From: Thermoplasmata archaeon
GTDB lineage: Archaea; Thermoplasmatota; E2; JACPAO01; JAHFTW01
Direction: 5' to 3'
Assembly: GCA_034667725.1 (NCBI GenBank)
Contig: JAXDQS010000006.1
Location: 28,863-92,862 of the forward strand
DNA: 64,000 nt
Every line of letters begins with the position of its first letter. The first letter of the stretch is position 1. Shown here piece after piece: positions 1 through 64,000 of the stretch. The notes beneath the pieces were generated by a model. The model saw only the letters and a program-made list of their open reading frames with translations. It was not told where the DNA came from and did no database searches. A program made the position numbers and the translations under genes.

Positions 1-350
1 ATGGGGACCACGTTCTTGCGCGGCTCGACGTTCCACAAGAGGTCGCGGACGCTGCGGGGCGAGAACTCGACGGCGAACACGGTGCCGGCCGTGATGTCCG
101 ACAGGTGCGACACCGTGGTGCCTGACGCGGCGCCGAGGTAGAGGATGTCGTCCTTGCCGCCGAACCAGGGCGTGTCGGGGCGGTTGCGGACCAGGGCCGC
201 GAGCTTGCTGCGGAACGGGTTCCAGTTGCGGTACTCCTTGGCGCCGGCCTTGCGCAGCCGTTCGCCGTAGACCGCGTGGCCCGGCACCTTGTTCTCGGTC
301 CAGAGGAAGCCCTTGTCCTCGTAGCACCCGAACGCTTGCAGGCCGCGCAC
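1..350 (-). CDS. flpA: Fibrillarin-like rRNA/tRNA 2'-O-methyltransferase (partial, runs off window start)
   Basis: Manual translation from GTG at 350: ...NKVPGHAVYGERL...EYRNWNPFRSKLAAL...ILYLGAASGTTVSHLSDI...VFAVEFSPRSVRDL, which are the fibrillarin signature motifs; abuts the nop5 stop. Confidence 0.95.
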   Translation of the reverse strand, partial: MRGLQAFGCYEDKGFLWTENKVPGHAVYGERLRKAGAKEYRNWNPFRSKLAALVRNRPDTPWFGGKDDILYLGAASGTTVSHLSDITAGTVFAVEFSPRSVRDLLWNVEPRKNVVP

Positions 351-1568
351 TCAGCCACCTCCCCGGCCGGGCGGGCGCGCCGGCGCGTTGTCGGAGCGGA
401 ACGCGCCCTGCGGCTTCTTCTTCCACGGCCGGCGGTCGGGCCCGTCGCGGGGCGGGCCGCCGGGGCCAGGGCCGTCCCGAGGCGGCGGCGCGCGGGGCGG
501 GAAGTCCCGTGGCGCGTCGCGCGGCGGCGGCGCGCGGGGACCGTCCCGCGGCGGGTAGGACCGGGGCCCGTCGCGGGGCGGGAACGAGCGCGGACCGTCG
601 CGCGGCGGCCCGCGGCTCGGGCCCCGTTGCGGGAACGCCGGGCGGCCGCCCTTCTGGCGCGGGTCGAAGCGGGGGCGCGGCGCCGGCTTGCGCTTGGCGA
701 TGCGCTCCATGTCGGCCGCGAGCTGCTTGGCAAGGAAGTCGCGGAGGTCGTTCTTGGTGAAGGCGTCGGCCTTGGCGCCCGTGGCGGCGGCGAGGGCGAG
801 GGCGCGGGCAACAGCGCCGCGGGACCACGGCGGGGCCTGGTGGACCGACGGGTGCTGGAACAGGATGCCGTGCTTGGGCGGGCGGGTCCCCTCCTTGAGG
901 TGGCGGAACAGCGCGGTCTCGGCGCCCAGCAACTGCACCGTGCCGGAAGGCCAGGTGGCGAGGCGGGTGAGGCCGCCGGAGATCGCGATGAGGCGGGCGC
1001 CCAGGACGGGGCCGACGACGCTCGCGACGTTGGGGGCGACGGTCGCCATGAGGTCGGTGACGCGGGCCTCGAGGCTGCGCCAGGACTCGTGGACCGCCTT
1101 GAGGGCGCCGGCGAAGCCTTGCAGGACGGCGAGGTCGGCGGGGTCGAGGTCGGTGCCGAGGCTGGTGGTCGCGGCGGTGGCCATGTCGAGGGCGGCCATG
1201 ACGGCGGTGCGGTCGCCTTGGTCCGCGACCAGGCGGGCCAGCTGCTCGGCGTCGGGGACGGCGCGGGTGGCCTCGGGAGCGTGCAGGGCATACCACTCGC
1301 GCAGCCGCTCGACGAGGAGGTTGGCGGTGCGCACGAGGTCGTCGATGGCGCGGACCTCCTGGGCGAGGATGCGGTCGGCCTCGGCGTGCGACTGGGCCAG
1401 CTGGGTGCGGGCGCGCAGCAACGCGGCCTGGTGCAGCACGGCCATGTCGGTGCCGGGCGGGAGGGCCACGGGCTCGAACTTCAGGGTCCCGGGCTTGCCG
1501 TGCTCCTCCAGGTAGGCGGCGACGGCTGCGGCGTCGGGGGCACGGTCGGTCCACACCGGGCGGGGCAC
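351..1568 (-). CDS. nop5: Nop5/Nop56 box C/D sRNP protein with Pro/Arg/Asp/Gly-rich C-terminal tail
   Basis: ERLREWY, APNVASVVGPVLGARLI, PSGTVQLLGAETALFRHL, PPKHGILFQHP motifs; operon with fibrillarin. Confidence 0.93.
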   Translation of the reverse strand: MPRPVWTDRAPDAAAVAAYLEEHGKPGTLKFEPVALPPGTDMAVLHQAALLRARTQLAQSHAEADRILAQEVRAIDDLVRTANLLVERLREWYALHAPEATRAVPDAEQLARLVADQGDRTAVMAALDMATAATTSLGTDLDPADLAVLQGFAGALKAVHESWRSLEARVTDLMATVAPNVASVVGPVLGARLIAISGGLTRLATWPSGTVQLLGAETALFRHLKEGTRPPKHGILFQHPSVHQAPPWSRGAVARALALAAATGAKADAFTKNDLRDFLAKQLAADMERIAKRKPAPRPRFDPRQKGGRPAFPQRGPSRGPPRDGPRSFPPRDGPRSYPPRDGPRAPPPRDAPRDFPPRAPPPRDGPGPGGPPRDGPDRRPWKKKPQGAFRSDNAPARPPGRGGG

Positions 1569-1590
1569 AGCGCAGCCACGGCCCCGACCG

Positions 1591-1599
1591 CTTTAAGGG
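1591..1599. promoter_or_regulatory. Probable bidirectional TATA box (CTTTAAGGG)
   Basis: Only AT-rich patch, about 25 bp from both divergent starts (1568 and 1620), which fits leaderless archaeal transcripts. Confidence 0.5.
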
Positions 1600-1619
1600 A
1601 GTGGTCCCTGACAGAGGGC

Positions 1620-1817
1620 GTGGAGGAGGCCCGCGCCAAGTGGCTGTTCGCGCTGCTCTTGTGCCCGGCGTGCGGGCTGGGGCTGCTCTGGAGCCTGGGC
1701 GGCGCGGGGCTGGGGGCGGCGTTTGCGGCCAACGGCTGGGTGGTGGCCGGCATCGTGGCGCTCGTGGCGGGCGTCGTCGCCGCGTTGGTCGTGCGCCGGC
1801 GCCGGCGGGCGTGCTGA
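1620..1817 (+). CDS. Small 2-TM membrane protein with CPAC motif and terminal Cys
   Basis: 3' end of ORF 276..1817: EEARAKWLFALLLCPACGLGLLWSLGG...VVRRRRRAC; fills the gap between the TATA box and pyrD. Confidence 0.55.
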   Translation: MEEARAKWLFALLLCPACGLGLLWSLGGAGLGAAFAANGWVVAGIVALVAGVVAALVVRRRRRAC

Positions 1818-1846
1818 TTCAAGTCCGGCCCCGGCCTGCCGCCCCC

Positions 1847-2797
1847 GTGGACCTGCGGACGACCGTCACTGGCGTCGCCTTCGCCAACCCGCTGCTTTTG
1901 GCCTCGGGCATCCTGAACGAGACGGGCGCCAGCATGGCGCGCGCGGCCCGCGAGGGCGTCGGCGGCGTCGTCACGAAGTCCATGAGCCTCCAGCCGCGCA
2001 CGGGCCACGCCGGCCCGAACGTCGTCGAGGTCGAGGGCGGCCTGCTGAACGCGATGGGACTGCCCGGCCCCGGGCTCGACCATTTCGCCGAGGAGGTCGC
2101 GGTCGCGAAGAAGGGCGGCGCGGTGCTGGTCGGCAGCGTGTTCGGCGGCACCGCGGAGGAGTTCGCGGAGGCGGCGCGCAAGATGGCGGCGCTCGGCACG
2201 CCCGCGTTGGAGCTGAACGTCAGTTGTCCGCACGCCAAGGGCTACGGCTCCGAGATCGGCTGCGACCCGGCCCGCTTGTCCGAGGTGGTGCAGGCCGTCA
2301 AGGCCGCCGTCCAAGTCCCGGTCTGGGTCAAGCTCACGCCCAACACCGACAACGTCGCGCGGCTGGCGAAGGTGGCCGTCGAGGCGGGCGCGGACGCGTT
2401 GGTGGCGACGAACACCCTGAAGGCCATCACCATCCACCCGGAGATGCGGCGGCCGGTGCTGGGGAACCGCGTCGGCGGCTTGTCCGGCCATGCGTTGAAG
2501 CCGGTCGCGCTGCGGGCGGTCTGGGACTGCCATGCCGCCGGGCTGGGCGTTCCGATCGTCGCGAGCGGCGGCATCTACACCGCGCGGGACGTGGTGGAGT
2601 ATGCGTTGGCAGGCGCCAGTGCGTTCCAGGTCGGCACAGCCGTCATGCACGAGGGATGGGGCGTGTTCCGGCGGATTGCAGGCGACCTGACGGCCTGGAT
2701 GGAGGCCGAGGGCGTGGGGTCGCTGGAGGAGATTCGCGGCGCGGCGCACACGGCGGGGGCGCCGGTGCTGTCGAAGCAGGTGGGGACGGCGGGCTGA
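1847..2797 (+). CDS. pyrD: Dihydroorotate dehydrogenase, family 1 catalytic subunit
   Basis: NPLLLASG, VVTKS, LNAMGL, ELNVSCPH, VKLTPN, NT, GGLSG, SGGI motifs. Confidence 0.95.
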   Translation: MDLRTTVTGVAFANPLLLASGILNETGASMARAAREGVGGVVTKSMSLQPRTGHAGPNVVEVEGGLLNAMGLPGPGLDHFAEEVAVAKKGGAVLVGSVFGGTAEEFAEAARKMAALGTPALELNVSCPHAKGYGSEIGCDPARLSEVVQAVKAAVQVPVWVKLTPNTDNVARLAKVAVEAGADALVATNTLKAITIHPEMRRPVLGNRVGGLSGHALKPVALRAVWDCHAAGLGVPIVASGGIYTARDVVEYALAGASAFQVGTAVMHEGWGVFRRIAGDLTAWMEAEGVGSLEEIRGAAHTAGAPVLSKQVGTAG

Positions 2798-2800
2798 GCC

Positions 2801-5551
2801 CTACTTCTTCTGCCGTTCCTCAAGCACCGCGTGCGCCGCCGCCAACCGTGCAATGGGAAGCCGGTACGGCGAGCAAGACACGTAATCAAGGCCAGTCCGG
2901 TGGCAGAACTTCACCGAGTCGGGGTCGCCGCCGTGCTCGCCGCAAATCCCGACCTTCAGTTGCGGGCGCGCCTTGCGGCCTTTCTGGGTGCCCATCTCTA
3001 CGAGCTGCCCGACGCCGGACTGGTCCAGCGTGGAGAACGGGTCGGCGGGGACGATCTTGTGCTCCAGGTAGTGGCCCATGAAGGTGGCGGCGTCGTCGCG
3101 GCTGACTCCCAGGGTCGTCTGGGTGAGGTCGTTGGTGCCGAAGCTGAAGAACTCGGCGTTGCCGCGGGCGGGGTCGGCGATCTCGTCGGCCGTCAAGGCG
3201 GCGCGGGGCAACTCGATCATGGTGCCGACGAGGTAAGGGACCTCGATGCCTTGCTCGGCGAACACCTTGCGGGCCTCGTCGCGCACGCGGGTCTCCTGGT
3301 GCTTGAACTCGGAGGCGTGGCCGACGATGGGAATCATGATCTCGGGCTTGACCTGGATGCCGTCGCGGGCGACGGCGCAGGCGGCCTCGAGGATGGCGCG
3401 GGCTTGCATGCGGGTGATCTCGGGGTAGGTGATGCCGAGGCGGCAGCCGCGGTGGCCGAGCATGGGGTTGGCTTCCCGGAGGCTCTCGATGCGGTCCCGC
3501 AGCTCGGGCAGGCCGATGCCCATCAGGAGGGCCATCTGGCGTTGCTCGCGCTCCTCGTGGGGGAGGAACTCATGGAGCGGCGGGTCGAGCATCCGGATGG
3601 TGACGGGCTTGTCGCCCATGGCGCGGAAGATGCCCTCGAAGTCGGCGCGCTGGAGCGGGAGGATTTGCTTGAGGGCCTCCTCGCGCTCGGGGCGGGTCTC
3701 GGCGAGAATCATCTCGCGCATGTGCTCGATCTTGCCGGGCCCGAAGAACATGTGCTCGGTGCGGCACAGTCCGATGCCTTCGGCGCCGAACGCGATGGCG
3801 GTGTCGGCCTGGTCGGGCTGGTCGGCGTTGGCGCGGACGCGGAGCTTGCGGACGCCGTCGGCCATCGTGAGCAGGCGGTCGAACATGCGGTAGACGGGCG
3901 CCTCGGCGGGGGCGAGGGTCTTGTCGACCAGGACCTGGACGACTTCCGAGGGGAGGGTGGTGACCTTGCCGAGGATGACCTCGCCGGTGAAGCCGTCGAT
4001 GGAGAGCCATTCGCCCTCGCGCACGAGGCGGTCGCCGACGGCGAAGGCCTTGGCGCGCTGGTCGATGCGCAACGTGGAGCAGCCGGCGACGCACACCTTG
4101 CCCATCTGGCGGGCGACGAGGGCGGCGTGGCTGGTCATGCCGCCGCGGGCGGTGAGGAAGCCCTCCGAGGCGTGCATCCCGTGGATGTCCTCGGGGCTGG
4201 TCTCGTCGCGCACCAGGATGACCTGCTCGCCCTTGCGGCGCCACTCGACGGCGTCGTCGGCGGTGAACACGACGCGGCCGGTGGCGGCGCCGGGGCCGGC
4301 GTTGAGGCCCTTGGCGAGGATGCGGTGGGCCTTGACGGCGGCCTCCTTCTCCTTGGGGCTGAAGATGGGGCGCAGCAGCTGGTTGAGCTGGTCGGGGGCG
4401 ACGCGCAGCAGGGCCTCCTCGGGCTTGAGGATGCCTTCGTCGATCATCTCGAGGGCGATGCGGACGGCCGCGAACCCGGTGCGCTTGCCGGTGCGGGTCT
4501 GCAGCATGTACAGCTTGCCCTTCATCACGGTGAACTCGACGTCCTGCATGTCGCGGAAGTGGCCTTCGAGCTTCGCGGCGATGGCGAGGAGCTCCTTGTG
4601 CGCGGACGGGATCTCGTCGCCGAGGTGGGTGATGGGGCGCGGGGTGCGGATGCCGGCGACGACGTCCTCGCCTTGGGCGTTGCGGAGGAACTCGCCGTAG
4701 AACACCTTCTCGCCGGTGGAGGGGTCGCGGGTGAAGGCGACGCCGGTGGCGCAGTCGTCGCCCATGTTGCCGAACACCATCATCTGGACGTTGACGGCGG
4801 TGCCCATCTCGTGCGGGATCTTGTTGAGGTCGCGGTAGGTGATGGCGCGCTTGTTGTTCCACGACTGGAACACGGCCTCGATGGCGAGCTTGAGCTGCTC
4901 CTTGGGGTCCTGGGTGAACGGCTTGCCGGACTTCTCGCGGATGTAGGCCTTGTAGTCCTCGCAGAGCTGCTGGAGCGCCTCGGCGGGGACCTGGGTGTCG
5001 CGGTCGGTGCCGAGGCGGGCCTTGGCGGCCTTGAGGCGGTCCTCGAAGCCGTGGTGGGGCAGGCCCAGCACGACGTCGCCGAACATGGTGAGGAAGCGGC
5101 GGTAGGAGTCGTAGGCGAAGCGCGGGTTCTGGGTGAGCTTGGCAAGCCCCTCGACGGTGGCGTCGTTGAGGCCCAGGTTCAGCACCGTGTCCATCATGCC
5201 GGGCATCGAGATGGCGGCGCCGGAGCGCACCGACACCAAGAGCGGGTTCTGGGGGTCGCCGAAGCGGGCGCCGGCCTTCTTCTCCAGGGCGGACAGGGCG
5301 GTCCAGATCTCCTGCTCAAGGCCCGGCGCGAACTGCTTGGCCTTCTGGTACTCGATGCAGGTCTGCGCCGTGATGGTGAAGCCTGGCGGGACCGGGAGGC
5401 CGATGCGGCTCATCTCGGCCAGGTTGGCGCCCTTGCCGCCCAGGGTCGCCTTCATGCTGGCGTTGCCCTCCTCGAAGGCGTAGACCCGCTGCCCCATCGG
5501 GGCCTGGATGGCGGTCGTCGCGGCGGCCTTCTGGACCGGGCTGGACTTCAC
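2801..5551 (-). CDS. ppdK: Pyruvate, phosphate dikinase
   Basis: LGGKGANLAEM, PLLVSVRSGA, GGMTSHAA phospho-His motif, GLCRTEHMF, SFGTNDLTQ, GICGEHGG; start may instead be ATG at 5497. Confidence 0.97.
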   Translation of the reverse strand: MKSSPVQKAAATTAIQAPMGQRVYAFEEGNASMKATLGGKGANLAEMSRIGLPVPPGFTITAQTCIEYQKAKQFAPGLEQEIWTALSALEKKAGARFGDPQNPLLVSVRSGAAISMPGMMDTVLNLGLNDATVEGLAKLTQNPRFAYDSYRRFLTMFGDVVLGLPHHGFEDRLKAAKARLGTDRDTQVPAEALQQLCEDYKAYIREKSGKPFTQDPKEQLKLAIEAVFQSWNNKRAITYRDLNKIPHEMGTAVNVQMMVFGNMGDDCATGVAFTRDPSTGEKVFYGEFLRNAQGEDVVAGIRTPRPITHLGDEIPSAHKELLAIAAKLEGHFRDMQDVEFTVMKGKLYMLQTRTGKRTGFAAVRIALEMIDEGILKPEEALLRVAPDQLNQLLRPIFSPKEKEAAVKAHRILAKGLNAGPGAATGRVVFTADDAVEWRRKGEQVILVRDETSPEDIHGMHASEGFLTARGGMTSHAALVARQMGKVCVAGCSTLRIDQRAKAFAVGDRLVREGEWLSIDGFTGEVILGKVTTLPSEVVQVLVDKTLAPAEAPVYRMFDRLLTMADGVRKLRVRANADQPDQADTAIAFGAEGIGLCRTEHMFFGPGKIEHMREMILAETRPEREEALKQILPLQRADFEGIFRAMGDKPVTIRMLDPPLHEFLPHEEREQRQMALLMGIGLPELRDRIESLREANPMLGHRGCRLGITYPEITRMQARAILEAACAVARDGIQVKPEIMIPIVGHASEFKHQETRVRDEARKVFAEQGIEVPYLVGTMIELPRAALTADEIADPARGNAEFFSFGTNDLTQTTLGVSRDDAATFMGHYLEHKIVPADPFSTLDQSGVGQLVEMGTQKGRKARPQLKVGICGEHGGDPDSVKFCHRTGLDYVSCSPYRLPIARLAAAHAVLEERQKK

Positions 5552-5695
5552 GGCGCGTCCACCCCGCGGACCTGTAAAAGGGCGCTGGGGCGTAACCTGG
5601 CCCCTTCCAGAAGAAACGGTTCCCGGCCGTCGCGCGCCGACATTTAAGGACTTGGCCGCAAGTGCTTAAATCCCAGGCCGTGCCCAACCCGGTCG

Positions 5696-6679
5696 ATGAG
5701 CCGCCTTGCCCCCTCTGTCGCCGTGCTTGGGCTCGCGATGCTGCTGCTGGCCCCCGGCGCCCAGGCGTTGGCGGCGCCCCAGCTCTACTTCCTGCGCGAC
5801 CCTGACCCGCAGGCCCCCGTCGTCCCCACGCCGGCCGGCCCCGTCGGCGGCGGCAACCCCGTCCTGGACGGCATCCTGCTGCGCTACACGGTCCAGCCGG
5901 ACAACCGCCCCAACGCGACCACCGCGCAGACCCGGCTGGTGCTGCCCGCAACAGACGCCGCGGCCCCGGTGAAGTTCACCTCCTCCGGCGACATCGGCGC
6001 CCAGGCCCGCATCAAGGGCTCCCCGCTCATCGGCATCTGGGCCGGCGCCTCCGCCGTCGCGCACGGCAACCTCACCGTCATCCTGTACGAGTCGCACGAG
6101 GACGGCACCCTGCGCAGCCTGACCGAGGCCACCTTCAACCTGGACGTGGACTACAACAAGACGCCGGACCCCGCCCTGCTGGTGCCGCCGGTGCCGACCG
6201 TGGACCCCGCCAACCCGCAGAACGCCGCCCTCCAGGCCGTGTTCTACGAGTACGCACAGCTCGCGCCGTTCCTGTTGAAGGCCCCGCTGTGGAAGTTCCT
6301 GCCCCCGCTCGACACCACCTTCAACGCCACCAGCCAACTGGTGCTCGCCTTCCGCCTCGACCCGGCCCCCGGCGACGTCCCCACGCCAGCCCCGCTGCCC
6401 TTCCCGATCACCGATCCGCCCGCCCCCGTCGCGGCGTTCGCCCAGCTCGAGTACTTCGCGGCCGCCAAGCCCAGCTTCGTGCTGGTCCCCTGGGCCGCGC
6501 CGGACCCCGAGAAGCCGCCCGTGCAGCCGCCCTCGACCTCCAGCTCCACCAGCCGCCCACTCACCTCGAGCGGCGGCACGGGGCCGGCCGGCGAGAGCCA
6601 GGCCTCGCCCGCCCCGCTCGCGTTCGCGGCGGTGGCGGTGGCGGCCCTGCTGGCGCGCGCCCGCCGCAAGACCCGCTGA
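5696..6679 (+). CDS. Secreted/surface protein with S/T-rich linker and C-terminal TM anchor
   Basis: Signal peptide MSRLAPSVAVLGLAMLLLAPGAQA; ends SPAPLAFAAVAVAALLARARRKTR. Confidence 0.8.
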   Translation: MSRLAPSVAVLGLAMLLLAPGAQALAAPQLYFLRDPDPQAPVVPTPAGPVGGGNPVLDGILLRYTVQPDNRPNATTAQTRLVLPATDAAAPVKFTSSGDIGAQARIKGSPLIGIWAGASAVAHGNLTVILYESHEDGTLRSLTEATFNLDVDYNKTPDPALLVPPVPTVDPANPQNAALQAVFYEYAQLAPFLLKAPLWKFLPPLDTTFNATSQLVLAFRLDPAPGDVPTPAPLPFPITDPPAPVAAFAQLEYFAAAKPSFVLVPWAAPDPEKPPVQPPSTSSSTSRPLTSSGGTGPAGESQASPAPLAFAAVAVAALLARARRKTR

Positions 6680-6712
6680 CAACCCCCAACCGGGGCGCCC
6701 TGGGGCCGCCGT

Positions 6713-7336
6713 TCACCCGGCCCTGGGGTGTTCCAGGGGGATTTCGACGATCTCGGGCAACCCCTCGCCCAGCGCAAGCCGGCCTTCCGCCGCGGCCACG
6801 ACGTCGCGGTCGCTGGAGGTGGCCGGGTGGCGCGGGCCCAGCAGGTCGCACAATTCGGGGCCGACGCTGGTGTCGTGCGAGCCCCACGCCTTGGCGAGCC
6901 GGATGATGTCGGTCTTGTCGAGGCCGAGCACGGGCCGGAGCACGGGGCGCTTGGCCGCCGCCTCCAGCGTCACCAGGTTGGAGAGCGTCTGGCTGCTCAC
7001 CTGGGCGAGGTTCTCGCCGGTGGCGATGGCGTCCGCGCCCACTTGGTCCGCAAGCGCGTCGGCGAGCCGGTAGAACAGCCGCTTCTGGAGAAGGAAGTAG
7101 TAGCGGTGCGCGTCGCGGTCGTGCGGGATGCGGCCCAGCGTCTCGCCGATGCGCGCCACCCACAGCCGGGACAGCCCCATCTGGCGAGCGAGCACCTCGG
7201 CCTTGCGGACGGAGGCGTCGTCGGTGACCGGCTCGAAGCTGCAATGGAGCGCCTCCAGGCCGACGCCTTGGCGCAGCAGCATCCGGCCAGCTACGGGGGA
7301 ATCGAAGCCGCCGGAGAGCAGAAGGACCGCCTTCAC
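6713..7336 (-). CDS. thiI: ThiI-type tRNA sulfurtransferase, PP-loop domain only
   Basis: LLLSGGFDSPVA, TGENLAQVSSQTLSNL, VLRPVLGLDKTDII; GTG start chosen at VKAVLLLSGG. Confidence 0.8.
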   Translation of the reverse strand: MKAVLLLSGGFDSPVAGRMLLRQGVGLEALHCSFEPVTDDASVRKAEVLARQMGLSRLWVARIGETLGRIPHDRDAHRYYFLLQKRLFYRLADALADQVGADAIATGENLAQVSSQTLSNLVTLEAAAKRPVLRPVLGLDKTDIIRLAKAWGSHDTSVGPELCDLLGPRHPATSSDRDVVAAAEGRLALGEGLPEIVEIPLEHPRAG

Positions 7337-7394
7337 GGGCCGTGCGACGGGGTGGGCGACTTCAGGCCTTGCCTTCGCTCGGGCCGGCCAAGGT

Positions 7395-7690
7395 TCCCGC
7401 AGAGGGTCTGTGGAATTTGTTGCTGGCCCGCCAGGCCCAAAGCCAGGGTTCTGTGGAATCTGTGTCCACTCGGCGGCCCCGCGACCAGCACTGATTTCCC
7501 CAGATTCAGAAGATTCCCACAGAACGTCTGTGGAATCTGTGTCCAGTCGGCGGCGCGCGACGAGCACTGATTTGCACAGATTCGGAAGATTCCCTCAGAG
7601 ATCTGTGGAATCTGTGTCAGGGGGCGCTCTGTGGAATCTGTGTCCAGGTGGGGCGCTCTGTGGAATCTGTGTCCAGGGGTCCGTAGAATC
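7395..7690. repeat. Modular palindromic repeat array, copy 1
   Basis: Multiple CTGTGGAATCTGTGTCC units and GCACTGATTTxCxCAGATTCxGAAGATTCCCxCAGA units. Confidence 0.9.
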
Positions 7691-8046
7691 TAAGGCTCCT
7701 CGGTCCGCTCGACCCCGAAGCTGACCTTCAGGTTGACCTTGTACTCCAGGATTTCGCCGTCGCGGCACTTGACGCTCATGCCCTCCACCGACGCGCCCGT
7801 GATGCCCCGGGTGGTCTCGCGGGCGTCCTCCAGGCAGTTCTGGATGGCGCGCTCGAAGGAGTCGGTGCTGCTGCACACCAGCTCGACGATCTTGGCGGTG
7901 CGGTGGGCGTGGACCTGCCCCTCGCCGCTGCCCCAGGAGGAGTCCGTCATGCGGTCCTGCTCGGCGGTGGTGGCGCCGGCGCGGCGGCCGGTGGAGCGCT
8001 CGCTGGAGCGGCTGTTGTTGCTGTTGCTGCGGGAGTTGCGGGCCAT
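7690..8046 (-). CDS. Dodecin family protein with low-complexity N-terminal extension
   Basis: KIVELVCSSTDSFERAIQN...ARETTRGI...DGEILEYKVNLKVSF. Confidence 0.85.
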   Translation of the reverse strand: MARNSRSNSNNSRSSERSTGRRAGATTAEQDRMTDSSWGSGEGQVHAHRTAKIVELVCSSTDSFERAIQNCLEDARETTRGITGASVEGMSVKCRDGEILEYKVNLKVSFGVERTEEP

Positions 8047-8161
8047 GGGTTGCACCAGGCCGGCAGCATGGGCGCGGCGCTTTGGAAGGCCGCCTTCGCG
8101 GCAACCGCCGGCGCGCGGCCCGCGGCGACGGGTTTTAGGGGGCGCCGCCGTCGGCGCGGCC

Positions 8162-8431
8162 GTGACGCTGCTGCGGCCGTGCGCCACCTCCGCGGGCTTC
8201 ACCGCGACCCCGGAGCCGCTGCGTCGCGTCGACATGCGCCGGCTGAAGGCCGCGCTGGCGGGCGCCGGCTACACGGTGGTGGTGGACGCCAGCATCATCC
8301 TCATCGTCCGCAAGGGCGTCGAGTCGAGCTGCTACGACAACGGCAAGGTGCTCCTCAAGACCACCGACCGTGAGGCGGCGGAGCGCGCCTACGCGGAGCT
8401 TGCGCCGCTGGTGCAGGCCGCGTCGCGCTAG
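8162..8431 (+). CDS. Small hypothetical protein
   Basis: TLLRPCATSAGF...SCYDNGKVLLKTTDREAAERAY; coding-like codon use; TTTTAG about 25 bp upstream. Confidence 0.65.
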   Translation: MTLLRPCATSAGFTATPEPLRRVDMRRLKAALAGAGYTVVVDASIILIVRKGVESSCYDNGKVLLKTTDREAAERAYAELAPLVQAASR

Positions 8432-9189
8432 AGCGTGGCGGCGCCGCGCCAGCCGGGCGCCGGGTCGCGCTCGCCGTAGAGGTAGGTCACGGTGGCCTCG
8501 CCGGAGGAGCCGTCGGCCTCGACGACGGCGTGGGTGCGCTGGAGGCGGGCGTCGCGCACGACGGCATCGAGCGGCACGGTGCGGTCGCCCTCGGTGGCGT
8601 CGTAGGTGGCGTGGATGGTGCCGTCGCGCTGCCATTGGGCGTCCTTGAGCGCCATGCGGGGGAAGCTGCGGTCGCCGGAGACGGCGGTCAGCTCGGCGGC
8701 CAGGCGGGGGTTGTCGGCCAGGACGCGCTGGACGGCGGCGCGGAACGCCTCGGCGTCGGCGGGCGCGGGGCGGCAGGCCGCGACGGGGTTGGCGGTCTCG
8801 GCGTCGGCGTCCTTCAGCCCGAGGCCTTCGCCGTCGGCCACGCGCACGACGACGCGCTCGGGCGTGCAGGCGATGGCGATGCGGGCGGCCTGCGCGGCGG
8901 CGGTGAGGTTGCCGCCTTCGCCCTCGAGCCGGGTGTAGCGCAGCGTCGTCGTCCAGGCGTCGCCTTGGTGGTAGACGGTCTCGCCCTCGACGCCGATGCG
9001 CACCGCGGGGTCGTCGAGCCGCAGCACGACGAGCTGGGCGCGGGCGGCGCCGCCGGGGCCGAGCGCCTGCTCGGTGGCGGCCGGGGCGGCCGAGGCCTGC
9101 TCGCGGGCGAACGCGGGCGACGGCGACAGGCAGCCGGCCAGGAGGAGGGCGGGCACGAGGGCGAGGGCGGCGAGGCGCACGCTCCCCAT
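8428..9189 (-). CDS. Lipoprotein of unknown function
   Basis: Lipobox LLLAGC after a hydrophobic stretch (MGSVRLAALALVPALLLAGCLSP). Confidence 0.75.
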   Translation of the reverse strand: MGSVRLAALALVPALLLAGCLSPSPAFAREQASAAPAATEQALGPGGAARAQLVVLRLDDPAVRIGVEGETVYHQGDAWTTTLRYTRLEGEGGNLTAAAQAARIAIACTPERVVVRVADGEGLGLKDADAETANPVAACRPAPADAEAFRAAVQRVLADNPRLAAELTAVSGDRSFPRMALKDAQWQRDGTIHATYDATEGDRTVPLDAVVRDARLQRTHAVVEADGSSGEATVTYLYGERDPAPGWRGAATL

Positions 9190-9221
9190 GCCGCGCCGGC
9201 TCCCTTCAGGCTTGCGCTCCC

Positions 9222-12200
9222 TCAGCCGCCGAGGCTCACCGGCACGGGCGGCACCACGACGGGCGGCACGGTCAGGGGCAGCGGCGGCAGCGGCACGGGC
9301 AGCGGGGCCGGCGTGTCCATGTGGAACGTCGCGGTCTCCGACGGGTCCGAGTCCAGCCCGGCCGTGACGGCGACGACCTGGTAGTAGTTCGTCGCGTCGG
9401 AGGGGTTGGGCAGCGTGTCCTCGCAGGAGGTGACCGTGCCCGGCACCGTGGCGATGACGGTGCCCGTGTGGAACGGGTCCGGGCTGGTGCCGCGGTACAC
9501 GCGGTATTGGTCGATGGCGCAGTCGCCCGCGGGGGTCGCGGCGGCCCACGCGACGTGGACCCCGCCGGAGGCGCCCAGCGTGGCCGTGACGCCGCCCGGC
9601 GCGCTTGGCGCCTGGGGGGCGGCCGTGACGCCGACGACGCCCGAGGTGCCGCTGCCGCCGCCTCCGTTGTGGGAGGTGACGCGGTAGCTGTAGGCGCCGC
9701 AGGCCACCAGGCCGGGGTGCGTGAGCGAGGTCCCCGTCGTGGAGCCCAGCGGATACCATGCGCCCTCGCTGGCGAGGTTGTACTCGACGTCGTAGCGCTC
9801 AGGGCAGGCGGAGCCGGCGGCCCAGGAGAGCGTGGCCTGGTTGAGGCCGGCGTCGTAGGAGGCCGTGAGGCCCACGGGGGCCGAGTCGTCCGGCACCGTG
9901 ACCTGGAGGTGGTCCGTGGTGAAGGCGGTCATGCTGTAGGTGTAGGGCGGAACGGCGGGGTTGTTGCCCACGCCGACCTTGAGGTAGCGCGTCTGGCAGG
10001 GAACCAGCGACCAGCCTGGGACCTTGATGCTGTAGCCGCTCACGACGCCATCGGTGTAGGTCTCGGTGTAGTCCAGGATGGAGAAGCCCCAGCCGGCCGA
10101 GTAGGGGCCCGCGGGGTTCGTGCTGGAGTAGACTGTGGGGTGGTAGTCGGCGCAGTTGGCGGAGTTCTCCTGCGCGAACGACAGCGTGATGCGCAGGTCG
10201 CTGCCCTCCCGGGCGACCGTGCCCGAGAACAGGCCGACCGCCTCCGGGATCCAGTGGTAGGCCTTGAGCAGGCGCGGCGTGCCTGGCAGCCAGTAGTAGG
10301 GAATGTCGTCGCCGGGGCTCATGGTGTCGTAGGTCCACGCCTCGTCCGGCTTGTAGGTCAGCGTCGAGTACTCGTACTGGTGGCAGGCGAGCAGGCCCTC
10401 GTGCAGCGCCCACGAGCCGGTCCCGTGCCCGACCTTGCCGGCGGGGATGAAGTGGTCGTAGTAGATGCCGAGGAACGTCCACGGCGCATGGCTGTCCGGG
10501 TCGGCCGTGAGGTCGTGGTAGCCGATGACGTGCTTGTAGTTGCAGCCGTCGTTGGCCCAGTCCAGCGTCCAGCTCGGCGAGGGGGCCGGGTGGCGGCCGG
10601 ACAACGGCAGCGCCCTGATGGGCGCGTAGGGCGCCGTATGCGCGTTGTACCATTCCATGTCGCACGCCGAGGCGGACGAGTAGAAGTCGCACGGGTGCTG
10701 GGGCGAGTCGGCGTAGTTGTCGGTCGAGCCGGCGAGGTCCACCGGGTTGCTGCCGCGCCACTCGTGCATCGTGACGCCAAAGGTCTGGAAGATGCCGTCG
10801 CGGCAGATGGGCTCGTAGACGTACAGCGTGAGCGAGTTGCTCGGCCAGTCCGCGATCTTCTGCGGGAAGGTGCCGTCGACGCGGTGCAGCTCCAGCCGCT
10901 CGCCGCAGTTGGGCATGGCGCTGATGCGCAGCAGGTAGCGGTGCGAGGCGGCGTCGTGGCTGTCCACCGAGAGCGTGACGTCGGTGGGCGGGCCGGTGTA
11001 CTCGCCCGCCGAGCTCGGGGCGCGCCAGGACATCAGCAGGGGCGTGCCGGCGCCGACGCTGTTGTGGGGCGTGACGCGGATGTCCACCAGCTCGCAGTCG
11101 CCGACGGGCTCGAGGTCCACTCCGGCCGTGAGGGAGTGCTCGCCGACCGGGACCGTGTAGGACTTGTGGTAAGCGCCGATGGTGGTCTCCACGACGTAGC
11201 GGGTGGGCCGGCAGTCGTTCTGGTCGATGTTCCAGGCCAGGCGGGCGCTGTGGGTGCTGGCGCGGTAGTCGGGCTGGTAGCCGGCGTCCACCCACGGGGC
11301 GTTGGGCGGCTTGGTGGGGGTCGTGGTGTCGGTGAAGGGGAAGGCGCGGGCGTTCTTGTTGTCGCCGCGCTCCGTCCAGAACGCCTCGGCGACGTTGCGG
11401 CCGTAGAGCGCCTCGTTGACGGCGTCCTTGGTCTCGACTTGCGCCTGGTACCGGGTGCACCATTGCAACGGCAGGGCGCGCGTGGTGCCGGTGCCCAGGG
11501 CCGCGTCCGAGTTGGTGCGCTGGCCGTAGCGGGTCGCCTCGACCTTGTGCAGGTTGTTCCAGGTCGGGACGGTGGGGGCGAGGTAGTTGCAGACCGGGTC
11601 GAGCCAGTCCCAAGACAGCGTCTTGCTGGCTTCGTCGATGGTGGCGGTCATGCCGCCGCCCGGGGAGTATGCCACGTCCCAGCGGCCGCATTCGCTGTCG
11701 CCGTAGGGGTCGCAGGCGTCGCCGGCGCCGTTGGCGTTGGCGTCGGCGGCCGTCCCATAGAGCTCGACGCAGGGGTCGGAGCCGTCGGCGAGGCCGTCGC
11801 AGTCGTAGTCGCCGGCGGTGGGGGTGTCCATGGCGACGTCCAAGGTACGGATGGCCATGTCCTCGAACGTGCTCTCCGTGAGGCGTTCGCCGAAGGTCAC
11901 GAGCACCCGATAGGGGGACGCATCCATCGGGACGGGCATGGTGCGGGTGAAGGGCAACGTGAAGTCGGCGCGCTTGAACTCCTCCCGCCGAGGGGACGCA
12001 TCGACGAGGTGGCGATTGACGTGGCGGGTGTCCTTGGCGAAGCTGTCGTAGGAGACGATGACGTCCTTCCAGGCGGGGTCCCAGGCGACGGCCGAGATGG
12101 TGAGGGACACCCTGTTGCAGGAGCTGTCGAGGCTCCAGGTGACGTCGCCGCTGCCGTCGTTGTGGTTGGCGGCCTGGGTCGAGGCGGCGATGGCCGCAAG

Positions 12201-12248
12201 GGCCAGAAGGGCAAGGAAGGGAAGCAGGCGAGCTCGCAGGGGGACCAC
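9222..12248 (-). CDS. Large secreted protein with TSP3-like Ca-binding motif and multiple fibronectin type III-like domains
   Basis: Signal peptide; DYDCDGLADGSDPC...DANANGAGDACD; Fn3 patterns such as ATLSWAA...YDVEY...YSYRVTSHNGGG and PSAPGGVTA...YRVYRG...YYQVVAV. Confidence 0.85.
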   Translation of the reverse strand: MVPLRARLLPFLALLALAAIAASTQAANHNDGSGDVTWSLDSSCNRVSLTISAVAWDPAWKDVIVSYDSFAKDTRHVNRHLVDASPRREEFKRADFTLPFTRTMPVPMDASPYRVLVTFGERLTESTFEDMAIRTLDVAMDTPTAGDYDCDGLADGSDPCVELYGTAADANANGAGDACDPYGDSECGRWDVAYSPGGGMTATIDEASKTLSWDWLDPVCNYLAPTVPTWNNLHKVEATRYGQRTNSDAALGTGTTRALPLQWCTRYQAQVETKDAVNEALYGRNVAEAFWTERGDNKNARAFPFTDTTTPTKPPNAPWVDAGYQPDYRASTHSARLAWNIDQNDCRPTRYVVETTIGAYHKSYTVPVGEHSLTAGVDLEPVGDCELVDIRVTPHNSVGAGTPLLMSWRAPSSAGEYTGPPTDVTLSVDSHDAASHRYLLRISAMPNCGERLELHRVDGTFPQKIADWPSNSLTLYVYEPICRDGIFQTFGVTMHEWRGSNPVDLAGSTDNYADSPQHPCDFYSSASACDMEWYNAHTAPYAPIRALPLSGRHPAPSPSWTLDWANDGCNYKHVIGYHDLTADPDSHAPWTFLGIYYDHFIPAGKVGHGTGSWALHEGLLACHQYEYSTLTYKPDEAWTYDTMSPGDDIPYYWLPGTPRLLKAYHWIPEAVGLFSGTVAREGSDLRITLSFAQENSANCADYHPTVYSSTNPAGPYSAGWGFSILDYTETYTDGVVSGYSIKVPGWSLVPCQTRYLKVGVGNNPAVPPYTYSMTAFTTDHLQVTVPDDSAPVGLTASYDAGLNQATLSWAAGSACPERYDVEYNLASEGAWYPLGSTTGTSLTHPGLVACGAYSYRVTSHNGGGGSGTSGVVGVTAAPQAPSAPGGVTATLGASGGVHVAWAAATPAGDCAIDQYRVYRGTSPDPFHTGTVIATVPGTVTSCEDTLPNPSDATNYYQVVAVTAGLDSDPSETATFHMDTPAPLPVPLPPLPLTVPPVVVPPVPVSLGG

Positions 12249-12304
12249 CAAGGCGCAGCTACCTGGGCGCCGCTTTGAAGGTTGCCAGGGCGGAGGCTTC
12301 GCGC

Positions 12305-14083
12305 CTAAGCGTGCAGCCAGACGCCGCGGGTGGGCGACTCGACGCGGACGAAGCCGAAGCGCTCGAACTGCACGACGCGGCCCGGCTCGGCGACGGCGGC
12401 GGCCTCGACCATGCCGTGGATCTCCAAGAGCGGCGGGACCTCGATCTCCTTCTGGTCCTTGCCGGCGGGCGCCTCGCCGCCTTCGTCGTCGAGCGCCGCG
12501 GCCTCGTCGTCGGCCAGGAACGCCGGCTTGAGGACCGTGAACGGCTTGGCCTCCGACCTGGGGAGCCACTGCACGATGCCCATGGTGCGGTCCATGGCGT
12601 CGCCGGCGAACGACGCGCGGGCGCCTTGGACGGCGATGTTGCCGAGGTCCTTCAGGCGCAGCTGCGGGGCCAGGTCGCCTTTGGGGATGTAGATGTCGGG
12701 CTCGGCGGCAAGGACGCGATGGCCGGCGTCCGGCGTGCTAGGCAGCAGCAGCGGCTTGGCGACACGGCCGGCGATGCCGTCGACGTGCAGCGGGGCGGGG
12801 TCGGGGACGAAGAAGTAGCGGCGGGCCTCGGGCTCGATGGCCTTGGCGTCCTCGGCGTCCAGGTTGCTGAGGCTGATCGCGATGTCCTTCTCGGTGAGGC
12901 CCAGGGACACCCAGAAGGCGCGGATGGCTTGGGGAGCGTAGCCGCGGCGGCGCAGGGCGGCGAGGCAGGGGAGGCGGGGGTCGTCCCAGCCGGAGAACTT
13001 GCCGGCCTCGATGGCGCGGCGCATCATGCTGGTGCTGAACTTGCCGAACTCGTGGACCGACACGCGGCCCCAGTAGAGCGTCTCCGGGTAGGTCCAGCCC
13101 ATGTGGGCGTAGAGGAACGCCTGCTTGCGGGTGGAGTCCATGAGGTCCTTGCCGCGGATGACGTGCGTGACGCCTTGCAGGTGGTCCTCGATGGCGCTCT
13201 GGAAGTCCAGCAGGGGCCAGGCGTGGTGGCGCGGAATCTCGCCCTTGCGCTCGCGGGGATGGATGGCGTCCTTCGCCACGACGCGGAACGCGGTCCAGTC
13301 GCGCAGCCCCGGGTGCGGGTGGGTGATGTCGGTCTTGACCCGGAGCACGGCGGCGCCCTTCGGGGTGGTGCCGTCGCACATGGCGTCGAAGCCGGCGAGG
13401 TTGTCCGCCACGGACTGGCCGCGGTGCGGGCACGCCGTCTTGGCCTCCTTGAGGGCACGGAACGCGTCGCCCTCGCAGCCGCAGACGTAGCCGCCGCCGG
13501 CCCGGATCAGGTCGCGCGCGGCCTCCTGGTAGATCGGGATGCGGTCGCTTGCCCGCAGTTCCCGCGTCGGCGCGCGGCCGGTGAGCCACTGGAAGTCGTC
13601 GCGGATCATCTGGTAGCCGTCCCAGCCGCGCTTGTCGTCCATCAAGGGGGGCTTGACCTGGGGGTCGGTGTCGTCGAAGCGCAGCAGCAGCTCGGAGCCG
13701 GGATAGGTGCGCCAGTATTCGGCCAGGATCGACACGCCGCGCGAGTGCCCCAGCGACAGCGGCCCGTTCGGGTTGGGCGCGAACCGCATCACGACCTTGC
13801 CCTGGACGTTGGGCAGCTCCTTCAGCCCGGCCCGCTTCTCCTTCTTCTGGACCTGCAGCAGCTCGGGCGCCTCGGCCTCCAGCGCGGCCTTCTGGGCCTC
13901 CGGCGCCATGGCGTTGACCGCGGCGGCGGCGGCCTCCAAGGCGGCGGCGACGGCGGCGGCCTGGGCCCGCAGCTCGGGCTGGCTCGCCATGATGCGGCCG
14001 ACCAGCTGCTTGCCGTTGGCCTTGCCGCCGTGCTGGACGGCGTTCTGGAGGCACATCCGGCGCGCCAAGGTCTCCAGGTCCAC
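12305..14083 (-). CDS. gltX: Glutamate--tRNA ligase, archaeal type
   Basis: N-terminal LQNAVQHGGKA, MRFAPNPNGPLSLGH, LRFDDTDP, THVIRGKD, GWDDPRLP, VQFERFGFVR. Confidence 0.95.
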   Translation of the reverse strand: MDLETLARRMCLQNAVQHGGKANGKQLVGRIMASQPELRAQAAAVAAALEAAAAAVNAMAPEAQKAALEAEAPELLQVQKKEKRAGLKELPNVQGKVVMRFAPNPNGPLSLGHSRGVSILAEYWRTYPGSELLLRFDDTDPQVKPPLMDDKRGWDGYQMIRDDFQWLTGRAPTRELRASDRIPIYQEAARDLIRAGGGYVCGCEGDAFRALKEAKTACPHRGQSVADNLAGFDAMCDGTTPKGAAVLRVKTDITHPHPGLRDWTAFRVVAKDAIHPRERKGEIPRHHAWPLLDFQSAIEDHLQGVTHVIRGKDLMDSTRKQAFLYAHMGWTYPETLYWGRVSVHEFGKFSTSMMRRAIEAGKFSGWDDPRLPCLAALRRRGYAPQAIRAFWVSLGLTEKDIAISLSNLDAEDAKAIEPEARRYFFVPDPAPLHVDGIAGRVAKPLLLPSTPDAGHRVLAAEPDIYIPKGDLAPQLRLKDLGNIAVQGARASFAGDAMDRTMGIVQWLPRSEAKPFTVLKPAFLADDEAAALDDEGGEAPAGKDQKEIEVPPLLEIHGMVEAAAVAEPGRVVQFERFGFVRVESPTRGVWLHA

Positions 14084-14175
14084 GGCCGCGGCGAGGCAGG
14101 TCCTTGATAAAGCAGGTTCGTCCTTCAAGACCCTTTGCCTCCGAGGTTTATCTCTGGAACCAAGAGACTCCGGTC

Positions 14176-14538
14176 ATGGACAAGCCTCATCCGGTCGCCC
14201 TCGTGGTGGAGGACGCCAAGACGGACGGCGAGGTGCTTTCCCGCCTGCTGGCGGCCTTGGGGTGCCGAACCGACTGGGTGCGCGACGGCCGGGCCGGCGT
14301 GCTGGCCGCGTGCAGCGGCTCCTACGACTTCGTCTTCATGGACATCGAGATGCCGCGCATGAACGGCCTGGCCGCGACCCGGGCCATCCAGGAGCAGCTC
14401 GGCCCCAACAGCCCCTTCATCGTCGCCGTCAGCGGCCACCGCGGCAACTCCGACCGCCAGGCCTGCGCCGACGCCGGCATGGACTACTTCATCGAGAAGC
14501 CGGTGCGGAAGCGGAACCTGGAGACCATCCTGGCCTGA
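14176..14538 (+). CDS. Single-domain response regulator (receiver)
   Basis: LVVED, YDFVFMDIEMPRMNG, AVS, AGMDYFIEKPV. Confidence 0.9.
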   Translation: MDKPHPVALVVEDAKTDGEVLSRLLAALGCRTDWVRDGRAGVLAACSGSYDFVFMDIEMPRMNGLAATRAIQEQLGPNSPFIVAVSGHRGNSDRQACADAGMDYFIEKPVRKRNLETILA

Positions 14539-14585
14539 GCCTCTGACCTCGCCCTCTTAACCGACCCGGCCTTCGGCGGCCTGCC

Positions 14586-15584
14586 ATGGATGCCATCCTC
14601 CTCGCGGGCGGCTACGGCACCCGCCTCCGCCCCCTCACCTACACGCGCCCGAAGCCCCTCCTGCCCGTCGCGGGCCGCCCCATGGTGGAATGGGTCATCG
14701 ACCGGCTGCCGCCGGAGACCCGCCGCGTCGTCGTGGCCGTCAACTGGAAGGCCCAGGCCCTCGGCGCCTACTTCGCCGCCCGCGAGCGCAAGCGCGGCGA
14801 GCACCTGGAGTTCGTCGTGGTGCGCGAGGAGGAGCCGCTCGGCACCGGGGGTGCCGCCAAGAACTGCGAGCGCCACCTGGAGTCCGACCGGTTCCTGGTG
14901 CTCAACGCCGACATCGTCTCCTCCATGGACCTGGCCGCGATGGCGCGGGTCCACAAGGCCCACGGCGGCGTCGGCACCATCAGCCTGAAGGAGGTCGCCC
15001 CCGCCGAGGTGGTCAACTTCGGCGTCGTCGAGCCCGGCCCGCCCCACCCGTCCGGCGCCATCCCGATCAAGTCGTTCGTCGAGAAGCCGAAAGACCCCAG
15101 CCTGGCCCCGAGCCGCCTTATCAACGCCGGCGCCTACCTGCTGGAGCGCCGCGTCCTCGACCTCGTCCCCGCCGGCCGCCTGGTGTCGATGGAGAAGGAG
15201 ATTTTCCCGCAACTGATTCCCCAGGGCTTCTACGGCCACCCGTTCACGGGCCACTGGATCGACGTCGGCGATCCCCAGCGCCTGCTGCAGGCGGCCCACC
15301 AGCTCGACGCGCGCTACGCCGTCGGCCCCGGCAGCCGCGTCGACCCGAGCGCCAAGTTCGAGGGCTCGGTCGCCGGGCGCGACTGCACCGTCGGCGCCGG
15401 CGCCACGGTGGAGCGCTGCGTGCTGGGCGACGCCGTCACGGTGGCCGCGGGCGTGCGGCTGGCGGACTGCGTCGTCGGCGACGGCGAGCGGGTCGCGGCG
15501 GACGCGACCGGGCAGCGAATCTGGTCGAAGCCGGTGCCGGCGGGGTACCCGCAGAAGCAGGTCGGGAACTCGCTGGCCGTCTGA
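14586..15584 (+). CDS. NDP-sugar pyrophosphorylase (mannose-1-P guanylyltransferase-like)
   Basis: AILLAGGYGTRLRPLT..PKPLLPV, EPLGTGGA, FVEKP, INAGAY, WIDVG, C-terminal hexapeptide-like region. Confidence 0.92.
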   Translation: MDAILLAGGYGTRLRPLTYTRPKPLLPVAGRPMVEWVIDRLPPETRRVVVAVNWKAQALGAYFAARERKRGEHLEFVVVREEEPLGTGGAAKNCERHLESDRFLVLNADIVSSMDLAAMARVHKAHGGVGTISLKEVAPAEVVNFGVVEPGPPHPSGAIPIKSFVEKPKDPSLAPSRLINAGAYLLERRVLDLVPAGRLVSMEKEIFPQLIPQGFYGHPFTGHWIDVGDPQRLLQAAHQLDARYAVGPGSRVDPSAKFEGSVAGRDCTVGAGATVERCVLGDAVTVAAGVRLADCVVGDGERVAADATGQRIWSKPVPAGYPQKQVGNSLAV

Positions 15585-15600
15585 GCCGCCACGCGCACGG

Positions 15601-15935
15601 CGGACACAGGCTCACAGAGCGCCCCACCTGGACACAGATTCCACAGAGGCTCTGTGGGAATCTTCCGAATCTGTGCGAATCAGTGCTCGTTGCGTGCCCG
15701 ACTGGACACAGATTCCACAGAGCGCCCAACCTGGACACAGATTCCACGGATCTCTGAGGGAATCTTCCGAATCTGAGGAAATCAGTGCTCGTCGCGCGCC
15801 CGACGCACACAGATTCCACAGACCCAGACTTTGGTTCTGGCGGGGCCTAGACAAAAATTCCACAGAGTTCTGAGGAAATCTTCCGAATCCGTGCAAATCA
15901 GTGCTCGTCGCGCGCCGACTGGACACAGGTTCCAC
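15601..15935. repeat. Modular palindromic repeat array, copy 2 (inverted relative to copies 1 and 3)
   Basis: GGACACAGATTCCACAG and CTGTGGGAATCTTCCGAATCTG..AATCAGTGC units between convergent genes. Confidence 0.9.
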
Positions 15936-15956
15936 CGGCCGCCGCTGCCGGGCAGG

Positions 15957-16478
15957 CTAATCGAACGACAGCTTCGCCTGCGGCGACTTCTCGACGATGC
16001 GCACGTCGCTGAGCTTGCCGCGGGCGCGGATGCGGCGGCCGTAGTGCGTCAGGATGGTGCCGACGACCAGGAGCAGCAGCGACACCGTCGCCATGACGAC
16101 GATGAGGCGGACGGCGCCGTTGTCGACGCCGGTCGCCAGGTAGTAGCGGTCGGGGTAGACGTAGGCGAACGTGACCAGGGTCGCGATGCCGGCGAGGGCG
16201 CCGAGGATGGTGGTGGCGAAGCCGACCGTGCCGAGGCGGCTCGTGGTGTTGGCGAGCTCCAGGTCGACCTTCTGCTGGACGTCCACCTCGCCGCGGGTCT
16301 GCTGGTGGGTCTCGATGTCGAGCACCAGCACGTCGTCGGCGGGCAGGCCGTCGGGGTCGGGCTCCTCGTAGATGACGAGGTAGTCGTGGTCCTGGGGCGG
16401 CGGGGCGGCCGGCTCCGGGGGGGATGCCTTGCGGGCGGGCGCCTTGGCGGCGGGCTTGGCGGGCTTCCGGGCGGCCAT
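15957..16478 (-). CDS. 2-TM membrane protein, hypothetical
   Basis: Two hydrophobic helices; start overlaps the upstream stop (TGATG). Confidence 0.75.
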   Translation of the reverse strand: MAARKPAKPAAKAPARKASPPEPAAPPPQDHDYLVIYEEPDPDGLPADDVLVLDIETHQQTRGEVDVQQKVDLELANTTSRLGTVGFATTILGALAGIATLVTFAYVYPDRYYLATGVDNGAVRLIVVMATVSLLLLVVGTILTHYGRRIRARGKLSDVRIVEKSPQAKLSFD

Positions 16479-16840
16479 CAGTGCATGACCTCCAGTTCCT
16501 TGGTGGCGAACTGGTCGAGGCGGCCGGAGCCGAGGACCGTGCGGCCGTAGAAGAAGCTCGACGTCCCCAAGAACAGCAGCACGATGCCGCTGCCGAGGAA
16601 CAGGACGGCCTGCTTGATGACCTCGCGCGGGGCGGCGCTGGGGTACTGGACGCCGAAGATGACGAGGCCGACGAGGGCGGACAGGACGCCGAGCACCAAG
16701 GCGACGACGCCGAAGACGGCGAGGCCGGTCATGTGCGAGTCGACGGCCACGTTGATCTCCGCGTTCAGGTCGCGGCGGTCCTCGAGGCGGGTCGGGGTCA
16801 GCTCAGGCTGGATGTTGACGCGGATGCGGTTCTCGCTCAT
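16478..16840 (-). CDS. 2-TM membrane protein, hypothetical (probable paralogue of 15957..16478)
   Basis: Two TM helices followed by YGR...G(R/K)L in both proteins. Confidence 0.75.
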   Translation of the reverse strand: MSENRIRVNIQPELTPTRLEDRRDLNAEINVAVDSHMTGLAVFGVVALVLGVLSALVGLVIFGVQYPSAAPREVIKQAVLFLGSGIVLLFLGTSSFFYGRTVLGSGRLDQFATKELEVMH

Positions 16841-16843
16841 GGT

Positions 16844-18118
16844 TCACCGCAGGTTCTTCTCGATGTCGATGGGCATGGAGGCGATGACGTTGCGGCCCTC
16901 GGCGGCCAGCTTCTGCATGGCCTCCTCGCGGCTGGCGGCGCGCACCCGCAGGATGCGGACGCGCTTGCGGGGCTGGCCCTGCTGGGTGTCCGCGCTCGGG
17001 TTGCCCACCATGTCGACGTCGGTCGGGTAGCCGTCGCCGCCCTCGGCGCTGCGGCGCAGGAACGGCCGGCCGGTCTCGGGGTTCTCCGCGACCTCGTAGC
17101 CTTCGGGGATGGCGGCCGGGTCGCCGCCTTCGGGCGTGCCGCGGCTGAAGAAGTAGACGCGCTGGGGCTGGTCGCCGCGCAGCTCGTCGCGCTTGTAGAG
17201 CGTCCAGTCGCCGTACTGGAACGGCTCGTCGGGGGAGCCGACCGCCTGCTCCCAGGCGCCCTCGTCGCTGGCCTGGGCCTGGGCCTGCGCCGGCGGCGCC
17301 GCGCCGGCCGCGAACTCGCCGGTCGCCGGGTCCGCGACCTCCCAGCCTTGGGCCTGGAGGCGCTCGGCCTCGCGGGCCGGGTCGAGCGGCTCGGCGATGG
17401 CCTCGTTGACGTCGACGGCCTGGAACTCGACTAAGGGCTCGCCGACCTGGAACTGTTCGCCGGCGGCCGTGCCCGCCGCGCCGGCCTCGCCTGCGGGCAG
17501 GTCGAGCGTGCTCGAGCCGTCCGCGGGGGCCGTGCCGGTGAAGTCCGCGCCGCCGTCGCCGGCGGGCGCGACCTCCGCGCCGCCGACCGGGGCGTCGGTC
17601 TTGAGCGACTCGAGGTCGAGCTCGGTGCCCGAGCCGTCGCCTTCGCCTTCGGCAGGGGCGCCGTCGGGCACCTCGACCGTGGCGTCCTCGGCCTTGGCGG
17701 CGTTGTCGCCCCAGTCGTCGAAGTCGGACAGGTCGCCCTCGGCGACCAGGCGGTCCACTTCCTCCATGGAGGGGCCGCCTTCGAAGACCTCCGTGCCGGC
17801 CTCCATGCCGGCGCCGAGGCCGAGCGGGTCGGTGGCAAGCTCGCTGGCGTCGACGCCGATGGCGAGGCTGAACTGGCGCAGGCCGGGGCCGGTGTACTCG
17901 ACCTCGATGCGGCGCTCGCCGTCGTCGGGCGCTGCCGTGCCGGTCGGGGCCGGGGCCGCGGGGGTGCCGAGGCGCTCGCCGAGGGCCGCGCTGATTTCGG
18001 CCTCCGAGTAGCCGAGCCGGCGCAGCATGGACTCCAGGTAGGGGCGGTCCGAGGCCGCGGCGGGGTCCAGCGCCAGGGTGTCGAGCGTGCGCCGGACGGG
18101 ATCGACAGCAGTCGCCAT
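16844..18118 (-). CDS. Acidic, largely disordered protein with small conserved C-terminal domains
   Basis: ATG at 18118 (MATAVDPV); Asp/Glu/Ala/Gly-rich core; WTLYKR...VYFFSR...IPEGYEVAENPETGRPFLRR domain. Confidence 0.8.
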   Translation of the reverse strand: MATAVDPVRRTLDTLALDPAAASDRPYLESMLRRLGYSEAEISAALGERLGTPAAPAPTGTAAPDDGERRIEVEYTGPGLRQFSLAIGVDASELATDPLGLGAGMEAGTEVFEGGPSMEEVDRLVAEGDLSDFDDWGDNAAKAEDATVEVPDGAPAEGEGDGSGTELDLESLKTDAPVGGAEVAPAGDGGADFTGTAPADGSSTLDLPAGEAGAAGTAAGEQFQVGEPLVEFQAVDVNEAIAEPLDPAREAERLQAQGWEVADPATGEFAAGAAPPAQAQAQASDEGAWEQAVGSPDEPFQYGDWTLYKRDELRGDQPQRVYFFSRGTPEGGDPAAIPEGYEVAENPETGRPFLRRSAEGGDGYPTDVDMVGNPSADTQQGQPRKRVRILRVRAASREEAMQKLAAEGRNVIASMPIDIEKNLR

Positions 18119-18195
18119 GTGCGTTGTTCCAAGTTGGGGCCGCTTCATGAGCCTTCCCTTTCCGCCCAGGAGAGAACCACCTGCCGAAACGGGGT

Positions 18196-19452
18196 TTACT
18201 TGTCCAGGACGGGCGTCCGCTGCGGGACCTTGGCCAAGACGTAGCCGGCGCCGCTTGCGGCCAGGAGCTCCGCGAAGCCGGGCGGGGTGTCGGGCACGAA
18301 CACGGCCCCCTGCGCCAGGCTGTGGTAGGCGTACCAGACGAGTCCGCCGAAGGCCGCAAGGCCGACCAGGGTGAACAGCAGGAACTGGATGCGGGTGCCT
18401 TCCTTGGCGGTGTCGTCCGCCACCTCGTCGCCCTCCAGCATCTCCCAGAGCCGCGCCTCGGTCGGGCAGACGTTGCGGTAGAGGGCCCCCGTGCGGCGGG
18501 TCGCCATGTCGTGCAAGGTGTTGGCCTGGAGGACCGTCTGGAGGCGGGCCCGCAGCTCCTCCCCCGCCAGCTTCGTCGCCTCCTCGAGCGCCCCCAGGCC
18601 CGTGGTGGCCAGGCCCTGGACGATGGCCTCCAGCTCCCCCACCGGGTCCGCGACCTGGCCGTGCCAGGCCTGGATGCCTTTGAGAAGCTGCTCGACCTCG
18701 TCCTTGTCGGTGGCCCCCGCGTGCGCCTTCGCCTTGGCGGGCGTCGCGGCCTTGCGGGGCTTGCCGGCCAGGTTCTCCTTGGCAATGGCGGAGAACCGGG
18801 TGGCCAGCACCCCCATGCGCAAGCTGTCGTCCTTGGCGTCGATGGCCGGCGGCGGCGCGGCCGTCAGGGTCTTCAGGAGCGACTCCGCGGCCGCGGCGGG
18901 CTGGGCCGCCACCCGGCCCTTGGCGATGCCGCTGACCTTGGCGAAGTCCGGCACCTTGCGCTTCTTGTTGGCCAGCACCATGGCCGAGCCCGTGACGGTG
19001 CCGACCGTGGCCACGGTCTGGCGGGCGACGCCGACCAGGGTCCCTTGGGGGGCGCCTGCGGTGTCGGCCCCGGCCAGCCCATCCGGGTTCCACCAGCCGA
19101 CGGCCAGGATGACGGAGGCCAGCAGGACCGACCACGCGATGACCTGGAACACGCCGAGGCTGGCGACGTTGCGGCTGCTGACCACGATGCCCAGCCAGGT
19201 GCGCCGCCAGGCCCACCCGAGCAGCAGCACGGCGAGGGCGAGGCCGGCAAGCAGCAGCAGCCAGGCGTAGGCGGCGCCCATGGGCCAGTGCCGTTTCGAC
19301 TCCAGCCCGGCGTAGAGGGCGCCGGCCGCCAGCGCCCAGAGCAGCAGGCCTGGGCGGCGGGCGCGGCAGGAGTGCTGGCCGGCGCCGGCCCGCATGGGGC
19401 AGTCCGTGCGGTACCAGAATCCAAGCCAACCGAGGCCCATGCCCTGGTCCAC
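18196..19452 (-). CDS. Multi-pass membrane protein, hypothetical
   Basis: Several TM segments, two related (F/I)Qxxx(W/F) helical hairpins separated by a soluble helical region; start uncertain. Confidence 0.65.
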   Translation of the reverse strand: MDQGMGLGWLGFWYRTDCPMRAGAGQHSCRARRPGLLLWALAAGALYAGLESKRHWPMGAAYAWLLLLAGLALAVLLLGWAWRRTWLGIVVSSRNVASLGVFQVIAWSVLLASVILAVGWWNPDGLAGADTAGAPQGTLVGVARQTVATVGTVTGSAMVLANKKRKVPDFAKVSGIAKGRVAAQPAAAAESLLKTLTAAPPPAIDAKDDSLRMGVLATRFSAIAKENLAGKPRKAATPAKAKAHAGATDKDEVEQLLKGIQAWHGQVADPVGELEAIVQGLATTGLGALEEATKLAGEELRARLQTVLQANTLHDMATRRTGALYRNVCPTEARLWEMLEGDEVADDTAKEGTRIQFLLFTLVGLAAFGGLVWYAYHSLAQGAVFVPDTPPGFAELLAASGAGYVLAKVPQRTPVLDK

Positions 19453-19545
19453 CGGGAGCCCCTGAAAGGAGCTTGTGGCCCATTCCGCCTCCTTGGGCCC
19501 CGTCTGAACCTTTTAAGGGGACCCCCCGTAGCGGCGACCCGCCCC

Positions 19546-20916
19546 ATGATCACGTTCGGTCCCGCCGGAATCCCGCTGTCGTGCAAGGGCCGCACGGTGC
19601 GGGACGGCATCATCTACACCCGCAACCTCGAGCTGGACGCGATGGAGGTCCAGTTCGTGCGCGGCATCCGGATGACCGAGGAGGAGGCCGTCAAGGTGCG
19701 CGAGACGGCGGAGCAGGCCGGCGTCGAGCTTCATGTCAAGGCGCCCTATTACATCAACCTGGCCGGCGACGAGGCCAACGTCGAGATGTCGGCCAACAAG
19801 ATCCTGGCGACCGGCAAGCTGGCCGACCTGATGGGCGCCCAGACCGTCGTGTTCCACCCCGGCTTCTACGGCGACCTGTCGAAGGAGGAGACCATGGCGC
19901 GCGTGGTGCGCAACGCCCGCGACCTGCGCAGCCTGTTCATCCGCGAGGGCTGGAAGCCCCGCCTCGGCATCGAGATCATGGGCAAGCGCAACGTCTTCGG
20001 CAGCCTGGAGGAGGTCGTCGAGGTGTGCCAGAAGGTCAAGGGCGTCGTGCCCGTCATCGACTTCGCGCACATCCACGCCCGCGGCAACGGCATCCTGCAG
20101 AACCCGGAGGACTTCCTGGCGGTGTTCGAGAAGCTCGCCCCGCTCAAGCTGGAGCACTACCTCATCCACTTCACGGGCATCCACTACGAGAACGGCAACG
20201 CGCGGTACCGCCTGCCCATCAAGAAGGGCGACCTGAAGTTCGAGCCCCTCGTGGACGTCCTCTTGGACCACAACATGTCGGCGACCATCATCTCGACCTC
20301 GCCGATCCTTGAGCACGACGCGATGTACATGAACATCGTCTTCGACCGCGTCAAGGAGCGCCGCGACGCCCGTGTCGCCAAGGAGCTCCAGGAGGCCATC
20401 CAGGCGGAGGAGAAGGAGAAGGTCCGCCAGCAGAAGGAGGCCGAGGCCGCCCGCGTGCGCGCCGAGAAGGAGGAGGTCGCCGCCCGCGCCAAGGCCGAGA
20501 AGGAGGCCGCCCGCCTCGCGACACTGGAGGCCAAGCGGCGCGCCGAGGAGGAGGAGGCCGCCCGCAAGGCCGCCATCCCCGACTGCGAGGCCCTCACCAA
20601 GTCCGGCCAGGCCTGCAAGAAGAAGGCCGACGGGCGCGGCAAGTTCTGCATCCAGCACAAGGGCTGGCGCGGCCAGACCATCTGGGACCTGCCCGAGAAC
20701 CAGACCCCGAAGGTCGTGCAGTCCACGCCCAAGAAGCGCGTCCAGGTCCAGGTGGACGACTACAAGCTGTGGAAGAAGGACGAGCGCCTGGTGTTCGCCA
20801 AGGACAAGAAGGACGGCTACACGGCCATCTTCAAGGTCCCCGACGGCAAGCAGGTGCGCTACAACAAGCAGAAGGTCCCCGTGCTGCGCTCCCTCACCGA
20901 CGACGCCGAGGAGTGA
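19546..20916 (+). CDS. Endonuclease IV-like TIM barrel with degenerate metal ligands, plus coiled coil, CCCH finger and C-terminal domain
   Basis: FGPAGIP, MEVQFVRG, APYYINL, FHPGFY, EIMGK...FGSLEE, IDFAHIHAR; TTTTAA box at 19511. Confidence 0.88.
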   Translation: MITFGPAGIPLSCKGRTVRDGIIYTRNLELDAMEVQFVRGIRMTEEEAVKVRETAEQAGVELHVKAPYYINLAGDEANVEMSANKILATGKLADLMGAQTVVFHPGFYGDLSKEETMARVVRNARDLRSLFIREGWKPRLGIEIMGKRNVFGSLEEVVEVCQKVKGVVPVIDFAHIHARGNGILQNPEDFLAVFEKLAPLKLEHYLIHFTGIHYENGNARYRLPIKKGDLKFEPLVDVLLDHNMSATIISTSPILEHDAMYMNIVFDRVKERRDARVAKELQEAIQAEEKEKVRQQKEAEAARVRAEKEEVAARAKAEKEAARLATLEAKRRAEEEEAARKAAIPDCEALTKSGQACKKKADGRGKFCIQHKGWRGQTIWDLPENQTPKVVQSTPKKRVQVQVDDYKLWKKDERLVFAKDKKDGYTAIFKVPDGKQVRYNKQKVPVLRSLTDDAEE

Positions 20917-21467
20917 GGCCGGTGCAGCTCGGCACGCCGCTCGAGCACATCCTTGCCGCCGCGCGCACCACCCTCGACATCGAGGAGAAGCCGCTCGCGG
21001 AGTTCCTGCGCGTGCTGCAGCCCGCCCGCCGCGTGTTCCTGTACGGCCGCGGCCGCTCCGGCTTCGTCGCCCGCGCCTTCGCGGTGCGCCTCATGCACCT
21101 CGGCTACCAGACCTACGTCGTCGGCGAGACCATCACCGCGCCCGTCAAGCGGGACGACGTCGTGGTCCTGGTCTCCGGCTCCGGCAGCACCTACCCCGTC
21201 GTCATGACCGCCGAGCTCGGCCGCCGCCAGGGCGCCACCGTCGTGGCCATCACGGCGCAGCCCGAGTCGGAGGTCGCGCGCCTTGCCCACGTCGTCGTGC
21301 CGCTGTCGCCGCCGGACGGCAACGGCGAGCGCGCCCGGCTGGCGCCGCTGGGCACGCTGTTCGAGACGAGCGCATGGCTGTTCTTCGACGCCGTGGTCGC
21401 GATCCTGATGGAGCGGCTGGGCGAGTCCGAGGCGTCCATGCGGAAGCGCCACGCCACGCTCGAGTGA
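20913..21467 (+). CDS. hxlB: 6-phospho-3-hexuloisomerase (SIS domain)
   Basis: GRGRSGFVARAFAVRLMHLG, VVGET, SGSG, APLGTLFE, RHATLE; GTGA overlap with the upstream gene. Confidence 0.9.
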   Translation: MRPVQLGTPLEHILAAARTTLDIEEKPLAEFLRVLQPARRVFLYGRGRSGFVARAFAVRLMHLGYQTYVVGETITAPVKRDDVVVLVSGSGSTYPVVMTAELGRRQGATVVAITAQPESEVARLAHVVVPLSPPDGNGERARLAPLGTLFETSAWLFFDAVVAILMERLGESEASMRKRHATLE

Positions 21468-21485
21468 ACGCGCCAGCGCCCGCTG

Positions 21486-21540
21486 GCCGCGGAGGGCGCG
21501 GACCGTATGGGCTCCGCGGGCGCTCCGCGTCCTCCGCGGC
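21486..21540. repeat. GC-rich hairpin with 9-bp-periodic CGCGGA/TCCGCG units between convergent genes
   Basis: GCCGCGGAGGGCGCGGA...TCCGCGTCCTCCGCGGC. Confidence 0.7.
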
Positions 21541-21558
21541 TGCTGTCGATGCGGGCGC

Positions 21559-24500
21559 CTATCGCAGGCGCCGCCGCACGGCCACCAGGGCCACGGCGAC
21601 CGCGCCCACCAGGGCGACGACCTCGAAGCCCGGGATGAGGCCCTTGCCGGAGGCGGGCGTGTTGTTGCCCGGGATGCCGGAGGTCGGGATCGACGCGTAG
21701 CCGGGCACGTACTGGCTGTTCAGGTCCTCGATGTAGCCGCCGGCGGCGTCCATCGAAGTGTACGCGGTCACGAGGTACTGCGACCCGGCGGGCGGGTTGA
21801 TGTCGCGGAACGCCTTGGTGCTGGGCGACACGTCGAGGAGCTTGACCCAGGGGCTGCTCATGCGCCAGACCTGGTAGCCGGCGACGCCGGGCTGCTGCTG
21901 CCAGGAGACGATGACGTCGTTGCCCTCCGGGGTCGCCTGGATGGAGGCGCGCAGGGCCGCGTTGATGGCGGCCAGGTCGCCGGCCGCGGGGCCGGTGCCG
22001 CTGGTCGAGGTGGTGCCGGAGTCGGTGGTGGCGGTGTCCGAGCCCGTCGTCGACGTGCTGGTGTCGGTGGAGGTCGTGGGCGGGGGCGGGGGCGGCGGAG
22101 CGACCGGGGGCGGGGCGCCGCCGCCGGAGGTGCTGCCGGTGGCGCCGCCGGTGCCGCTCACGCGAACGGCGTTGACGGGCGGCGGGGCGTAGTCCTTGGT
22201 GGTGCCAAGCACCAGGTAGGCGACGTCGTCGTTGGCCTGGGTGGCGTCGGCGCCGTCGAAGCGCTGGTTGCCGTTGGCGTCGAAGTAGCGGATGAACCAG
22301 GTCAGGCCGCCGCCGGGGGTGGCGCAGGTGGTCTGGCCGCTCGTGAGGTCGGAGTTGCCGGCCAGCAGGATGGTGCCCGCGCCGTGCAGCGCCGTGCCCG
22401 TGGCCGGGTACGGGGTCGCGCGCAGGTCGAACGACTGGATGGTGCCGGTGGCGCCGAAGGGGGCGCCGAAGTCCACCGTGTCGACCTCGATGTAGACGGG
22501 ATCGGTCGAGGACAGGCCGGTGCGGCCGTCGACGTCGATGTAGCACAGGCGGGTGCGCAGGCTGGCGCTGTCGCGGGTGAACGCGGCGCCGCCGGTGACC
22601 TCCTGCGAGTAGCTGGTGTCGCCGGTCTTGATCAGCGTGCCGGCCGCGGAGGCGCCGCTGGCGGTGAGGCGGATGTCGTTGACCTGCAGCGGCAGCGCGC
22701 CGGCGAAGCTCGCGAAGAACGAGTCGTCGGCCGCGGAGCCCGAGTCGCCGCGGTTGAACCGCACCAGCGTGAAGCTGCCGGCGAGCTCGCGCAGCACGGG
22801 CACGAAGCCGGTGGTGGCGGGCGTCACGCGGGCGCCGAAGGTCGAGCCGTAGAGGTAGGCGTCGCCGACGGCGAGGAACGGGAAGCAGGCGGCGGGGCAC
22901 AGCGGGTCGTAGGACACGGCCACGATGTCGCCGGTGGCGAGGTTGATGCCGGTGGCGTCCGCGTCGGTGTTGACGACGCTGGTGCCCGCGACGCCGCCGA
23001 CCGGGTGGTCGATGACGCGCACGTCGCCGAAGTCGACCCGGTCGTTCTCGGAGTCGTAGATGTACTCGGAGGAGCCGGCGTCGTAGGTGGTGTCCACGCC
23101 GGTGACGCGGATCTTGGCGTAGGCGGTGAGCGCGGTGCCGCAGTCGGCGTCGCCGGGGCACACCACCGGCTGGGCGGGGCCGTCGGCGAGCGAGGGGTGG
23201 AACAGGCGCATCATGCCGTTGACGACGGTGGCGCCCGAGCCGGTGTAGAGCGCCTCGGTGCCGGGCTCCCAGCGGCCGGCGACGGCGCCGAGGCCGTCGG
23301 ACAGCAGGGTGCTCGCCATGGCCCGGAGCGGGGTGACGTCGGAGTTGTCGGCGTCGAAGCGCTTGACCACGAGGGCCGCGTCGGTGACGAGGGCGAGGCC
23401 GAGGTCGGAGTCGCCGGCCTTGGCCTGGGTGCCGGCCGCGAACGCGGGCAGCGCGGTCGTGATGCGGACGTCGCCAATCTCGACGGTGGCGGCGACGTTG
23501 CCGGCGCGCTTGAGGTAGATCGGGTCGTTGGCCGAGAAGCCGGCGGGCGACTGGTCGTAGTAGCGCAGCTGGCCGGCGAACGAGGCGGTGTAGGTGTCGA
23601 TGCCGGTGCCGTGGCCGGGGGAGGTGGCGCTGGTGCCCTTGGTCGTGACCAGGACGCCGCCGCTGCTGCCGGAGGGGCCGCGATAGAGCGTGACGTCGCC
23701 CTGCAGCAGGACGGCGTTGGTGCCGTCGGGGTCCGGGAAGTGCAGGAACATGTGCTGGTTGGCGAGGTTGGCGTCGGCGGTGTTGGTGATGGCAACACCG
23801 GGGGCGACCTGGCGGTAGGTGGGCTTGGCGTCGACGCCGGTGGCCGTGGTGACGACCGTGCCGTAGTCGAGCGAGCTGGAGAGCAGGTTGACCGTGGTCT
23901 GCATGACGCGGACGTCGCCGAGGTCGGGGTGGATGGTGTTGGCGCCCGTCGCAGTGGGGGCGGAGGGGCCCTTGAGGAAGAACGCGTCCGAGGTGTTGAT
24001 GGCGCCGGAGTTGTCGGCGTCGTACCAGGCGAGGTTGAAGGCGCCGGTGGCGAAGCTCAGGGTGATGGGCTTGGTGCGGTCGGCGTCGTTGGCCTCCACG
24101 ATGTCCTGGTCGCCGGCCATCACGATGCGGGCCTTGGTGCAGGTGGTGCCGGAGCAGGAGAACTCGGCGGTGGCGCCGAGGCCAGGAGGCACGATGCGCA
24201 GGTCGCCGGCGGTCAGGGTGCCGGAGGCGCCCACGTCGACGTAGAGGCCATCGCCGAAGGTCCAGCCGGGCTTGCCGTCCGACTCCAGGTAGCGCACCAG
24301 GGGCTCGATGGGGGCGAGCACCAGGGTGCCGTCGAAGTTGGGGGTGGCGGCGTCGGGGTCGCCGGGGCCGACCCAGGCGCCCTCCTTGGCCGTCGTGGGC
24401 GTGCACGCGCCGCTCGTGAGCACGACGCCGCAGGTCAGGCGGAAGGTGCGGCCCGCGGTGGTGAGGGCGGTGTCGGCGGCGGCGCCGAAGTGGATGTAGT

Positions 24501-24729
24501 AGGCGTCGTCCGCGTGGTCGGCGGCGATGCCGATGTCGCGGCGGGCCAGGTAGGCGTCGGTGACGCCGGCGAGCGTGTAGGTCAGGGTCGGGACGAAGTC
24601 GGGGTTGCCCGGCTGGACCTTGGTGCCGAGGCTGCCGTAGGAGACGGCGGCGGTCTCGGCGCCCAGGAGCAGGATGGTGACGATGGCCAAGGCGGCGATG
24701 CCGGCCTTGGTGGAAGCCCGGGTGGACAT
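21559..24729 (-). CDS. Large PGF-CTERM cell-surface protein with ~70-80 aa repeats and Fn3-like domain
   Basis: Signal peptide; recurrent D(L/V/I)R...GTxVxxGDxD and DxDxxG motifs; Pro/Thr linker; IPGFEVVALVGAVAVALVAVRRRLR. Confidence 0.9.
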   Translation of the reverse strand: MSTRASTKAGIAALAIVTILLLGAETAAVSYGSLGTKVQPGNPDFVPTLTYTLAGVTDAYLARRDIGIAADHADDAYYIHFGAAADTALTTAGRTFRLTCGVVLTSGACTPTTAKEGAWVGPGDPDAATPNFDGTLVLAPIEPLVRYLESDGKPGWTFGDGLYVDVGASGTLTAGDLRIVPPGLGATAEFSCSGTTCTKARIVMAGDQDIVEANDADRTKPITLSFATGAFNLAWYDADNSGAINTSDAFFLKGPSAPTATGANTIHPDLGDVRVMQTTVNLLSSSLDYGTVVTTATGVDAKPTYRQVAPGVAITNTADANLANQHMFLHFPDPDGTNAVLLQGDVTLYRGPSGSSGGVLVTTKGTSATSPGHGTGIDTYTASFAGQLRYYDQSPAGFSANDPIYLKRAGNVAATVEIGDVRITTALPAFAAGTQAKAGDSDLGLALVTDAALVVKRFDADNSDVTPLRAMASTLLSDGLGAVAGRWEPGTEALYTGSGATVVNGMMRLFHPSLADGPAQPVVCPGDADCGTALTAYAKIRVTGVDTTYDAGSSEYIYDSENDRVDFGDVRVIDHPVGGVAGTSVVNTDADATGINLATGDIVAVSYDPLCPAACFPFLAVGDAYLYGSTFGARVTPATTGFVPVLRELAGSFTLVRFNRGDSGSAADDSFFASFAGALPLQVNDIRLTASGASAAGTLIKTGDTSYSQEVTGGAAFTRDSASLRTRLCYIDVDGRTGLSSTDPVYIEVDTVDFGAPFGATGTIQSFDLRATPYPATGTALHGAGTILLAGNSDLTSGQTTCATPGGGLTWFIRYFDANGNQRFDGADATQANDDVAYLVLGTTKDYAPPPVNAVRVSGTGGATGSTSGGGAPPPVAPPPPPPPTTSTDTSTSTTGSDTATTDSGTTSTSGTGPAAGDLAAINAALRASIQATPEGNDVIVSWQQQPGVAGYQVWRMSSPWVKLLDVSPSTKAFRDINPPAGSQYLVTAYTSMDAAGGYIEDLNSQYVPGYASIPTSGIPGNNTPASGKGLIPGFEVVALVGAVAVALVAVRRRLR

Positions 24730-24816
24730 GACGGCCGTTCAATGGCTGGCAAGCGATAATAAGCTCCCGGTCGCGACGGCCACGGCGAAGCGCCTGCCGC
24801 GGCAGGTCGAAACCGA

Positions 24817-24853
24817 ACAAAAGGGAGGGAAAGGGAAGGAGGGGGAAAGGGAG
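24817..24853 (-). terminator. Pyrimidine-rich tract downstream of the putative S-layer gene
   Basis: On the minus strand CTCCCTTTCCCCCTCCTTCCCTTTCCCTCCCTTTTGTT just after the stop at 24866. Confidence 0.5.
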
Positions 24854-24863
24854 TTCGCGCTAG

Positions 24864-27091
<2,228 letters not shown>

Positions 27092-27226
27092 GTGTTTGTT
27101 CCTCCAATTGTGGTCCAGGGTTGCGTCCGGTCTGGGCCATCACCGATGGCGACGTTCCGGGGCGTGGACCCGTGAGGGCCCGGCCTTGGACTCGGGCTCC
27201 GGTTACATTCGACCCATATAAAAAGG
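27092..27226 (-). promoter_or_regulatory. Strong TATA box, ~100-nt structured 5' UTR and SD of the putative S-layer gene
   Basis: Minus strand TTTTTATAT (about 27217-27225); GGTCCA/TGGACC and GCCATC/GATGGC stems; GGAGG about 9 nt before the ATG. Confidence 0.65.
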
Positions 27227-27363
27227 AGTCCCTTAAACTAGATAAGGCGCCCTTCGGCCCGGGCCGCCCCTTTCCTACTGGGACAGGTTCATGTTCCAGT
27301 GGAACGGATGGAAGCCGCCCGCGTGCTTCCAGGAGAACCTTCGCTGCCGGTGGAATCAATCGG

Positions 27364-28359
27364 CTAATCGAGCCGGCGCCGGGCCATGGCCAAGGCCGCC
27401 GCCAGGCCGGCCGCGACCGCGAACGCGGCCGCCGGGCTCGACTTGGTCGACGTGGCCGGGCCGGTGCGCGGGTTGCCCTGCGGGTAGCTGGGCGCCGACG
27501 AGGACGAGGTCGGCGGCGGGGGCGAGGTGGTCGTCTCCGACGGGTAGGTGATGGTGAAGCTCGTGCTGGACGGCGTGGTGGTGCTGGCCGAGCTGGAGGT
27601 GGTGCTGGAGCTCGTGGTGGACGAGGAGCCCGCCTTGACCTGGGAGCCGAACTGGGTCTCCTCGAGCCGGAGCGCGCCCAGCGGGATGGTGCTGCCCGCG
27701 GGGTGGCCGGTGGCGGCCGTCGGGAGCAGGAACGCCTCGTCGGCGGGGCCGAACAGGGTGTTGGCGTCCTTCTCCAGCCAGGTCACGGACGGGGTCGCAA
27801 GCGGCACGGCGCCTTGGCCGGTGCCGTAGTAGTCGGGGTGGTTCGAGAACACCAAGGTGCCCGCGGGCAGGTCGCCGGCCGGCGTCAGGCGGATGGTGGG
27901 CGTCACCTGGGAGCCGCTGGAGCTGGTGGGCTTGAGGCCGGGGGAGCCGTCGGCGTCGAGGTAGAGCGCGTCGCTGTCGTCGTAGTTGCCGTTGGTGTTG
28001 CCGTCGACGTACTTCAGCGTCATCGGGATGATGCGCAGGTTCGTGCCCGAGAACAGCTCCGCCGCGTCCTCCGACACCACCAGGCTGCCCGGCGCCTTGT
28101 CGTAGCAGACCGAGCCCTCGCGGAACGAGCGCAGGATGCGGACGTCATGCACCGAGACGCCGCCGCCCGGGTTGCTCATCTCCAGGTAGGCGCAGTCGTC
28201 GTACGGGTCCCCGGTCAGGCCGAAGTCGATGTAGGCCACCGAGACCTCGAAGCTCGCGACCCCGGTGGTCGCGGCGGGGCTCTGGGCCGCGCCGGGCATG
28301 GCGGCCGCGGCCAACAGGAGGGCGAGGGCGGCCGTGGCCAGGAGGGACCTGGATTGCAT
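27364..28359 (-). CDS. Surface protein with one copy of the S-layer-type repeat domain and C-terminal TM anchor
   Basis: YVDGNTNGNYDDSDALYL, TIRLTPAGDLPAGTLV, FGSQVKAG; S/T linker; SPAAAFAVAAGLAAALAMARRR. Confidence 0.85.
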   Translation of the reverse strand: MQSRSLLATAALALLLAAAAMPGAAQSPAATTGVASFEVSVAYIDFGLTGDPYDDCAYLEMSNPGGGVSVHDVRILRSFREGSVCYDKAPGSLVVSEDAAELFSGTNLRIIPMTLKYVDGNTNGNYDDSDALYLDADGSPGLKPTSSSGSQVTPTIRLTPAGDLPAGTLVFSNHPDYYGTGQGAVPLATPSVTWLEKDANTLFGPADEAFLLPTAATGHPAGSTIPLGALRLEETQFGSQVKAGSSSTTSSSTTSSSASTTTPSSTSFTITYPSETTTSPPPPTSSSSAPSYPQGNPRTGPATSTKSSPAAAFAVAAGLAAALAMARRRLD

Positions 28360-28456
28360 GCGCGGGCGACGGAAGGCATGCGTTTAAGGAGGTTGCGTGC
28401 CCGGCATCCGGCAGGCCCGGGCAAGGCCTCAAGTCCCGCGCCCCATCGCGCCGAGC

Positions 28457-29101
28457 GTGCCCATCCGCGCCGTCCTGTGGGACCTCGACGGCACCCTGCT
28501 GGACTCCAACCCCAGCATCCGCGCCACCATGAACCACGTCCTCAAGGAGCGCGGCCTGCCCGTGTTCGCCAAGCAGGAGCTGGACCTGCTGGTCGGCCAT
28601 CCGCTGCGGGAGATCCTGGCCACCAAGTGCCCCGACCCCGCCGTGGTGGAGACGATGGCGCACCGCTACCGCGCGGTCTACAACGAGTCGGGCTGGCTCA
28701 CCGTCCGGCTGCACGACGGCGTCCCCGAGCTGGTGGACGAGCTGGAGCGCCGCGGCGTCCGCCAGGCCCTCGTCACCTCCAAGGGCCAGCAGGAGACGGA
28801 GACCCTGATAACGGACCTGGGCTTCGCGCACCCTTGGGACGCCATCGTGGGCGACGACGACGTCCGGCCGCTCAAGCCCGACCCGGCGCCGGTGCTGGAG
28901 GCGCTTCGGCTCCTGGACTGCCTCCCCGGGGAGGCGGCGATGGTGGGCGACACCCGGTTCGACATCGGCGCCGGCAAGGGCGCGGGCGTCCTCGCGGTGG
29001 GCGTGCTGTGGGGCAACGGGTCGGCCGAGAGCCTGCGGCAGGCGGGCGCGGACGCCTTGGTGCGCGACCCGAAGGAACTGCGGAAGCTGCTCTTGAAGTG
29101 A
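28457..29101 (+). CDS. HAD-IA hydrolase (phosphoglycolate phosphatase/PpaX-like)
   Basis: WDLDGTLLDS, VTSK, KPDP, MVGDTRFD. Confidence 0.9.
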   Translation: MPIRAVLWDLDGTLLDSNPSIRATMNHVLKERGLPVFAKQELDLLVGHPLREILATKCPDPAVVETMAHRYRAVYNESGWLTVRLHDGVPELVDELERRGVRQALVTSKGQQETETLITDLGFAHPWDAIVGDDDVRPLKPDPAPVLEALRLLDCLPGEAAMVGDTRFDIGAGKGAGVLAVGVLWGNGSAESLRQAGADALVRDPKELRKLLLK

Positions 29102-29108
29102 GCCTGCT

Positions 29109-29285
29109 TCAGGCCGTCGTCAGGCGCCAGTAGTGGTGCAGCAGCAGGACGCAGACGCCGGCGACACCGGCCACGATGAGGACGATGCTGGGCCGCACCT
29201 TGAAGGCGGTGTCCTCTTCCGCGTCGAAGTAGCGGATGAGGCCGGCCGCCGACTGGATGCCCGGGCCCTTGTTCTTCTGCGCCAT
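29109..29285 (-). CDS. secG: Preprotein translocase subunit Sec61-beta
   Basis: GIQSAAGLIRYFDAEE...KVRP plus a single C-terminal TM helix. Confidence 0.88.
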   Translation of the reverse strand: MAQKNKGPGIQSAAGLIRYFDAEEDTAFKVRPSIVLIVAGVAGVCVLLLHHYWRLTTA

Positions 29286-29332
29286 TGCGCCGGCCAGAGA
29301 GGGGGTCTTGATAGGTTCTTCGCAGCCGCCTC

Positions 29333-30196
29333 TCAAGCGGGCCCGGCGCCGCGTGGCGGCAGCAGCAGCCAGCCGCCCGCGGCCACGAGCGCGACGGCGC
29401 CGACGTGCAGCGGCGTCACCGTCTCGCCCAGCACCAAGGCCCCGCCGAACGCGCCCACCAAGGCGGTGGTGGCGACGTTCATGGCGCTGGTGCGGCCGGC
29501 GCCGATGCGCTTGAGGGCGGCGTAGAACAGCAGCGAGCTGACGGCGATCGAGACGACGCCGAGCGCCGCCATCGCGCCGGCCCCCGCGGGCTGCGGCCGC
29601 GGCGAGCCGAGCAGCAGGGCGGCGGCGAGGGTGGCGAGGCCGCCGAGCAGCGCCTTGGCGGCGATCAGGCCGGGCGCGGCGTGGGCACCGACGAGGCGGG
29701 TGCTCACGACGTTGTCGACGCCCCAGGCGAGGGCGGAGGCGGCCACCAGGAGCGCGCCGAGCGGCGTGGTGCGGCCGCCGGGGCCGGCTTGGGCAAGCGC
29801 CACGGCGGCGGAGGCGGCCAGGAGGGCGGCAAGGCCGAGGAGGTGCCGGCCGGCGAACCGCTCGTGCAGGAACGCGGCGGCCAGGATGGCGGTGGCGACC
29901 ATCTCCAGCGTCAGCAGCAGGCCCGCGTCGACGGCGGCGGTCTCGCGCAAGCCCAAGAACAGCAGGACCGGGGCGAGGCCGCCGCCCACCAGGCCCATGG
30001 TGAGCACCTTGGCGAGGTCGCCGCGGGCCAGGCGCAGCCGGCGCAGGAACGGGGACAGCGCGGCGGCGGCCACGAGGTAGGCGACGGCGGCCTTCCAGAG
30101 CGGGTCCACGTCGACGGGCTTGGCCAGGACGTTGATGGCGCCGTACAGGATGCCGGAGCCGCCGGCCAGCAGCAGGCCGGTGCGTCGCGCATCCAC
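29333..30196 (-). CDS. DMT/EamA family transporter
   Basis: About 10 TM segments in two repeats; LFLGLRET...AFLHE and YAALKRIGA...LVLGE patterns. Confidence 0.88.
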   Translation of the reverse strand: MDARRTGLLLAGGSGILYGAINVLAKPVDVDPLWKAAVAYLVAAAALSPFLRRLRLARGDLAKVLTMGLVGGGLAPVLLFLGLRETAAVDAGLLLTLEMVATAILAAAFLHERFAGRHLLGLAALLAASAAVALAQAGPGGRTTPLGALLVAASALAWGVDNVVSTRLVGAHAAPGLIAAKALLGGLATLAAALLLGSPRPQPAGAGAMAALGVVSIAVSSLLFYAALKRIGAGRTSAMNVATTALVGAFGGALVLGETVTPLHVGAVALVAAGGWLLLPPRGAGPA

Positions 30197-30230
30197 GCGC
30201 GCGGCAGGCGGGCGGGCTTGAAAGCCGCCG

Positions 30231-30395
30231 CTAGAGTCTGAAGCAGAAGTCGTCTTTCCGTTTGGCAATCTGGAGCGTGGCGCCGGCAAGTGGCCGGCCC
30301 GCAGGCGTGCTGGAGGCACGGCCAGGGCCGGCCGCGCCGCCGGCGTTCGGCTCCAGGCAGCCAAACGCCAGACGACTTCTGCGCAAGACTCCTAG
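30231..30395. mobile_element. MITE-like element bounded by CTAG at both ends
   Basis: Left CTAG-AGTCTGAAGCAGAAGTCGTCT versus reverse complement of right end CTAG-GAGTCTTGCGCAGAAGTCGTCT; internal hairpin. Confidence 0.7.
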
Positions 30396-31633
30396 GCCGG
30401 CGCGACCTGCATCGGCGCCGCCATCGGCATGGGCGCCGGCTCAGAGGCAGGGAGGGCGCGGGCGCGGCCGTCGAGGGCGGGCATCGCGTGGCCCGGGAAG
30501 TAAGCCACCGTGCGACCCTGGCGGACCACCTGGACGAGGTTCGCCTGCGTCAGGCGGGTCACGTGCCAGTGGGCGATCGAGGGCGGGATGGCCAGCTGCG
30601 CGCACAGGGTCTTCTGCATCATGCCGGGGCGGGCGCGGATGGCCTCGGCGACGGCGCGGCTGCGGTCGTTCTGCAGGACGGCGTAGGCCTCCTTCTGGTC
30701 GTGGCCGTAGCGGCCGCCGTTCTCGAAGTAGTGGCGGCCCCGGCCGACGCGGCGGCTCACGATGAGGTGCTGCTGCTCCAAGAGGCGGAGGTGGTGGACG
30801 ACGGCGGTGCGCGACAGGCCGGTGGCCTCGCCGAGCGCCTGGAGGCTGATGCCGGGCTCCTGCAGGATGCGGGCGTAGAGCGCCTCGCGGCGCGGGTGGC
30901 CGAGGACGGTGTCCTTGCCGAAGCGGGTGAACAGCGGCGAGGCGTACGGCAGCAGGCGGCGCATCTCGGCCCCGCCCTTGCTGGCGGCCGCGGCGCCCAC
31001 GGAGCCAGACGAGCCGGCCATCCAGAAGACGGCGAAGGTGGCCGCGGCGGCGGCGCCGACCGCGATGAGGGTGGCCCCCAGGACCAGGTGGGTCGGGGTG
31101 GCGACGGTGACGGCGCCGCCGTCGGTCTCGGCGTCCCCGGCTTGCTGCTCGCCGGTGGCGGCGAGCGTGGGCAGGGCGCGGCGGGCCTCGTCGGCGGCGC
31201 GCTGGGCGCGTTGGGCCAGGTCGAGCACGACATCGACCGGCAGCTGGGCCAGGACGGTGTCGAGCGAGGCCTGGACCGGGCGGGCCAGGCCGGCTTCGGG
31301 CGTGGGTTCGGCGGCCTGGTCCTCGCGGGCGTCGCGGGACGGCGGGAGGGGGGACTGGGGCGGGTCCACGGACGGCCCGCTGTCGCGCAGCCAGTGGAAA
31401 CGGGCCAGGGACACGGGGCCCTGGTTGCCGCCGGGGCTGCCGCCGTCGCCGGCGCCAGAGCCAGGGTCGGTCCAGCCGAGGAACGTCCAGACCGTGTCGT
31501 CCACTTCGCTGGACGCGGAGTCGTAGACCCGGCCCGACACCGGAGCCACGAGGAGCAGGATCAGCAGCCCGGTGGGGATGACCCCCCGGCCCAACCGCTT
31601 GAGGAACACGCAGCAAAATCCAGAAGTCCCCAC
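30392..31633 (-). CDS. Membrane-anchored transcription regulator with tandem C-terminal winged HTH domains
   Basis: Signal-like N-terminus, TM segment, PLFTR...VLGHPRREALYARI..EPGI...VVHHLRLLE and a second HTH (RPGMMQKTL...HWHVTRL). Confidence 0.85.
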   Translation of the reverse strand: MGTSGFCCVFLKRLGRGVIPTGLLILLLVAPVSGRVYDSASSEVDDTVWTFLGWTDPGSGAGDGGSPGGNQGPVSLARFHWLRDSGPSVDPPQSPLPPSRDAREDQAAEPTPEAGLARPVQASLDTVLAQLPVDVVLDLAQRAQRAADEARRALPTLAATGEQQAGDAETDGGAVTVATPTHLVLGATLIAVGAAAAATFAVFWMAGSSGSVGAAAASKGGAEMRRLLPYASPLFTRFGKDTVLGHPRREALYARILQEPGISLQALGEATGLSRTAVVHHLRLLEQQHLIVSRRVGRGRHYFENGGRYGHDQKEAYAVLQNDRSRAVAEAIRARPGMMQKTLCAQLAIPPSIAHWHVTRLTQANLVQVVRQGRTVAYFPGHAMPALDGRARALPASEPAPMPMAAPMQVAPA

Positions 31634-31662
31634 ATAAACCGAGTGGTCATGTCCTGAAACTC

Positions 31663-32634
31663 TCAGGAGAGCCTCTCCTGGACGCGGTCCACCAAACCGT
31701 CGACCGTGCCTTGCGGCGCATCCAGGACGTCGCGGCTTGCCGGCGCCGCCGCCTCGGCGGCCGGCGCGTCGCCTCCCCAGAGGCCGGCGACCGCGTCCGC
31801 GAGGGCGGCGAAGCCGTCGCCCACCGCCTGGGCGGCATCGGCGGCCGTGTCGGCGACCGCGCGGGCCGCTTGCGCGACCCCGTCCACGGCCGTCGCGGCG
31901 GTTTGCGCCACGCCGTCGGCGGCCGCGCCGACGGCCTGGGCGACGCCGTCCACGGCGCCGCCGACGCCTGCGCCGAAGCCGGCGGCAAGCGCGCGCACCG
32001 CCGCGCCAACGGCGTCGAGCGCCGCGCCGAGGGCGCCGGCGGCCGCGTCGAGCGCGGCGCCCACGGCCCCGGCCACGGCGGCCACCATGTCCAGGAGGCC
32101 CGTGACCAGGTCGACGACGAACTGCACGAGGAAGGCCGCGAAGCTCGCGACGGCGGCGACGAGGGCCTCGAGCTGGGACGGCGCGGTGGTGGGATCCGCC
32201 ACGATCTGCTCGACGGCGGACAAGGTTGCGTTGGCGAGCGCGCCGGCCTCCGCGGTCACGTTCTGGACGGGCTCGGGCAGGACGGCGGTGGCGTTCTCGG
32301 GCTCCTCCTGGGCCGGGGTCGCGTGGCCGGGGGGCGTGAAGTAGGCGGAGCAGACGGGCTCCAGCACGGGGCCGCCGGTGGCCTCATAGGCGGTCCAGCA
32401 GGCGATGTAGCCGGCCTCCTGCGTCTCGTTGGCGACGGCGTCGGGCGTGGCGGCCTCCTGCGCGTAGGCGGCCGGGTCGGCAAGGGCGCGGGCGGCGTGG
32501 TCCTGGACGTGCTCCTGGGCATAGGTGAGCGGGTCGGAGCCGGGCGCCGGGCCGGGCTGGGCGGCGGCCGCGCACGCGACGGCCAGGAGGAGGGCGGTCA
32601 GGCTCCAGGCGGCTCGGGTCCAGGTGTTCAACAT
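31663..32634 (-). CDS. Secreted Ala-rich helical protein with 11-residue repeats
   Basis: Signal peptide MLNTWTRAAWSLTALLLAVACAAAAQ; AVDGVAQAVGA/AADGVAQTAAT/AVDGVAQAARA. Confidence 0.75.
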   Translation of the reverse strand: MLNTWTRAAWSLTALLLAVACAAAAQPGPAPGSDPLTYAQEHVQDHAARALADPAAYAQEAATPDAVANETQEAGYIACWTAYEATGGPVLEPVCSAYFTPPGHATPAQEEPENATAVLPEPVQNVTAEAGALANATLSAVEQIVADPTTAPSQLEALVAAVASFAAFLVQFVVDLVTGLLDMVAAVAGAVGAALDAAAGALGAALDAVGAAVRALAAGFGAGVGGAVDGVAQAVGAAADGVAQTAATAVDGVAQAARAVADTAADAAQAVGDGFAALADAVAGLWGGDAPAAEAAAPASRDVLDAPQGTVDGLVDRVQERLS

Positions 32635-32739
32635 CTCGGAAGCCTCCGCCTGCACCGCCGCCGGCCGGCACATAAGGCGTCGCGTGAGCCCGCTTGAACG
32701 ACGGAAACCCTCTTGGGCGCCCCCTGGGTCGCGGCGCCC

Positions 32740-33240
32740 ATGCGCGTCCTGGTGACCGGCCCCCTGAACCCCATCGGCTCCGCCGTCGTCCGGGCCTTGG
32801 CCGCGGCGGGCCACCAGGTGCGGGCCTTCGGCGTGCCGGCCGGCGAGGACCCGTTCCACGGTGTCGCCAACGTCGAGTGCTACCCGGGCCATGTGGCGTT
32901 GGGCGGCAGCATCGAGCCCGTCGCCGTGGAGTGCAAGGCCATCGTCCACTGCGCCGCCTTCGACGCGCCGGGCAAGGACAGGCACGCCCACGCCGTCCAC
33001 ATCGAGCGCGGCGCCCTTTACACCCGCTTCGGCGCCGAGCGCGACCCGGCCGAGCGCTTCGTCGCGCTGTTCCCCGCCAGCCCCGACCGCGCCTGGCACA
33101 AGGTGGTCGCGCAGGCCGAGGGCCACGCGCGCGGCACCCACCCCATCGTCGCCCACAGCATCCTGCGCGTCGCCGACCCCGACGAGGCTGCCTCCAAGGT
33201 GCTGCAAATCCTGGCCCAGCCCATCGTGCGCGCGGCCTAA
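32740..33240 (+). CDS. Short NAD-dependent epimerase/dehydratase-like Rossmann protein (degenerate)
   Basis: MRVLVTGPLNPIGSAVVRALAAAGHQV, AIVHCAA; only 166 aa. Confidence 0.7.
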   Translation: MRVLVTGPLNPIGSAVVRALAAAGHQVRAFGVPAGEDPFHGVANVECYPGHVALGGSIEPVAVECKAIVHCAAFDAPGKDRHAHAVHIERGALYTRFGAERDPAERFVALFPASPDRAWHKVVAQAEGHARGTHPIVAHSILRVADPDEAASKVLQILAQPIVRAA

Positions 33241-33527
33241 CGAAGCAGCTCCAGCAGCCAGTCGCCGAGCAGGCCGCCGAGGCACACCGCGCCCAGGCTG
33301 GCCGCGGCGCCGCCGAGGCCGCGTGCGAACAGCCCCCACGGCGCGCCCCGGTGCCGGAGCCATTCCCACCAGCCCGCCGTCGCGGCCAGCGCCGCCACCG
33401 TGGCCAGCGGCAGCGCGCGGGGCCTGTCGGCCCGCAGCGCCGCCAGGCCGCCGGTGCGCGCGGCCTCGACCACGACGATGCCCAGGCAGGTGCCTGCGGC
33501 CAGGGCCGCCAGCACCGCGAGCGCCAC
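33237..33527 (-). CDS. Small membrane protein, hypothetical
   Basis: Three hydrophobic segments in ORF 33237..33611; start uncertain. Confidence 0.5.
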   Translation of the reverse strand: MALAVLAALAAGTCLGIVVVEAARTGGLAALRADRPRALPLATVAALAATAGWWEWLRHRGAPWGLFARGLGGAAASLGAVCLGGLLGDWLLELLR

Positions 33528-33558
33528 TTCTGCAACGTCGTCGTCCTCGGCAACTGCA

Positions 33559-33610
33559 TGCTTTAGGCCCAAGGCCGCGCCTTCCCCCTTTTTTCCTCCC
33601 TTCTCCTCCA
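33559..33610. other. TATA-like patch and pyrimidine tract between divergent genes
   Basis: GCTTTAGG followed by CTTCCCCTTTTTTTCCTCCCTTCTCCTCC; role unknown. Confidence 0.3.
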
Positions 33611-33658
33611 AACGGCTTGCACGGCAACCCTCATAACTGGCCTGGCGTGGAAAGCGCC

Positions 33659-35317
33659 GTGCCGAAGCTCGTCCTGGTCGATGGGTACGTGGACGAGCCG
33701 TCCGCCTTCGGCGTCCCGCCTTACATCTCCCCGCACGCCCGCTACGCCGCCGGCGCCGCCATCGCCGCCGGGGCCGAGGTCGAGTACCACACCATCGACA
33801 GCCTGCGCAAGCGCCCGCAGGAACTGCAAGGCGACGCGCTCGCGGTGTTGGCGTCGTGCGTCGTGCCCGGCAAGTACCTGCGCGGCAAGCCCATCATGCA
33901 CCACGAGGCCGTCGAGCTGTTCCGCGACTTCAAGGGCGAGCGGCTCCTGTATGGCGCCAACGCGGCCTTCGGGTTCGCGGACGACGGCGGCGGCCACGCC
34001 ACGACGCGCGTCCAGCCCCTCAAGGACCATGTCGACCACTTCATCACGCGCGACGGCGACGCCGCCATCGCCGACCTGTTCGCGGGCAAGACCGTGGTCA
34101 ACCGGTTCCGCACCGCCGATGAATGGGCCAGGCACGCGGTCGCCGGCGCGCCCGTCGTGGCGCAGCATCCGGACATGGGCGCGGGCATCCTCATGGCCGA
34201 GATCGACACCTTCCTCGGCTGCGTCCACTACCTCTCCGGCGGCTGCGGCTTCTGCAAGGACGCCAAGACCAAGCCGTGGTATCGCGAGGAGGAGGACATC
34301 ATCGCGGAGGTCGAGACGCTCTACGCCAAGGGCGTCCGGCATTTCCGGCTTGGTGGCCAGTCCTGCTTCTGGACCTACAAGGCCATCGGCGTGGGATTGA
34401 CGGACGAGCCTAAACCGAACGTCCCGGCCACCGAGAAGCTCCTCGTCGGCATCGACGCCGTGGCGCCCGACCGCAAGGTGCTGCACATCGACAACGCCAA
34501 CCCGGCCGTCCTTGCCACCCACCCCGAGGAGGCTCGCGCCATCGCCCGCCTTTTGGTCGAGCACGGCACCGACGGCAACATCGCCGCCTTCGGGCTGGAG
34601 TCCGCCGACCCGGCCGTGTTCAAGGCCAACAACCTCAACGCGACGCCGGAGCAGACCATGGACGCGATCCGCATCCTCAACGAGGAGTCCGGCCACCGCG
34701 GCCCCAAGGGACTGCCCTACTGCCTTCCCGGCCTCAACCTCCTGTACGGCCTGCCCGGCGAGACCGCGCTCACCTACGAGCTGAACTGGAAGTTCCTCAT
34801 GGACCTGAAGGCGAGCGGCCTCCGGATCCGCCGCCTCAACATCCGCCAGCTGCTGCCCATCCGCGGCCAGAAGGAGACAGTCGCCCCCGAGCTGCGCCAC
34901 ACCTTCCGCACGCACAAGCAGCAGGTGCGCGAGCAGTTCGACCGCGCCATCCTCCAGCAGGTCGCCCCCGTCGGCACCGTGCTCCGGGACGTCTACCTCG
35001 AGGCCCACGAGCCCGGCCTCACCTACGGCCGCCAGATCGCCACCTACGCGCTCTTGGTCGGCATCCCGTTCGAGACGCCCCTCAACCGGTTCGTCGACGT
35101 CATGGTCACCGACCACGGCTACCGCAGCCTGACCGGCGTCCCGGTGCCGTTCCACGTGCCGTCGGCGTCGATGAAGATGCTGGAGTGCCTGCCCGGCATC
35201 GGCAAGAAGCGCGCCGTCAACCTGAAAGTCAAGGCGCCGAAGGACTTCGCCGCGTTCGCCAACATCGTCGCGGACCCGGCGGTCAGCGAGCCGCTGCGGG
35301 CGCACCTGAGCTTCTGA
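33659..35317 (+). CDS. Radical SAM protein with C-terminal TRAM-like and HhH domains (archaeal uncharacterised type)
   Basis: DGYVDEPSAFGVPPYISP, VPGKYL, GCVHYLSGGCGFC, HIDNANP, TYGRQIATY, LPGIGKKRA. Confidence 0.88.
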   Translation: MPKLVLVDGYVDEPSAFGVPPYISPHARYAAGAAIAAGAEVEYHTIDSLRKRPQELQGDALAVLASCVVPGKYLRGKPIMHHEAVELFRDFKGERLLYGANAAFGFADDGGGHATTRVQPLKDHVDHFITRDGDAAIADLFAGKTVVNRFRTADEWARHAVAGAPVVAQHPDMGAGILMAEIDTFLGCVHYLSGGCGFCKDAKTKPWYREEEDIIAEVETLYAKGVRHFRLGGQSCFWTYKAIGVGLTDEPKPNVPATEKLLVGIDAVAPDRKVLHIDNANPAVLATHPEEARAIARLLVEHGTDGNIAAFGLESADPAVFKANNLNATPEQTMDAIRILNEESGHRGPKGLPYCLPGLNLLYGLPGETALTYELNWKFLMDLKASGLRIRRLNIRQLLPIRGQKETVAPELRHTFRTHKQQVREQFDRAILQQVAPVGTVLRDVYLEAHEPGLTYGRQIATYALLVGIPFETPLNRFVDVMVTDHGYRSLTGVPVPFHVPSASMKMLECLPGIGKKRAVNLKVKAPKDFAAFANIVADPAVSEPLRAHLSF

Positions 35318-35325
35318 CGCGGACG

Positions 35326-36603
35326 CTATTCTTCGGCGTCCTCGCCCAGCGCCTGGACCGGCGCGTCCGCCGCCAGTTCCCAGCCCGCCTTGCGCGGCGG
35401 CGCCGGCTCCGCCTTCGGCGTGCCGGGCAGCACGCGGTCGAGGGCGCGGTAGATGTCCTTGGTGGCCTCGCCGACGATGCGCTCGGTGAACAGCACGCCC
35501 TCGGCGACCCGGGCGGCCTGGTCGGCCATGGCGCGGCCGCGGGGCGTCATGCTGCGCGACACACCCATCATGCGGAACGCGCGCCAGACACTGCGGACCA
35601 CGAAGAACGCGATGCCGACCCAGACGCCGATGACCATGTAGCTGATGCGTTGGGCTACGAGGTCCTCGACGGCCAAGTGCTCGCTGCGGAAGTATTGGGC
35701 CTGGGCGTGGGCGACGATGGCGTAGCTGGCGGCCAGCAGGATGGCGGCCCACGGCGCGGCGTTGCGGCCCTGCACCAGCAGGTGGGCGCGCTGGAGCGTG
35801 GTGTAGGAGACGTAGACCCAGGTGCCCAGCAGGACGAGGTAGGCGACCAGGCTCGGGATGAGCTCGCTTGCGGCCTGGAGGTACTGGATGCCGTCGAGCA
35901 GCAGGGCGGCCATCAGGATGCCTGCGACGAACAGGTGCAGCTCGCGCAGGATGGTGTGGCGGCGGTCGATGTTGTTGAGGCTGCGCACGAACCACCAGAC
36001 GGCAAGCAGCAGGGTGGTGACGACGGCGGCGACGGCGGTGGCGGGCAGCTCGGGGCCGCCGTGGCGCATCCAGAACGGGATCGCGAGCGAGAGCGCCGTG
36101 ACCAGAAGCAGCGGCAGGATGGCGTGGCGGTGGCGGCGGCCGAGGAACAGGCGGTGGGCGTCGTACACCATCTCCTCCAGCACGAACACCAGCTCGAAGC
36201 CGGCCAAGGCGAACACGACGAACGCCACGATGACGGAGACGATGTACAGGTCCTGGAGCGGGCCGTCCTGCACGGCGGCGCTCTTGAGGGTGAAGGCGGT
36301 GATGCCGTAGATGCCGAGCACCAGCACGGCGGAGATCGCCATGGCGCGCTTGCTGAGGCCGATCCACAACCCGGGGGCGGCGACCAGGAACACGAGGGCG
36401 CCGAGCACCAAGAGGCGTTCCGTGACCAGGGCGGAGCGGGCCCAGACGAACGGCAGGACGGTGAGGATGCCGAGGCTGACGATGCCGAGGACGGCCCAGG
36501 GCGCGATCTGGCGTTGGCGGAACGGCGTCGTGCTGTGGCCGATGCGGACGGCGGCGGCGCGCAAGCGGGCCAGGATGGGGTCGTGGTCGCCGCGGCCTTC
36601 CAC
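35326..36603 (-). CDS. Multi-pass membrane protein, hypothetical
   Basis: About 10 hydrophobic segments in the distal part of ORF 35326..37557; follows hbd. Confidence 0.75.
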   Translation of the reverse strand: MEGRGDHDPILARLRAAAVRIGHSTTPFRQRQIAPWAVLGIVSLGILTVLPFVWARSALVTERLLVLGALVFLVAAPGLWIGLSKRAMAISAVLVLGIYGITAFTLKSAAVQDGPLQDLYIVSVIVAFVVFALAGFELVFVLEEMVYDAHRLFLGRRHRHAILPLLLVTALSLAIPFWMRHGGPELPATAVAAVVTTLLLAVWWFVRSLNNIDRRHTILRELHLFVAGILMAALLLDGIQYLQAASELIPSLVAYLVLLGTWVYVSYTTLQRAHLLVQGRNAAPWAAILLAASYAIVAHAQAQYFRSEHLAVEDLVAQRISYMVIGVWVGIAFFVVRSVWRAFRMMGVSRSMTPRGRAMADQAARVAEGVLFTERIVGEATKDIYRALDRVLPGTPKAEPAPPRKAGWELAADAPVQALGEDAEE

Positions 36604-36611
36604 GCCGCGCC

Positions 36612-37457
36612 TCAGTAGGTGTAGAAGCCGCGGCCGGACTTCTTGCCGAGGTGGCCGGCCTGGACTTTCTGCACCAAAAGCGGGCATGGCCGGTACTTGG
36701 GGTCCTTGAAGCCGTCCCACAGGACGTTGAGGATGGCGAGGCAGGTGTCGAGGCCGATGAAGTCCGCGAGCGCCAACGGGCCCATGGGGTGGTTCATGCC
36801 GAGCTTCATGATCGCGTCGACGTCCTCGGCGGTGGCGACGCCCTCGTGCAGGCAGAAGACGGCCTCGTTGATCATCGGCATCAGCACGCGGTTGGAGACG
36901 AAGCCGGGGAAGTCGCGGCAGCTGTGGACCTGCTTGCCCATCTTCTGGCCGGCGGCGACCACGGCGGCCAGCGTCGCGTCGGAGGTGTCGGCGCCGCGGA
37001 TGACCTCGACGAGCTTCATCAGCGGGACGGGATTCATGAAGTGCATTCCGATGAAGCGGTCGGGCCTCTTGGTCGAGGCCGCCAGCAGCGTGATGGGGAT
37101 GCTGGAGGTGTTGGAGGCCAGGATGCATTCGGGGCCGACGATGCCGTCGAGCTCCGCGAACAGCCGGCGCTTGACGTCGGCGTTCTCGACGATGGCCTCC
37201 ACGACGAGGCCGCAGCCGGCGAGGTCGGCGTTGCGGGTGCTGGTCCGGATGCGAGCGCGGACGGCCTTCGGGTCCTGCCCGCCCAAAGCCCCCTTCTCCG
37301 CGAGCTTGGCCAGCGACTTGTCGATGGTGGCGAGGCCCTTGGCGACGAACTCCTCCTTGAGGTCGACGAGGGTGACGTCGAAGCCGGCCAGTGCTGCGGC
37401 CTGCGCGATGCCGGCGCCCATCTGGCCTGCGCCAACAACCCCGACTTGCTGAATCAT
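36612..37457 (-). CDS. hbd: 3-hydroxybutyryl-CoA dehydrogenase
   Basis: [54 protein letters not shown]. Confidence 0.95.
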
Positions 37458-37600
37458 GCGGCCACCTCCGGCGTCCAGTGAAGGGTGGGAAGGCGATGTG
37501 GGGCTGAGCTTGCGAAGCCCCACGACGCAAAGCGCCGGCCGATTTTGCGGCCGGCACGCATCTGCCCGGCGCCGACGACGCCCACCTTCTGGATGCTCAT
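37454..37600 (-). other. 48-codon mini-ORF beginning with a duplicate of the hbd N-terminus
   Basis: [14 protein letters not shown] then unrelated palindromic sequence; stop overlaps the hbd ATG (ATGA). Confidence 0.75.
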
Positions 37601-37708
37601 GGCAGGCGGGGACGTTGGGGGGCCGTCAAAAAGGGCTTCCCTTGCGCGCGGGCCTCGGGTGGATGCGGGAGCGCCCACCGATCCACCGAGCCCACCGAGG
37701 ACACCGAG

Positions 37709-38472
37709 CTATTTCCGCAGCAGCAGCCGGTCCCGCCGGAACGCCCGCCGCGCCGCAAGCAGCAGCAAGGCGTCGGCCGCCGCGAGGACGGCCATGATGG
37801 TGAGCAGGAACAGCACGGGGCCGACGGCGTCCTGGTAGCGCACGATGGCGCGCCCCGCCGGCGTCTGGGTCAGCAGCATGCCGCCAAAGCTCGGCAAGAG
37901 GTAGAACGGGATCAGCAGGTAGGCCATGATCTGCTGGCCGTTCTTGACGGTGGCCACGCGCATCCCGACGATGGCGCCCGCGCCGCCCACCAAGAGGCCC
38001 ACGAGGACGGCGAGGATCGGGCCGGCGAGGAGGATCGGGGCGTAGCCGAAGGCGGGGAGGCCCAGGAGGACCAGGCCCACGGTCTGCTGGACGAGGACCT
38101 CGAGGAAAGCGGAGGCCGCGACGAACAGCTGGATTGCCAGGATCTTGCCGACGAGGATGGCGCGGTCGGGCAGCGGGCCGGCCAGCAGGGTCTCCAGGGT
38201 GTGGCGCTCGCGTTCGCCGGCGAAGGCGTCGATGATGAGCGACGAAGTGACCACAAGGCCTTGGAACGCGGCCGCGAACAGGCCGGCGGTGGCGAGCGCC
38301 GAGACCACGGCGCCGATGGGCAGGAAGCGGGAGGTGATGACGATGACGGCGATGGGCGCGATCAGGCCGAACAGGGCCACCATCACGAGGGCGGCCACGA
38401 CGGTGCGGCTGGGGCGGCCGCGGCGCAGGAAGTGCTCGCGCCACTCCTTCCACACGACGGTGCCGACGTCGC

Positions 38473-38476
<4 letters not shown>
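37709..38476 (-). CDS. ABC-2 type transporter permease
   Basis: VVWKEWRE, FAGERERHTLETLLAGPL...ILVGK. Confidence 0.9.
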
Positions 38477-39396
<920 letters not shown>

Positions 39397-39400
39397 GGTG

Positions 39401-39775
39401 CTACCGCTTGTTCTTGGCCTTGAGCTGGGCCTCGATCTTGGCGCGGGCCTTGCGGTGGCGCTCGGGGGACAGCTCGCCGCGCGCCTTCTGCTGGTCGAGG
39501 GTTGCAAGCAGGCCTTCGAGCTCGGTGCGGCTGCGCTCCTCCAGCTCGTCGCTGGGCAGGCGCATCTCGACGGTCTCGTGGCGGCGCACCAGGAGGGAGC
39601 CGAAGACCACGACGGCGGCGGCGACGACCCACCAGACCAGGTTCATGGGGTTGCTGGCGCCGTCCGCGTCCTTCTGGGTCATGAACAGCCAGAGCCCGAT
39701 GGCCGCGAGCAGGATCGCGACCGGGACCGCGACCTTCAGCAGCGGGTACGTCTTGCGGGACACGGAGACGGACAT
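39401..39775 (-). CDS. Small 2-TM protein with helical C-terminus
   Basis: Two TM helices then LDQQKARGELSPERH; directly upstream of the ABC ATPase. Confidence 0.7.
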   Translation of the reverse strand: MSVSVSRKTYPLLKVAVPVAILLAAIGLWLFMTQKDADGASNPMNLVWWVVAAAVVVFGSLLVRRHETVEMRLPSDELEERSRTELEGLLATLDQQKARGELSPERHRKARAKIEAQLKAKNKR

Positions 39776-39829
39776 GGGCCTCGCGTCGTCGGAACCGGCG
39801 GCAGGCAATAAACCGGCGCGGCCGGCCCT

Positions 39830-40249
39830 TCAGGCGCAGACCTCGACGCCGTCCTCGACCCAGCGCCATTCGACCCGCTCGCCGGCCCGGAGGGGACGCG
39901 CGTCGGCGGCCAGGCCGACCCACTGGGAGTCGATGCAGTAGTTCCAGCCGCCGGTGGCGGTCTCCGTGAACGGCCCGATGCCGCGCACGTAGGCGCCGAG
40001 GGCATGGGGCTCGACCTCGATGGGGAACCGGCCTTGCGCGGCCGCCGCCTCCAGGGCGCCAAGCGGGGTCGCGCCCGTCCCCACGGCGACCGTGCCGTTC
40101 CACCAGATGGCGCCGTCGGGGCTGACGATCGACACCGGGTAGGCGCCCGCCTCGCCCAAGGACGGGTCGGGCTTGGTGGCCAAGAGCAGCGTGGCCCCCG
40201 CGGCCAGCACCGTCGCCGCCGCGAGCGCCAAGAGGAGCCGGTTCGCCAC
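39830..40249 (-). CDS. DUF4430 / transcobalamin C-terminal-like membrane-anchored protein
   Basis: N-terminal TM; TPLGALE...GAYVRGIG...GGWNYCIDSQWVGLAAD...LRAGERVEW. Confidence 0.8.
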   Translation of the reverse strand: MANRLLLALAAATVLAAGATLLLATKPDPSLGEAGAYPVSIVSPDGAIWWNGTVAVGTGATPLGALEAAAAQGRFPIEVEPHALGAYVRGIGPFTETATGGWNYCIDSQWVGLAADARPLRAGERVEWRWVEDGVEVCA

Positions 40250-40259
40250 GCGCACCACA

Positions 40260-40294
40260 GTCAAGCAGGCTTGACAAGCCTCAGCAACAGTTGA
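40260..40294. promoter_or_regulatory. Tandem palindromic operator candidates TCAR-N6-TTGA
   Basis: GTCAAGC-AG-GCTTGAC (40260-40275) and TCAGCAACAGTTGA (40281-40294), 20 bp apart, between divergent genes. Confidence 0.6.
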
Positions 40295-40318
40295 AACACG
40301 AAAAGGCTTGGCCGCGGC

Positions 40319-41152
40319 ATGGAGGAGCTGCTGCGGAGCCTGCGCGACCGCACCGCCACCACCCGCCTGTTGATCCTGGCCACCCTTGGCGCCCGGCCCG
40401 GCTGCACCCTCTCCGAGGTGGCGCAGCGGCTTGGCATCACCGTCCAGGCCGTGTCCGCGCACGCCAAGGAGATGGTCGCCGACGGCCACCTCGAGGTCGC
40501 CGACGGCCGCCACACGCCCACCGCCCGTGGCCGCCAACAGCTCCACGAAGGGGTCCGCGGCCTCCGGGACGCGGTCGCCGCCCTCGCCCAGCCGCTGGAG
40601 GTCATCCAGGTGACAAGCGCCGTCGCCGCCGTCCCCATCGCGGCCGGCGACCAGGTCGGGCTCTGGATGGTCGACGGCGACCTGGAGGCCCGCCCCGCCC
40701 GCGAAGCCCCCAGCCGGGGCCGCGCCCTGGCCGCCGCCAAGCCGGGCGACGAGGTCGTGGTCGGCGAACTGCGCGGCGTCGTCAAGCTGGAGCCCGGCCG
40801 GCTGCGCATCGTCACCGTGCCCGGCCCGGCGGAAGGCGGCGTCGCCCGTGTCGACGCCCCAAGCCTGCTGAAGGCAATAGGGAAGCTCCCGGCCACGGCC
40901 CGCGTCGGCGCGCACGGCACCGGCGCCCGCATCCTCGCCCGCCGCCTGGCCGGCAAAGGCCTGCCGCGCCTCGACTTCGAGTTCGCCGCCGACACGGCCG
41001 CCTTCAACGCGGCGGAGCGCGGCCTCGACGTCCTGCTGCTGGTGACGCGCGACCGGCTCGCCGAGGTGCTGCAGGGCTTCGAGCGCCTGAACGCCGCCAC
41101 GATCCGGCGCGTGGCCGTCGAGGTCACGGAGGCGCCGGAGCGGCATGGATGA
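40319..41152 (+). CDS. Winged-helix transcriptional regulator with C-terminal putative ligand-binding domain
   Basis: TRLLIL...[22 protein letters not shown]...TARG; [15 protein letters not shown]; [11 protein letters not shown]. Confidence 0.8.
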
Positions 41153-42197
41153 GCCCCTCGCGCAGGCGCTCGGCGTCCCCGCGGCGACCGGCGCCGGCAC
41201 CGTCGACCTGGAGGCCCGCGCCGGCGAGGTGGTGCTGCTGCGCGGCGGCAACGGCGCCGGCAAGACCAGCCTGCTCCGCCGGCTCGCGGGCCTGGACGCG
41301 CCGGTGCGGCCGCGCCAGGTCAAGGTCGCGGCCGGCCGCCTCGCGTTCGCGCCCCAGCACGCGCGCGACGGCCTGGTGGGCCTGACCATCGCCGGCGAGT
41401 TCCGTCTCCGGCGCCAGCCGGCCCCCACGGCGCTCGGCCTCGATGCCGGCCGCCCGGTCGCCGAGCTGTCGGCCGGCGAGGCCCGGCGGGTCCTCCTGGC
41501 CACCGTCGTCGGCGCGAACCCGCGCCTCCTGCTGCTGGACGAGCCCGCCGAGGGGCTCGACCGCGCCCGCATGGAGCTGCTGCGCGCGACCGTGCGCGGC
41601 GTGGCGGCCGCGGGCGGGGCCGTGGTCGCGGTGGACCACACGGGCTGCCTTGCGGACCTGGCGACCCGGACCCTCGACCTCGGGTCGCTGCCGGCGCCGC
41701 CCGCGCGTCCGCTGCCGCGCCCGACCGGGCCGCCCGTCGTGGGCCGGTGGGGCCCCGGCCTGCACCTGGTCGCGGGCCCCAACGGCAGCGGCAAGAGCAC
41801 GCTGCTTGCGCGCACGGCCAAGGACCCGGCGGCGCGCTGGCTGCCGTCCGACGCGCGGCTGCTGCTGTCCCAGCCCACGGTCGCGGACGAGCTGCACGGC
41901 GCCGACCCGGCGGTCGCGGGCCTGCTGGTGCCGCCAGCGCTCAGGACCCGCCACCCGCTGACCCTGTCCGGCGGCGAGGCGCAGCGGGTCGCGCTGGCCT
42001 CCACGCTTGGCCGCCCCGCGCGCGCCTACCTGCTGGACGAGCCCGAGGCGTACCTCGATGCCGCCGGCCGCGGCGCCCTGCTCACAGCACTTGCCGCCCG
42101 CCTCGACGCGGCCGCCGCCGTCGTGGTCGCCAGCCACGAGCCGATGTGGGAGCCGCTCGCGCAGGACCGCCTCGACCTGGAGGCGCCGACCGCGTGA
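41145..42197 (+). CDS. ECF-type duplicated ATPase (two shortened NBDs)
   Basis: [21 protein letters not shown] and [21 protein letters not shown]. Confidence 0.82.
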
Positions 42198-43315
42198 GGC
42201 CCATCGCCGCCTGGCTGCTGGTCGGCGCCACCGCCGCCGCCACCGCCGCCGCGTTCCTGCTGCCGCCGGCCGCCGTCGCAGCCCTCGCCGTGGCAGGGTT
42301 CCTGCTGGCGCCGACCTGGGGCATCGTCGTGTTCGCCGCCGTCGCGCTCGCGTTCCAGGCCCTCCTGTTCGGCCTGGTGATCGGCGAGCCGACCTGGACC
42401 TGGGGGCCGGTCGCGCTGCGCGCCGACGGCGCCGTGCGCGGGGCCCAGGCCGCGTTGCGCCTGGTGGCCGCCGTCGCCGTCAACTCCGCCGTGCTGCGGC
42501 GCGTCGGGGTCGCCCGCATCGTCGACGGCCTCCGGCTGCCCCGCCGCGCCACCGCCGTCCTGGCCGCCATCCTGCTGGCGGCGCAGGAGGTCGCGCGCGA
42601 CGCGGCCCGCTTGGTGGACGCCCGCCGCCGCGTCGGCGCGTGGCCGCCCGGCCGGCTGGCGCGCGTGCGCGCCGCCGCCGGGCTGCTGCCCGCCATCCTG
42701 GTGGCGAGCCTGCGCCGCGCCCGCGTGCGCACCGAGGCGATGCGGCTGGCCGGCCTGCGGACGCGGCCGGGCCTGGAGGCCGTCATCGCGCTGGCCGCCG
42801 TCGCGCTCGCGGGCCGCCTCGCGACCACGGGCGTCAACGTCAGCCTCGCCTACGCCGTGGTGTTCCTCGGCGGGGTGCTGTTCGGCGCCCGGGTCGCGGC
42901 CGCCGCCGGCGCCCTCGCCATGCTGCTGTCGGACCTGCTGCTGTCGGGCCTGGCGCCGGCGGCGTTCGTCAACGTCCCCGCCATGGCGGTGCTGGGCGTC
43001 CTCGGCGGCGCGCTCCGGCACCTGGACTGGCAGGGCCGCTCGCCCGCCGACCGGGCGGCGGTGCGCGTGCTCGCGGCCTGCACCGGCTTCGTGGCGACGC
43101 TGGTGTTCTCGGTGGCGGCCGACGTCGCGACCTGGCTCCTGGTGCCGGAGCTGGCGGGCTCGGGCGCGACCTTGGCGGCGCTGCTGGCCAGCGGGCTGCT
43201 GTTCAACCTGGCGCCCGCCGCCGTGAACGCGGCGCTGTTTGCCGCCGCGGTGCCCGCGACGGTGGCGGCCTGGCGGGCCGTGGCTACTTCCAGCGCCGCA
43301 GCGCCCAGCCGGTGA
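42194..43315 (+). CDS. Fused ECF T component + S component
   Basis: T-like ARRR...[24 protein letters not shown] then S-like [17 protein letters not shown]...LLSDLLLSG. Confidence 0.72.
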
Positions 43316-45458
43316 GGCCGACGCTCAGGAGGCTGAGGGCCACCACGGCGACCGCGATGCCGAGGAACGCCGGGCTGCGGACGAAGCCGCCGAGCGACCC
43401 GTCCTGCGCAGCCTCCGCGTCGCGGCCGAGGCTGCTGCGCGCCTCGTTGCCGGACAGCAGCGCGTGCGCGCCCTCGGGGATGCCGACGTCGTCGGCGGCG
43501 TCGCAGGCGTCGCCGGTGCCGTCGAGGTCGCGGTCCTCCTGCTGCGGGTTCGGGCTGCCGACGCAGTTGTCGAGGATGGCGGCGGGGTCGGCGGAGCGCT
43601 CGGGCATCCGGTCGCCGTCGGCGTCCTCGTCGCACAGGTCGCCGCGGCCGTCGCGGTCGAGGTCGCGCTGGTCGCGGTTCGAGACCTGCACGCAGTTGTC
43701 CTGCGCGTCGGCGATGCCGTCGAGGTCGAAGTCGCTGGTGTCCGTCAAGCCGTGCGGCAGCACCGAGGGCGGCGCGTTGGGGTCGCCGGCGCCGCTTGCG
43801 AGCATGCAGGCGTCGCCGCTGCCGTCGCGGTCCTGGTCCGCCTGGTCGAGGTTCTGCGCGCCGGCGCAGGTGTCGGCGTCGTCCGCGACGCCGTCGCCGT
43901 CCATGTCGACGCGGGCCTGGCCGAGCCGGATCTTGACGGGCTTGCAGGTCGAGTCGGTGGCGCCGTTGTCGTCCGTGACCTTCAGGCACACCATGTAGCC
44001 CGGGTTGACGTTGCTGGTGAAGTAGAGGTGGTGCACCTGGGCGCGGCTGTCGCCGCCGGAGCCGTCGCCGTAGTCCCACTGCCAGTCGACGACGTAGCCG
44101 TCGCGGTCGGTGGACTCGTCCAGGGGCCGGATGCCGGTGCCGGCGAGGTTGTACTCGTACTCGAACGCGGCGTCGGGGGGACGGTTGTTGACCACGACGT
44201 CCTTGCACATCGGGCCGAGGGTGCGCACGTAGCCGTAGCGCGAGATGACGATGGTCTCGCAGACGCGGTAGGTGCCGGCCTTGGAGTACCAGTGCAGCGG
44301 GGAGCGCTCGAAGCCCCAGGCGCCGTCGCCGAAGGTCCAGTTGCGGTAGACGGACAGGCCGTCGAGCGGCGGGAAGTCGATGTGGTCGGTGTACTGCACG
44401 AAGTCCAGCGTCAGGTTGTCCGGCGAGGTCTCGACGAACTTGTACGTCCAGTTCATGCTCGGCTCGGGGATGGTGAGGCCGTTGAACGCGAAGATGAAGG
44501 TGTTGGGGCCGCCGTCCAGCGGGGTCGGGCCGCCGCCGGGGTAGGTGCACTCGGGCCGGCCGCCGCCGCACTTGCCGAGCGACCAGACCTGGGCCGAGAT
44601 GAGGTCGAGCGCGTTCATGGCGTCGGTGTGGTTGTCGCCGGCGCCGTAGTAGATGTTGAACTCGCGGGTGTTGCCGGAGCCCAGGCCGCCGAAGTTGAAG
44701 TCGAAGGCGGCGCCGTGGTCGCGGGGGCCGACGTCGATGACGGGGGGCGCGAACGGCGGGCCGACCGCCCAGCCGCCCCACGTGGTCATGGGGCAGGAGG
44801 AGGAGAGCGGCGTCGAGACGATGAAGCCGCTGGTGAAGCCGTTGGTGCAGGAGTACTGCAGCACGCTCGGGACCGGGAGGATGGTGTCGATGGTCGAGTA
44901 CTCCTGGAACGGCGTGGGCTCGACGTCCCAGTCCATGGTGCGGCGGTAGGTGACGTTGTCCATGGGGTCGGGGCCGATGTTCTCCAGCGTGACCTTGACC
45001 TGGTAGAGGCGGTCGGTGCGCGTGTCCGGGTGGAAGTCATGCGTGACCTTGAGGTCGCCGATCTGCGTGACGGAGAGGGCGGTGGTGGCCGTGCTGGAGA
45101 AGCTGATGAGGGTCACGCCCATGATGCCGCCCGAGTCGAGGCTGGCGCCGCCTTGGACGGTCGGCGCGGCGCCGATGAGCCCGTAGGCCGCGCCCCAGGC
45201 CTCGCACCGGCAGCCGGCGGCGGTGGCGTCGCAGCCCGTGGGCATGTAGCGCACGCCGACGGTGAAGGTGCCCGAGCAGGAGGGGCCGCTGCTGCCGTAG
45301 TTGAGGTGGCCTTGGTCGTTGACGCCGAGCATGACGACGGTGTTGTCGATGAGGGCGCCGCCCTCGGCCTCGGGCGTCAGCGCGAACGCGACGGCGGCCA
45401 AGGCCAGCAGCGAGGCTGCGGCGGCCAGGGGAATCATGGGGCGGGGGATTGCGGGCAT
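43284..45458 (-). CDS. Surface protein: conserved N-terminal domain, 2 PKD domains, TSP3 repeats, C-terminal TM
   Basis: Signal peptide; GCRCEAWG...YRRTMDWD; WTFGDG, WDYGDG; DxDxDGxGDACD repeats; TM then RRWK. Confidence 0.88.
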   Translation of the reverse strand: MPAIPRPMIPLAAAASLLALAAVAFALTPEAEGGALIDNTVVMLGVNDQGHLNYGSSGPSCSGTFTVGVRYMPTGCDATAAGCRCEAWGAAYGLIGAAPTVQGGASLDSGGIMGVTLISFSSTATTALSVTQIGDLKVTHDFHPDTRTDRLYQVKVTLENIGPDPMDNVTYRRTMDWDVEPTPFQEYSTIDTILPVPSVLQYSCTNGFTSGFIVSTPLSSSCPMTTWGGWAVGPPFAPPVIDVGPRDHGAAFDFNFGGLGSGNTREFNIYYGAGDNHTDAMNALDLISAQVWSLGKCGGGRPECTYPGGGPTPLDGGPNTFIFAFNGLTIPEPSMNWTYKFVETSPDNLTLDFVQYTDHIDFPPLDGLSVYRNWTFGDGAWGFERSPLHWYSKAGTYRVCETIVISRYGYVRTLGPMCKDVVVNNRPPDAAFEYEYNLAGTGIRPLDESTDRDGYVVDWQWDYGDGSGGDSRAQVHHLYFTSNVNPGYMVCLKVTDDNGATDSTCKPVKIRLGQARVDMDGDGVADDADTCAGAQNLDQADQDRDGSGDACMLASGAGDPNAPPSVLPHGLTDTSDFDLDGIADAQDNCVQVSNRDQRDLDRDGRGDLCDEDADGDRMPERSADPAAILDNCVGSPNPQQEDRDLDGTGDACDAADDVGIPEGAHALLSGNEARSSLGRDAEAAQDGSLGGFVRSPAFLGIAVAVVALSLLSVGLTGWALRRWK

Positions 45459-45568
45459 CGACGACCAACCTCCGGTCCTCCGACCGGAAACCACCCAGGG
45501 ACCGAAAGGTGCCCAGTTAAGCCTTGTCGGGCGGAGCCGGCCCGCGGCTGCGGGTTGCGCCCGGCCGC

Positions 45569-47689
45569 TCACCGTTTCCGCAGCCAGGCCGCGGACCCGG
45601 CCGCCCCCGCGAGGCCCAGCGTCGCCCAGAAGGCGATGAGGCCGGCGAGGCCGCTGGCGCCGGCCGGCGCGGGGGCGGCCGTGGGCGCCAGGTAAGGCTC
45701 CAGGGAGCGCGGCGCGGCCAGGGCGCGCGCCTCGGCCGGCAGGGCGCAGGCGTCGCCCAGGCCGTCGCCGTCGCGGTCCTGCTGGTCCAGGTTCGGCACC
45801 AGCGGGCAGTTGTCCGCGAAGCCGGCGGACGGGATGCCGTCGCCGTCGGGGTCGTCGTCGCAGGCATCGAGCAGGCCGTCGCGGTCGCGGTCGAGGCCGT
45901 CGCACGGGTCCGGCGCGGCCGAGGGCGCCACCAGGAGGGGCGCCTCGTTGAGGGGCGGGCGGGGCGGCAGCACGTCGACGGCGGGGTCGCAGGCGTCGCC
46001 CGTGAGGTCGGCGTCGAGGTCCACCTGGGCGGCGTCCGCGGTGCCGGCGCACAGGTCGGCGAAGTCGGCGATGCCGTCCTGGTCGGAGTCGCGGGCGATG
46101 TTGTCCACCAGCACGACGACGGTGCGCGCGGCGGCGCCGCCGTAGGGGTCGTGGACGGTGACGACGAACTCGTGGGGGCCGAGCTGGCCAGGGCCGGGGC
46201 GCCAGGCGAGCCGGCCGGCCGCGATCACGGCGCCCTCCGGCAGCCGCTCGGTCGTCCAGGTCAAGGCGTCGTCGTCGCGGTCGTAGGCCTGCAACGGGAG
46301 ATTCAACAAGGTGCCGACCACCAGGTGGCGGCCCGCGATGAAGCGCAGCGTCGGCGGGAAGTTGAACGGCCCCGCGACCCAGGCCTCCGCGCACGAGCGC
46401 GTCGCGGCGCCGTCGTCGTCGGTCGCCGTCAGGCAGACCGGGACGCGGCCGCCGCGCGGGAAGTCGTGGTCGACCGACGCGCCCGTGGCGGTGGTGCCGT
46501 CGGGCAGCTCCCACGCCCACGCCACGATGGCGCCGTCCAGGTCCGCGCCGGTCGCGGCCAGGCGGGTCGTGGCAGCGGTGAGGTTGGCGGCGGCGAAGCT
46601 GGCGGGCGGCGGCCGGTTCTGGATGGTGAGCGGGACGCAGGCGGTCCAGCTGCGCCAGCCGACGCCGGACAGGACGTCCTGGTGGGCGCAGGCGCGCACC
46701 GGGCCGTCGTCGAAGTAGGCGTGCGCCGTGGCCAGGCCGGCGCCGGTGGCGCCGTCGCCGAACTCCCAGCGCGCCGCGCGCTCGGCGGCGCCGGCGGGCA
46801 GCGGGTTGCGCAACCGGAGCTGCACCGGCTCGACGGTGTACGGCGCGGCCGGGGCCTCGACGTCGGGCAGGGCGCAGCCGAGGCCGCCTAGGCCGTCGAC
46901 GGCAAGGAGATGGACGGCCGAGCCGTTCGACTGGGCCAGCACCCAGGCCTGCGCGCCGACGGCGACCAGCAGGGCGCCGGCGGTGGCGCCGTCCGGGGCG
47001 CGACCGTACCAGAAGCGCACGCTGGCCTCGTCGCCGGGGCCGAGGCACCCGAGCGCCGCCTCCAGCGCGCCGCCGAGGTCGCCGGGGCCGCTGGTGCCGG
47101 AGGCGGCCGGCGCCATCGGGCTTGCGGGATCCGGGCTGGCAGCACCGTCGGGCGACATGCCGGCCAAGAGCGGCGGCGACGGCGCCGCGGCGGCGAGGGT
47201 CACGGTCTCCTCTCCGGGCGAAGGGCCGAGGTCGAAGTCGGCGACGCGCCGGTAATGGACGCCCGCCACGGCGGCGGGGCCGGGGTTCGTGATGGTGACG
47301 TCGAGGGTGAACAGGCCGGGCAGGGCGGCCGCCTGGAAGCGGTGCGCGACCCGCAGGCCCGCCGCGTCCACCACGGACACGGCGCCGCCGGAGCCATTGG
47401 TGAACGAGACGACCGGGACGGTGGCGGCGCCGTCGCGGGTGGCCGCGTGGCCGCCGGCGTGCGCAACACCCCAGCCCTCGCACGGGCACGGGCCGGCGAA
47501 CGCGGGCTCGCCGTCCGCGCCCGCGAGGGCAGCGACCGTGCCGTCCGGATGGACCGTGAGGACCGCGTCGCCCGACTCCAGCGTGGCGCCGTGGGCGAAC
47601 GCCGCCAGCGCCAGCAGCGCGGCCAGCAAGCCAAACGCGCCTGCAAGCCACGTGACGTGGCGAGGTGCGGATGACGTGGCAGGCGCCAT
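45569..47689 (-). CDS. Paralogous surface protein: N-terminal domain, PKD, Ig-like, TSP3 repeats, TM
   Basis: CPCEGWG...YRRVADFD; WEFGDG; DNCPLVPNLDQQDRDGDGLGDAC; TM then RKR. Confidence 0.85.
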   Translation of the reverse strand: MAPATSSAPRHVTWLAGAFGLLAALLALAAFAHGATLESGDAVLTVHPDGTVAALAGADGEPAFAGPCPCEGWGVAHAGGHAATRDGAATVPVVSFTNGSGGAVSVVDAAGLRVAHRFQAAALPGLFTLDVTITNPGPAAVAGVHYRRVADFDLGPSPGEETVTLAAAAPSPPLLAGMSPDGAASPDPASPMAPAASGTSGPGDLGGALEAALGCLGPGDEASVRFWYGRAPDGATAGALLVAVGAQAWVLAQSNGSAVHLLAVDGLGGLGCALPDVEAPAAPYTVEPVQLRLRNPLPAGAAERAARWEFGDGATGAGLATAHAYFDDGPVRACAHQDVLSGVGWRSWTACVPLTIQNRPPPASFAAANLTAATTRLAATGADLDGAIVAWAWELPDGTTATGASVDHDFPRGGRVPVCLTATDDDGAATRSCAEAWVAGPFNFPPTLRFIAGRHLVVGTLLNLPLQAYDRDDDALTWTTERLPEGAVIAAGRLAWRPGPGQLGPHEFVVTVHDPYGGAAARTVVVLVDNIARDSDQDGIADFADLCAGTADAAQVDLDADLTGDACDPAVDVLPPRPPLNEAPLLVAPSAAPDPCDGLDRDRDGLLDACDDDPDGDGIPSAGFADNCPLVPNLDQQDRDGDGLGDACALPAEARALAAPRSLEPYLAPTAAPAPAGASGLAGLIAFWATLGLAGAAGSAAWLRKR

Positions 47690-47890
47690 GGGGGACCCCG
47701 GCTTCCGCTGGAGCGCAGGCAATTCCCTCCAGGCAAATATAAGCATTGCCTGTGGACGCGAACTGGCGGCCGCGAGTTGCGCGGGGGTGGGTTCAGAAAC
47801 GCCGAAGACCGGGCCTGGCCTGCAGCTTGAGCATGGGCCGACGGGCGGTGTCCAGCACGGGGCATCGCTTCGGATTCACGCGTTTTCGCC

Positions 47891-49939
47891 CTACCGTCCC
47901 CACCCAAGCAGCCGCCGGCGCGCGGCGTAGAGCACGCCGCCGAGCGCCGCCGCGGTGCCGGCCGTCACGGCCGCGCCGACGGCGACGGCCGGCGGGCCGG
48001 CCTCCGCCGACGCCTCGACCTGGAGGCGGGTGCGTTCGCGCGGGCCGGCGCGCGGGGTCGCCGGGTCGGGGTCGCAGGCGTCGCCGACGCCGTCGAGGTC
48101 GGCGTCGAGCTGCTCCAGGTTGGGCCGTTGGAGGCAGTTGTCGAGGGTGTCGCCCACGGTGTCGCCGTCGGCGTCCGGGTCGCATCCGTCGCGCACGCCG
48201 TCGCCGTCCGCGTCGGGCCCCGCCGGGCAGCCGCCGCCCGCGTCGGCGGGCCGGCGGCCCTCGCGGCGGCCGGGCGGGTCGGGCCGGCCGCCGGGCGGGC
48301 CGGGCGGGTCGTCGCAGGCGTCGCCGACGCCGTCGCGGTCGCGGTCGTCCTGGTCCTGGTTGGCGACGCCGGGGCAGTTGTCGGCGTCGTCCTGGACGCC
48401 GTCGCGGTCGTCGTCGTGGCGGCTCTCGGTCGGCGGGATGGTGACGCGCAGCCAGACGACGCATTGCTCGGCCTGCTGCCCTTGGTCGTCTTGGCCGAGG
48501 ATGACGAGGAGGTGAAGGCCGAGCTCGTCGCCGGTCGGGCGCCAGGTGAGGTTCATGGTCGCCTCGAGGCCGAGCGGGGACGAGGGGCTGACGCCACCGG
48601 CCGGGAAGAAGCGGGCGCCCGCTTCGAGTCCCATGCCGGGCGGCAGGCCGAGGTGCAAGAGCTCGACCGGGCGGCCGTTGCGGGAGGCCAGCGTGAGGCC
48701 GGCGGCCCACTCGTCGTTGACCGGGAGGCGCAGCTCGGCGCCGCACATCAGCGGCGGCAAGAAGTCGGGCGGGCCGTCGGGCTCCACGAGCTGGATGAAG
48801 AAATCGAGCGGCGTCTCGGCGGGGCCGGCGCTGAGGACGACCTGGACCGAGTAGAACGTCGGCCCGCTGGGGTAGACCATGGCGCCGGTGGTGTTCCACT
48901 CGACGACCCCGGTCCACGGGTCCACCGTCAGGTTCCACGGCGCCTCGGGGCTGCCGGGCGGGTGGTACGTGGTCTCGTTGCCGTAGACCAGCCAGGGCTG
49001 CGCGCGCCACTGGGACGCGAGCTGGTAACGGATGGGGTCGCCGTCGGGGTCGAGCGCCGGGATGACGAAGCGGCACACGGACTCGACGGGGCATTGCACG
49101 ATGGGCGGCAACAGCGCGCGCGGCGGGCGGTCGAGGCTGGGCAGGTCGAAGCGCGCCTCCAGGTGCATGCCCTGCTCGCCGTTGTTGGCGTGGCCGGACT
49201 CCTCGCTCAGGCGGCAGCAGGCGTCCCAGCGGAGCCCATAGCGCGGCGACGGGTAGGTGTAGGACGACGGGAAGCCGGTCGGGAAGTGGTCCTCGGAGCA
49301 GCAGGTGGACGACGAGGTGGGCGTGCTGCTGGAGGAGTGGTGCGCGGTGGCCGGCTCGCCGTGGTCCGACGACGCCGGCGGCGGGCTTGGGCCTGCGCTG
49401 CTGGCGGTGAAGCAGTCCGGGCACGGGGGCGGAGGCGGCGGGGGCGGAGGGGGAGGCGGCGGGGACGGCGGAGGCGGGGGCGGGCAGTGCGGGTGGCACG
49501 GCGGAGGCGGCGGGGGCGGCGGGACCGTCCAGGTGACTGACTCCGAGTTGGCGGGGCCCGCCAGGATGCGGCCGAGGAACCAGTCGGCGGCGTGGTTGAC
49601 CGTGACCACCTCCAGCGCGATCGGGACACGGTCGCGGCGCCAGGTGTAGGTCCGGTTGCCGTCGAACGTGGTCTCCTCCCACGGCACGACGAACCGGCCG
49701 TCGTGGGCGCCCGGCGGCAGCAGCACCTTCTGGCCCGGCGCCGTCACGTTGGGGAAGTAGCCGAGCCGGTAGGCCTGCCAGCCCTCGATGCGGGCCTCCT
49801 GGCCGGCGCTCATCCCAAGGACGGGGTCGACGTGGAGCGTCCCGCCCCGGAAATGCGTCCCCTCCGCCGGCGCCGTCGCCAGCAGGACCACCGCCAATGC
49901 AAGCGCGGGAAGGGCCAGGCCCCATGCACGTGCGACCAC
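47891..49939 (-). CDS. THFRGG (Sib-like) surface protein with poly-Pro insertion, TSP3 repeats, TM
   Basis: THFRGGTL, CCRL, DPDGD, YSVQV...PLDFFI; DNCPGVANQDQDDRDRDGVGDACD. Confidence 0.85.
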   Translation of the reverse strand: MVARAWGLALPALALAVVLLATAPAEGTHFRGGTLHVDPVLGMSAGQEARIEGWQAYRLGYFPNVTAPGQKVLLPPGAHDGRFVVPWEETTFDGNRTYTWRRDRVPIALEVVTVNHAADWFLGRILAGPANSESVTWTVPPPPPPPPCHPHCPPPPPPSPPPPPPPPPPPPPCPDCFTASSAGPSPPPASSDHGEPATAHHSSSSTPTSSSTCCSEDHFPTGFPSSYTYPSPRYGLRWDACCRLSEESGHANNGEQGMHLEARFDLPSLDRPPRALLPPIVQCPVESVCRFVIPALDPDGDPIRYQLASQWRAQPWLVYGNETTYHPPGSPEAPWNLTVDPWTGVVEWNTTGAMVYPSGPTFYSVQVVLSAGPAETPLDFFIQLVEPDGPPDFLPPLMCGAELRLPVNDEWAAGLTLASRNGRPVELLHLGLPPGMGLEAGARFFPAGGVSPSSPLGLEATMNLTWRPTGDELGLHLLVILGQDDQGQQAEQCVVWLRVTIPPTESRHDDDRDGVQDDADNCPGVANQDQDDRDRDGVGDACDDPPGPPGGRPDPPGRREGRRPADAGGGCPAGPDADGDGVRDGCDPDADGDTVGDTLDNCLQRPNLEQLDADLDGVGDACDPDPATPRAGPRERTRLQVEASAEAGPPAVAVGAAVTAGTAAALGGVLYAARRRLLGWGR

Positions 49940-50019
49940 GACCCACCCATCCGCCTGGATTTCATCAACCGTGGCAGAAGGTTCGGTCGGCGCCGATCCC
50001 GCGACGGCTGGCGGACCCT

Positions 50020-50056
50020 ACCCTTTATCCGGAGCCGGCCTTGCCCGCCAGGTCCG
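50020..50056 (+). promoter_or_regulatory. carA promoter, near-identical to the carB upstream region
   Basis: ACCCTTTATCCGGAGCCGGCCTTGCCCGCCAGGTCC. Confidence 0.75.
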
Positions 50057-50061
50057 ACGCG

Positions 50062-51273
50062 ATGGGACATCCCCCCACCCCAAAAACCGCCGCCCTTGAC
50101 CGCCCTGCGTTCCTGGTGCTGGAGGACGGCACCGTGGTGGAGGGGCGTGCGTTCGGGGCCGCGAAGACCGTCTACGGCGAGCTGGTCTTCAACACCGGCA
50201 TGACGGGCTACCAGGAGTCGCTCACCGACCCGTCGTACCACGGCCAGGTCCTGATGTTCACCTACCCGATGGTGGGCAACTACGGCGTCAACGCGGACGA
50301 CTGGGAGTCCGACCGGGTGTGGCCGCGCGCCGTCGTGGTGCGGGAGTGGTGCCGCGAGCCCAGCCACCGCAAGTCCACCATGACCTTGGATGCCTGGCTC
50401 GTCCAGCAGGGGATCCCCGGCATCGAGGCGGTCGACACCCGCGCGCTCACCATCAAGGTGCGCGAGAAGGGCTGCCTGCGCTGCTTCGTCACGCATGACC
50501 CCAAGGAGGTCCCCGCCCTGCAGCAGAAAGTCAAGTCGATGCCCTCGGTCGAGGCCGAGAACCTCGCTGGCGAGGCCTCGGTCCAGAAGGTCCACGCCTA
50601 CGGCCGCAACGACGCCGGCCGCCTGGTGGACGGCTCCCCGACCGACAAGGCGGCGCCCACGGTCGCGGTCATCGACACCGGCATCAAGCGCAACATCCTG
50701 CGGAACCTCGCGCGCCGCTTCAACGTCCTGCATTGCCCCTGGAACGTCTCGGCCGAGGAGGTGCGCCGTCGCGGCGCCGACTGCTTGTTCATCGCCAACG
50801 GCCCTGGCGACCCGGCCCATCCCGACATCGCGCGCTTCACGCTGCCCACCATCCGTGCCGTCAGCGAGCGGGTGCCCACGTTCGGGATCTGCTACGGCAA
50901 CCAGCTGGTCTCGCTGGCCTGGGGCGCCAAGACGCAGAAGATGAAGTTCGGCCACCGCGGCGCCAACATCCCGACCCGCGACGAGTTCAGCGGCGTGGTG
51001 CGCATCACCAGCCAGAACCACGGCTTCCACGTCGACGCCCAGAGTGTTGCCGGCACCGGCCTGGTGGTGTGGGAGCGTTGCCCCAACGACGGCGTCGTCG
51101 AGGCGGTCCGCCACGAGACGCTGCCGATCTTCACGATGCAGTACCACCCCGAGGCCAGCCCCGGCCCGTGGGACTCCAGCCACTTCTTCGACCAGTTCCT
51201 CGCCATGGTCGAGCAGTGCAAGGCCGGCAAGTGGACGCCCGGCGCGTTCCCCAAGGTCCCGGGCGCCCATTAG
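50062..51273 (+). CDS. carA: Carbamoyl-phosphate synthase small subunit
   Basis: LVLEDG, GELVFNTGMTGYQE, NGPGDP, GICYGNQ, SQNH, QYHPEASPGP. Confidence 0.97.
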   Translation: MGHPPTPKTAALDRPAFLVLEDGTVVEGRAFGAAKTVYGELVFNTGMTGYQESLTDPSYHGQVLMFTYPMVGNYGVNADDWESDRVWPRAVVVREWCREPSHRKSTMTLDAWLVQQGIPGIEAVDTRALTIKVREKGCLRCFVTHDPKEVPALQQKVKSMPSVEAENLAGEASVQKVHAYGRNDAGRLVDGSPTDKAAPTVAVIDTGIKRNILRNLARRFNVLHCPWNVSAEEVRRRGADCLFIANGPGDPAHPDIARFTLPTIRAVSERVPTFGICYGNQLVSLAWGAKTQKMKFGHRGANIPTRDEFSGVVRITSQNHGFHVDAQSVAGTGLVVWERCPNDGVVEAVRHETLPIFTMQYHPEASPGPWDSSHFFDQFLAMVEQCKAGKWTPGAFPKVPGAH

Positions 51274-51323
51274 GCCTGGCCGCTTTCCTCGACGTTTTCG
51301 CCCCAGGCCCGGTCTGGCCGTCC

Positions 51324-51743
51324 ATGCAGCAGGTCCCCTGGCTGGCGGCGATGCTGGCCGGCCTCGGCGTGGCGCTCGCCCTCGGCGGCGCCGCCTTGGT
51401 CGTCGTCAACGTGCCGGACGCAAGCTCGCCGGTCCCCATCGTCACCGGCCTCGCCCTAGTGGCCGCGGGCGGGGTCGCCGCATGGGCCGCCCTCGCCGGC
51501 CAACGCGCGCCGCTCCTGGTGGCGGCCGCGGTCGCGGCGGCGGTCGCCGTCGTGCACGCCACCGGCGCGGTCGGCCTCCTCGTGGCCCCGGCCGCCGTGC
51601 TCTTGGCCGTCGGCGCGTTCGCGCTGCCGCGCGCGCCTGGAGACGATTTCAAAACTCCAAGAAGGCCTGCGGCGATTTCCGGCCATCGCAGTCCAAGGAA
51701 GGGGGTCCGCCAGCGGGCTGGAGGCCCGCCAAGGACCCCCTGA
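51324..51743 (+). CDS. Small 4-TM membrane protein whose C-terminus is read from a MITE
   Basis: MQQVPWLAAMLAG... four hydrophobic helices, then a hydrophilic tail starting at the element boundary. Confidence 0.6.
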   Translation: MQQVPWLAAMLAGLGVALALGGAALVVVNVPDASSPVPIVTGLALVAAGGVAAWAALAGQRAPLLVAAAVAAAVAVVHATGAVGLLVAPAAVLLAVGAFALPRAPGDDFKTPRRPAAISGHRSPRKGVRQRAGGPPRTP

Positions 51744-51911
51744 CGCCGGAATGTGTGGCCGGAAACCGCCCCGAAGGGCGCGCCGCTTTTGCGGCGGATT
51801 GCGGCGTCAGGCCGGTCTTGCCGTGCCCCCAGCACGGCAAGACCGGCCTTCCTTGCACTCCTTGCAAACCGGCGCGCGCAGGCCACTTAGAGTTTTGAAA
51901 ATCGTCTCTAG
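51637..51911. mobile_element. MITE-like element (~275 bp) with ~30-bp terminal inverted repeats
   Basis: CTGGAGACGATTTCAAAACTCCAAGAAGGCCTGC versus reverse complement of right end CTAGAGACGATTTTCAAAACTCTAAGTGGCCTGC; perfect internal stem AGGCCGGTCTTGCCGTGC/GCACGGCAAGACCGGCCT. Confidence 0.8.
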
Positions 51912-53398
51912 CGGGCGCGGCGCCGGCGCCGGGCCAGGATGAGCAGCAGGCCGGAGGCCGCCAGCGCCCCGAGCCCAAGCAGCAGCGGGCCGCCGGGGCC
52001 GGCGTCGCCGCCGGCCCGGCGCACCGGCTGGGGCGCGCCGGCCGCGGCCACGGGCTCGCGCGCGTCCGCGCTGCGCGCCGCGGGCACGACGGCGCCGGCG
52101 TCGTCTTGCCCCGCGGGCTCCGTCGCCACGGCCGGCGGCGGCGTTTCGTCCGCAGGCTCGCCCGGCTCGACCTGGTCGCGCGGCGGCTCAGGCGACGGGC
52201 GCGGGTCTTGGCTCTCGACGGGCGGCGGGCCGCAGCCGGTGTTGCCGAGCGGGAGGGTCTCGAGCGCGAACGCCAGGCGGGCGGTGGCGCCGTCGCTGAA
52301 GGTCAGGATGAGCTGCACGGCATAGGAGCGGCCGGGCGGGTAGGCGTGGGTGGCGTCCTTGGTGGTCGCGGTGGCGCCGTCGCCGAGCTCCCACCACCAC
52401 GCCACGATGGTGACGGGCAGCGGCGGGACGCTGCGGTCCTCGAACCGGTAGAGCACGCTGCCGCAGCCGGCAGCGATTGGCACGACCTGGAGCGCAAGGA
52501 CGGGCTCGGGCCGCGGGTCGAGCCGGATCAAGAAGTCGAGCGGGACGTTGGTCTTGTTGTCCACCACCATGACCTGCATCGAGTAGTAGGTGCGCGGCGA
52601 GGTCGCCGAGAGCGCGGCGCCGCGGGTGTCCCAGGCCACGATGCCGGTGGCGGCGTCGATGGTGGCTGCGTTGAGGGCGGCGGGCGGGCCGGGCTGCACG
52701 AACGGGTCGTAGCCGGGGACGTAGCCGGCGGCCTCGGCGGAGGTGGACAGGCGGTAGCGGGGCGCCTCGCCGTCCGGGTCGGTGGCGACGATGGGGAAGG
52801 TGCACACGGTCCCGATGTGGCACACCTGCAGCACGATCGGCGTGGCCTCCGGCGAGTGGTTCGCGTTCAGCAGGTCCACCTTGGTCTCGAGGCGATACCA
52901 GCCTTCGGGGTTGTTCATGTGGCCGTCCACGAAGTTGAGGCGGTCGCCGGTGCTCCAGGAGACGGTGTACGGCGTGCCCCAGTTGTTCGGGGTGCGGTAG
53001 GTGTGCGTGAGCGGGCCCGTCGTGCCGGGGGCGACGATGCGCACCACCATGTTGTCGGCCGCCACGTCCACCTCCTCGACCAGCATGTCGAACCGCGAGG
53101 TGCCGTCGCCCCAGGCGATGTTGTCGCAGCACGACCAGCCCGGGATGATGTCGCCCACCGTCGCCGACGCCGCGGTCGGGTAGTAGAACGTGGTTCGGTA
53201 GACCAGTTGTCCCGTGAGCGAGATTCGGGTCAGGTCGTCGAGCATCGCGGTGGGCCCGGTCGCCTCGACGCGGTGCCACTGCAGCGTGCCGCCCCGGTAG
53301 TGGTTCGCCTCTGCGTCCGGCAGCAGGGCCACCACGGCGACGGCGCCGCACAGCGCCAGGCCCGTCCAGGCCAGGCTTCTCCAAGCAGGCGTCTGCAT
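51908..53398 (-). CDS. NHYRGG (Sib-like) surface protein with PKD domain and TM anchor
   Basis: NHYRGGTLQW, YRTTFY, NHSP, DPDG, YYSMQVMV...PLDFLI; WELGDG; TM then RRRRRAR. Confidence 0.87.
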   Translation of the reverse strand: MQTPAWRSLAWTGLALCGAVAVVALLPDAEANHYRGGTLQWHRVEATGPTAMLDDLTRISLTGQLVYRTTFYYPTAASATVGDIIPGWSCCDNIAWGDGTSRFDMLVEEVDVAADNMVVRIVAPGTTGPLTHTYRTPNNWGTPYTVSWSTGDRLNFVDGHMNNPEGWYRLETKVDLLNANHSPEATPIVLQVCHIGTVCTFPIVATDPDGEAPRYRLSTSAEAAGYVPGYDPFVQPGPPAALNAATIDAATGIVAWDTRGAALSATSPRTYYSMQVMVVDNKTNVPLDFLIRLDPRPEPVLALQVVPIAAGCGSVLYRFEDRSVPPLPVTIVAWWWELGDGATATTKDATHAYPPGRSYAVQLILTFSDGATARLAFALETLPLGNTGCGPPPVESQDPRPSPEPPRDQVEPGEPADETPPPAVATEPAGQDDAGAVVPAARSADAREPVAAAGAPQPVRRAGGDAGPGGPLLLGLGALAASGLLLILARRRRRAR

Positions 53399-53449
53399 TC
53401 CGACCGCACGGCCGCTCGTTTGCGGGCGCATAAGGCTTTCCAGCAGCCT

Positions 53450-55186
53450 CTAGCGGTCGCGCCGGCGCCGGCTCGCCGCCAGGGCGCCTGCCCCGCCGAG
53501 CACCACCAAGGCGCACATCGCCAGCAGCGGCAGCAGCTCGCCGGCGGCCCGGCGCACGTCGGCCGGGTCGCCGAGCTTGGCGCGGTCGCCGCCGAGGGGG
53601 GTCGCCGAGCGGAAGCCGCCGTCGGCGCCCTCGGCCGCCTCGCCGGCGCAGAGCGCGTCGCGCGGGCACAGGTCGGCGACGTTCGGGCGGCCGTCGCCGT
53701 CCCAGTCGCCGTCGCAGGCGTCGCCGCGCCCGTCGCGGTCCAGGTCCTCCTGGCCGGCGTCGGGCAGCCCGGGGCAGGCGTCGTCGTCGTTGCCGACGCC
53801 GTCGCCGTCGAGGTCGGCGTCGCACTCGTCGCCGCCGCCGTCGTGGTCGCGGTCGTCCTGGCCGGCGTTGGTGACGCCGGGGCAGTTGTCGAGGCGGTCC
53901 TGGACGCCGTCCGAGTCGCGGTCCGCGTCCCAGCCCTCGGGGTCGGGCGCCACGTCGTCGCCCGGCGGCTCGGCCTCGGGCGGCACGTCGGTGGAGACCA
54001 CCGGGGGAATGGGGCAGGGCCGGTCGGGGAGCGTGATCTTCTTCCAGGTGGTGCCCGGCTCGCCGTTGCTGTCGGTGACCAGGAGCGTGACGTTGTAGGT
54101 GCCGGGACCAGGGTAGGCGTGGACGCCGGCGGGGACGTTGTCGGTGCTGGCGTCGCCGAAGTCCCAGTACCAGGCCGCGATGGTGGTGCCGGCGGGGGCG
54201 GCGGTGCCGATGAGGCTGAGGTCCTTGAAGCGGACGTCGTAGACGCCGCAGCCGCCGAGGTCCTCCAGCTCCAGCGCGGGGCGGGGCGCGACGTTGGCGC
54301 GGGCGATGCGGATGAAGAAGTCCACCGGCGTCTTGGTCTCGCCGTCCTCCACCATCACCTGCATCGAGTAGTAGGTGTAGGCGCCGGCGGCGCGGGTCAG
54401 GCCGGCCAGGTCCCAGGTCACCCAGCCGGTGTTGGGGTCCAAGACGGCGGCGAAGGTCGAGAACGGCGGGCCGGGGGAGATCCAGCCGGCGGCGCCGATG
54501 GCCTCCAGGGAGGTCGCCTCGCGGAAGCGGATGGCGTCGCCGTCGGGGTCGGCCGCCACGATGCGGAAGCGGCACACGGCGACCCCGGTGCACATCTGGA
54601 TGGGGACCAGCTTGGCCACGGGCGAGTGGTTGGGCGTGAGCAGGGTCACGCTGGTCTCGAGGCGCCAGGCGTCGTCGGGGTTGTTGATGTGGCCGGCCAT
54701 CCCGCTCAAGCGCGCGCTCGAGGTCCAGTAGACGATGTAGGAGGTGTTGGTGAGGTAGCCCGACACTGCGGTCGGGGCCGGGAAGTCATGCACCAGGTCG
54801 TCGGTGGTGCCGGGCGCCACGAACCGGACCTGCACGACGTCCAGCGTCGAGTCCACCGACAGCACCAGCATCTCGGCGTTGGAGGCGGGGGTCGAGTCGC
54901 CCCAGGTGATGCTGGCGACCTCGGGGGTGCCGCCCGTGTTCAGCAGCTTGGCGCCCACCACGGCCGGCGAGTAGTATGTGGCGCGGAACGCGACCTCGCC
55001 GGTGAAGCCGATGCGGGCCAGCTCCTGGGGGCCGACCACGGGCAGCTCGTCCGGGACCTTGTACCACTCCAGGGCGCCGCCGCGGAAGTGGCTGGCCTCG
55101 GCCTCGCCGTGGACGATCGCGACGGCCGCCAAGCCAGCCGCGGCCAGCAGCAGCCCTCGCCACGCCCACAGCCCGGCCGACCCCAT
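53450..55186 (-). CDS. SHFRGG (Sib-like) surface protein with PKD, TSP3 repeats and TM anchor
   Basis: SHFRGGALEW, HINN, NHSP, DPDGD, YYSMQVMV...PVDFFI; WDFGD; TSP3 repeats. Confidence 0.87.
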   Translation of the reverse strand: MGSAGLWAWRGLLLAAAGLAAVAIVHGEAEASHFRGGALEWYKVPDELPVVGPQELARIGFTGEVAFRATYYSPAVVGAKLLNTGGTPEVASITWGDSTPASNAEMLVLSVDSTLDVVQVRFVAPGTTDDLVHDFPAPTAVSGYLTNTSYIVYWTSSARLSGMAGHINNPDDAWRLETSVTLLTPNHSPVAKLVPIQMCTGVAVCRFRIVAADPDGDAIRFREATSLEAIGAAGWISPGPPFSTFAAVLDPNTGWVTWDLAGLTRAAGAYTYYSMQVMVEDGETKTPVDFFIRIARANVAPRPALELEDLGGCGVYDVRFKDLSLIGTAAPAGTTIAAWYWDFGDASTDNVPAGVHAYPGPGTYNVTLLVTDSNGEPGTTWKKITLPDRPCPIPPVVSTDVPPEAEPPGDDVAPDPEGWDADRDSDGVQDRLDNCPGVTNAGQDDRDHDGGGDECDADLDGDGVGNDDDACPGLPDAGQEDLDRDGRGDACDGDWDGDGRPNVADLCPRDALCAGEAAEGADGGFRSATPLGGDRAKLGDPADVRRAAGELLPLLAMCALVVLGGAGALAASRRRRDR

Positions 55187-55243
55187 ACGGGTGGCAGCGG
55201 GCTTCGCGCTACTTGATGGTTTGCCTGGGGAACCCGAGGGGCC

Positions 55244-57175
55244 CTAGCGCCGGCGTGCGAACCACGCCAGCCAGCCTGCGGAACCCAGCAGTCCGCCTGC
55301 GCCGGCCACGACCAGCGGCAGGACGCCGGAGGACGGCTCGGGGACCGCCCGGCCCTGCGGCGGGGCCTCGCGGAGCGCGGGCCCGGCGCCGAGGGCGGGG
55401 TCGCAGGCGTCGCCGACGCCGTCCCCGTCGCCGTCCTCCTGGCCGGGGTCCGGCACCAGGGGGCAGCGGTCGAGGAACGCGCCGGCGGGGCCGAGGTTCG
55501 CGACCCCGTCGCCGTCGAGGTCGGGGTCGCAGGCGTCGCCGACGCCGTCGCCGTCGAGGTCGGTGGGCTCGGGGTCGGCCGTCAGCGGGCAGCTGTCCAC
55601 CGTGTCGGGCCGGCCGTCGAGGTCGCGGTCGGGCGGGGTGGCGGCGCGCGGCCCGGCGTCCGTCGGCTCGGCGCCGAAGCGGCCGGAATCGCCGTCGCAG
55701 GCGTCCCCGAGGCCGTCGAGGTCGCGGTCGGACTGGCCGCCGTTGGCGATGGCGGGGCAGTTGTCGGCGTCGTCCTGGACGCCGTCGCGGTCTTCGTCGC
55801 GGGCCGCGGGGCCGCCCTCGTCCGCCGCGGGCGGGGCCGTGCTGGGCGGGGCGCTGGAGGAGGACGAGGTCGTGCCGCCCGTGCCGGTGGCGGCGGGAGG
55901 AGGGGGCGCGGGCTCGCCGGCGCCGCACGGGGCCGGCATGGAGAACACGGCCGCCGCGCCGGCGTTGTCGTGGCCTTCCACGGCCGCCATGCCTTGGTCG
56001 CCGACCGCCAGCAGGCCGTCCGCCATCGCGAGCGCGCGGCCGAAGCCGTGGTCCGCCTCGGGGCCGAGGGTCGTGTAGCTGCGCGCGAGCGTCACGTTGG
56101 CCCCGCTGGCGTCCAGGACGTAGAGATAGGCGTGGCCGTCCGGGCCCGGGGTGGTGCTGGAGGTTCCGAAGTCGCGCCCCATCGCGCCGACGGCGAGGCA
56201 GGGCCCGTCCAGCGCGACGGCGGTGCCGAAGCGGACGCCGGCGCCGCCGGGCTCCACCAGGTCGGCCGCCTTCGCCCAGCCGCCGGCCGCGCCGTGGTGC
56301 CAGACGCTGGCCGCGCCCTTGGCGACGGCGCCGGCGAGGTCGGCCATCTCGGAGGCCACGACGGCGAGGTCGCCGTCGAGCGCGACCGCCTCGCCCGCGT
56401 AGCCGTAGCCCGCGCCGGGCGCCAGCACGGCAACCTCGCTCCAGGCGCCGCCGCTGCGCTCGAACAGGTGCGCGCGGGCCGTGCCGGGCGCGCCCACCAG
56501 CAGGCGGTCGCCGTCCAGGTCGAGGGCGAGGCCGAAGCCGGCGCCCGTCTGGGGGTCGGCGGCGCCGAGGCGGGCCTGGGGCTTCCAGGCGCCGGCCGGG
56601 TCGCGGACGTAGACGTGGACGGCGCCCGCGTCCTCGATGGCGGGCAGGAGCGGCGACAGCGGGTCGGGCTGGGCGGAGCGCCAGGCGCCGACGGCGAGGG
56701 TGCCGCCGTCGAGGTCGATGGCGACGCCGTAGTTGCCGTAGCCGGGCGGGACGGCGGGCGGGTCGGGGTCAGCCAAGGTGGCGGCCACCGACCAGACGCC
56801 GCTGGCGGGGTCGCGCTCCAGCACATGGGCCCGGTAGGCTTGGCTCTCGCCGACGGCCGCGCGGAAGCCGTCGAGGGCCACCGCCTGCTCGCCGAACAGG
56901 CCGCCGTAGGCGGGGACGGGCGCGTGCAGCGTCTGGGTCCAGGACCACTTCGACGACGACCTGGTGAACGCCTGGACGGTGCCGGGGCAGCCGGCCACGG
57001 TCGCGCTGCAGATGCTGCTCACCAGGAGCGTGCCGTTGCCGAGGGCAAGGCCGCGCCCGAACAGCTCGCCGCCGAAGGGCGCGCCGGAGACCACGGGGGC
57101 AGGGGCCATCGGGGTGGCCGCCACCTGGAGGGCCAGCGCAAGCCCAAGGATGACGAGCACGGCCCTCCCATGCAT
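55244..57175 (-). CDS. Seven-bladed FG-GAP beta-propeller surface protein with TSP3 repeats and TM anchor
   Basis: Seven blades of the type FGxxxALDGxxxxVGA (e.g. FGLALDLDGDRLLVGAPG); TSP3 repeats; TM then RRR. Confidence 0.88.
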   Translation of the reverse strand: MHGRAVLVILGLALALQVAATPMAPAPVVSGAPFGGELFGRGLALGNGTLLVSSICSATVAGCPGTVQAFTRSSSKWSWTQTLHAPVPAYGGLFGEQAVALDGFRAAVGESQAYRAHVLERDPASGVWSVAATLADPDPPAVPPGYGNYGVAIDLDGGTLAVGAWRSAQPDPLSPLLPAIEDAGAVHVYVRDPAGAWKPQARLGAADPQTGAGFGLALDLDGDRLLVGAPGTARAHLFERSGGAWSEVAVLAPGAGYGYAGEAVALDGDLAVVASEMADLAGAVAKGAASVWHHGAAGGWAKAADLVEPGGAGVRFGTAVALDGPCLAVGAMGRDFGTSSTTPGPDGHAYLYVLDASGANVTLARSYTTLGPEADHGFGRALAMADGLLAVGDQGMAAVEGHDNAGAAAVFSMPAPCGAGEPAPPPPAATGTGGTTSSSSSAPPSTAPPAADEGGPAARDEDRDGVQDDADNCPAIANGGQSDRDLDGLGDACDGDSGRFGAEPTDAGPRAATPPDRDLDGRPDTVDSCPLTADPEPTDLDGDGVGDACDPDLDGDGVANLGPAGAFLDRCPLVPDPGQEDGDGDGVGDACDPALGAGPALREAPPQGRAVPEPSSGVLPLVVAGAGGLLGSAGWLAWFARRR

Positions 57176-57271
57176 GGGCCGCGCCAGGAAGGGCTCTCCT
57201 ACAAGACGGTTGGCAGGCGGGACCTGAGCGCCGAACCGGGAACATGGCCGCGGGGTCCGTGGCCCGGGGGC

Positions 57272-57377
57272 ACCCTTTATCCGGAGGCGGACTTGCCCGC
57301 CAGGTCCCAACTTCATGGTGACACCCCCCAACCCCCACGAGGCCGCCCCGAGCGCCGTTGTCGTGGAGGTGGCGTGA
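57272..57377 (+). promoter_or_regulatory. carB upstream region: duplicate of the carA promoter plus a 20-codon uORF (57315-57377) and SD
   Basis: ACCCTTTATCCGGAGGCGGACTTGCCCGCCAGGTCC; MVTPPNPHEAAPSAVVVEVA-stop overlapping the carB ATG (TGATG); GGAGGTGG. Confidence 0.75.
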
Positions 57378-60300
57378 TGCCGAAACGCGGCGACGTGCGC
57401 AAGATCCTCATCATCGGATCGGGCCCCATCCAGATCGGCCAGGCCGCCGAGTTCGACTTCTCCGGCTCCCAGGCGTGCCGCGCCGTGCGCGAGGAGGGCT
57501 ACCAGGTCGTCCTGGTCAACTCCAACCCGGCCACCATCCAGACGGACGTGGAGACGGCAGAGGCGGTCTACGTCGAGCCGCTCACCGTCGAGTCCTTGAC
57601 TGCCATCATCGCGAAGGAGCGGCCGGACGGCGTGCTCGCCGGCATGGGCGGCCAGACCGCGCTCAACCTGGTGTCGGAGCTGGCGGAGGCCGGCGTCCTC
57701 TCGAAGTTCGGCGTCAAGCTGCTGGGCACGCCGCTCACGGCGATCGAGGACGCCGAGGACCGCGACCTGTTCAAGAAGGTCATGGAGCGCATCGGCGAAC
57801 CCGTGGCGAAGGCCGACGTGGCCCAGTCGATCGACGACGCCCTGCGCATCCAGCGCGACTTCATCGGCCGCTACCCCGTGCTGGTCCGCCCCGCCTACAC
57901 CTTGGGCGGGCTGGGCGGCGGCGTCGCGCACAACGACGGCGAGCTGAAGGAGCTCGTGGCGAAGGGCCTGGCCTACTCGCGCATCCGGCAGGTGCTGATC
58001 GAGGAGTCGCTCTTGGGCTGGCTGGAGTTCGAGTACGAGGTGATGCGCGACGGCAAGGACAACTGCATCATCATCTGCAACATGGAGAACCTCGACCCGA
58101 TGGGCGTCCACACCGGCGAGTCCATCGTCGTGGCCCCCAGCCAGACCCTGTCGGACCAGGACCACCAGAAGCTGCGCTCCTCCGCCCTCAAGTGCATCCG
58201 CGCCCTCAAGATCGAAGGCGGCTGCAACGTCCAGTTCGCGCTCCAGAAAGCCACCGGCGATTACCGCGTCATCGAGGTCAACCCCCGCGTGTCCCGCAGC
58301 AGCGCCCTCGCGTCCAAGGCCACCGGCTACCCCATCGCCCGCGTCGCCGCCAAGATCGCCCTCGGCATGACCCTCGACGAGATTCCCAACGCCATCACCG
58401 GCAAGACCGTGGCCGCCTTCGAGCCCACGCTGGACTACGTCGTCACCAAGATCCCGCGCTGGCCGTTCGACAAGTTCCGCACCGTCGACCCCCGCATCGG
58501 CACCCAGATGAAGTCCACCGGCGAGGTCATGGCCATCGGCCGCTGCATCGAGGAGAGCCTGCTCAAGGCCGTCCGCAGCCTGGAGATCGACGCCGACTCG
58601 CTCGACCCGCCCGCCCACTGGGACGACGCCAAGCTGGAGGAGGCCGTCCGCGTCGCCACCCACCAGCGCCTGTTCGCCGTCGCCGAGGCCCTGCGCCGCG
58701 GCTGGCCCGTCGCGAAGGTCCACGACCTGTCCGGCTACGACCCGTTCTTCCTCCACAAGATCGCCAACGTCCTGGGCCTGGAGCGCAAGCTCGCCGCCAC
58801 GCCCGACGATGCCGCCCTCCTGGCGCAGGCCAAGCACTGGGGCTTCAGCGACAGCCACCTCGCCCGCCTCCTGGGCCACGGCGAGGACGAGGCAAAGGTC
58901 GCCACTTTCCGCCGCGCCCACGGCATCGTGCCCGACTACAAGATGGTCGACACGTGCGCAGCCGAGTTCGAGGCCCGGACGCCGTACTACTACACCTCCT
59001 ACGAGCCGCGCTTTGCGGGCTCGACCACGGATTTCACGGACGCCACGGAACCGAAGGTGTCCGTGCGATCCGTGGTTCCGGCAATCGGCGGCAAGAAGAA
59101 GGTCCTGGTCCTCGGCTCCGGCCCCATCCGCATCGGGCAGGGCATCGAGTTCGACTACTGCTGCGTCCACGCCGCCTGGGCCATCCGCGAGGAAGGCATG
59201 GAGGCCATCCTCCTCAACAACAACCCAGAGACAGTGAGCACCGACTTCGACACCAGCGACCGCCTCTACTTCGAGCCGCTGACGTTGGAGGACGTGATGC
59301 ACTGCATCGAGCGCGAGCGCCCCGACGGCGTCCTGGTGCAGTTCGGCGGCCAGACCGCCATCAACCTCGCGCTGCCGTTGGAGGCCGCCCTCGCCGCCCG
59401 CCCCGACCTGCCCACCCGGATCTGGGGCACGCAGCCGGCCGCCATCGACCTCGCCGAGGACCGCGACAAGTTCAACCGCCTGATGCAGGACCTGGGCATC
59501 CCCCAGCCCGCCGCCGGCATCGCGTTCGAGGCCGAGGAGGCCGTCCGCAAGGCCGCCGGCATCGGCTACCCCGTCCTGGTGCGCCCGAGCTACGTCCTCG
59601 GCGGCCGCGCCATGCAGGTCGTCCACAACGAGGCCGAGCTGCGCGACTACATCCGCGACGCCGTCCGCGTCAGCCGCAAGACGCCGGTGTTGATCGACCG
59701 CTTCCTCGCCCGCGCCATCGAGATCGACGTCGACGCCGTGTGCGACGGCAAGGACGTCCTGGTCGGCGCCATCATGGAGCACGTCGAGGAGGCTGGCGTC
59801 CACTCCGGCGACTCCACCACCGTCATCCCGACCCAGAACGTCGCGCCCGAGACCCTGCGCACGCTCGACGAGTACACCCGCAAGATCGCGCTCGCCCTCG
59901 GCACCCGCGGCCTCATCAACATCCAGTTCGCGGTGCAAGGCCGCACGGTCTACGTCCTCGAGGCCAACCCGCGCAGCAGCCGCACCGTGCCCTATGTTGC
60001 CAAGGCCACCGGCCTGCCGCTTGCCAAGGTCGCCGCCAAGGTCGCCGTCGGCCGCACCATCGCCGAGCTCAACGTCCCCGTCCGCCCCCGCCTCAAGCAC
60101 GTCGCCGTCAAGGCCCCCGTATTCCCCTTCCTCAAGCTCCCCGGCGTCGACGCCGTGCTGGGCCCCGAGATGAAGTCCACCGGCGAGGTCATGGGCATCG
60201 CGATGGACTACCCCACCGCGTACGCCAAGGCGATGGAGGCCGCCGGCAACCGCCTCCCCGTCGAAGGCACCGTCTTCGTCTCGGTCGCCAAGCAGGACCG

Positions 60301-60682
60301 CCCCCGCATCCTCGGCACCGTCGAGCAGCTCGGCAAGATGGGCTTCGAGCTGGTGGCCACCGCCGGCACCGCCGACGACCTCCGGGCCGCCGGCTTGCAG
60401 GTCACGACCGTCTACAAGGTGTCCGACGGCAAGAGCCCCGACGCCATCGACCTGATTCGCCAAGGCAAGGTCCAGCTCATCATCAACACCCCGAGCGAGC
60501 TCATGGAGGGCCCGCAGAAGCGCGACGGCTTCCAGATGCGGCGCGTGGCGGTGGAATGCCAAGTGCCGTTCCTCGCGACCATCGAGGCCGCCCAAGTGGC
60601 GGTGCAGGCCATCGCGGCGCGGCGGCGCATCGCGGGGCCGTTCGAGGTGCGGAGCTTGCAGGAATACGCAGCCGCTCGCTGA
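57377..60682 (+). CDS. carB: Carbamoyl-phosphate synthase large subunit
   Basis: MPKR...IIGSGPIQIGQAAEFDFSG, two ATP-grasp halves, GQGIEFDY, C-terminal MGS-like domain (IINTP...RDGFQMRR). Confidence 0.97.
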   Translation: MPKRGDVRKILIIGSGPIQIGQAAEFDFSGSQACRAVREEGYQVVLVNSNPATIQTDVETAEAVYVEPLTVESLTAIIAKERPDGVLAGMGGQTALNLVSELAEAGVLSKFGVKLLGTPLTAIEDAEDRDLFKKVMERIGEPVAKADVAQSIDDALRIQRDFIGRYPVLVRPAYTLGGLGGGVAHNDGELKELVAKGLAYSRIRQVLIEESLLGWLEFEYEVMRDGKDNCIIICNMENLDPMGVHTGESIVVAPSQTLSDQDHQKLRSSALKCIRALKIEGGCNVQFALQKATGDYRVIEVNPRVSRSSALASKATGYPIARVAAKIALGMTLDEIPNAITGKTVAAFEPTLDYVVTKIPRWPFDKFRTVDPRIGTQMKSTGEVMAIGRCIEESLLKAVRSLEIDADSLDPPAHWDDAKLEEAVRVATHQRLFAVAEALRRGWPVAKVHDLSGYDPFFLHKIANVLGLERKLAATPDDAALLAQAKHWGFSDSHLARLLGHGEDEAKVATFRRAHGIVPDYKMVDTCAAEFEARTPYYYTSYEPRFAGSTTDFTDATEPKVSVRSVVPAIGGKKKVLVLGSGPIRIGQGIEFDYCCVHAAWAIREEGMEAILLNNNPETVSTDFDTSDRLYFEPLTLEDVMHCIERERPDGVLVQFGGQTAINLALPLEAALAARPDLPTRIWGTQPAAIDLAEDRDKFNRLMQDLGIPQPAAGIAFEAEEAVRKAAGIGYPVLVRPSYVLGGRAMQVVHNEAELRDYIRDAVRVSRKTPVLIDRFLARAIEIDVDAVCDGKDVLVGAIMEHVEEAGVHSGDSTTVIPTQNVAPETLRTLDEYTRKIALALGTRGLINIQFAVQGRTVYVLEANPRSSRTVPYVAKATGLPLAKVAAKVAVGRTIAELNVPVRPRLKHVAVKAPVFPFLKLPGVDAVLGPEMKSTGEVMGIAMDYPTAYAKAMEAAGNRLPVEGTVFVSVAKQDRPRILGTVEQLGKMGFELVATAGTADDLRAAGLQVTTVYKVSDGKSPDAIDLIRQGKVQLIINTPSELMEGPQKRDGFQMRRVAVECQVPFLATIEAAQVAVQAIAARRRIAGPFEVRSLQEYAAAR
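59024..59076. repeat. 9-bp-periodic palindromic element inserted in frame in carB
   Basis: ACCACGGATTTCACGGAC...GTCCGTGCGATCCGTGGT; encodes TTDFTDATEPKVSVRSVV. Confidence 0.75.
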
Positions 60683-60699
60683 TTCCGACGCACCCCGAC

Positions 60700-61073
60700 G
60701 GGCCCTGATTTTCCCAGATTCGGAAGATTCCCACAGAGGGGTCTGTGGAATCTGTGTCAGGTCGGCGGCCCGCGACGAGCACTGATTCCCCCAGATTCGG
60801 AAGATTCCCACAGAGCGTCTATGGAATCTGTGTCCAGTCGGCACGCGACGGGCACCGATTTTCCCAGATTCGGAAGATTCCCACAGACGCTCTGTGGAGT
60901 TTTCTAGCTAGGCACCGCCACATCCGATGTCGGGTCTGTGGAATCTGTGTCCAGTCGGCGACCCCATGACGGGCACTGATTTTCACAGATCGGGAAGATG
61001 CCCGCAGATCTGTGGAATTTTTTGGCTAGGCCCTGCCAGGCCCAATGTCGGGGTCTGTGGAATCTGTGTCCAG
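60700..61073. repeat. Modular palindromic repeat array, copy 3
   Basis: Four GATTxxxxCAGATxGGAAGATxCCxCAGA units alternating with CT(G/A)TGGAATCTGTGTC units, between convergent genes. Confidence 0.9.
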
Positions 61074-61092
61074 AGGGCGGCGCGGTGACACT

Positions 61093-61638
61093 CTACCGCA
61101 CGAGCCGAGGCCTGTTGACGGCCTTGCGGCGCGAGAGCATGCTGAGAGGCGCGAACACCACCCATTCCAGCACCCAGAAGGCGACGATCCACGCGACGAC
61201 CAGCAGGGTGGGGATGGCCAGGAACGCGACGAGCAGCAGGCCGACGAGGGCGACCGCGAGCCCTTGCAGCACGCCGGCCCGCCAGAAGCTGCCCCAGCCT
61301 GCGCCGAAGCGCACCGCGATCCACATCAGCCAGCGGCGCAGGAAGCTCACGCCCAGCTCGCGCATGGCGCGGCGGAAGATGCCGTCGGCGTGGTGCCGGT
61401 CGAAGGTGCCCTCCTGCGACCGCTTGCAGAGATGGTCGTGCAGGATGGCCGCGCGCGTGTAGCGGCCGTAGCGCGGCACCAGCCAAGTCAGGAACCCCGG
61501 GACCGAGGCGAAGTCGGTGCGGAAGCCCTTGTCCACCACGAAGGTCTCGTCCCGGCCTTCGTAGACCAGGTCCTCCATCAATTCCCATTTCGTGTCGGTC
61601 ACCTGCTTGACGGCCAGGGTGGGGCTGCCGAAAGGCAT
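61093..61638 (-). CDS. DUF1353 family protein with C-terminal TM segments
   Basis: KGFRTDFASVP, AAILHDHLC, ADGIFRRAM...MWIAVR. Confidence 0.85.
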   Translation of the reverse strand: MPFGSPTLAVKQVTDTKWELMEDLVYEGRDETFVVDKGFRTDFASVPGFLTWLVPRYGRYTRAAILHDHLCKRSQEGTFDRHHADGIFRRAMRELGVSFLRRWLMWIAVRFGAGWGSFWRAGVLQGLAVALVGLLLVAFLAIPTLLVVAWIVAFWVLEWVVFAPLSMLSRRKAVNRPRLVR

Positions 61639-61808
61639 GGCCGCGGCCAGCCGCCGCCCCGGCAATTAATCTTACGGCGCTCGATTGTGGACAACCAAAC
61701 TGGGAACATTTCGTCGTTGCTCCTGGGTTTGGCCAAAATGGCGCGCCAAACCCGCGGCAAGCGGCGCCACGGCGAGCCTGAAGTATCGCCCCACGCTCGC
61801 CGCGCCCG

Positions 61809-62033
61809 ATGCGCAAGGAGCTGCTGGACATCGTCTGCTGCCCCGTGCACAAGACGCCCCTCGTCCTCGCCGCCACCCAGACCGACGAGGTCGGCGACGT
61901 GGTGGCCGGCACCCTGCGCTGCAAGGCCTGCCGCTTCGACTACCCCATCGAGGAGGGCATCCCCAACCTGCTGCCGCCGGAGTACCACCTGCCGCAGGTC
62001 AAGGAGAAGCAGGCCAAGGGGAAGGCGAAGTGA
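61809..62033 (+). CDS. Trm112 family methyltransferase activator
   Basis: LLDIVCCPVHK...GTLRCKACRFDYPIEEGIPNLLPP. Confidence 0.9.
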   Translation: MRKELLDIVCCPVHKTPLVLAATQTDEVGDVVAGTLRCKACRFDYPIEEGIPNLLPPEYHLPQVKEKQAKGKAK

Positions 62034-62377
62034 CCCGCGCCTGCCTGCTGGTGTCGTCCGACCTGTTGTGGCTTGGGAAGGTGCGCGCCGTGGCCGACCG
62101 CTCTGGCTGGCACGTGCTGGTGCCCGAGCGCAAGACCGACATCACCCAGATGCTGCTGGACGACGACACCAAGCTGGTCTTGGTGGACCTGCACCACCCG
62201 CGCTTCGACTTCGTCGAGACCATCCGCCTGGTGCGCGGCACCCGGTGGGACACGGAGCTGGTCTGCTTCGGCCACCACACCGACGAGGCCCGCCTGGAGG
62301 AGGCCCGCGCGACGGGGGCCCACAACGTCTGGGCCAACTCGGAGCTGGACCGGCGGCTGCCGGAGCTGAGCTCGTGA
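62030..62377 (+). CDS. Atypical receiver-like domain protein
   Basis: SSDLLWLGKV...LVLVDL...VCFGHHTD...ARATGA; GTGA overlap with the Trm112 gene. Confidence 0.65.
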   Translation: MTRACLLVSSDLLWLGKVRAVADRSGWHVLVPERKTDITQMLLDDDTKLVLVDLHHPRFDFVETIRLVRGTRWDTELVCFGHHTDEARLEEARATGAHNVWANSELDRRLPELSS

Positions 62378-62505
62378 CTGGCAAGCTCGGCCAGGATGCA
62401 CAAGCTGGCGGCGCGCGCTGCGAATCGCGGCGGCGTAGCGGCGGCGGGTGCGGAAGTTGCGGTCGGTCTTGGCGCGGTATCTCCAGCCCTTGCGGTAGTC
62501 GTTGG

Positions 62506-62739
62506 TCAAGGGCACTCGCTCTCCTGGATGTGGCGTTGCAGGACCAGGCCGGCGTAGTGCCAATACTCGGGCCAGGTCAGCGTCAGGTAGAGGCGCTGTT
62601 GTTGCAGGAGGGCGAAGTCGGGCGACCGGATGCGGGTCTTGAGGGTGCGCGGGCGGCCGTCCAGGCGTGACCGCAAGACGGCCACAAGCTCGGGGTCGCC
62701 TAGGGTCTCGGGCGACTGGGGGCGTAGCAGCTTGACCAT
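62506..62739 (-). CDS. Small hypothetical protein (WPEYWHY motif)
   Basis: 77-aa ORF; motif shared with 63026..63238. Confidence 0.55.
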   Translation of the reverse strand: MVKLLRPQSPETLGDPELVAVLRSRLDGRPRTLKTRIRSPDFALLQQQRLYLTLTWPEYWHYAGLVLQRHIQESECP

Positions 62740-62740
62740 G

Positions 62741-62935
62741 CTACGCCTCCGGGTCCATGGGGCGGGCGGCGGCGAAGCGGCCGGTGCTGACCCAGCCCCA
62801 TTGCCCGCACTTGCAAATCGTGGTGATGCCGGCGGGCTGCGGGCTGGGCAGCAGGGCGATTCTGCCGCACACGGGGCAGGTTCGTTCTACGGTGTAGCGG
62901 GGGCCTGGGTGCGGCCCGTCATGGTTGGGGACCAT
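62741..62935 (-). CDS. Small zinc-finger-like protein
   Basis: CPVCG...ICKCG; tightly packed with the downstream ORF. Confidence 0.5.
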   Translation of the reverse strand: MVPNHDGPHPGPRYTVERTCPVCGRIALLPSPQPAGITTICKCGQWGWVSTGRFAAARPMDPEA

Positions 62936-63025
62936 GCCGCCGTGTTGGGGCGGCTGGGGCGGCCCTCGTTTCCCGGGGGATGATGCCCGGGTGTCTGGTT
63001 GATAAGTCGGGTTATGAAGTGTAAA

Positions 63026-63238
63026 TCACTTCAGGCGGCCTTCTTCAAAGAGGCGCAGGACGACGTAGTGCCAATAGTCGGGCCACGCGATGCCTAGGCG
63101 GGTGTGGTCGGCCTCGAACCTGCGGCGGTCGGCGCGGCGTAGCCGGGTCTCCCACTCTTCCGCCTTCTCCGGTCGCTGTTGGGCTTTTCGGAGGAAGGCG
63201 TCAGATGCACGTCGGGGGGAGGGTCGGCCATTTGCCAA
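63026..63238 (-). CDS. Small hypothetical protein (WPDYWHY motif)
   Basis: 70-aa ORF; motif shared with 62506..62739; start uncertain. Confidence 0.5.
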   Translation of the reverse strand: MANGRPSPRRASDAFLRKAQQRPEKAEEWETRLRRADRRRFEADHTRLGIAWPDYWHYVVLRLFEEGRLK

Positions 63239-63362
63239 GGAGTCATGCTCCTATGGAAATAATAACGAGAAAGTCGGTTTGGCGCTTCTTGAGCCTTATG
63301 GCGACTCTGTTGAAGTATGGGAAACTTCCCAACGACTGGCGAACCTTCAAGTCCCTTTTATG

Positions 63363-63563
63363 CTAGGATTTACGCTTGCCTTCCTGCTCGCGCGCTTGAA
63401 CAACCGCCCAATCAAAGAAGTGGGTGTAGCCCGACCACCGCTTGCCGGCTCCGACCTGGGGGTCCAGCCAAGCCCGCGATTCCGCCGAGGGGGTGATGTT
63501 GATGTTCCGCTTCTTGTCAGTGGGCGACCGTCTGGGACGGCCCTTCTTTGCTGCGCCCGGCAC
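63363..63563 (-). CDS. Putative ribbon-helix-helix DNA-binding protein
   Basis: Basic N-terminus (KKGRPRR), strand NINITP, then two helices (ESRAWLD; YTHFFDWAV). Confidence 0.55.
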   Translation of the reverse strand: MPGAAKKGRPRRSPTDKKRNINITPSAESRAWLDPQVGAGKRWSGYTHFFDWAVVQAREQEGKRKS

Positions 63564-63708
63564 GGCCTCAGGCCAACCGTGTAGGCCGATAATCATCTGC
63601 GCGTTTCTGGACATTTGTGCCCACTTAGGCTTGCTCGCATTAGCCAAAGGGGTTATGCGGCAAATGTGCCGTCGAAGTGCGGGGCCTTAGGCCCCAGAAG
63701 GAAAAGAT

Positions 63709-64000
63709 ATGAACCTCAAGACCGCCCTGCTTGCCGTGCTGATGCTCGCGGCGACCGCCACCCCTGTCACGGTGGCCGACACTTCCGACGTGACCGCGTG
63801 CCCCGTGCTGCACCGCCTCGATGGCTTCGCCTTGACCGGCCGGCCCACCCCCAGCCTCCCGGTGAACGTCGCCACCGCTGCCGACCCTGAAGCCGCCTGC
63901 GCGGCCATCATGGGCCTGCGGGACGCCGCCACCTGCGACGGCGACGGTGCCGCCTGCGACCCGGCCTGCCTCGTGGACCTCGGACGCGGCGGCGCTGGCG
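63709..64000 (+). CDS. Secreted Cys-containing hypothetical protein (partial, runs off window end)
   Basis: Manual translation MNLKTALLAVLMLAATATPVTVADTSDVTACPVLHRLDG..., open to the end of the window. Confidence 0.55.
   Translation, partial: MNLKTALLAVLMLAATATPVTVADTSDVTACPVLHRLDGFALTGRPTPSLPVNVATAADPEAACAAIMGLRDAATCDGDGAACDPACLVDLGRGGAG

Follow-up and report, generated by a model that had tools for sequence, protein, structure and literature searches.

The Sib proteins of Dictyostelium (SibA-E) are single-pass surface proteins, as are those studied here, and share by profile comparison a homologous N-terminal domain with part of them. According to excerpts of two papers, it is the vWA domain and the NPxY talin-binding tail that led Sib to be called integrin-beta-like (PMC12686525, PMC9197732). 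Integrin alpha chains are single-pass proteins that carry a seven-blade FG-GAP-type propeller, together with calcium loops, leg domains, and a GFFKR motif. Excerpts of two further papers already report seven-blade propellers of the integrin type from bacteria (PMC3192720) and archaea (bioRxiv 10.1101/2020.04.29.069435). Thermoplasmatota proteins annotated as 'PKD domain-containing' or 'thrombospondin type 3 repeat-containing' have the same TSP3/PKD-stalk architecture as those described below. MtsC (NF047638) is likewise a TSP3-repeat surface protein with a C-terminal membrane tail, and the myxobacterial mts genes are clustered. A literature search, thin on subscription papers, returned no account of the present heads or of the locus.

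The window (the whole stretch of DNA analyzed, 64,000 nucleotides) comes from an uncultured soil archaeon of the Thermoplasmatota. Six surface-protein genes (G1-G6) and their neighbors were located as follows:

40319..43315, plus strand: left flank with a MarR-type HTH regulator, an ABC ATPase, and an ECF membrane component, convergent with G1
43284..45458, minus strand: G1, 724 aa; signal, beta-supersandwich (C.CE.WG) head, two PKD, TSP3, TM and basic tail (Pfam, model)
45569..47689, minus strand: G2, 706 aa; degenerate supersandwich head, PKD, He_PIG-like Ig, TSP3, TM
47891..49939, minus strand: G3, 682 aa; SIBA-E_N-type head with Pro/Ser-rich insert, cadherin-like Ig, TSP3, TM; divergent from carA
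50020..50081, plus strand: carA promoter-like motif with the first codons of the gene, from which the copy preceding carB derives
50062..51273, plus strand: carA, carbamoyl-phosphate synthase small chain (Pfam CPSase_sm_chain and GATase)
51324..51636, plus strand: small hydrophobic ORF of no family, its frame continuing into the inverted-repeat element
51637..51911, no strand: MITE-like element bounded by 35-nt terminal inverted repeats and reaching to the G4 stop
51908..53398, minus strand: G4, 496 aa; SIBA-E_N-type head, cadherin-like Ig, PKD, Pro-rich linker, TM; TSP3 absent
53450..55186, minus strand: G5, 578 aa; SIBA-E_N head, cadherin-like Ig, PKD, TSP3, TM (Pfam profile, model)
55244..57175, minus strand: G6, 643 aa; seven-blade FG-GAP_2 propeller straight onto TSP3, TM; divergent from carB
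57272..57335, plus strand: duplicated carA promoter/5' relic preceding carB
57377..60682, plus strand: carB, carbamoyl-phosphate synthase large chain, right flank (named from sequence and position)

G1-G6 are intact ORFs, all on the minus strand, and their GC3 (0.95-0.99) is like that of carA and carB. The preliminary description had treated them as a six-gene minus-strand set; the genes hold up, yet they form no single block, as carA divides them 3 + 3, and carB comes next and bounds the cluster. Because plus-strand carA, the small hydrophobic ORF, and the MITE-like element lie inside the cluster, between G3 and G4, a single operon is impossible. G6-G5-G4 are co-oriented with intergenic gaps of ~50-60 bp; clustering and these gaps mean that the three may be co-expressed, which was counted against the reading preferred below. 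No integron-like cassette repeat was seen between the genes, and the 20 largest repeat families shown were coding repeats.

The anatomy proposed earlier (signal peptide, head, PKD and/or TSP3 stalk, TM with basic tail) was borne out by Pfam and hydropathy. By hydropathy only, each protein has a hydrophobic segment at the N-terminus and another at the C-terminus with a basic tail. Pfam placed TSP_3 in five of the six genes (absent from G4) and PKD in four (absent from G3 and G6). The genome holds 27 TSP3-stalk genes and three more with the same heads, ~30 in all, ~24 of them outside the six. The six genes are the densest patch of this family in the genome; when 30 genes were placed at random 20,000 times, six of them fell within 14 kb once.

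Our preferred reading is that G1-G6 probably encode six independent membrane-anchored adhesin- or lectin-like proteins whose heads were shuffled long ago and whose genes have collected at a variable locus with two slots. Each would be a type-I protein, exported by its predicted signal peptide and held by the C-terminal helix and basic stop-transfer tail. The C-terminus might be cut and lipid-anchored by archaeosortase A; ArtA in this genome passes TIGR04125, and the six proteins gave no CTERM model match and have no PGF before the C-terminal helix, although they may carry a relaxed form of the signal. TSP3 repeats, presumably calcium-bound, and PKD/Ig domains would form a spacer raising one N-terminal head above the surface. 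The heads would be mobile modules common with bacteria (SIBA-E_N with the cadherin-like Ig, supersandwich, and FG-GAP_2 propeller), each most likely binding glycans or further extracellular polymers carried by particles or cells. The set would serve as an attachment or recognition repertoire with no fixed complex.

The resemblance of the H(F/Y)RGG heads (G3-G5) to Dictyostelium Sib, proposed earlier, proved to be homology at the level of profile matches to the Sib N-terminal Pfam domain, SIBA-E_N (PF24907). G5 scored 20.2 bits, below the cut-off of 28.1; a paralogue at G000:C3 (G000 being the source genome; 29.7 bits) and a family relative (47.6 bits) scored above it. SIBA-E_N was matched by 13/13 close relatives. 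G3 and G4 gave no match singly and have their head in common with the group at E ≤ 1e-21; G4 and G5 are 41% identical over 399 aa. The Sib Ig models PF24908 and PF24910 matched weakly in 3/13 and 2/13 relatives, respectively, and nowhere within the window. All five motifs ascribed to this group are present in G3, G4, and G5, with the correction that DPDG and YSxQV...PxDF belong to the cadherin-like Ig domain and not to the head. In the G5 model (pLDDT 92.0), residues 155-264 resemble cadherin EC domains (Z 9.1), although cadherin Z values of 8-9 can mirror a common Ig arrangement. Fold searches of the G5 head gave no integrin or vWA chain among the matches listed, which excludes nothing; residues 1-150 were barely covered. 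Sequence searches against solved structures gave no helpful match to the G1, G5, or G6 heads.

In the protein library, 1,487 clusters carry the HFRGG/SIBA-E_N module, with no Sib sequence among the best 150 of the 1,487 matches or among 40 long matches. Across 107 SIBA-E_N sequences, H2, R4, R37, R128, H135, N137, and N138 are kept in 93-100%, and a Cys-Cys pair (C126-C127) in 86%; the pair is lost from G4 and G5. The His is residue 2 past the predicted A-x-A cut in 113/148 SIBA-E_N proteins. Archaeal HFRGG heads sit on long branches, and the five from this genome belong to a clade of 26 tips (SH-like 0.93), 23 of which have TSP3, PKD, or a TM tail. Profile searches found these five HFRGG genes here, with occupied carAB slots, whereas 9/37 relatives have one match each, one of them doubtful. 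The doubtful match (E 1e-16), an IgGFc-binding/Kelch protein of genome G004 that has no SIBA-E_N, was dropped from the count of 15 loci used below. The SIBA-E_N-type heads give practical access to the Sib N-terminal domain; with the C.CE.WG heads, which have no Pfam family, they make two uncharacterised head domains with confident models.

Both C.CE.WG-group motifs are present in G1 and G2, as described before. Their genes had been called two further paralogues; the C.CE.WG heads are in fact unrelated to the HFRGG heads (hhalign probability 0.1%). Modeling of G1 (pLDDT 87.9; VIA Z 14.4, rmsd 3.0, 207 aligned; Foldseek E 4.5e-4) predicts an unnamed beta-supersandwich (galactose-mutarotase-like) domain. 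The N-domains of dextran dextrinase, glucodextranase, and cellobiose/chitobiose phosphorylase have this fold (Z 13-14, rmsd 3.0-3.3, ~200-213 residues), but the C.CE.WG head stands alone, at 6-12% identity and with no catalytic barrel. Sugar binding or catalysis is putative, from a fold matched at that identity; as the supersandwich occurs also in YidC and amine oxidases, fold likeness alone shows no function. In 41 sequences of the family, E52, H106, R139, D142, D144, E152, and D213 are kept in >90%, and identity across domains is 40-50%. Ten supersandwich genes were found in this genome by profile. The G2 head is degenerate, deviating at 28/66 conserved head columns (G1 at 2), and G2 is orthologous to same-site genes in genomes G004 and G005 (SH-aLRT 83). 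Given this degeneration and the missing Cys-Cys pair of G4 and G5, some heads may bind nothing.

Elsewhere in the genome, the family stalks carry IgGFc-binding (3), Kelch, BNR, and subtilase heads. The nearest stalk carries the same head type for only 9/20 stalks of the genome, and that of G1 is closest to the stalk of an HFRGG protein (38% over 203 aa). The earlier idea of mix-and-match heads thus holds over evolutionary time, with no sign of recent exchange. Mid-stalk identity between paralogues within the genome is ≤58% in the best matches, and recent head-stalk recombination was rejected because head/stalk identities are too low. SIBA-E_N-type heads, whose occurrence in bacteria had been anticipated, and supersandwich heads both sit there on unrelated scaffolds (autotransporter, T9SS, Rhs, HYR).

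The carAB site has no stalk gene in 8/10 congeners; the other two (G004 and G005) have stalk genes with partly different heads. A promoter-like motif precedes carA in 9/10 congener loci. In the window, the motif at 50020-50081 matches 57272-57335 at 84% over 64 nt, and the second copy is found in the three genomes with a filled second slot (G000, G004, and G005) and before carB in 0/8 empty ones. These three genomes do not form a clade in the carA + carB tree (2% of bootstrap trees unite them); if the slots arose only once, losses or exchange must have followed. The left-flank HTH/ABC/ECF genes lie directly before carA in five congeners. A metagenome scan with carA returned distant loci only (≤49% identity), and a contig-level genome scan six loci only. 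Under the preferred reading, the cluster would have grown at two slots, one preceding carA and one between carA and carB; the duplicated carA promoter of the second would keep carB expressed, and slot content would turn over among species. Duplicated promoter and variable cargo form a clear footprint of surface genes accumulating inside a housekeeping operon.

A more far-reaching proposal is held only tentatively: SIBA-E_N would be an unrecognised prokaryotic glycan/anion-recognition domain, common to or acquired by dictyostelid Sib, and the archaeon would keep a diversifying receptor repertoire on a two-slot carA locus, the duplicated promoter sparing carB during cargo exchange. The glycan/anion part leans on His2, three Arg, His-x-Asn-Asn, and the vicinal Cys-Cys, with the supersandwich domain used alongside. 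Vicinal disulfides are able to contact sugar rings, as stated in an excerpt of PMC12102755. If the proposal is true, the easiest way to find what the Sib N-terminus binds would be through the small archaeal heads.

It is doubtful that the set is a surface foraging apparatus whose heads seize or cleave soil polymers that the cell then takes up, with supersandwich domains as mutarotase/lyase-type enzymes and SIBA-E_N binding substrate or metal. Such a role is consistent with the subtilase and BNR heads on the same stalk elsewhere, the conserved supersandwich polar residues and cross-domain identity, the His beside the predicted cut, and an HFRGG gene beside HTH regulator and/or ECF genes in 4/8 family relatives. 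The supersandwich, however, has neither the barrel nor a close structural match, and the ECF link is convergent, not operonic, five congeners having ECF-carA with no stalk gene.

Homophilic cell-cell recognition or cohesion, as by the myxobacterial Mts thrombospondin-repeat proteins and with species-specific heads as self-identifiers, appears improbable. The cadherin-like second domain, the long branches of the archaeal heads, and the species-dependent slot content point toward it, as does the TSP3 similarity to MtsC, on which the preferred reading draws as well; that similarity, however, amounts to 62-99 bits in five of the six proteins (cut-off 350) and nothing in G4, and lies in the repeats only, the heads being different. 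The cadherin scores can come from the common Ig arrangement, and no recent head exchange was seen.

As noted in the preliminary description, G6 carries what the sequence indicates is a complete seven-blade FG-GAP propeller (FG-GAP_2, PF14312, 76.4 bits; seven repeats in the alignment), and TSP3 begins 47 residues past it. Two of the caveats entered there were upheld: vWA had no Pfam match, DxSxS is in none of the six proteins, and no unassigned stretch is long enough; the integrin calcium-loop pattern D/E-h-D/N-x-D/N-G-h-x-D/E, as given in an excerpt of bioRxiv 10.1101/2020.04.29.069435, was unmatched in G6. G6 also has no integrin leg domains and no GFFKR. None of the six has an NPxY tail, the sole NPxY-like match being extracellular, in G1, and cytoplasmic tails of 3-9 residues are too short to couple to a cytoskeleton. 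The likeness of Sib to integrin beta lies outside the Sib-related module, which is borne here on a TSP3/PKD stalk. Recurrence of the gene combination, suggested as a check, was not observed: the propeller accompanied HFRGG in 0/15 outside HFRGG neighborhoods (9 of those under 12 kb), was not near the second HFRGG pair of its own genome, and was found in 0/12 same-genus genomes (E ≤ 1e-10), though genome G010 has an HFRGG gene. Complex prediction for the G6 propeller and G5 head scored 0.00 twice (mark 0.32), which is evidence neither way. An integrin-like hetero-complex, an alpha/beta-type receptor in which the G6 propeller would partner the HFRGG head of G5, G4, or G3, is very unlikely, since the adjacency and co-orientation of G6, G5, and G4, the FG-GAP-type propeller, and the real Sib homology are set against the absence of vWA/MIDAS, an NPxY tail, GFFKR, and the integrin calcium loop and a combination that does not recur in the loci and genomes compared. 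The archaeal 'proto-integrin' reading is thereby removed, the Sib-related part being a widespread prokaryotic module.

Contigs of one sequencing run, possibly the source, agree letter for letter with most of the region and are not independent; a second run matched small parts of it only. Positions 39833-40258 gave a DUF4430 match at E 0.037 only. A second copy of the MITE-like element lies at G000:C10:230937-231164 (79% over 272 nt).

All six minus-strand surface-protein genes claimed in the preliminary description were found as uninterrupted ORFs, and every head motif that it listed was located in their products. As a cluster they held up in gene content but not in contiguity: carA, a small hydrophobic ORF and a MITE-like element separate G3 from G4, and carB comes after G6.

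Features of the six-gene region (window coordinates)
45458-43284, minus strand: G1, intact ORF, C.CE.WG head
47689-45569, minus strand: G2, intact ORF, C.CE.WG head
49939-47891, minus strand: G3, intact ORF, HFRGG head
50062-51273, plus strand: carA
51637-51911: MITE-like element with terminal inverted repeats (another copy at G000:C10:230937-231164, same genome)
53398-51908, minus strand: G4, intact ORF, HFRGG head
55186-53450, minus strand: G5, intact ORF, HFRGG head
57175-55244, minus strand: G6, intact ORF, propeller
57377-60682, plus strand: carB

The genome (2.32 Mb, GC ~71%, completeness 90%) has close relatives whose proteins and loci carry the label Thermoplasmatota, and the sequencing runs containing the region are soil metagenomes. 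Contigs from one metagenome run cover window positions 42283-48093, 48573-51705, 51859-55548 and 55753-57451 with zero differences, and this run may be the source of the assembly. GC3 of G1-G6 (0.95-0.99) was like that of carA and carB. Contigs C1, C4, C7, C8 and C9 end in short matches to the MITE-like element, which suggest that the assembly broke at further copies.

By hydropathy, each of the six proteins has a hydrophobic N-terminus (a putative signal peptide) and a C-terminal hydrophobic segment followed by a basic tail of 3-9 residues. The Pfam domains were TSP_3 in five proteins, PKD in four and FG-GAP_2 in G6. It is established for these domain families that TSP3 repeats bind Ca2+ and that TSP3 and PKD/Ig domains act as extensions. 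The likeliest working, which we regard as fairly probable, is that each protein would be exported, anchored through its C-terminal helix and extended outward by Ca2+-bound TSP3 and PKD/Ig domains, presenting one head that would bind a polymer outside the cell. Archaeosortase A is encoded in the genome, and no PGF signal was seen in G1-G6 with CTERM models and a pattern placed before the helix. Stalked surface proteins of this architecture are of a known kind; the new points are how a Sib-related head divides into domains and has expanded in archaea, the predicted fold of the C.CE.WG head, which has no name, and a two-slot carAB locus (before carA, and between carA and carB) carrying a duplicated promoter. 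No published description of these heads or of the locus was found in a literature search covering few subscription journals.

The C.CE.WG head matched no Pfam family, and kinship with the HFRGG heads was ruled out by profile comparison. Its model (pLDDT 87.9) was predicted to be a beta-supersandwich, resembling dextran dextrinase and cellobiose phosphorylase in their N-domains (Z 14.4 and 13.7, identity 6-12%). The G1 head differs at 2/66 conserved columns; that of G2 is degenerate (28/66). The domain occurs in 41 longer proteins, three from this genome; those named are myxobacterial, and among the scaffolds that bear it are autotransporter, Rhs and cadherin-like repeats. The three nearest ESM Atlas clusters, which serve as a lead only, are unnamed and bacterial or Promethearchaeota, two of them mostly Promethearchaeota (Asgard). 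A foraging or enzymatic role of the surface proteins is considered unlikely beside polymer binding by anchored, stalked heads.

The same stalks recur throughout the genome. A motif scan gave 31 ORFs, from which one without Pfam support was removed; the family comprises 27 genes with TSP3 repeats and three without TSP3 having the same heads. Profile searches found five HFRGG and ten C.CE.WG genes, and further heads were IgGFc-binding (three), Kelch, BNR and subtilase. Six family genes inside 14 kb would arise by chance placement once in 20,000, and clustering is a general trait of the stalk family beyond the six-gene patch: genome-wide, 19/30 lie no more than 6 kb from another family gene, where chance would give 4.1. 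The myxobacterial mts cohesion genes form clusters. A role of the surface proteins in homophilic cohesion is rated distinctly improbable. The nearest stalk was of the same head type for 9/20 own stalks, and the G1 stalk was closest to that of an HFRGG protein (38% over 203 aa); by these alignments, head and stalk differ in their histories. Since the best mid-stalk identities between proteins are at most 58%, the shuffling is old. Four family genes (L199:560-3943, L199:3970-5574, L200:503-2482 and L106:4968-8636) end in cytoplasmic winged-HTH domains and are possible one-component surface sensors. Two others (L196:527-2557 and L204:556-2655) have, by eye, a common unnamed head that belongs to no Pfam head family.

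The G5 head was predicted as a two-part model (pLDDT 92.0, from 107 sequences). Residues 1-150 are the Pfam SIBA-E_N region (20.2 bits, cut-off 28.1), while residues 155-264, which hold the DPDG and YSxQV...PxDF motifs, resemble cadherin EC domains with a middling score (Z 9.1, rmsd 2.5, 94 aligned). SIBA-E_N scored 29.7 bits in the paralogue on contig C3 and 47.6 bits in a family relative, and it matched 13/13 close relatives; G3 and G4, searched individually, gave no match. On the matches of G5, the paralogue and the relatives, the likeness to Dictyostelium Sib ('similar to integrin beta') named in the preliminary description is real. Sib is termed integrin-beta-like owing to a vWA domain, a glycine-rich helix and an NPxY tail (PMC12686525, PMC9197732, bioRxiv 10.1101/2020.04.29.069435). 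The N-terminal SIBA-E_N is common to Sib and the HFRGG heads, whereas the vWA domain and NPxY tail of Sib are absent from G1-G6: Pfam and a pattern scan found no vWA domain, DxSxS or cytoplasmic NPxY. G6 has seven FG-GAP_2 repeats, with TSP3 beginning 47 residues beyond the propeller, and a pattern scan found neither the integrin calcium loop nor GFFKR. An integrin-like pair is a very improbable reading. Across the order, 9/37 other genomes have related propellers, and within the genus 0/12 do at E<=1e-10; integrin-type propellers in prokaryotes are described in an earlier publication (PMC3192720).

The SIBA-E_N module is widespread: a search at E<=0.001 gave 1,487 clusters. Among its named holders are Calditrichia, Chloroflexia, Frankiaceae, Acidobacteriota and Taibaiella, and the scaffolds that carry it include T9SS and HYR; within the phylum it is patchy (Pfam match in 9/401 genomes). 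A tree of 159 heads, built from the best 150 matches to a profile from these archaeal heads and containing no Sib sequences, placed the five own HFRGG copies inside one 26-tip clade (SH-like 0.93), of which 23 tips bear TSP3, PKD or a TM tail. Polar residues H2, R4, R37, R128, H135, N137 and N138 are conserved at 93-100% and a Cys-Cys pair at 86%, and the His at position 2 lies behind an A-x-A site in 113/148 proteins; together they suggest a ligand site. The Cys-Cys pair is missing from G4 and G5; vicinal disulfides can contact sugar rings (PMC12102755). The G3 domain is interrupted by an insert of ~90 residues, Pro-rich then Ser/Thr-rich (window 49300-49530).

Recurrence of the head combination was not borne out in the neighbourhoods covered. 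In 15 outside HFRGG neighbourhoods (3.4-20.6 kb, nine under 12 kb; one doubtful locus excluded), a propeller was near in none, a count limited by short contigs and by most of the 1,487 clusters having no genomic context, and a C.CE.WG gene in one. The sole recurrence of two head types found was at L040:4923-11476, in another genus (G022), where an HFRGG gene adjoins a C.CE.WG gene. The second HFRGG pair of the genome has neither a propeller nor a C.CE.WG gene nearby. A single HFRGG gene adjoins HTH regulator and/or ECF homologues in 4/8 family relatives; such genes flank G1 in the window, which points to a probably inherited gene order.

carA was located in 10/12 congeners. Eight had no stalk genes at the carAB site in the fetched stretch, with a carA-carB spacing of 0-637 bp, and an ECF gene directly precedes carA in five congeners. 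G004 has two stalk genes ahead of carA and one in the carA-carB gap; G005 has one in each slot. Both have the G2 orthologue at the site, and their remaining heads there are neither HFRGG nor FG-GAP; one in G004 is presumably 'choice-of-anchor L'.

Promoter-like copies and left flank (window coordinates)
50020-50081: carA promoter-like motif and first codons
57272-57335: copy before carB, 84% over 64 nt
39833-43315: gene with weak likeness to DUF4430 (E 0.037), MarR-type regulator carrying DUF7839, ABC ATPase, ECF component

The duplicate also precedes carB in G004 and G005 and in 0/8 empty-site loci. In front of carA the motif is conserved genus-wide, possibly as a regulator site. The three occupied genomes do not form a clade on the carA+carB tree, so their distribution calls for either exchange or a single gain followed by losses. 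The left-flank genes are possibly a vitamin uptake module, B12 being a guess at the substrate. Beyond carB lies a DUF1353 gene (window 61096-61638), for which the carAB loci compared in the relatives gave no homologue, and past 60 kb the GC of the window drops to 0.67.
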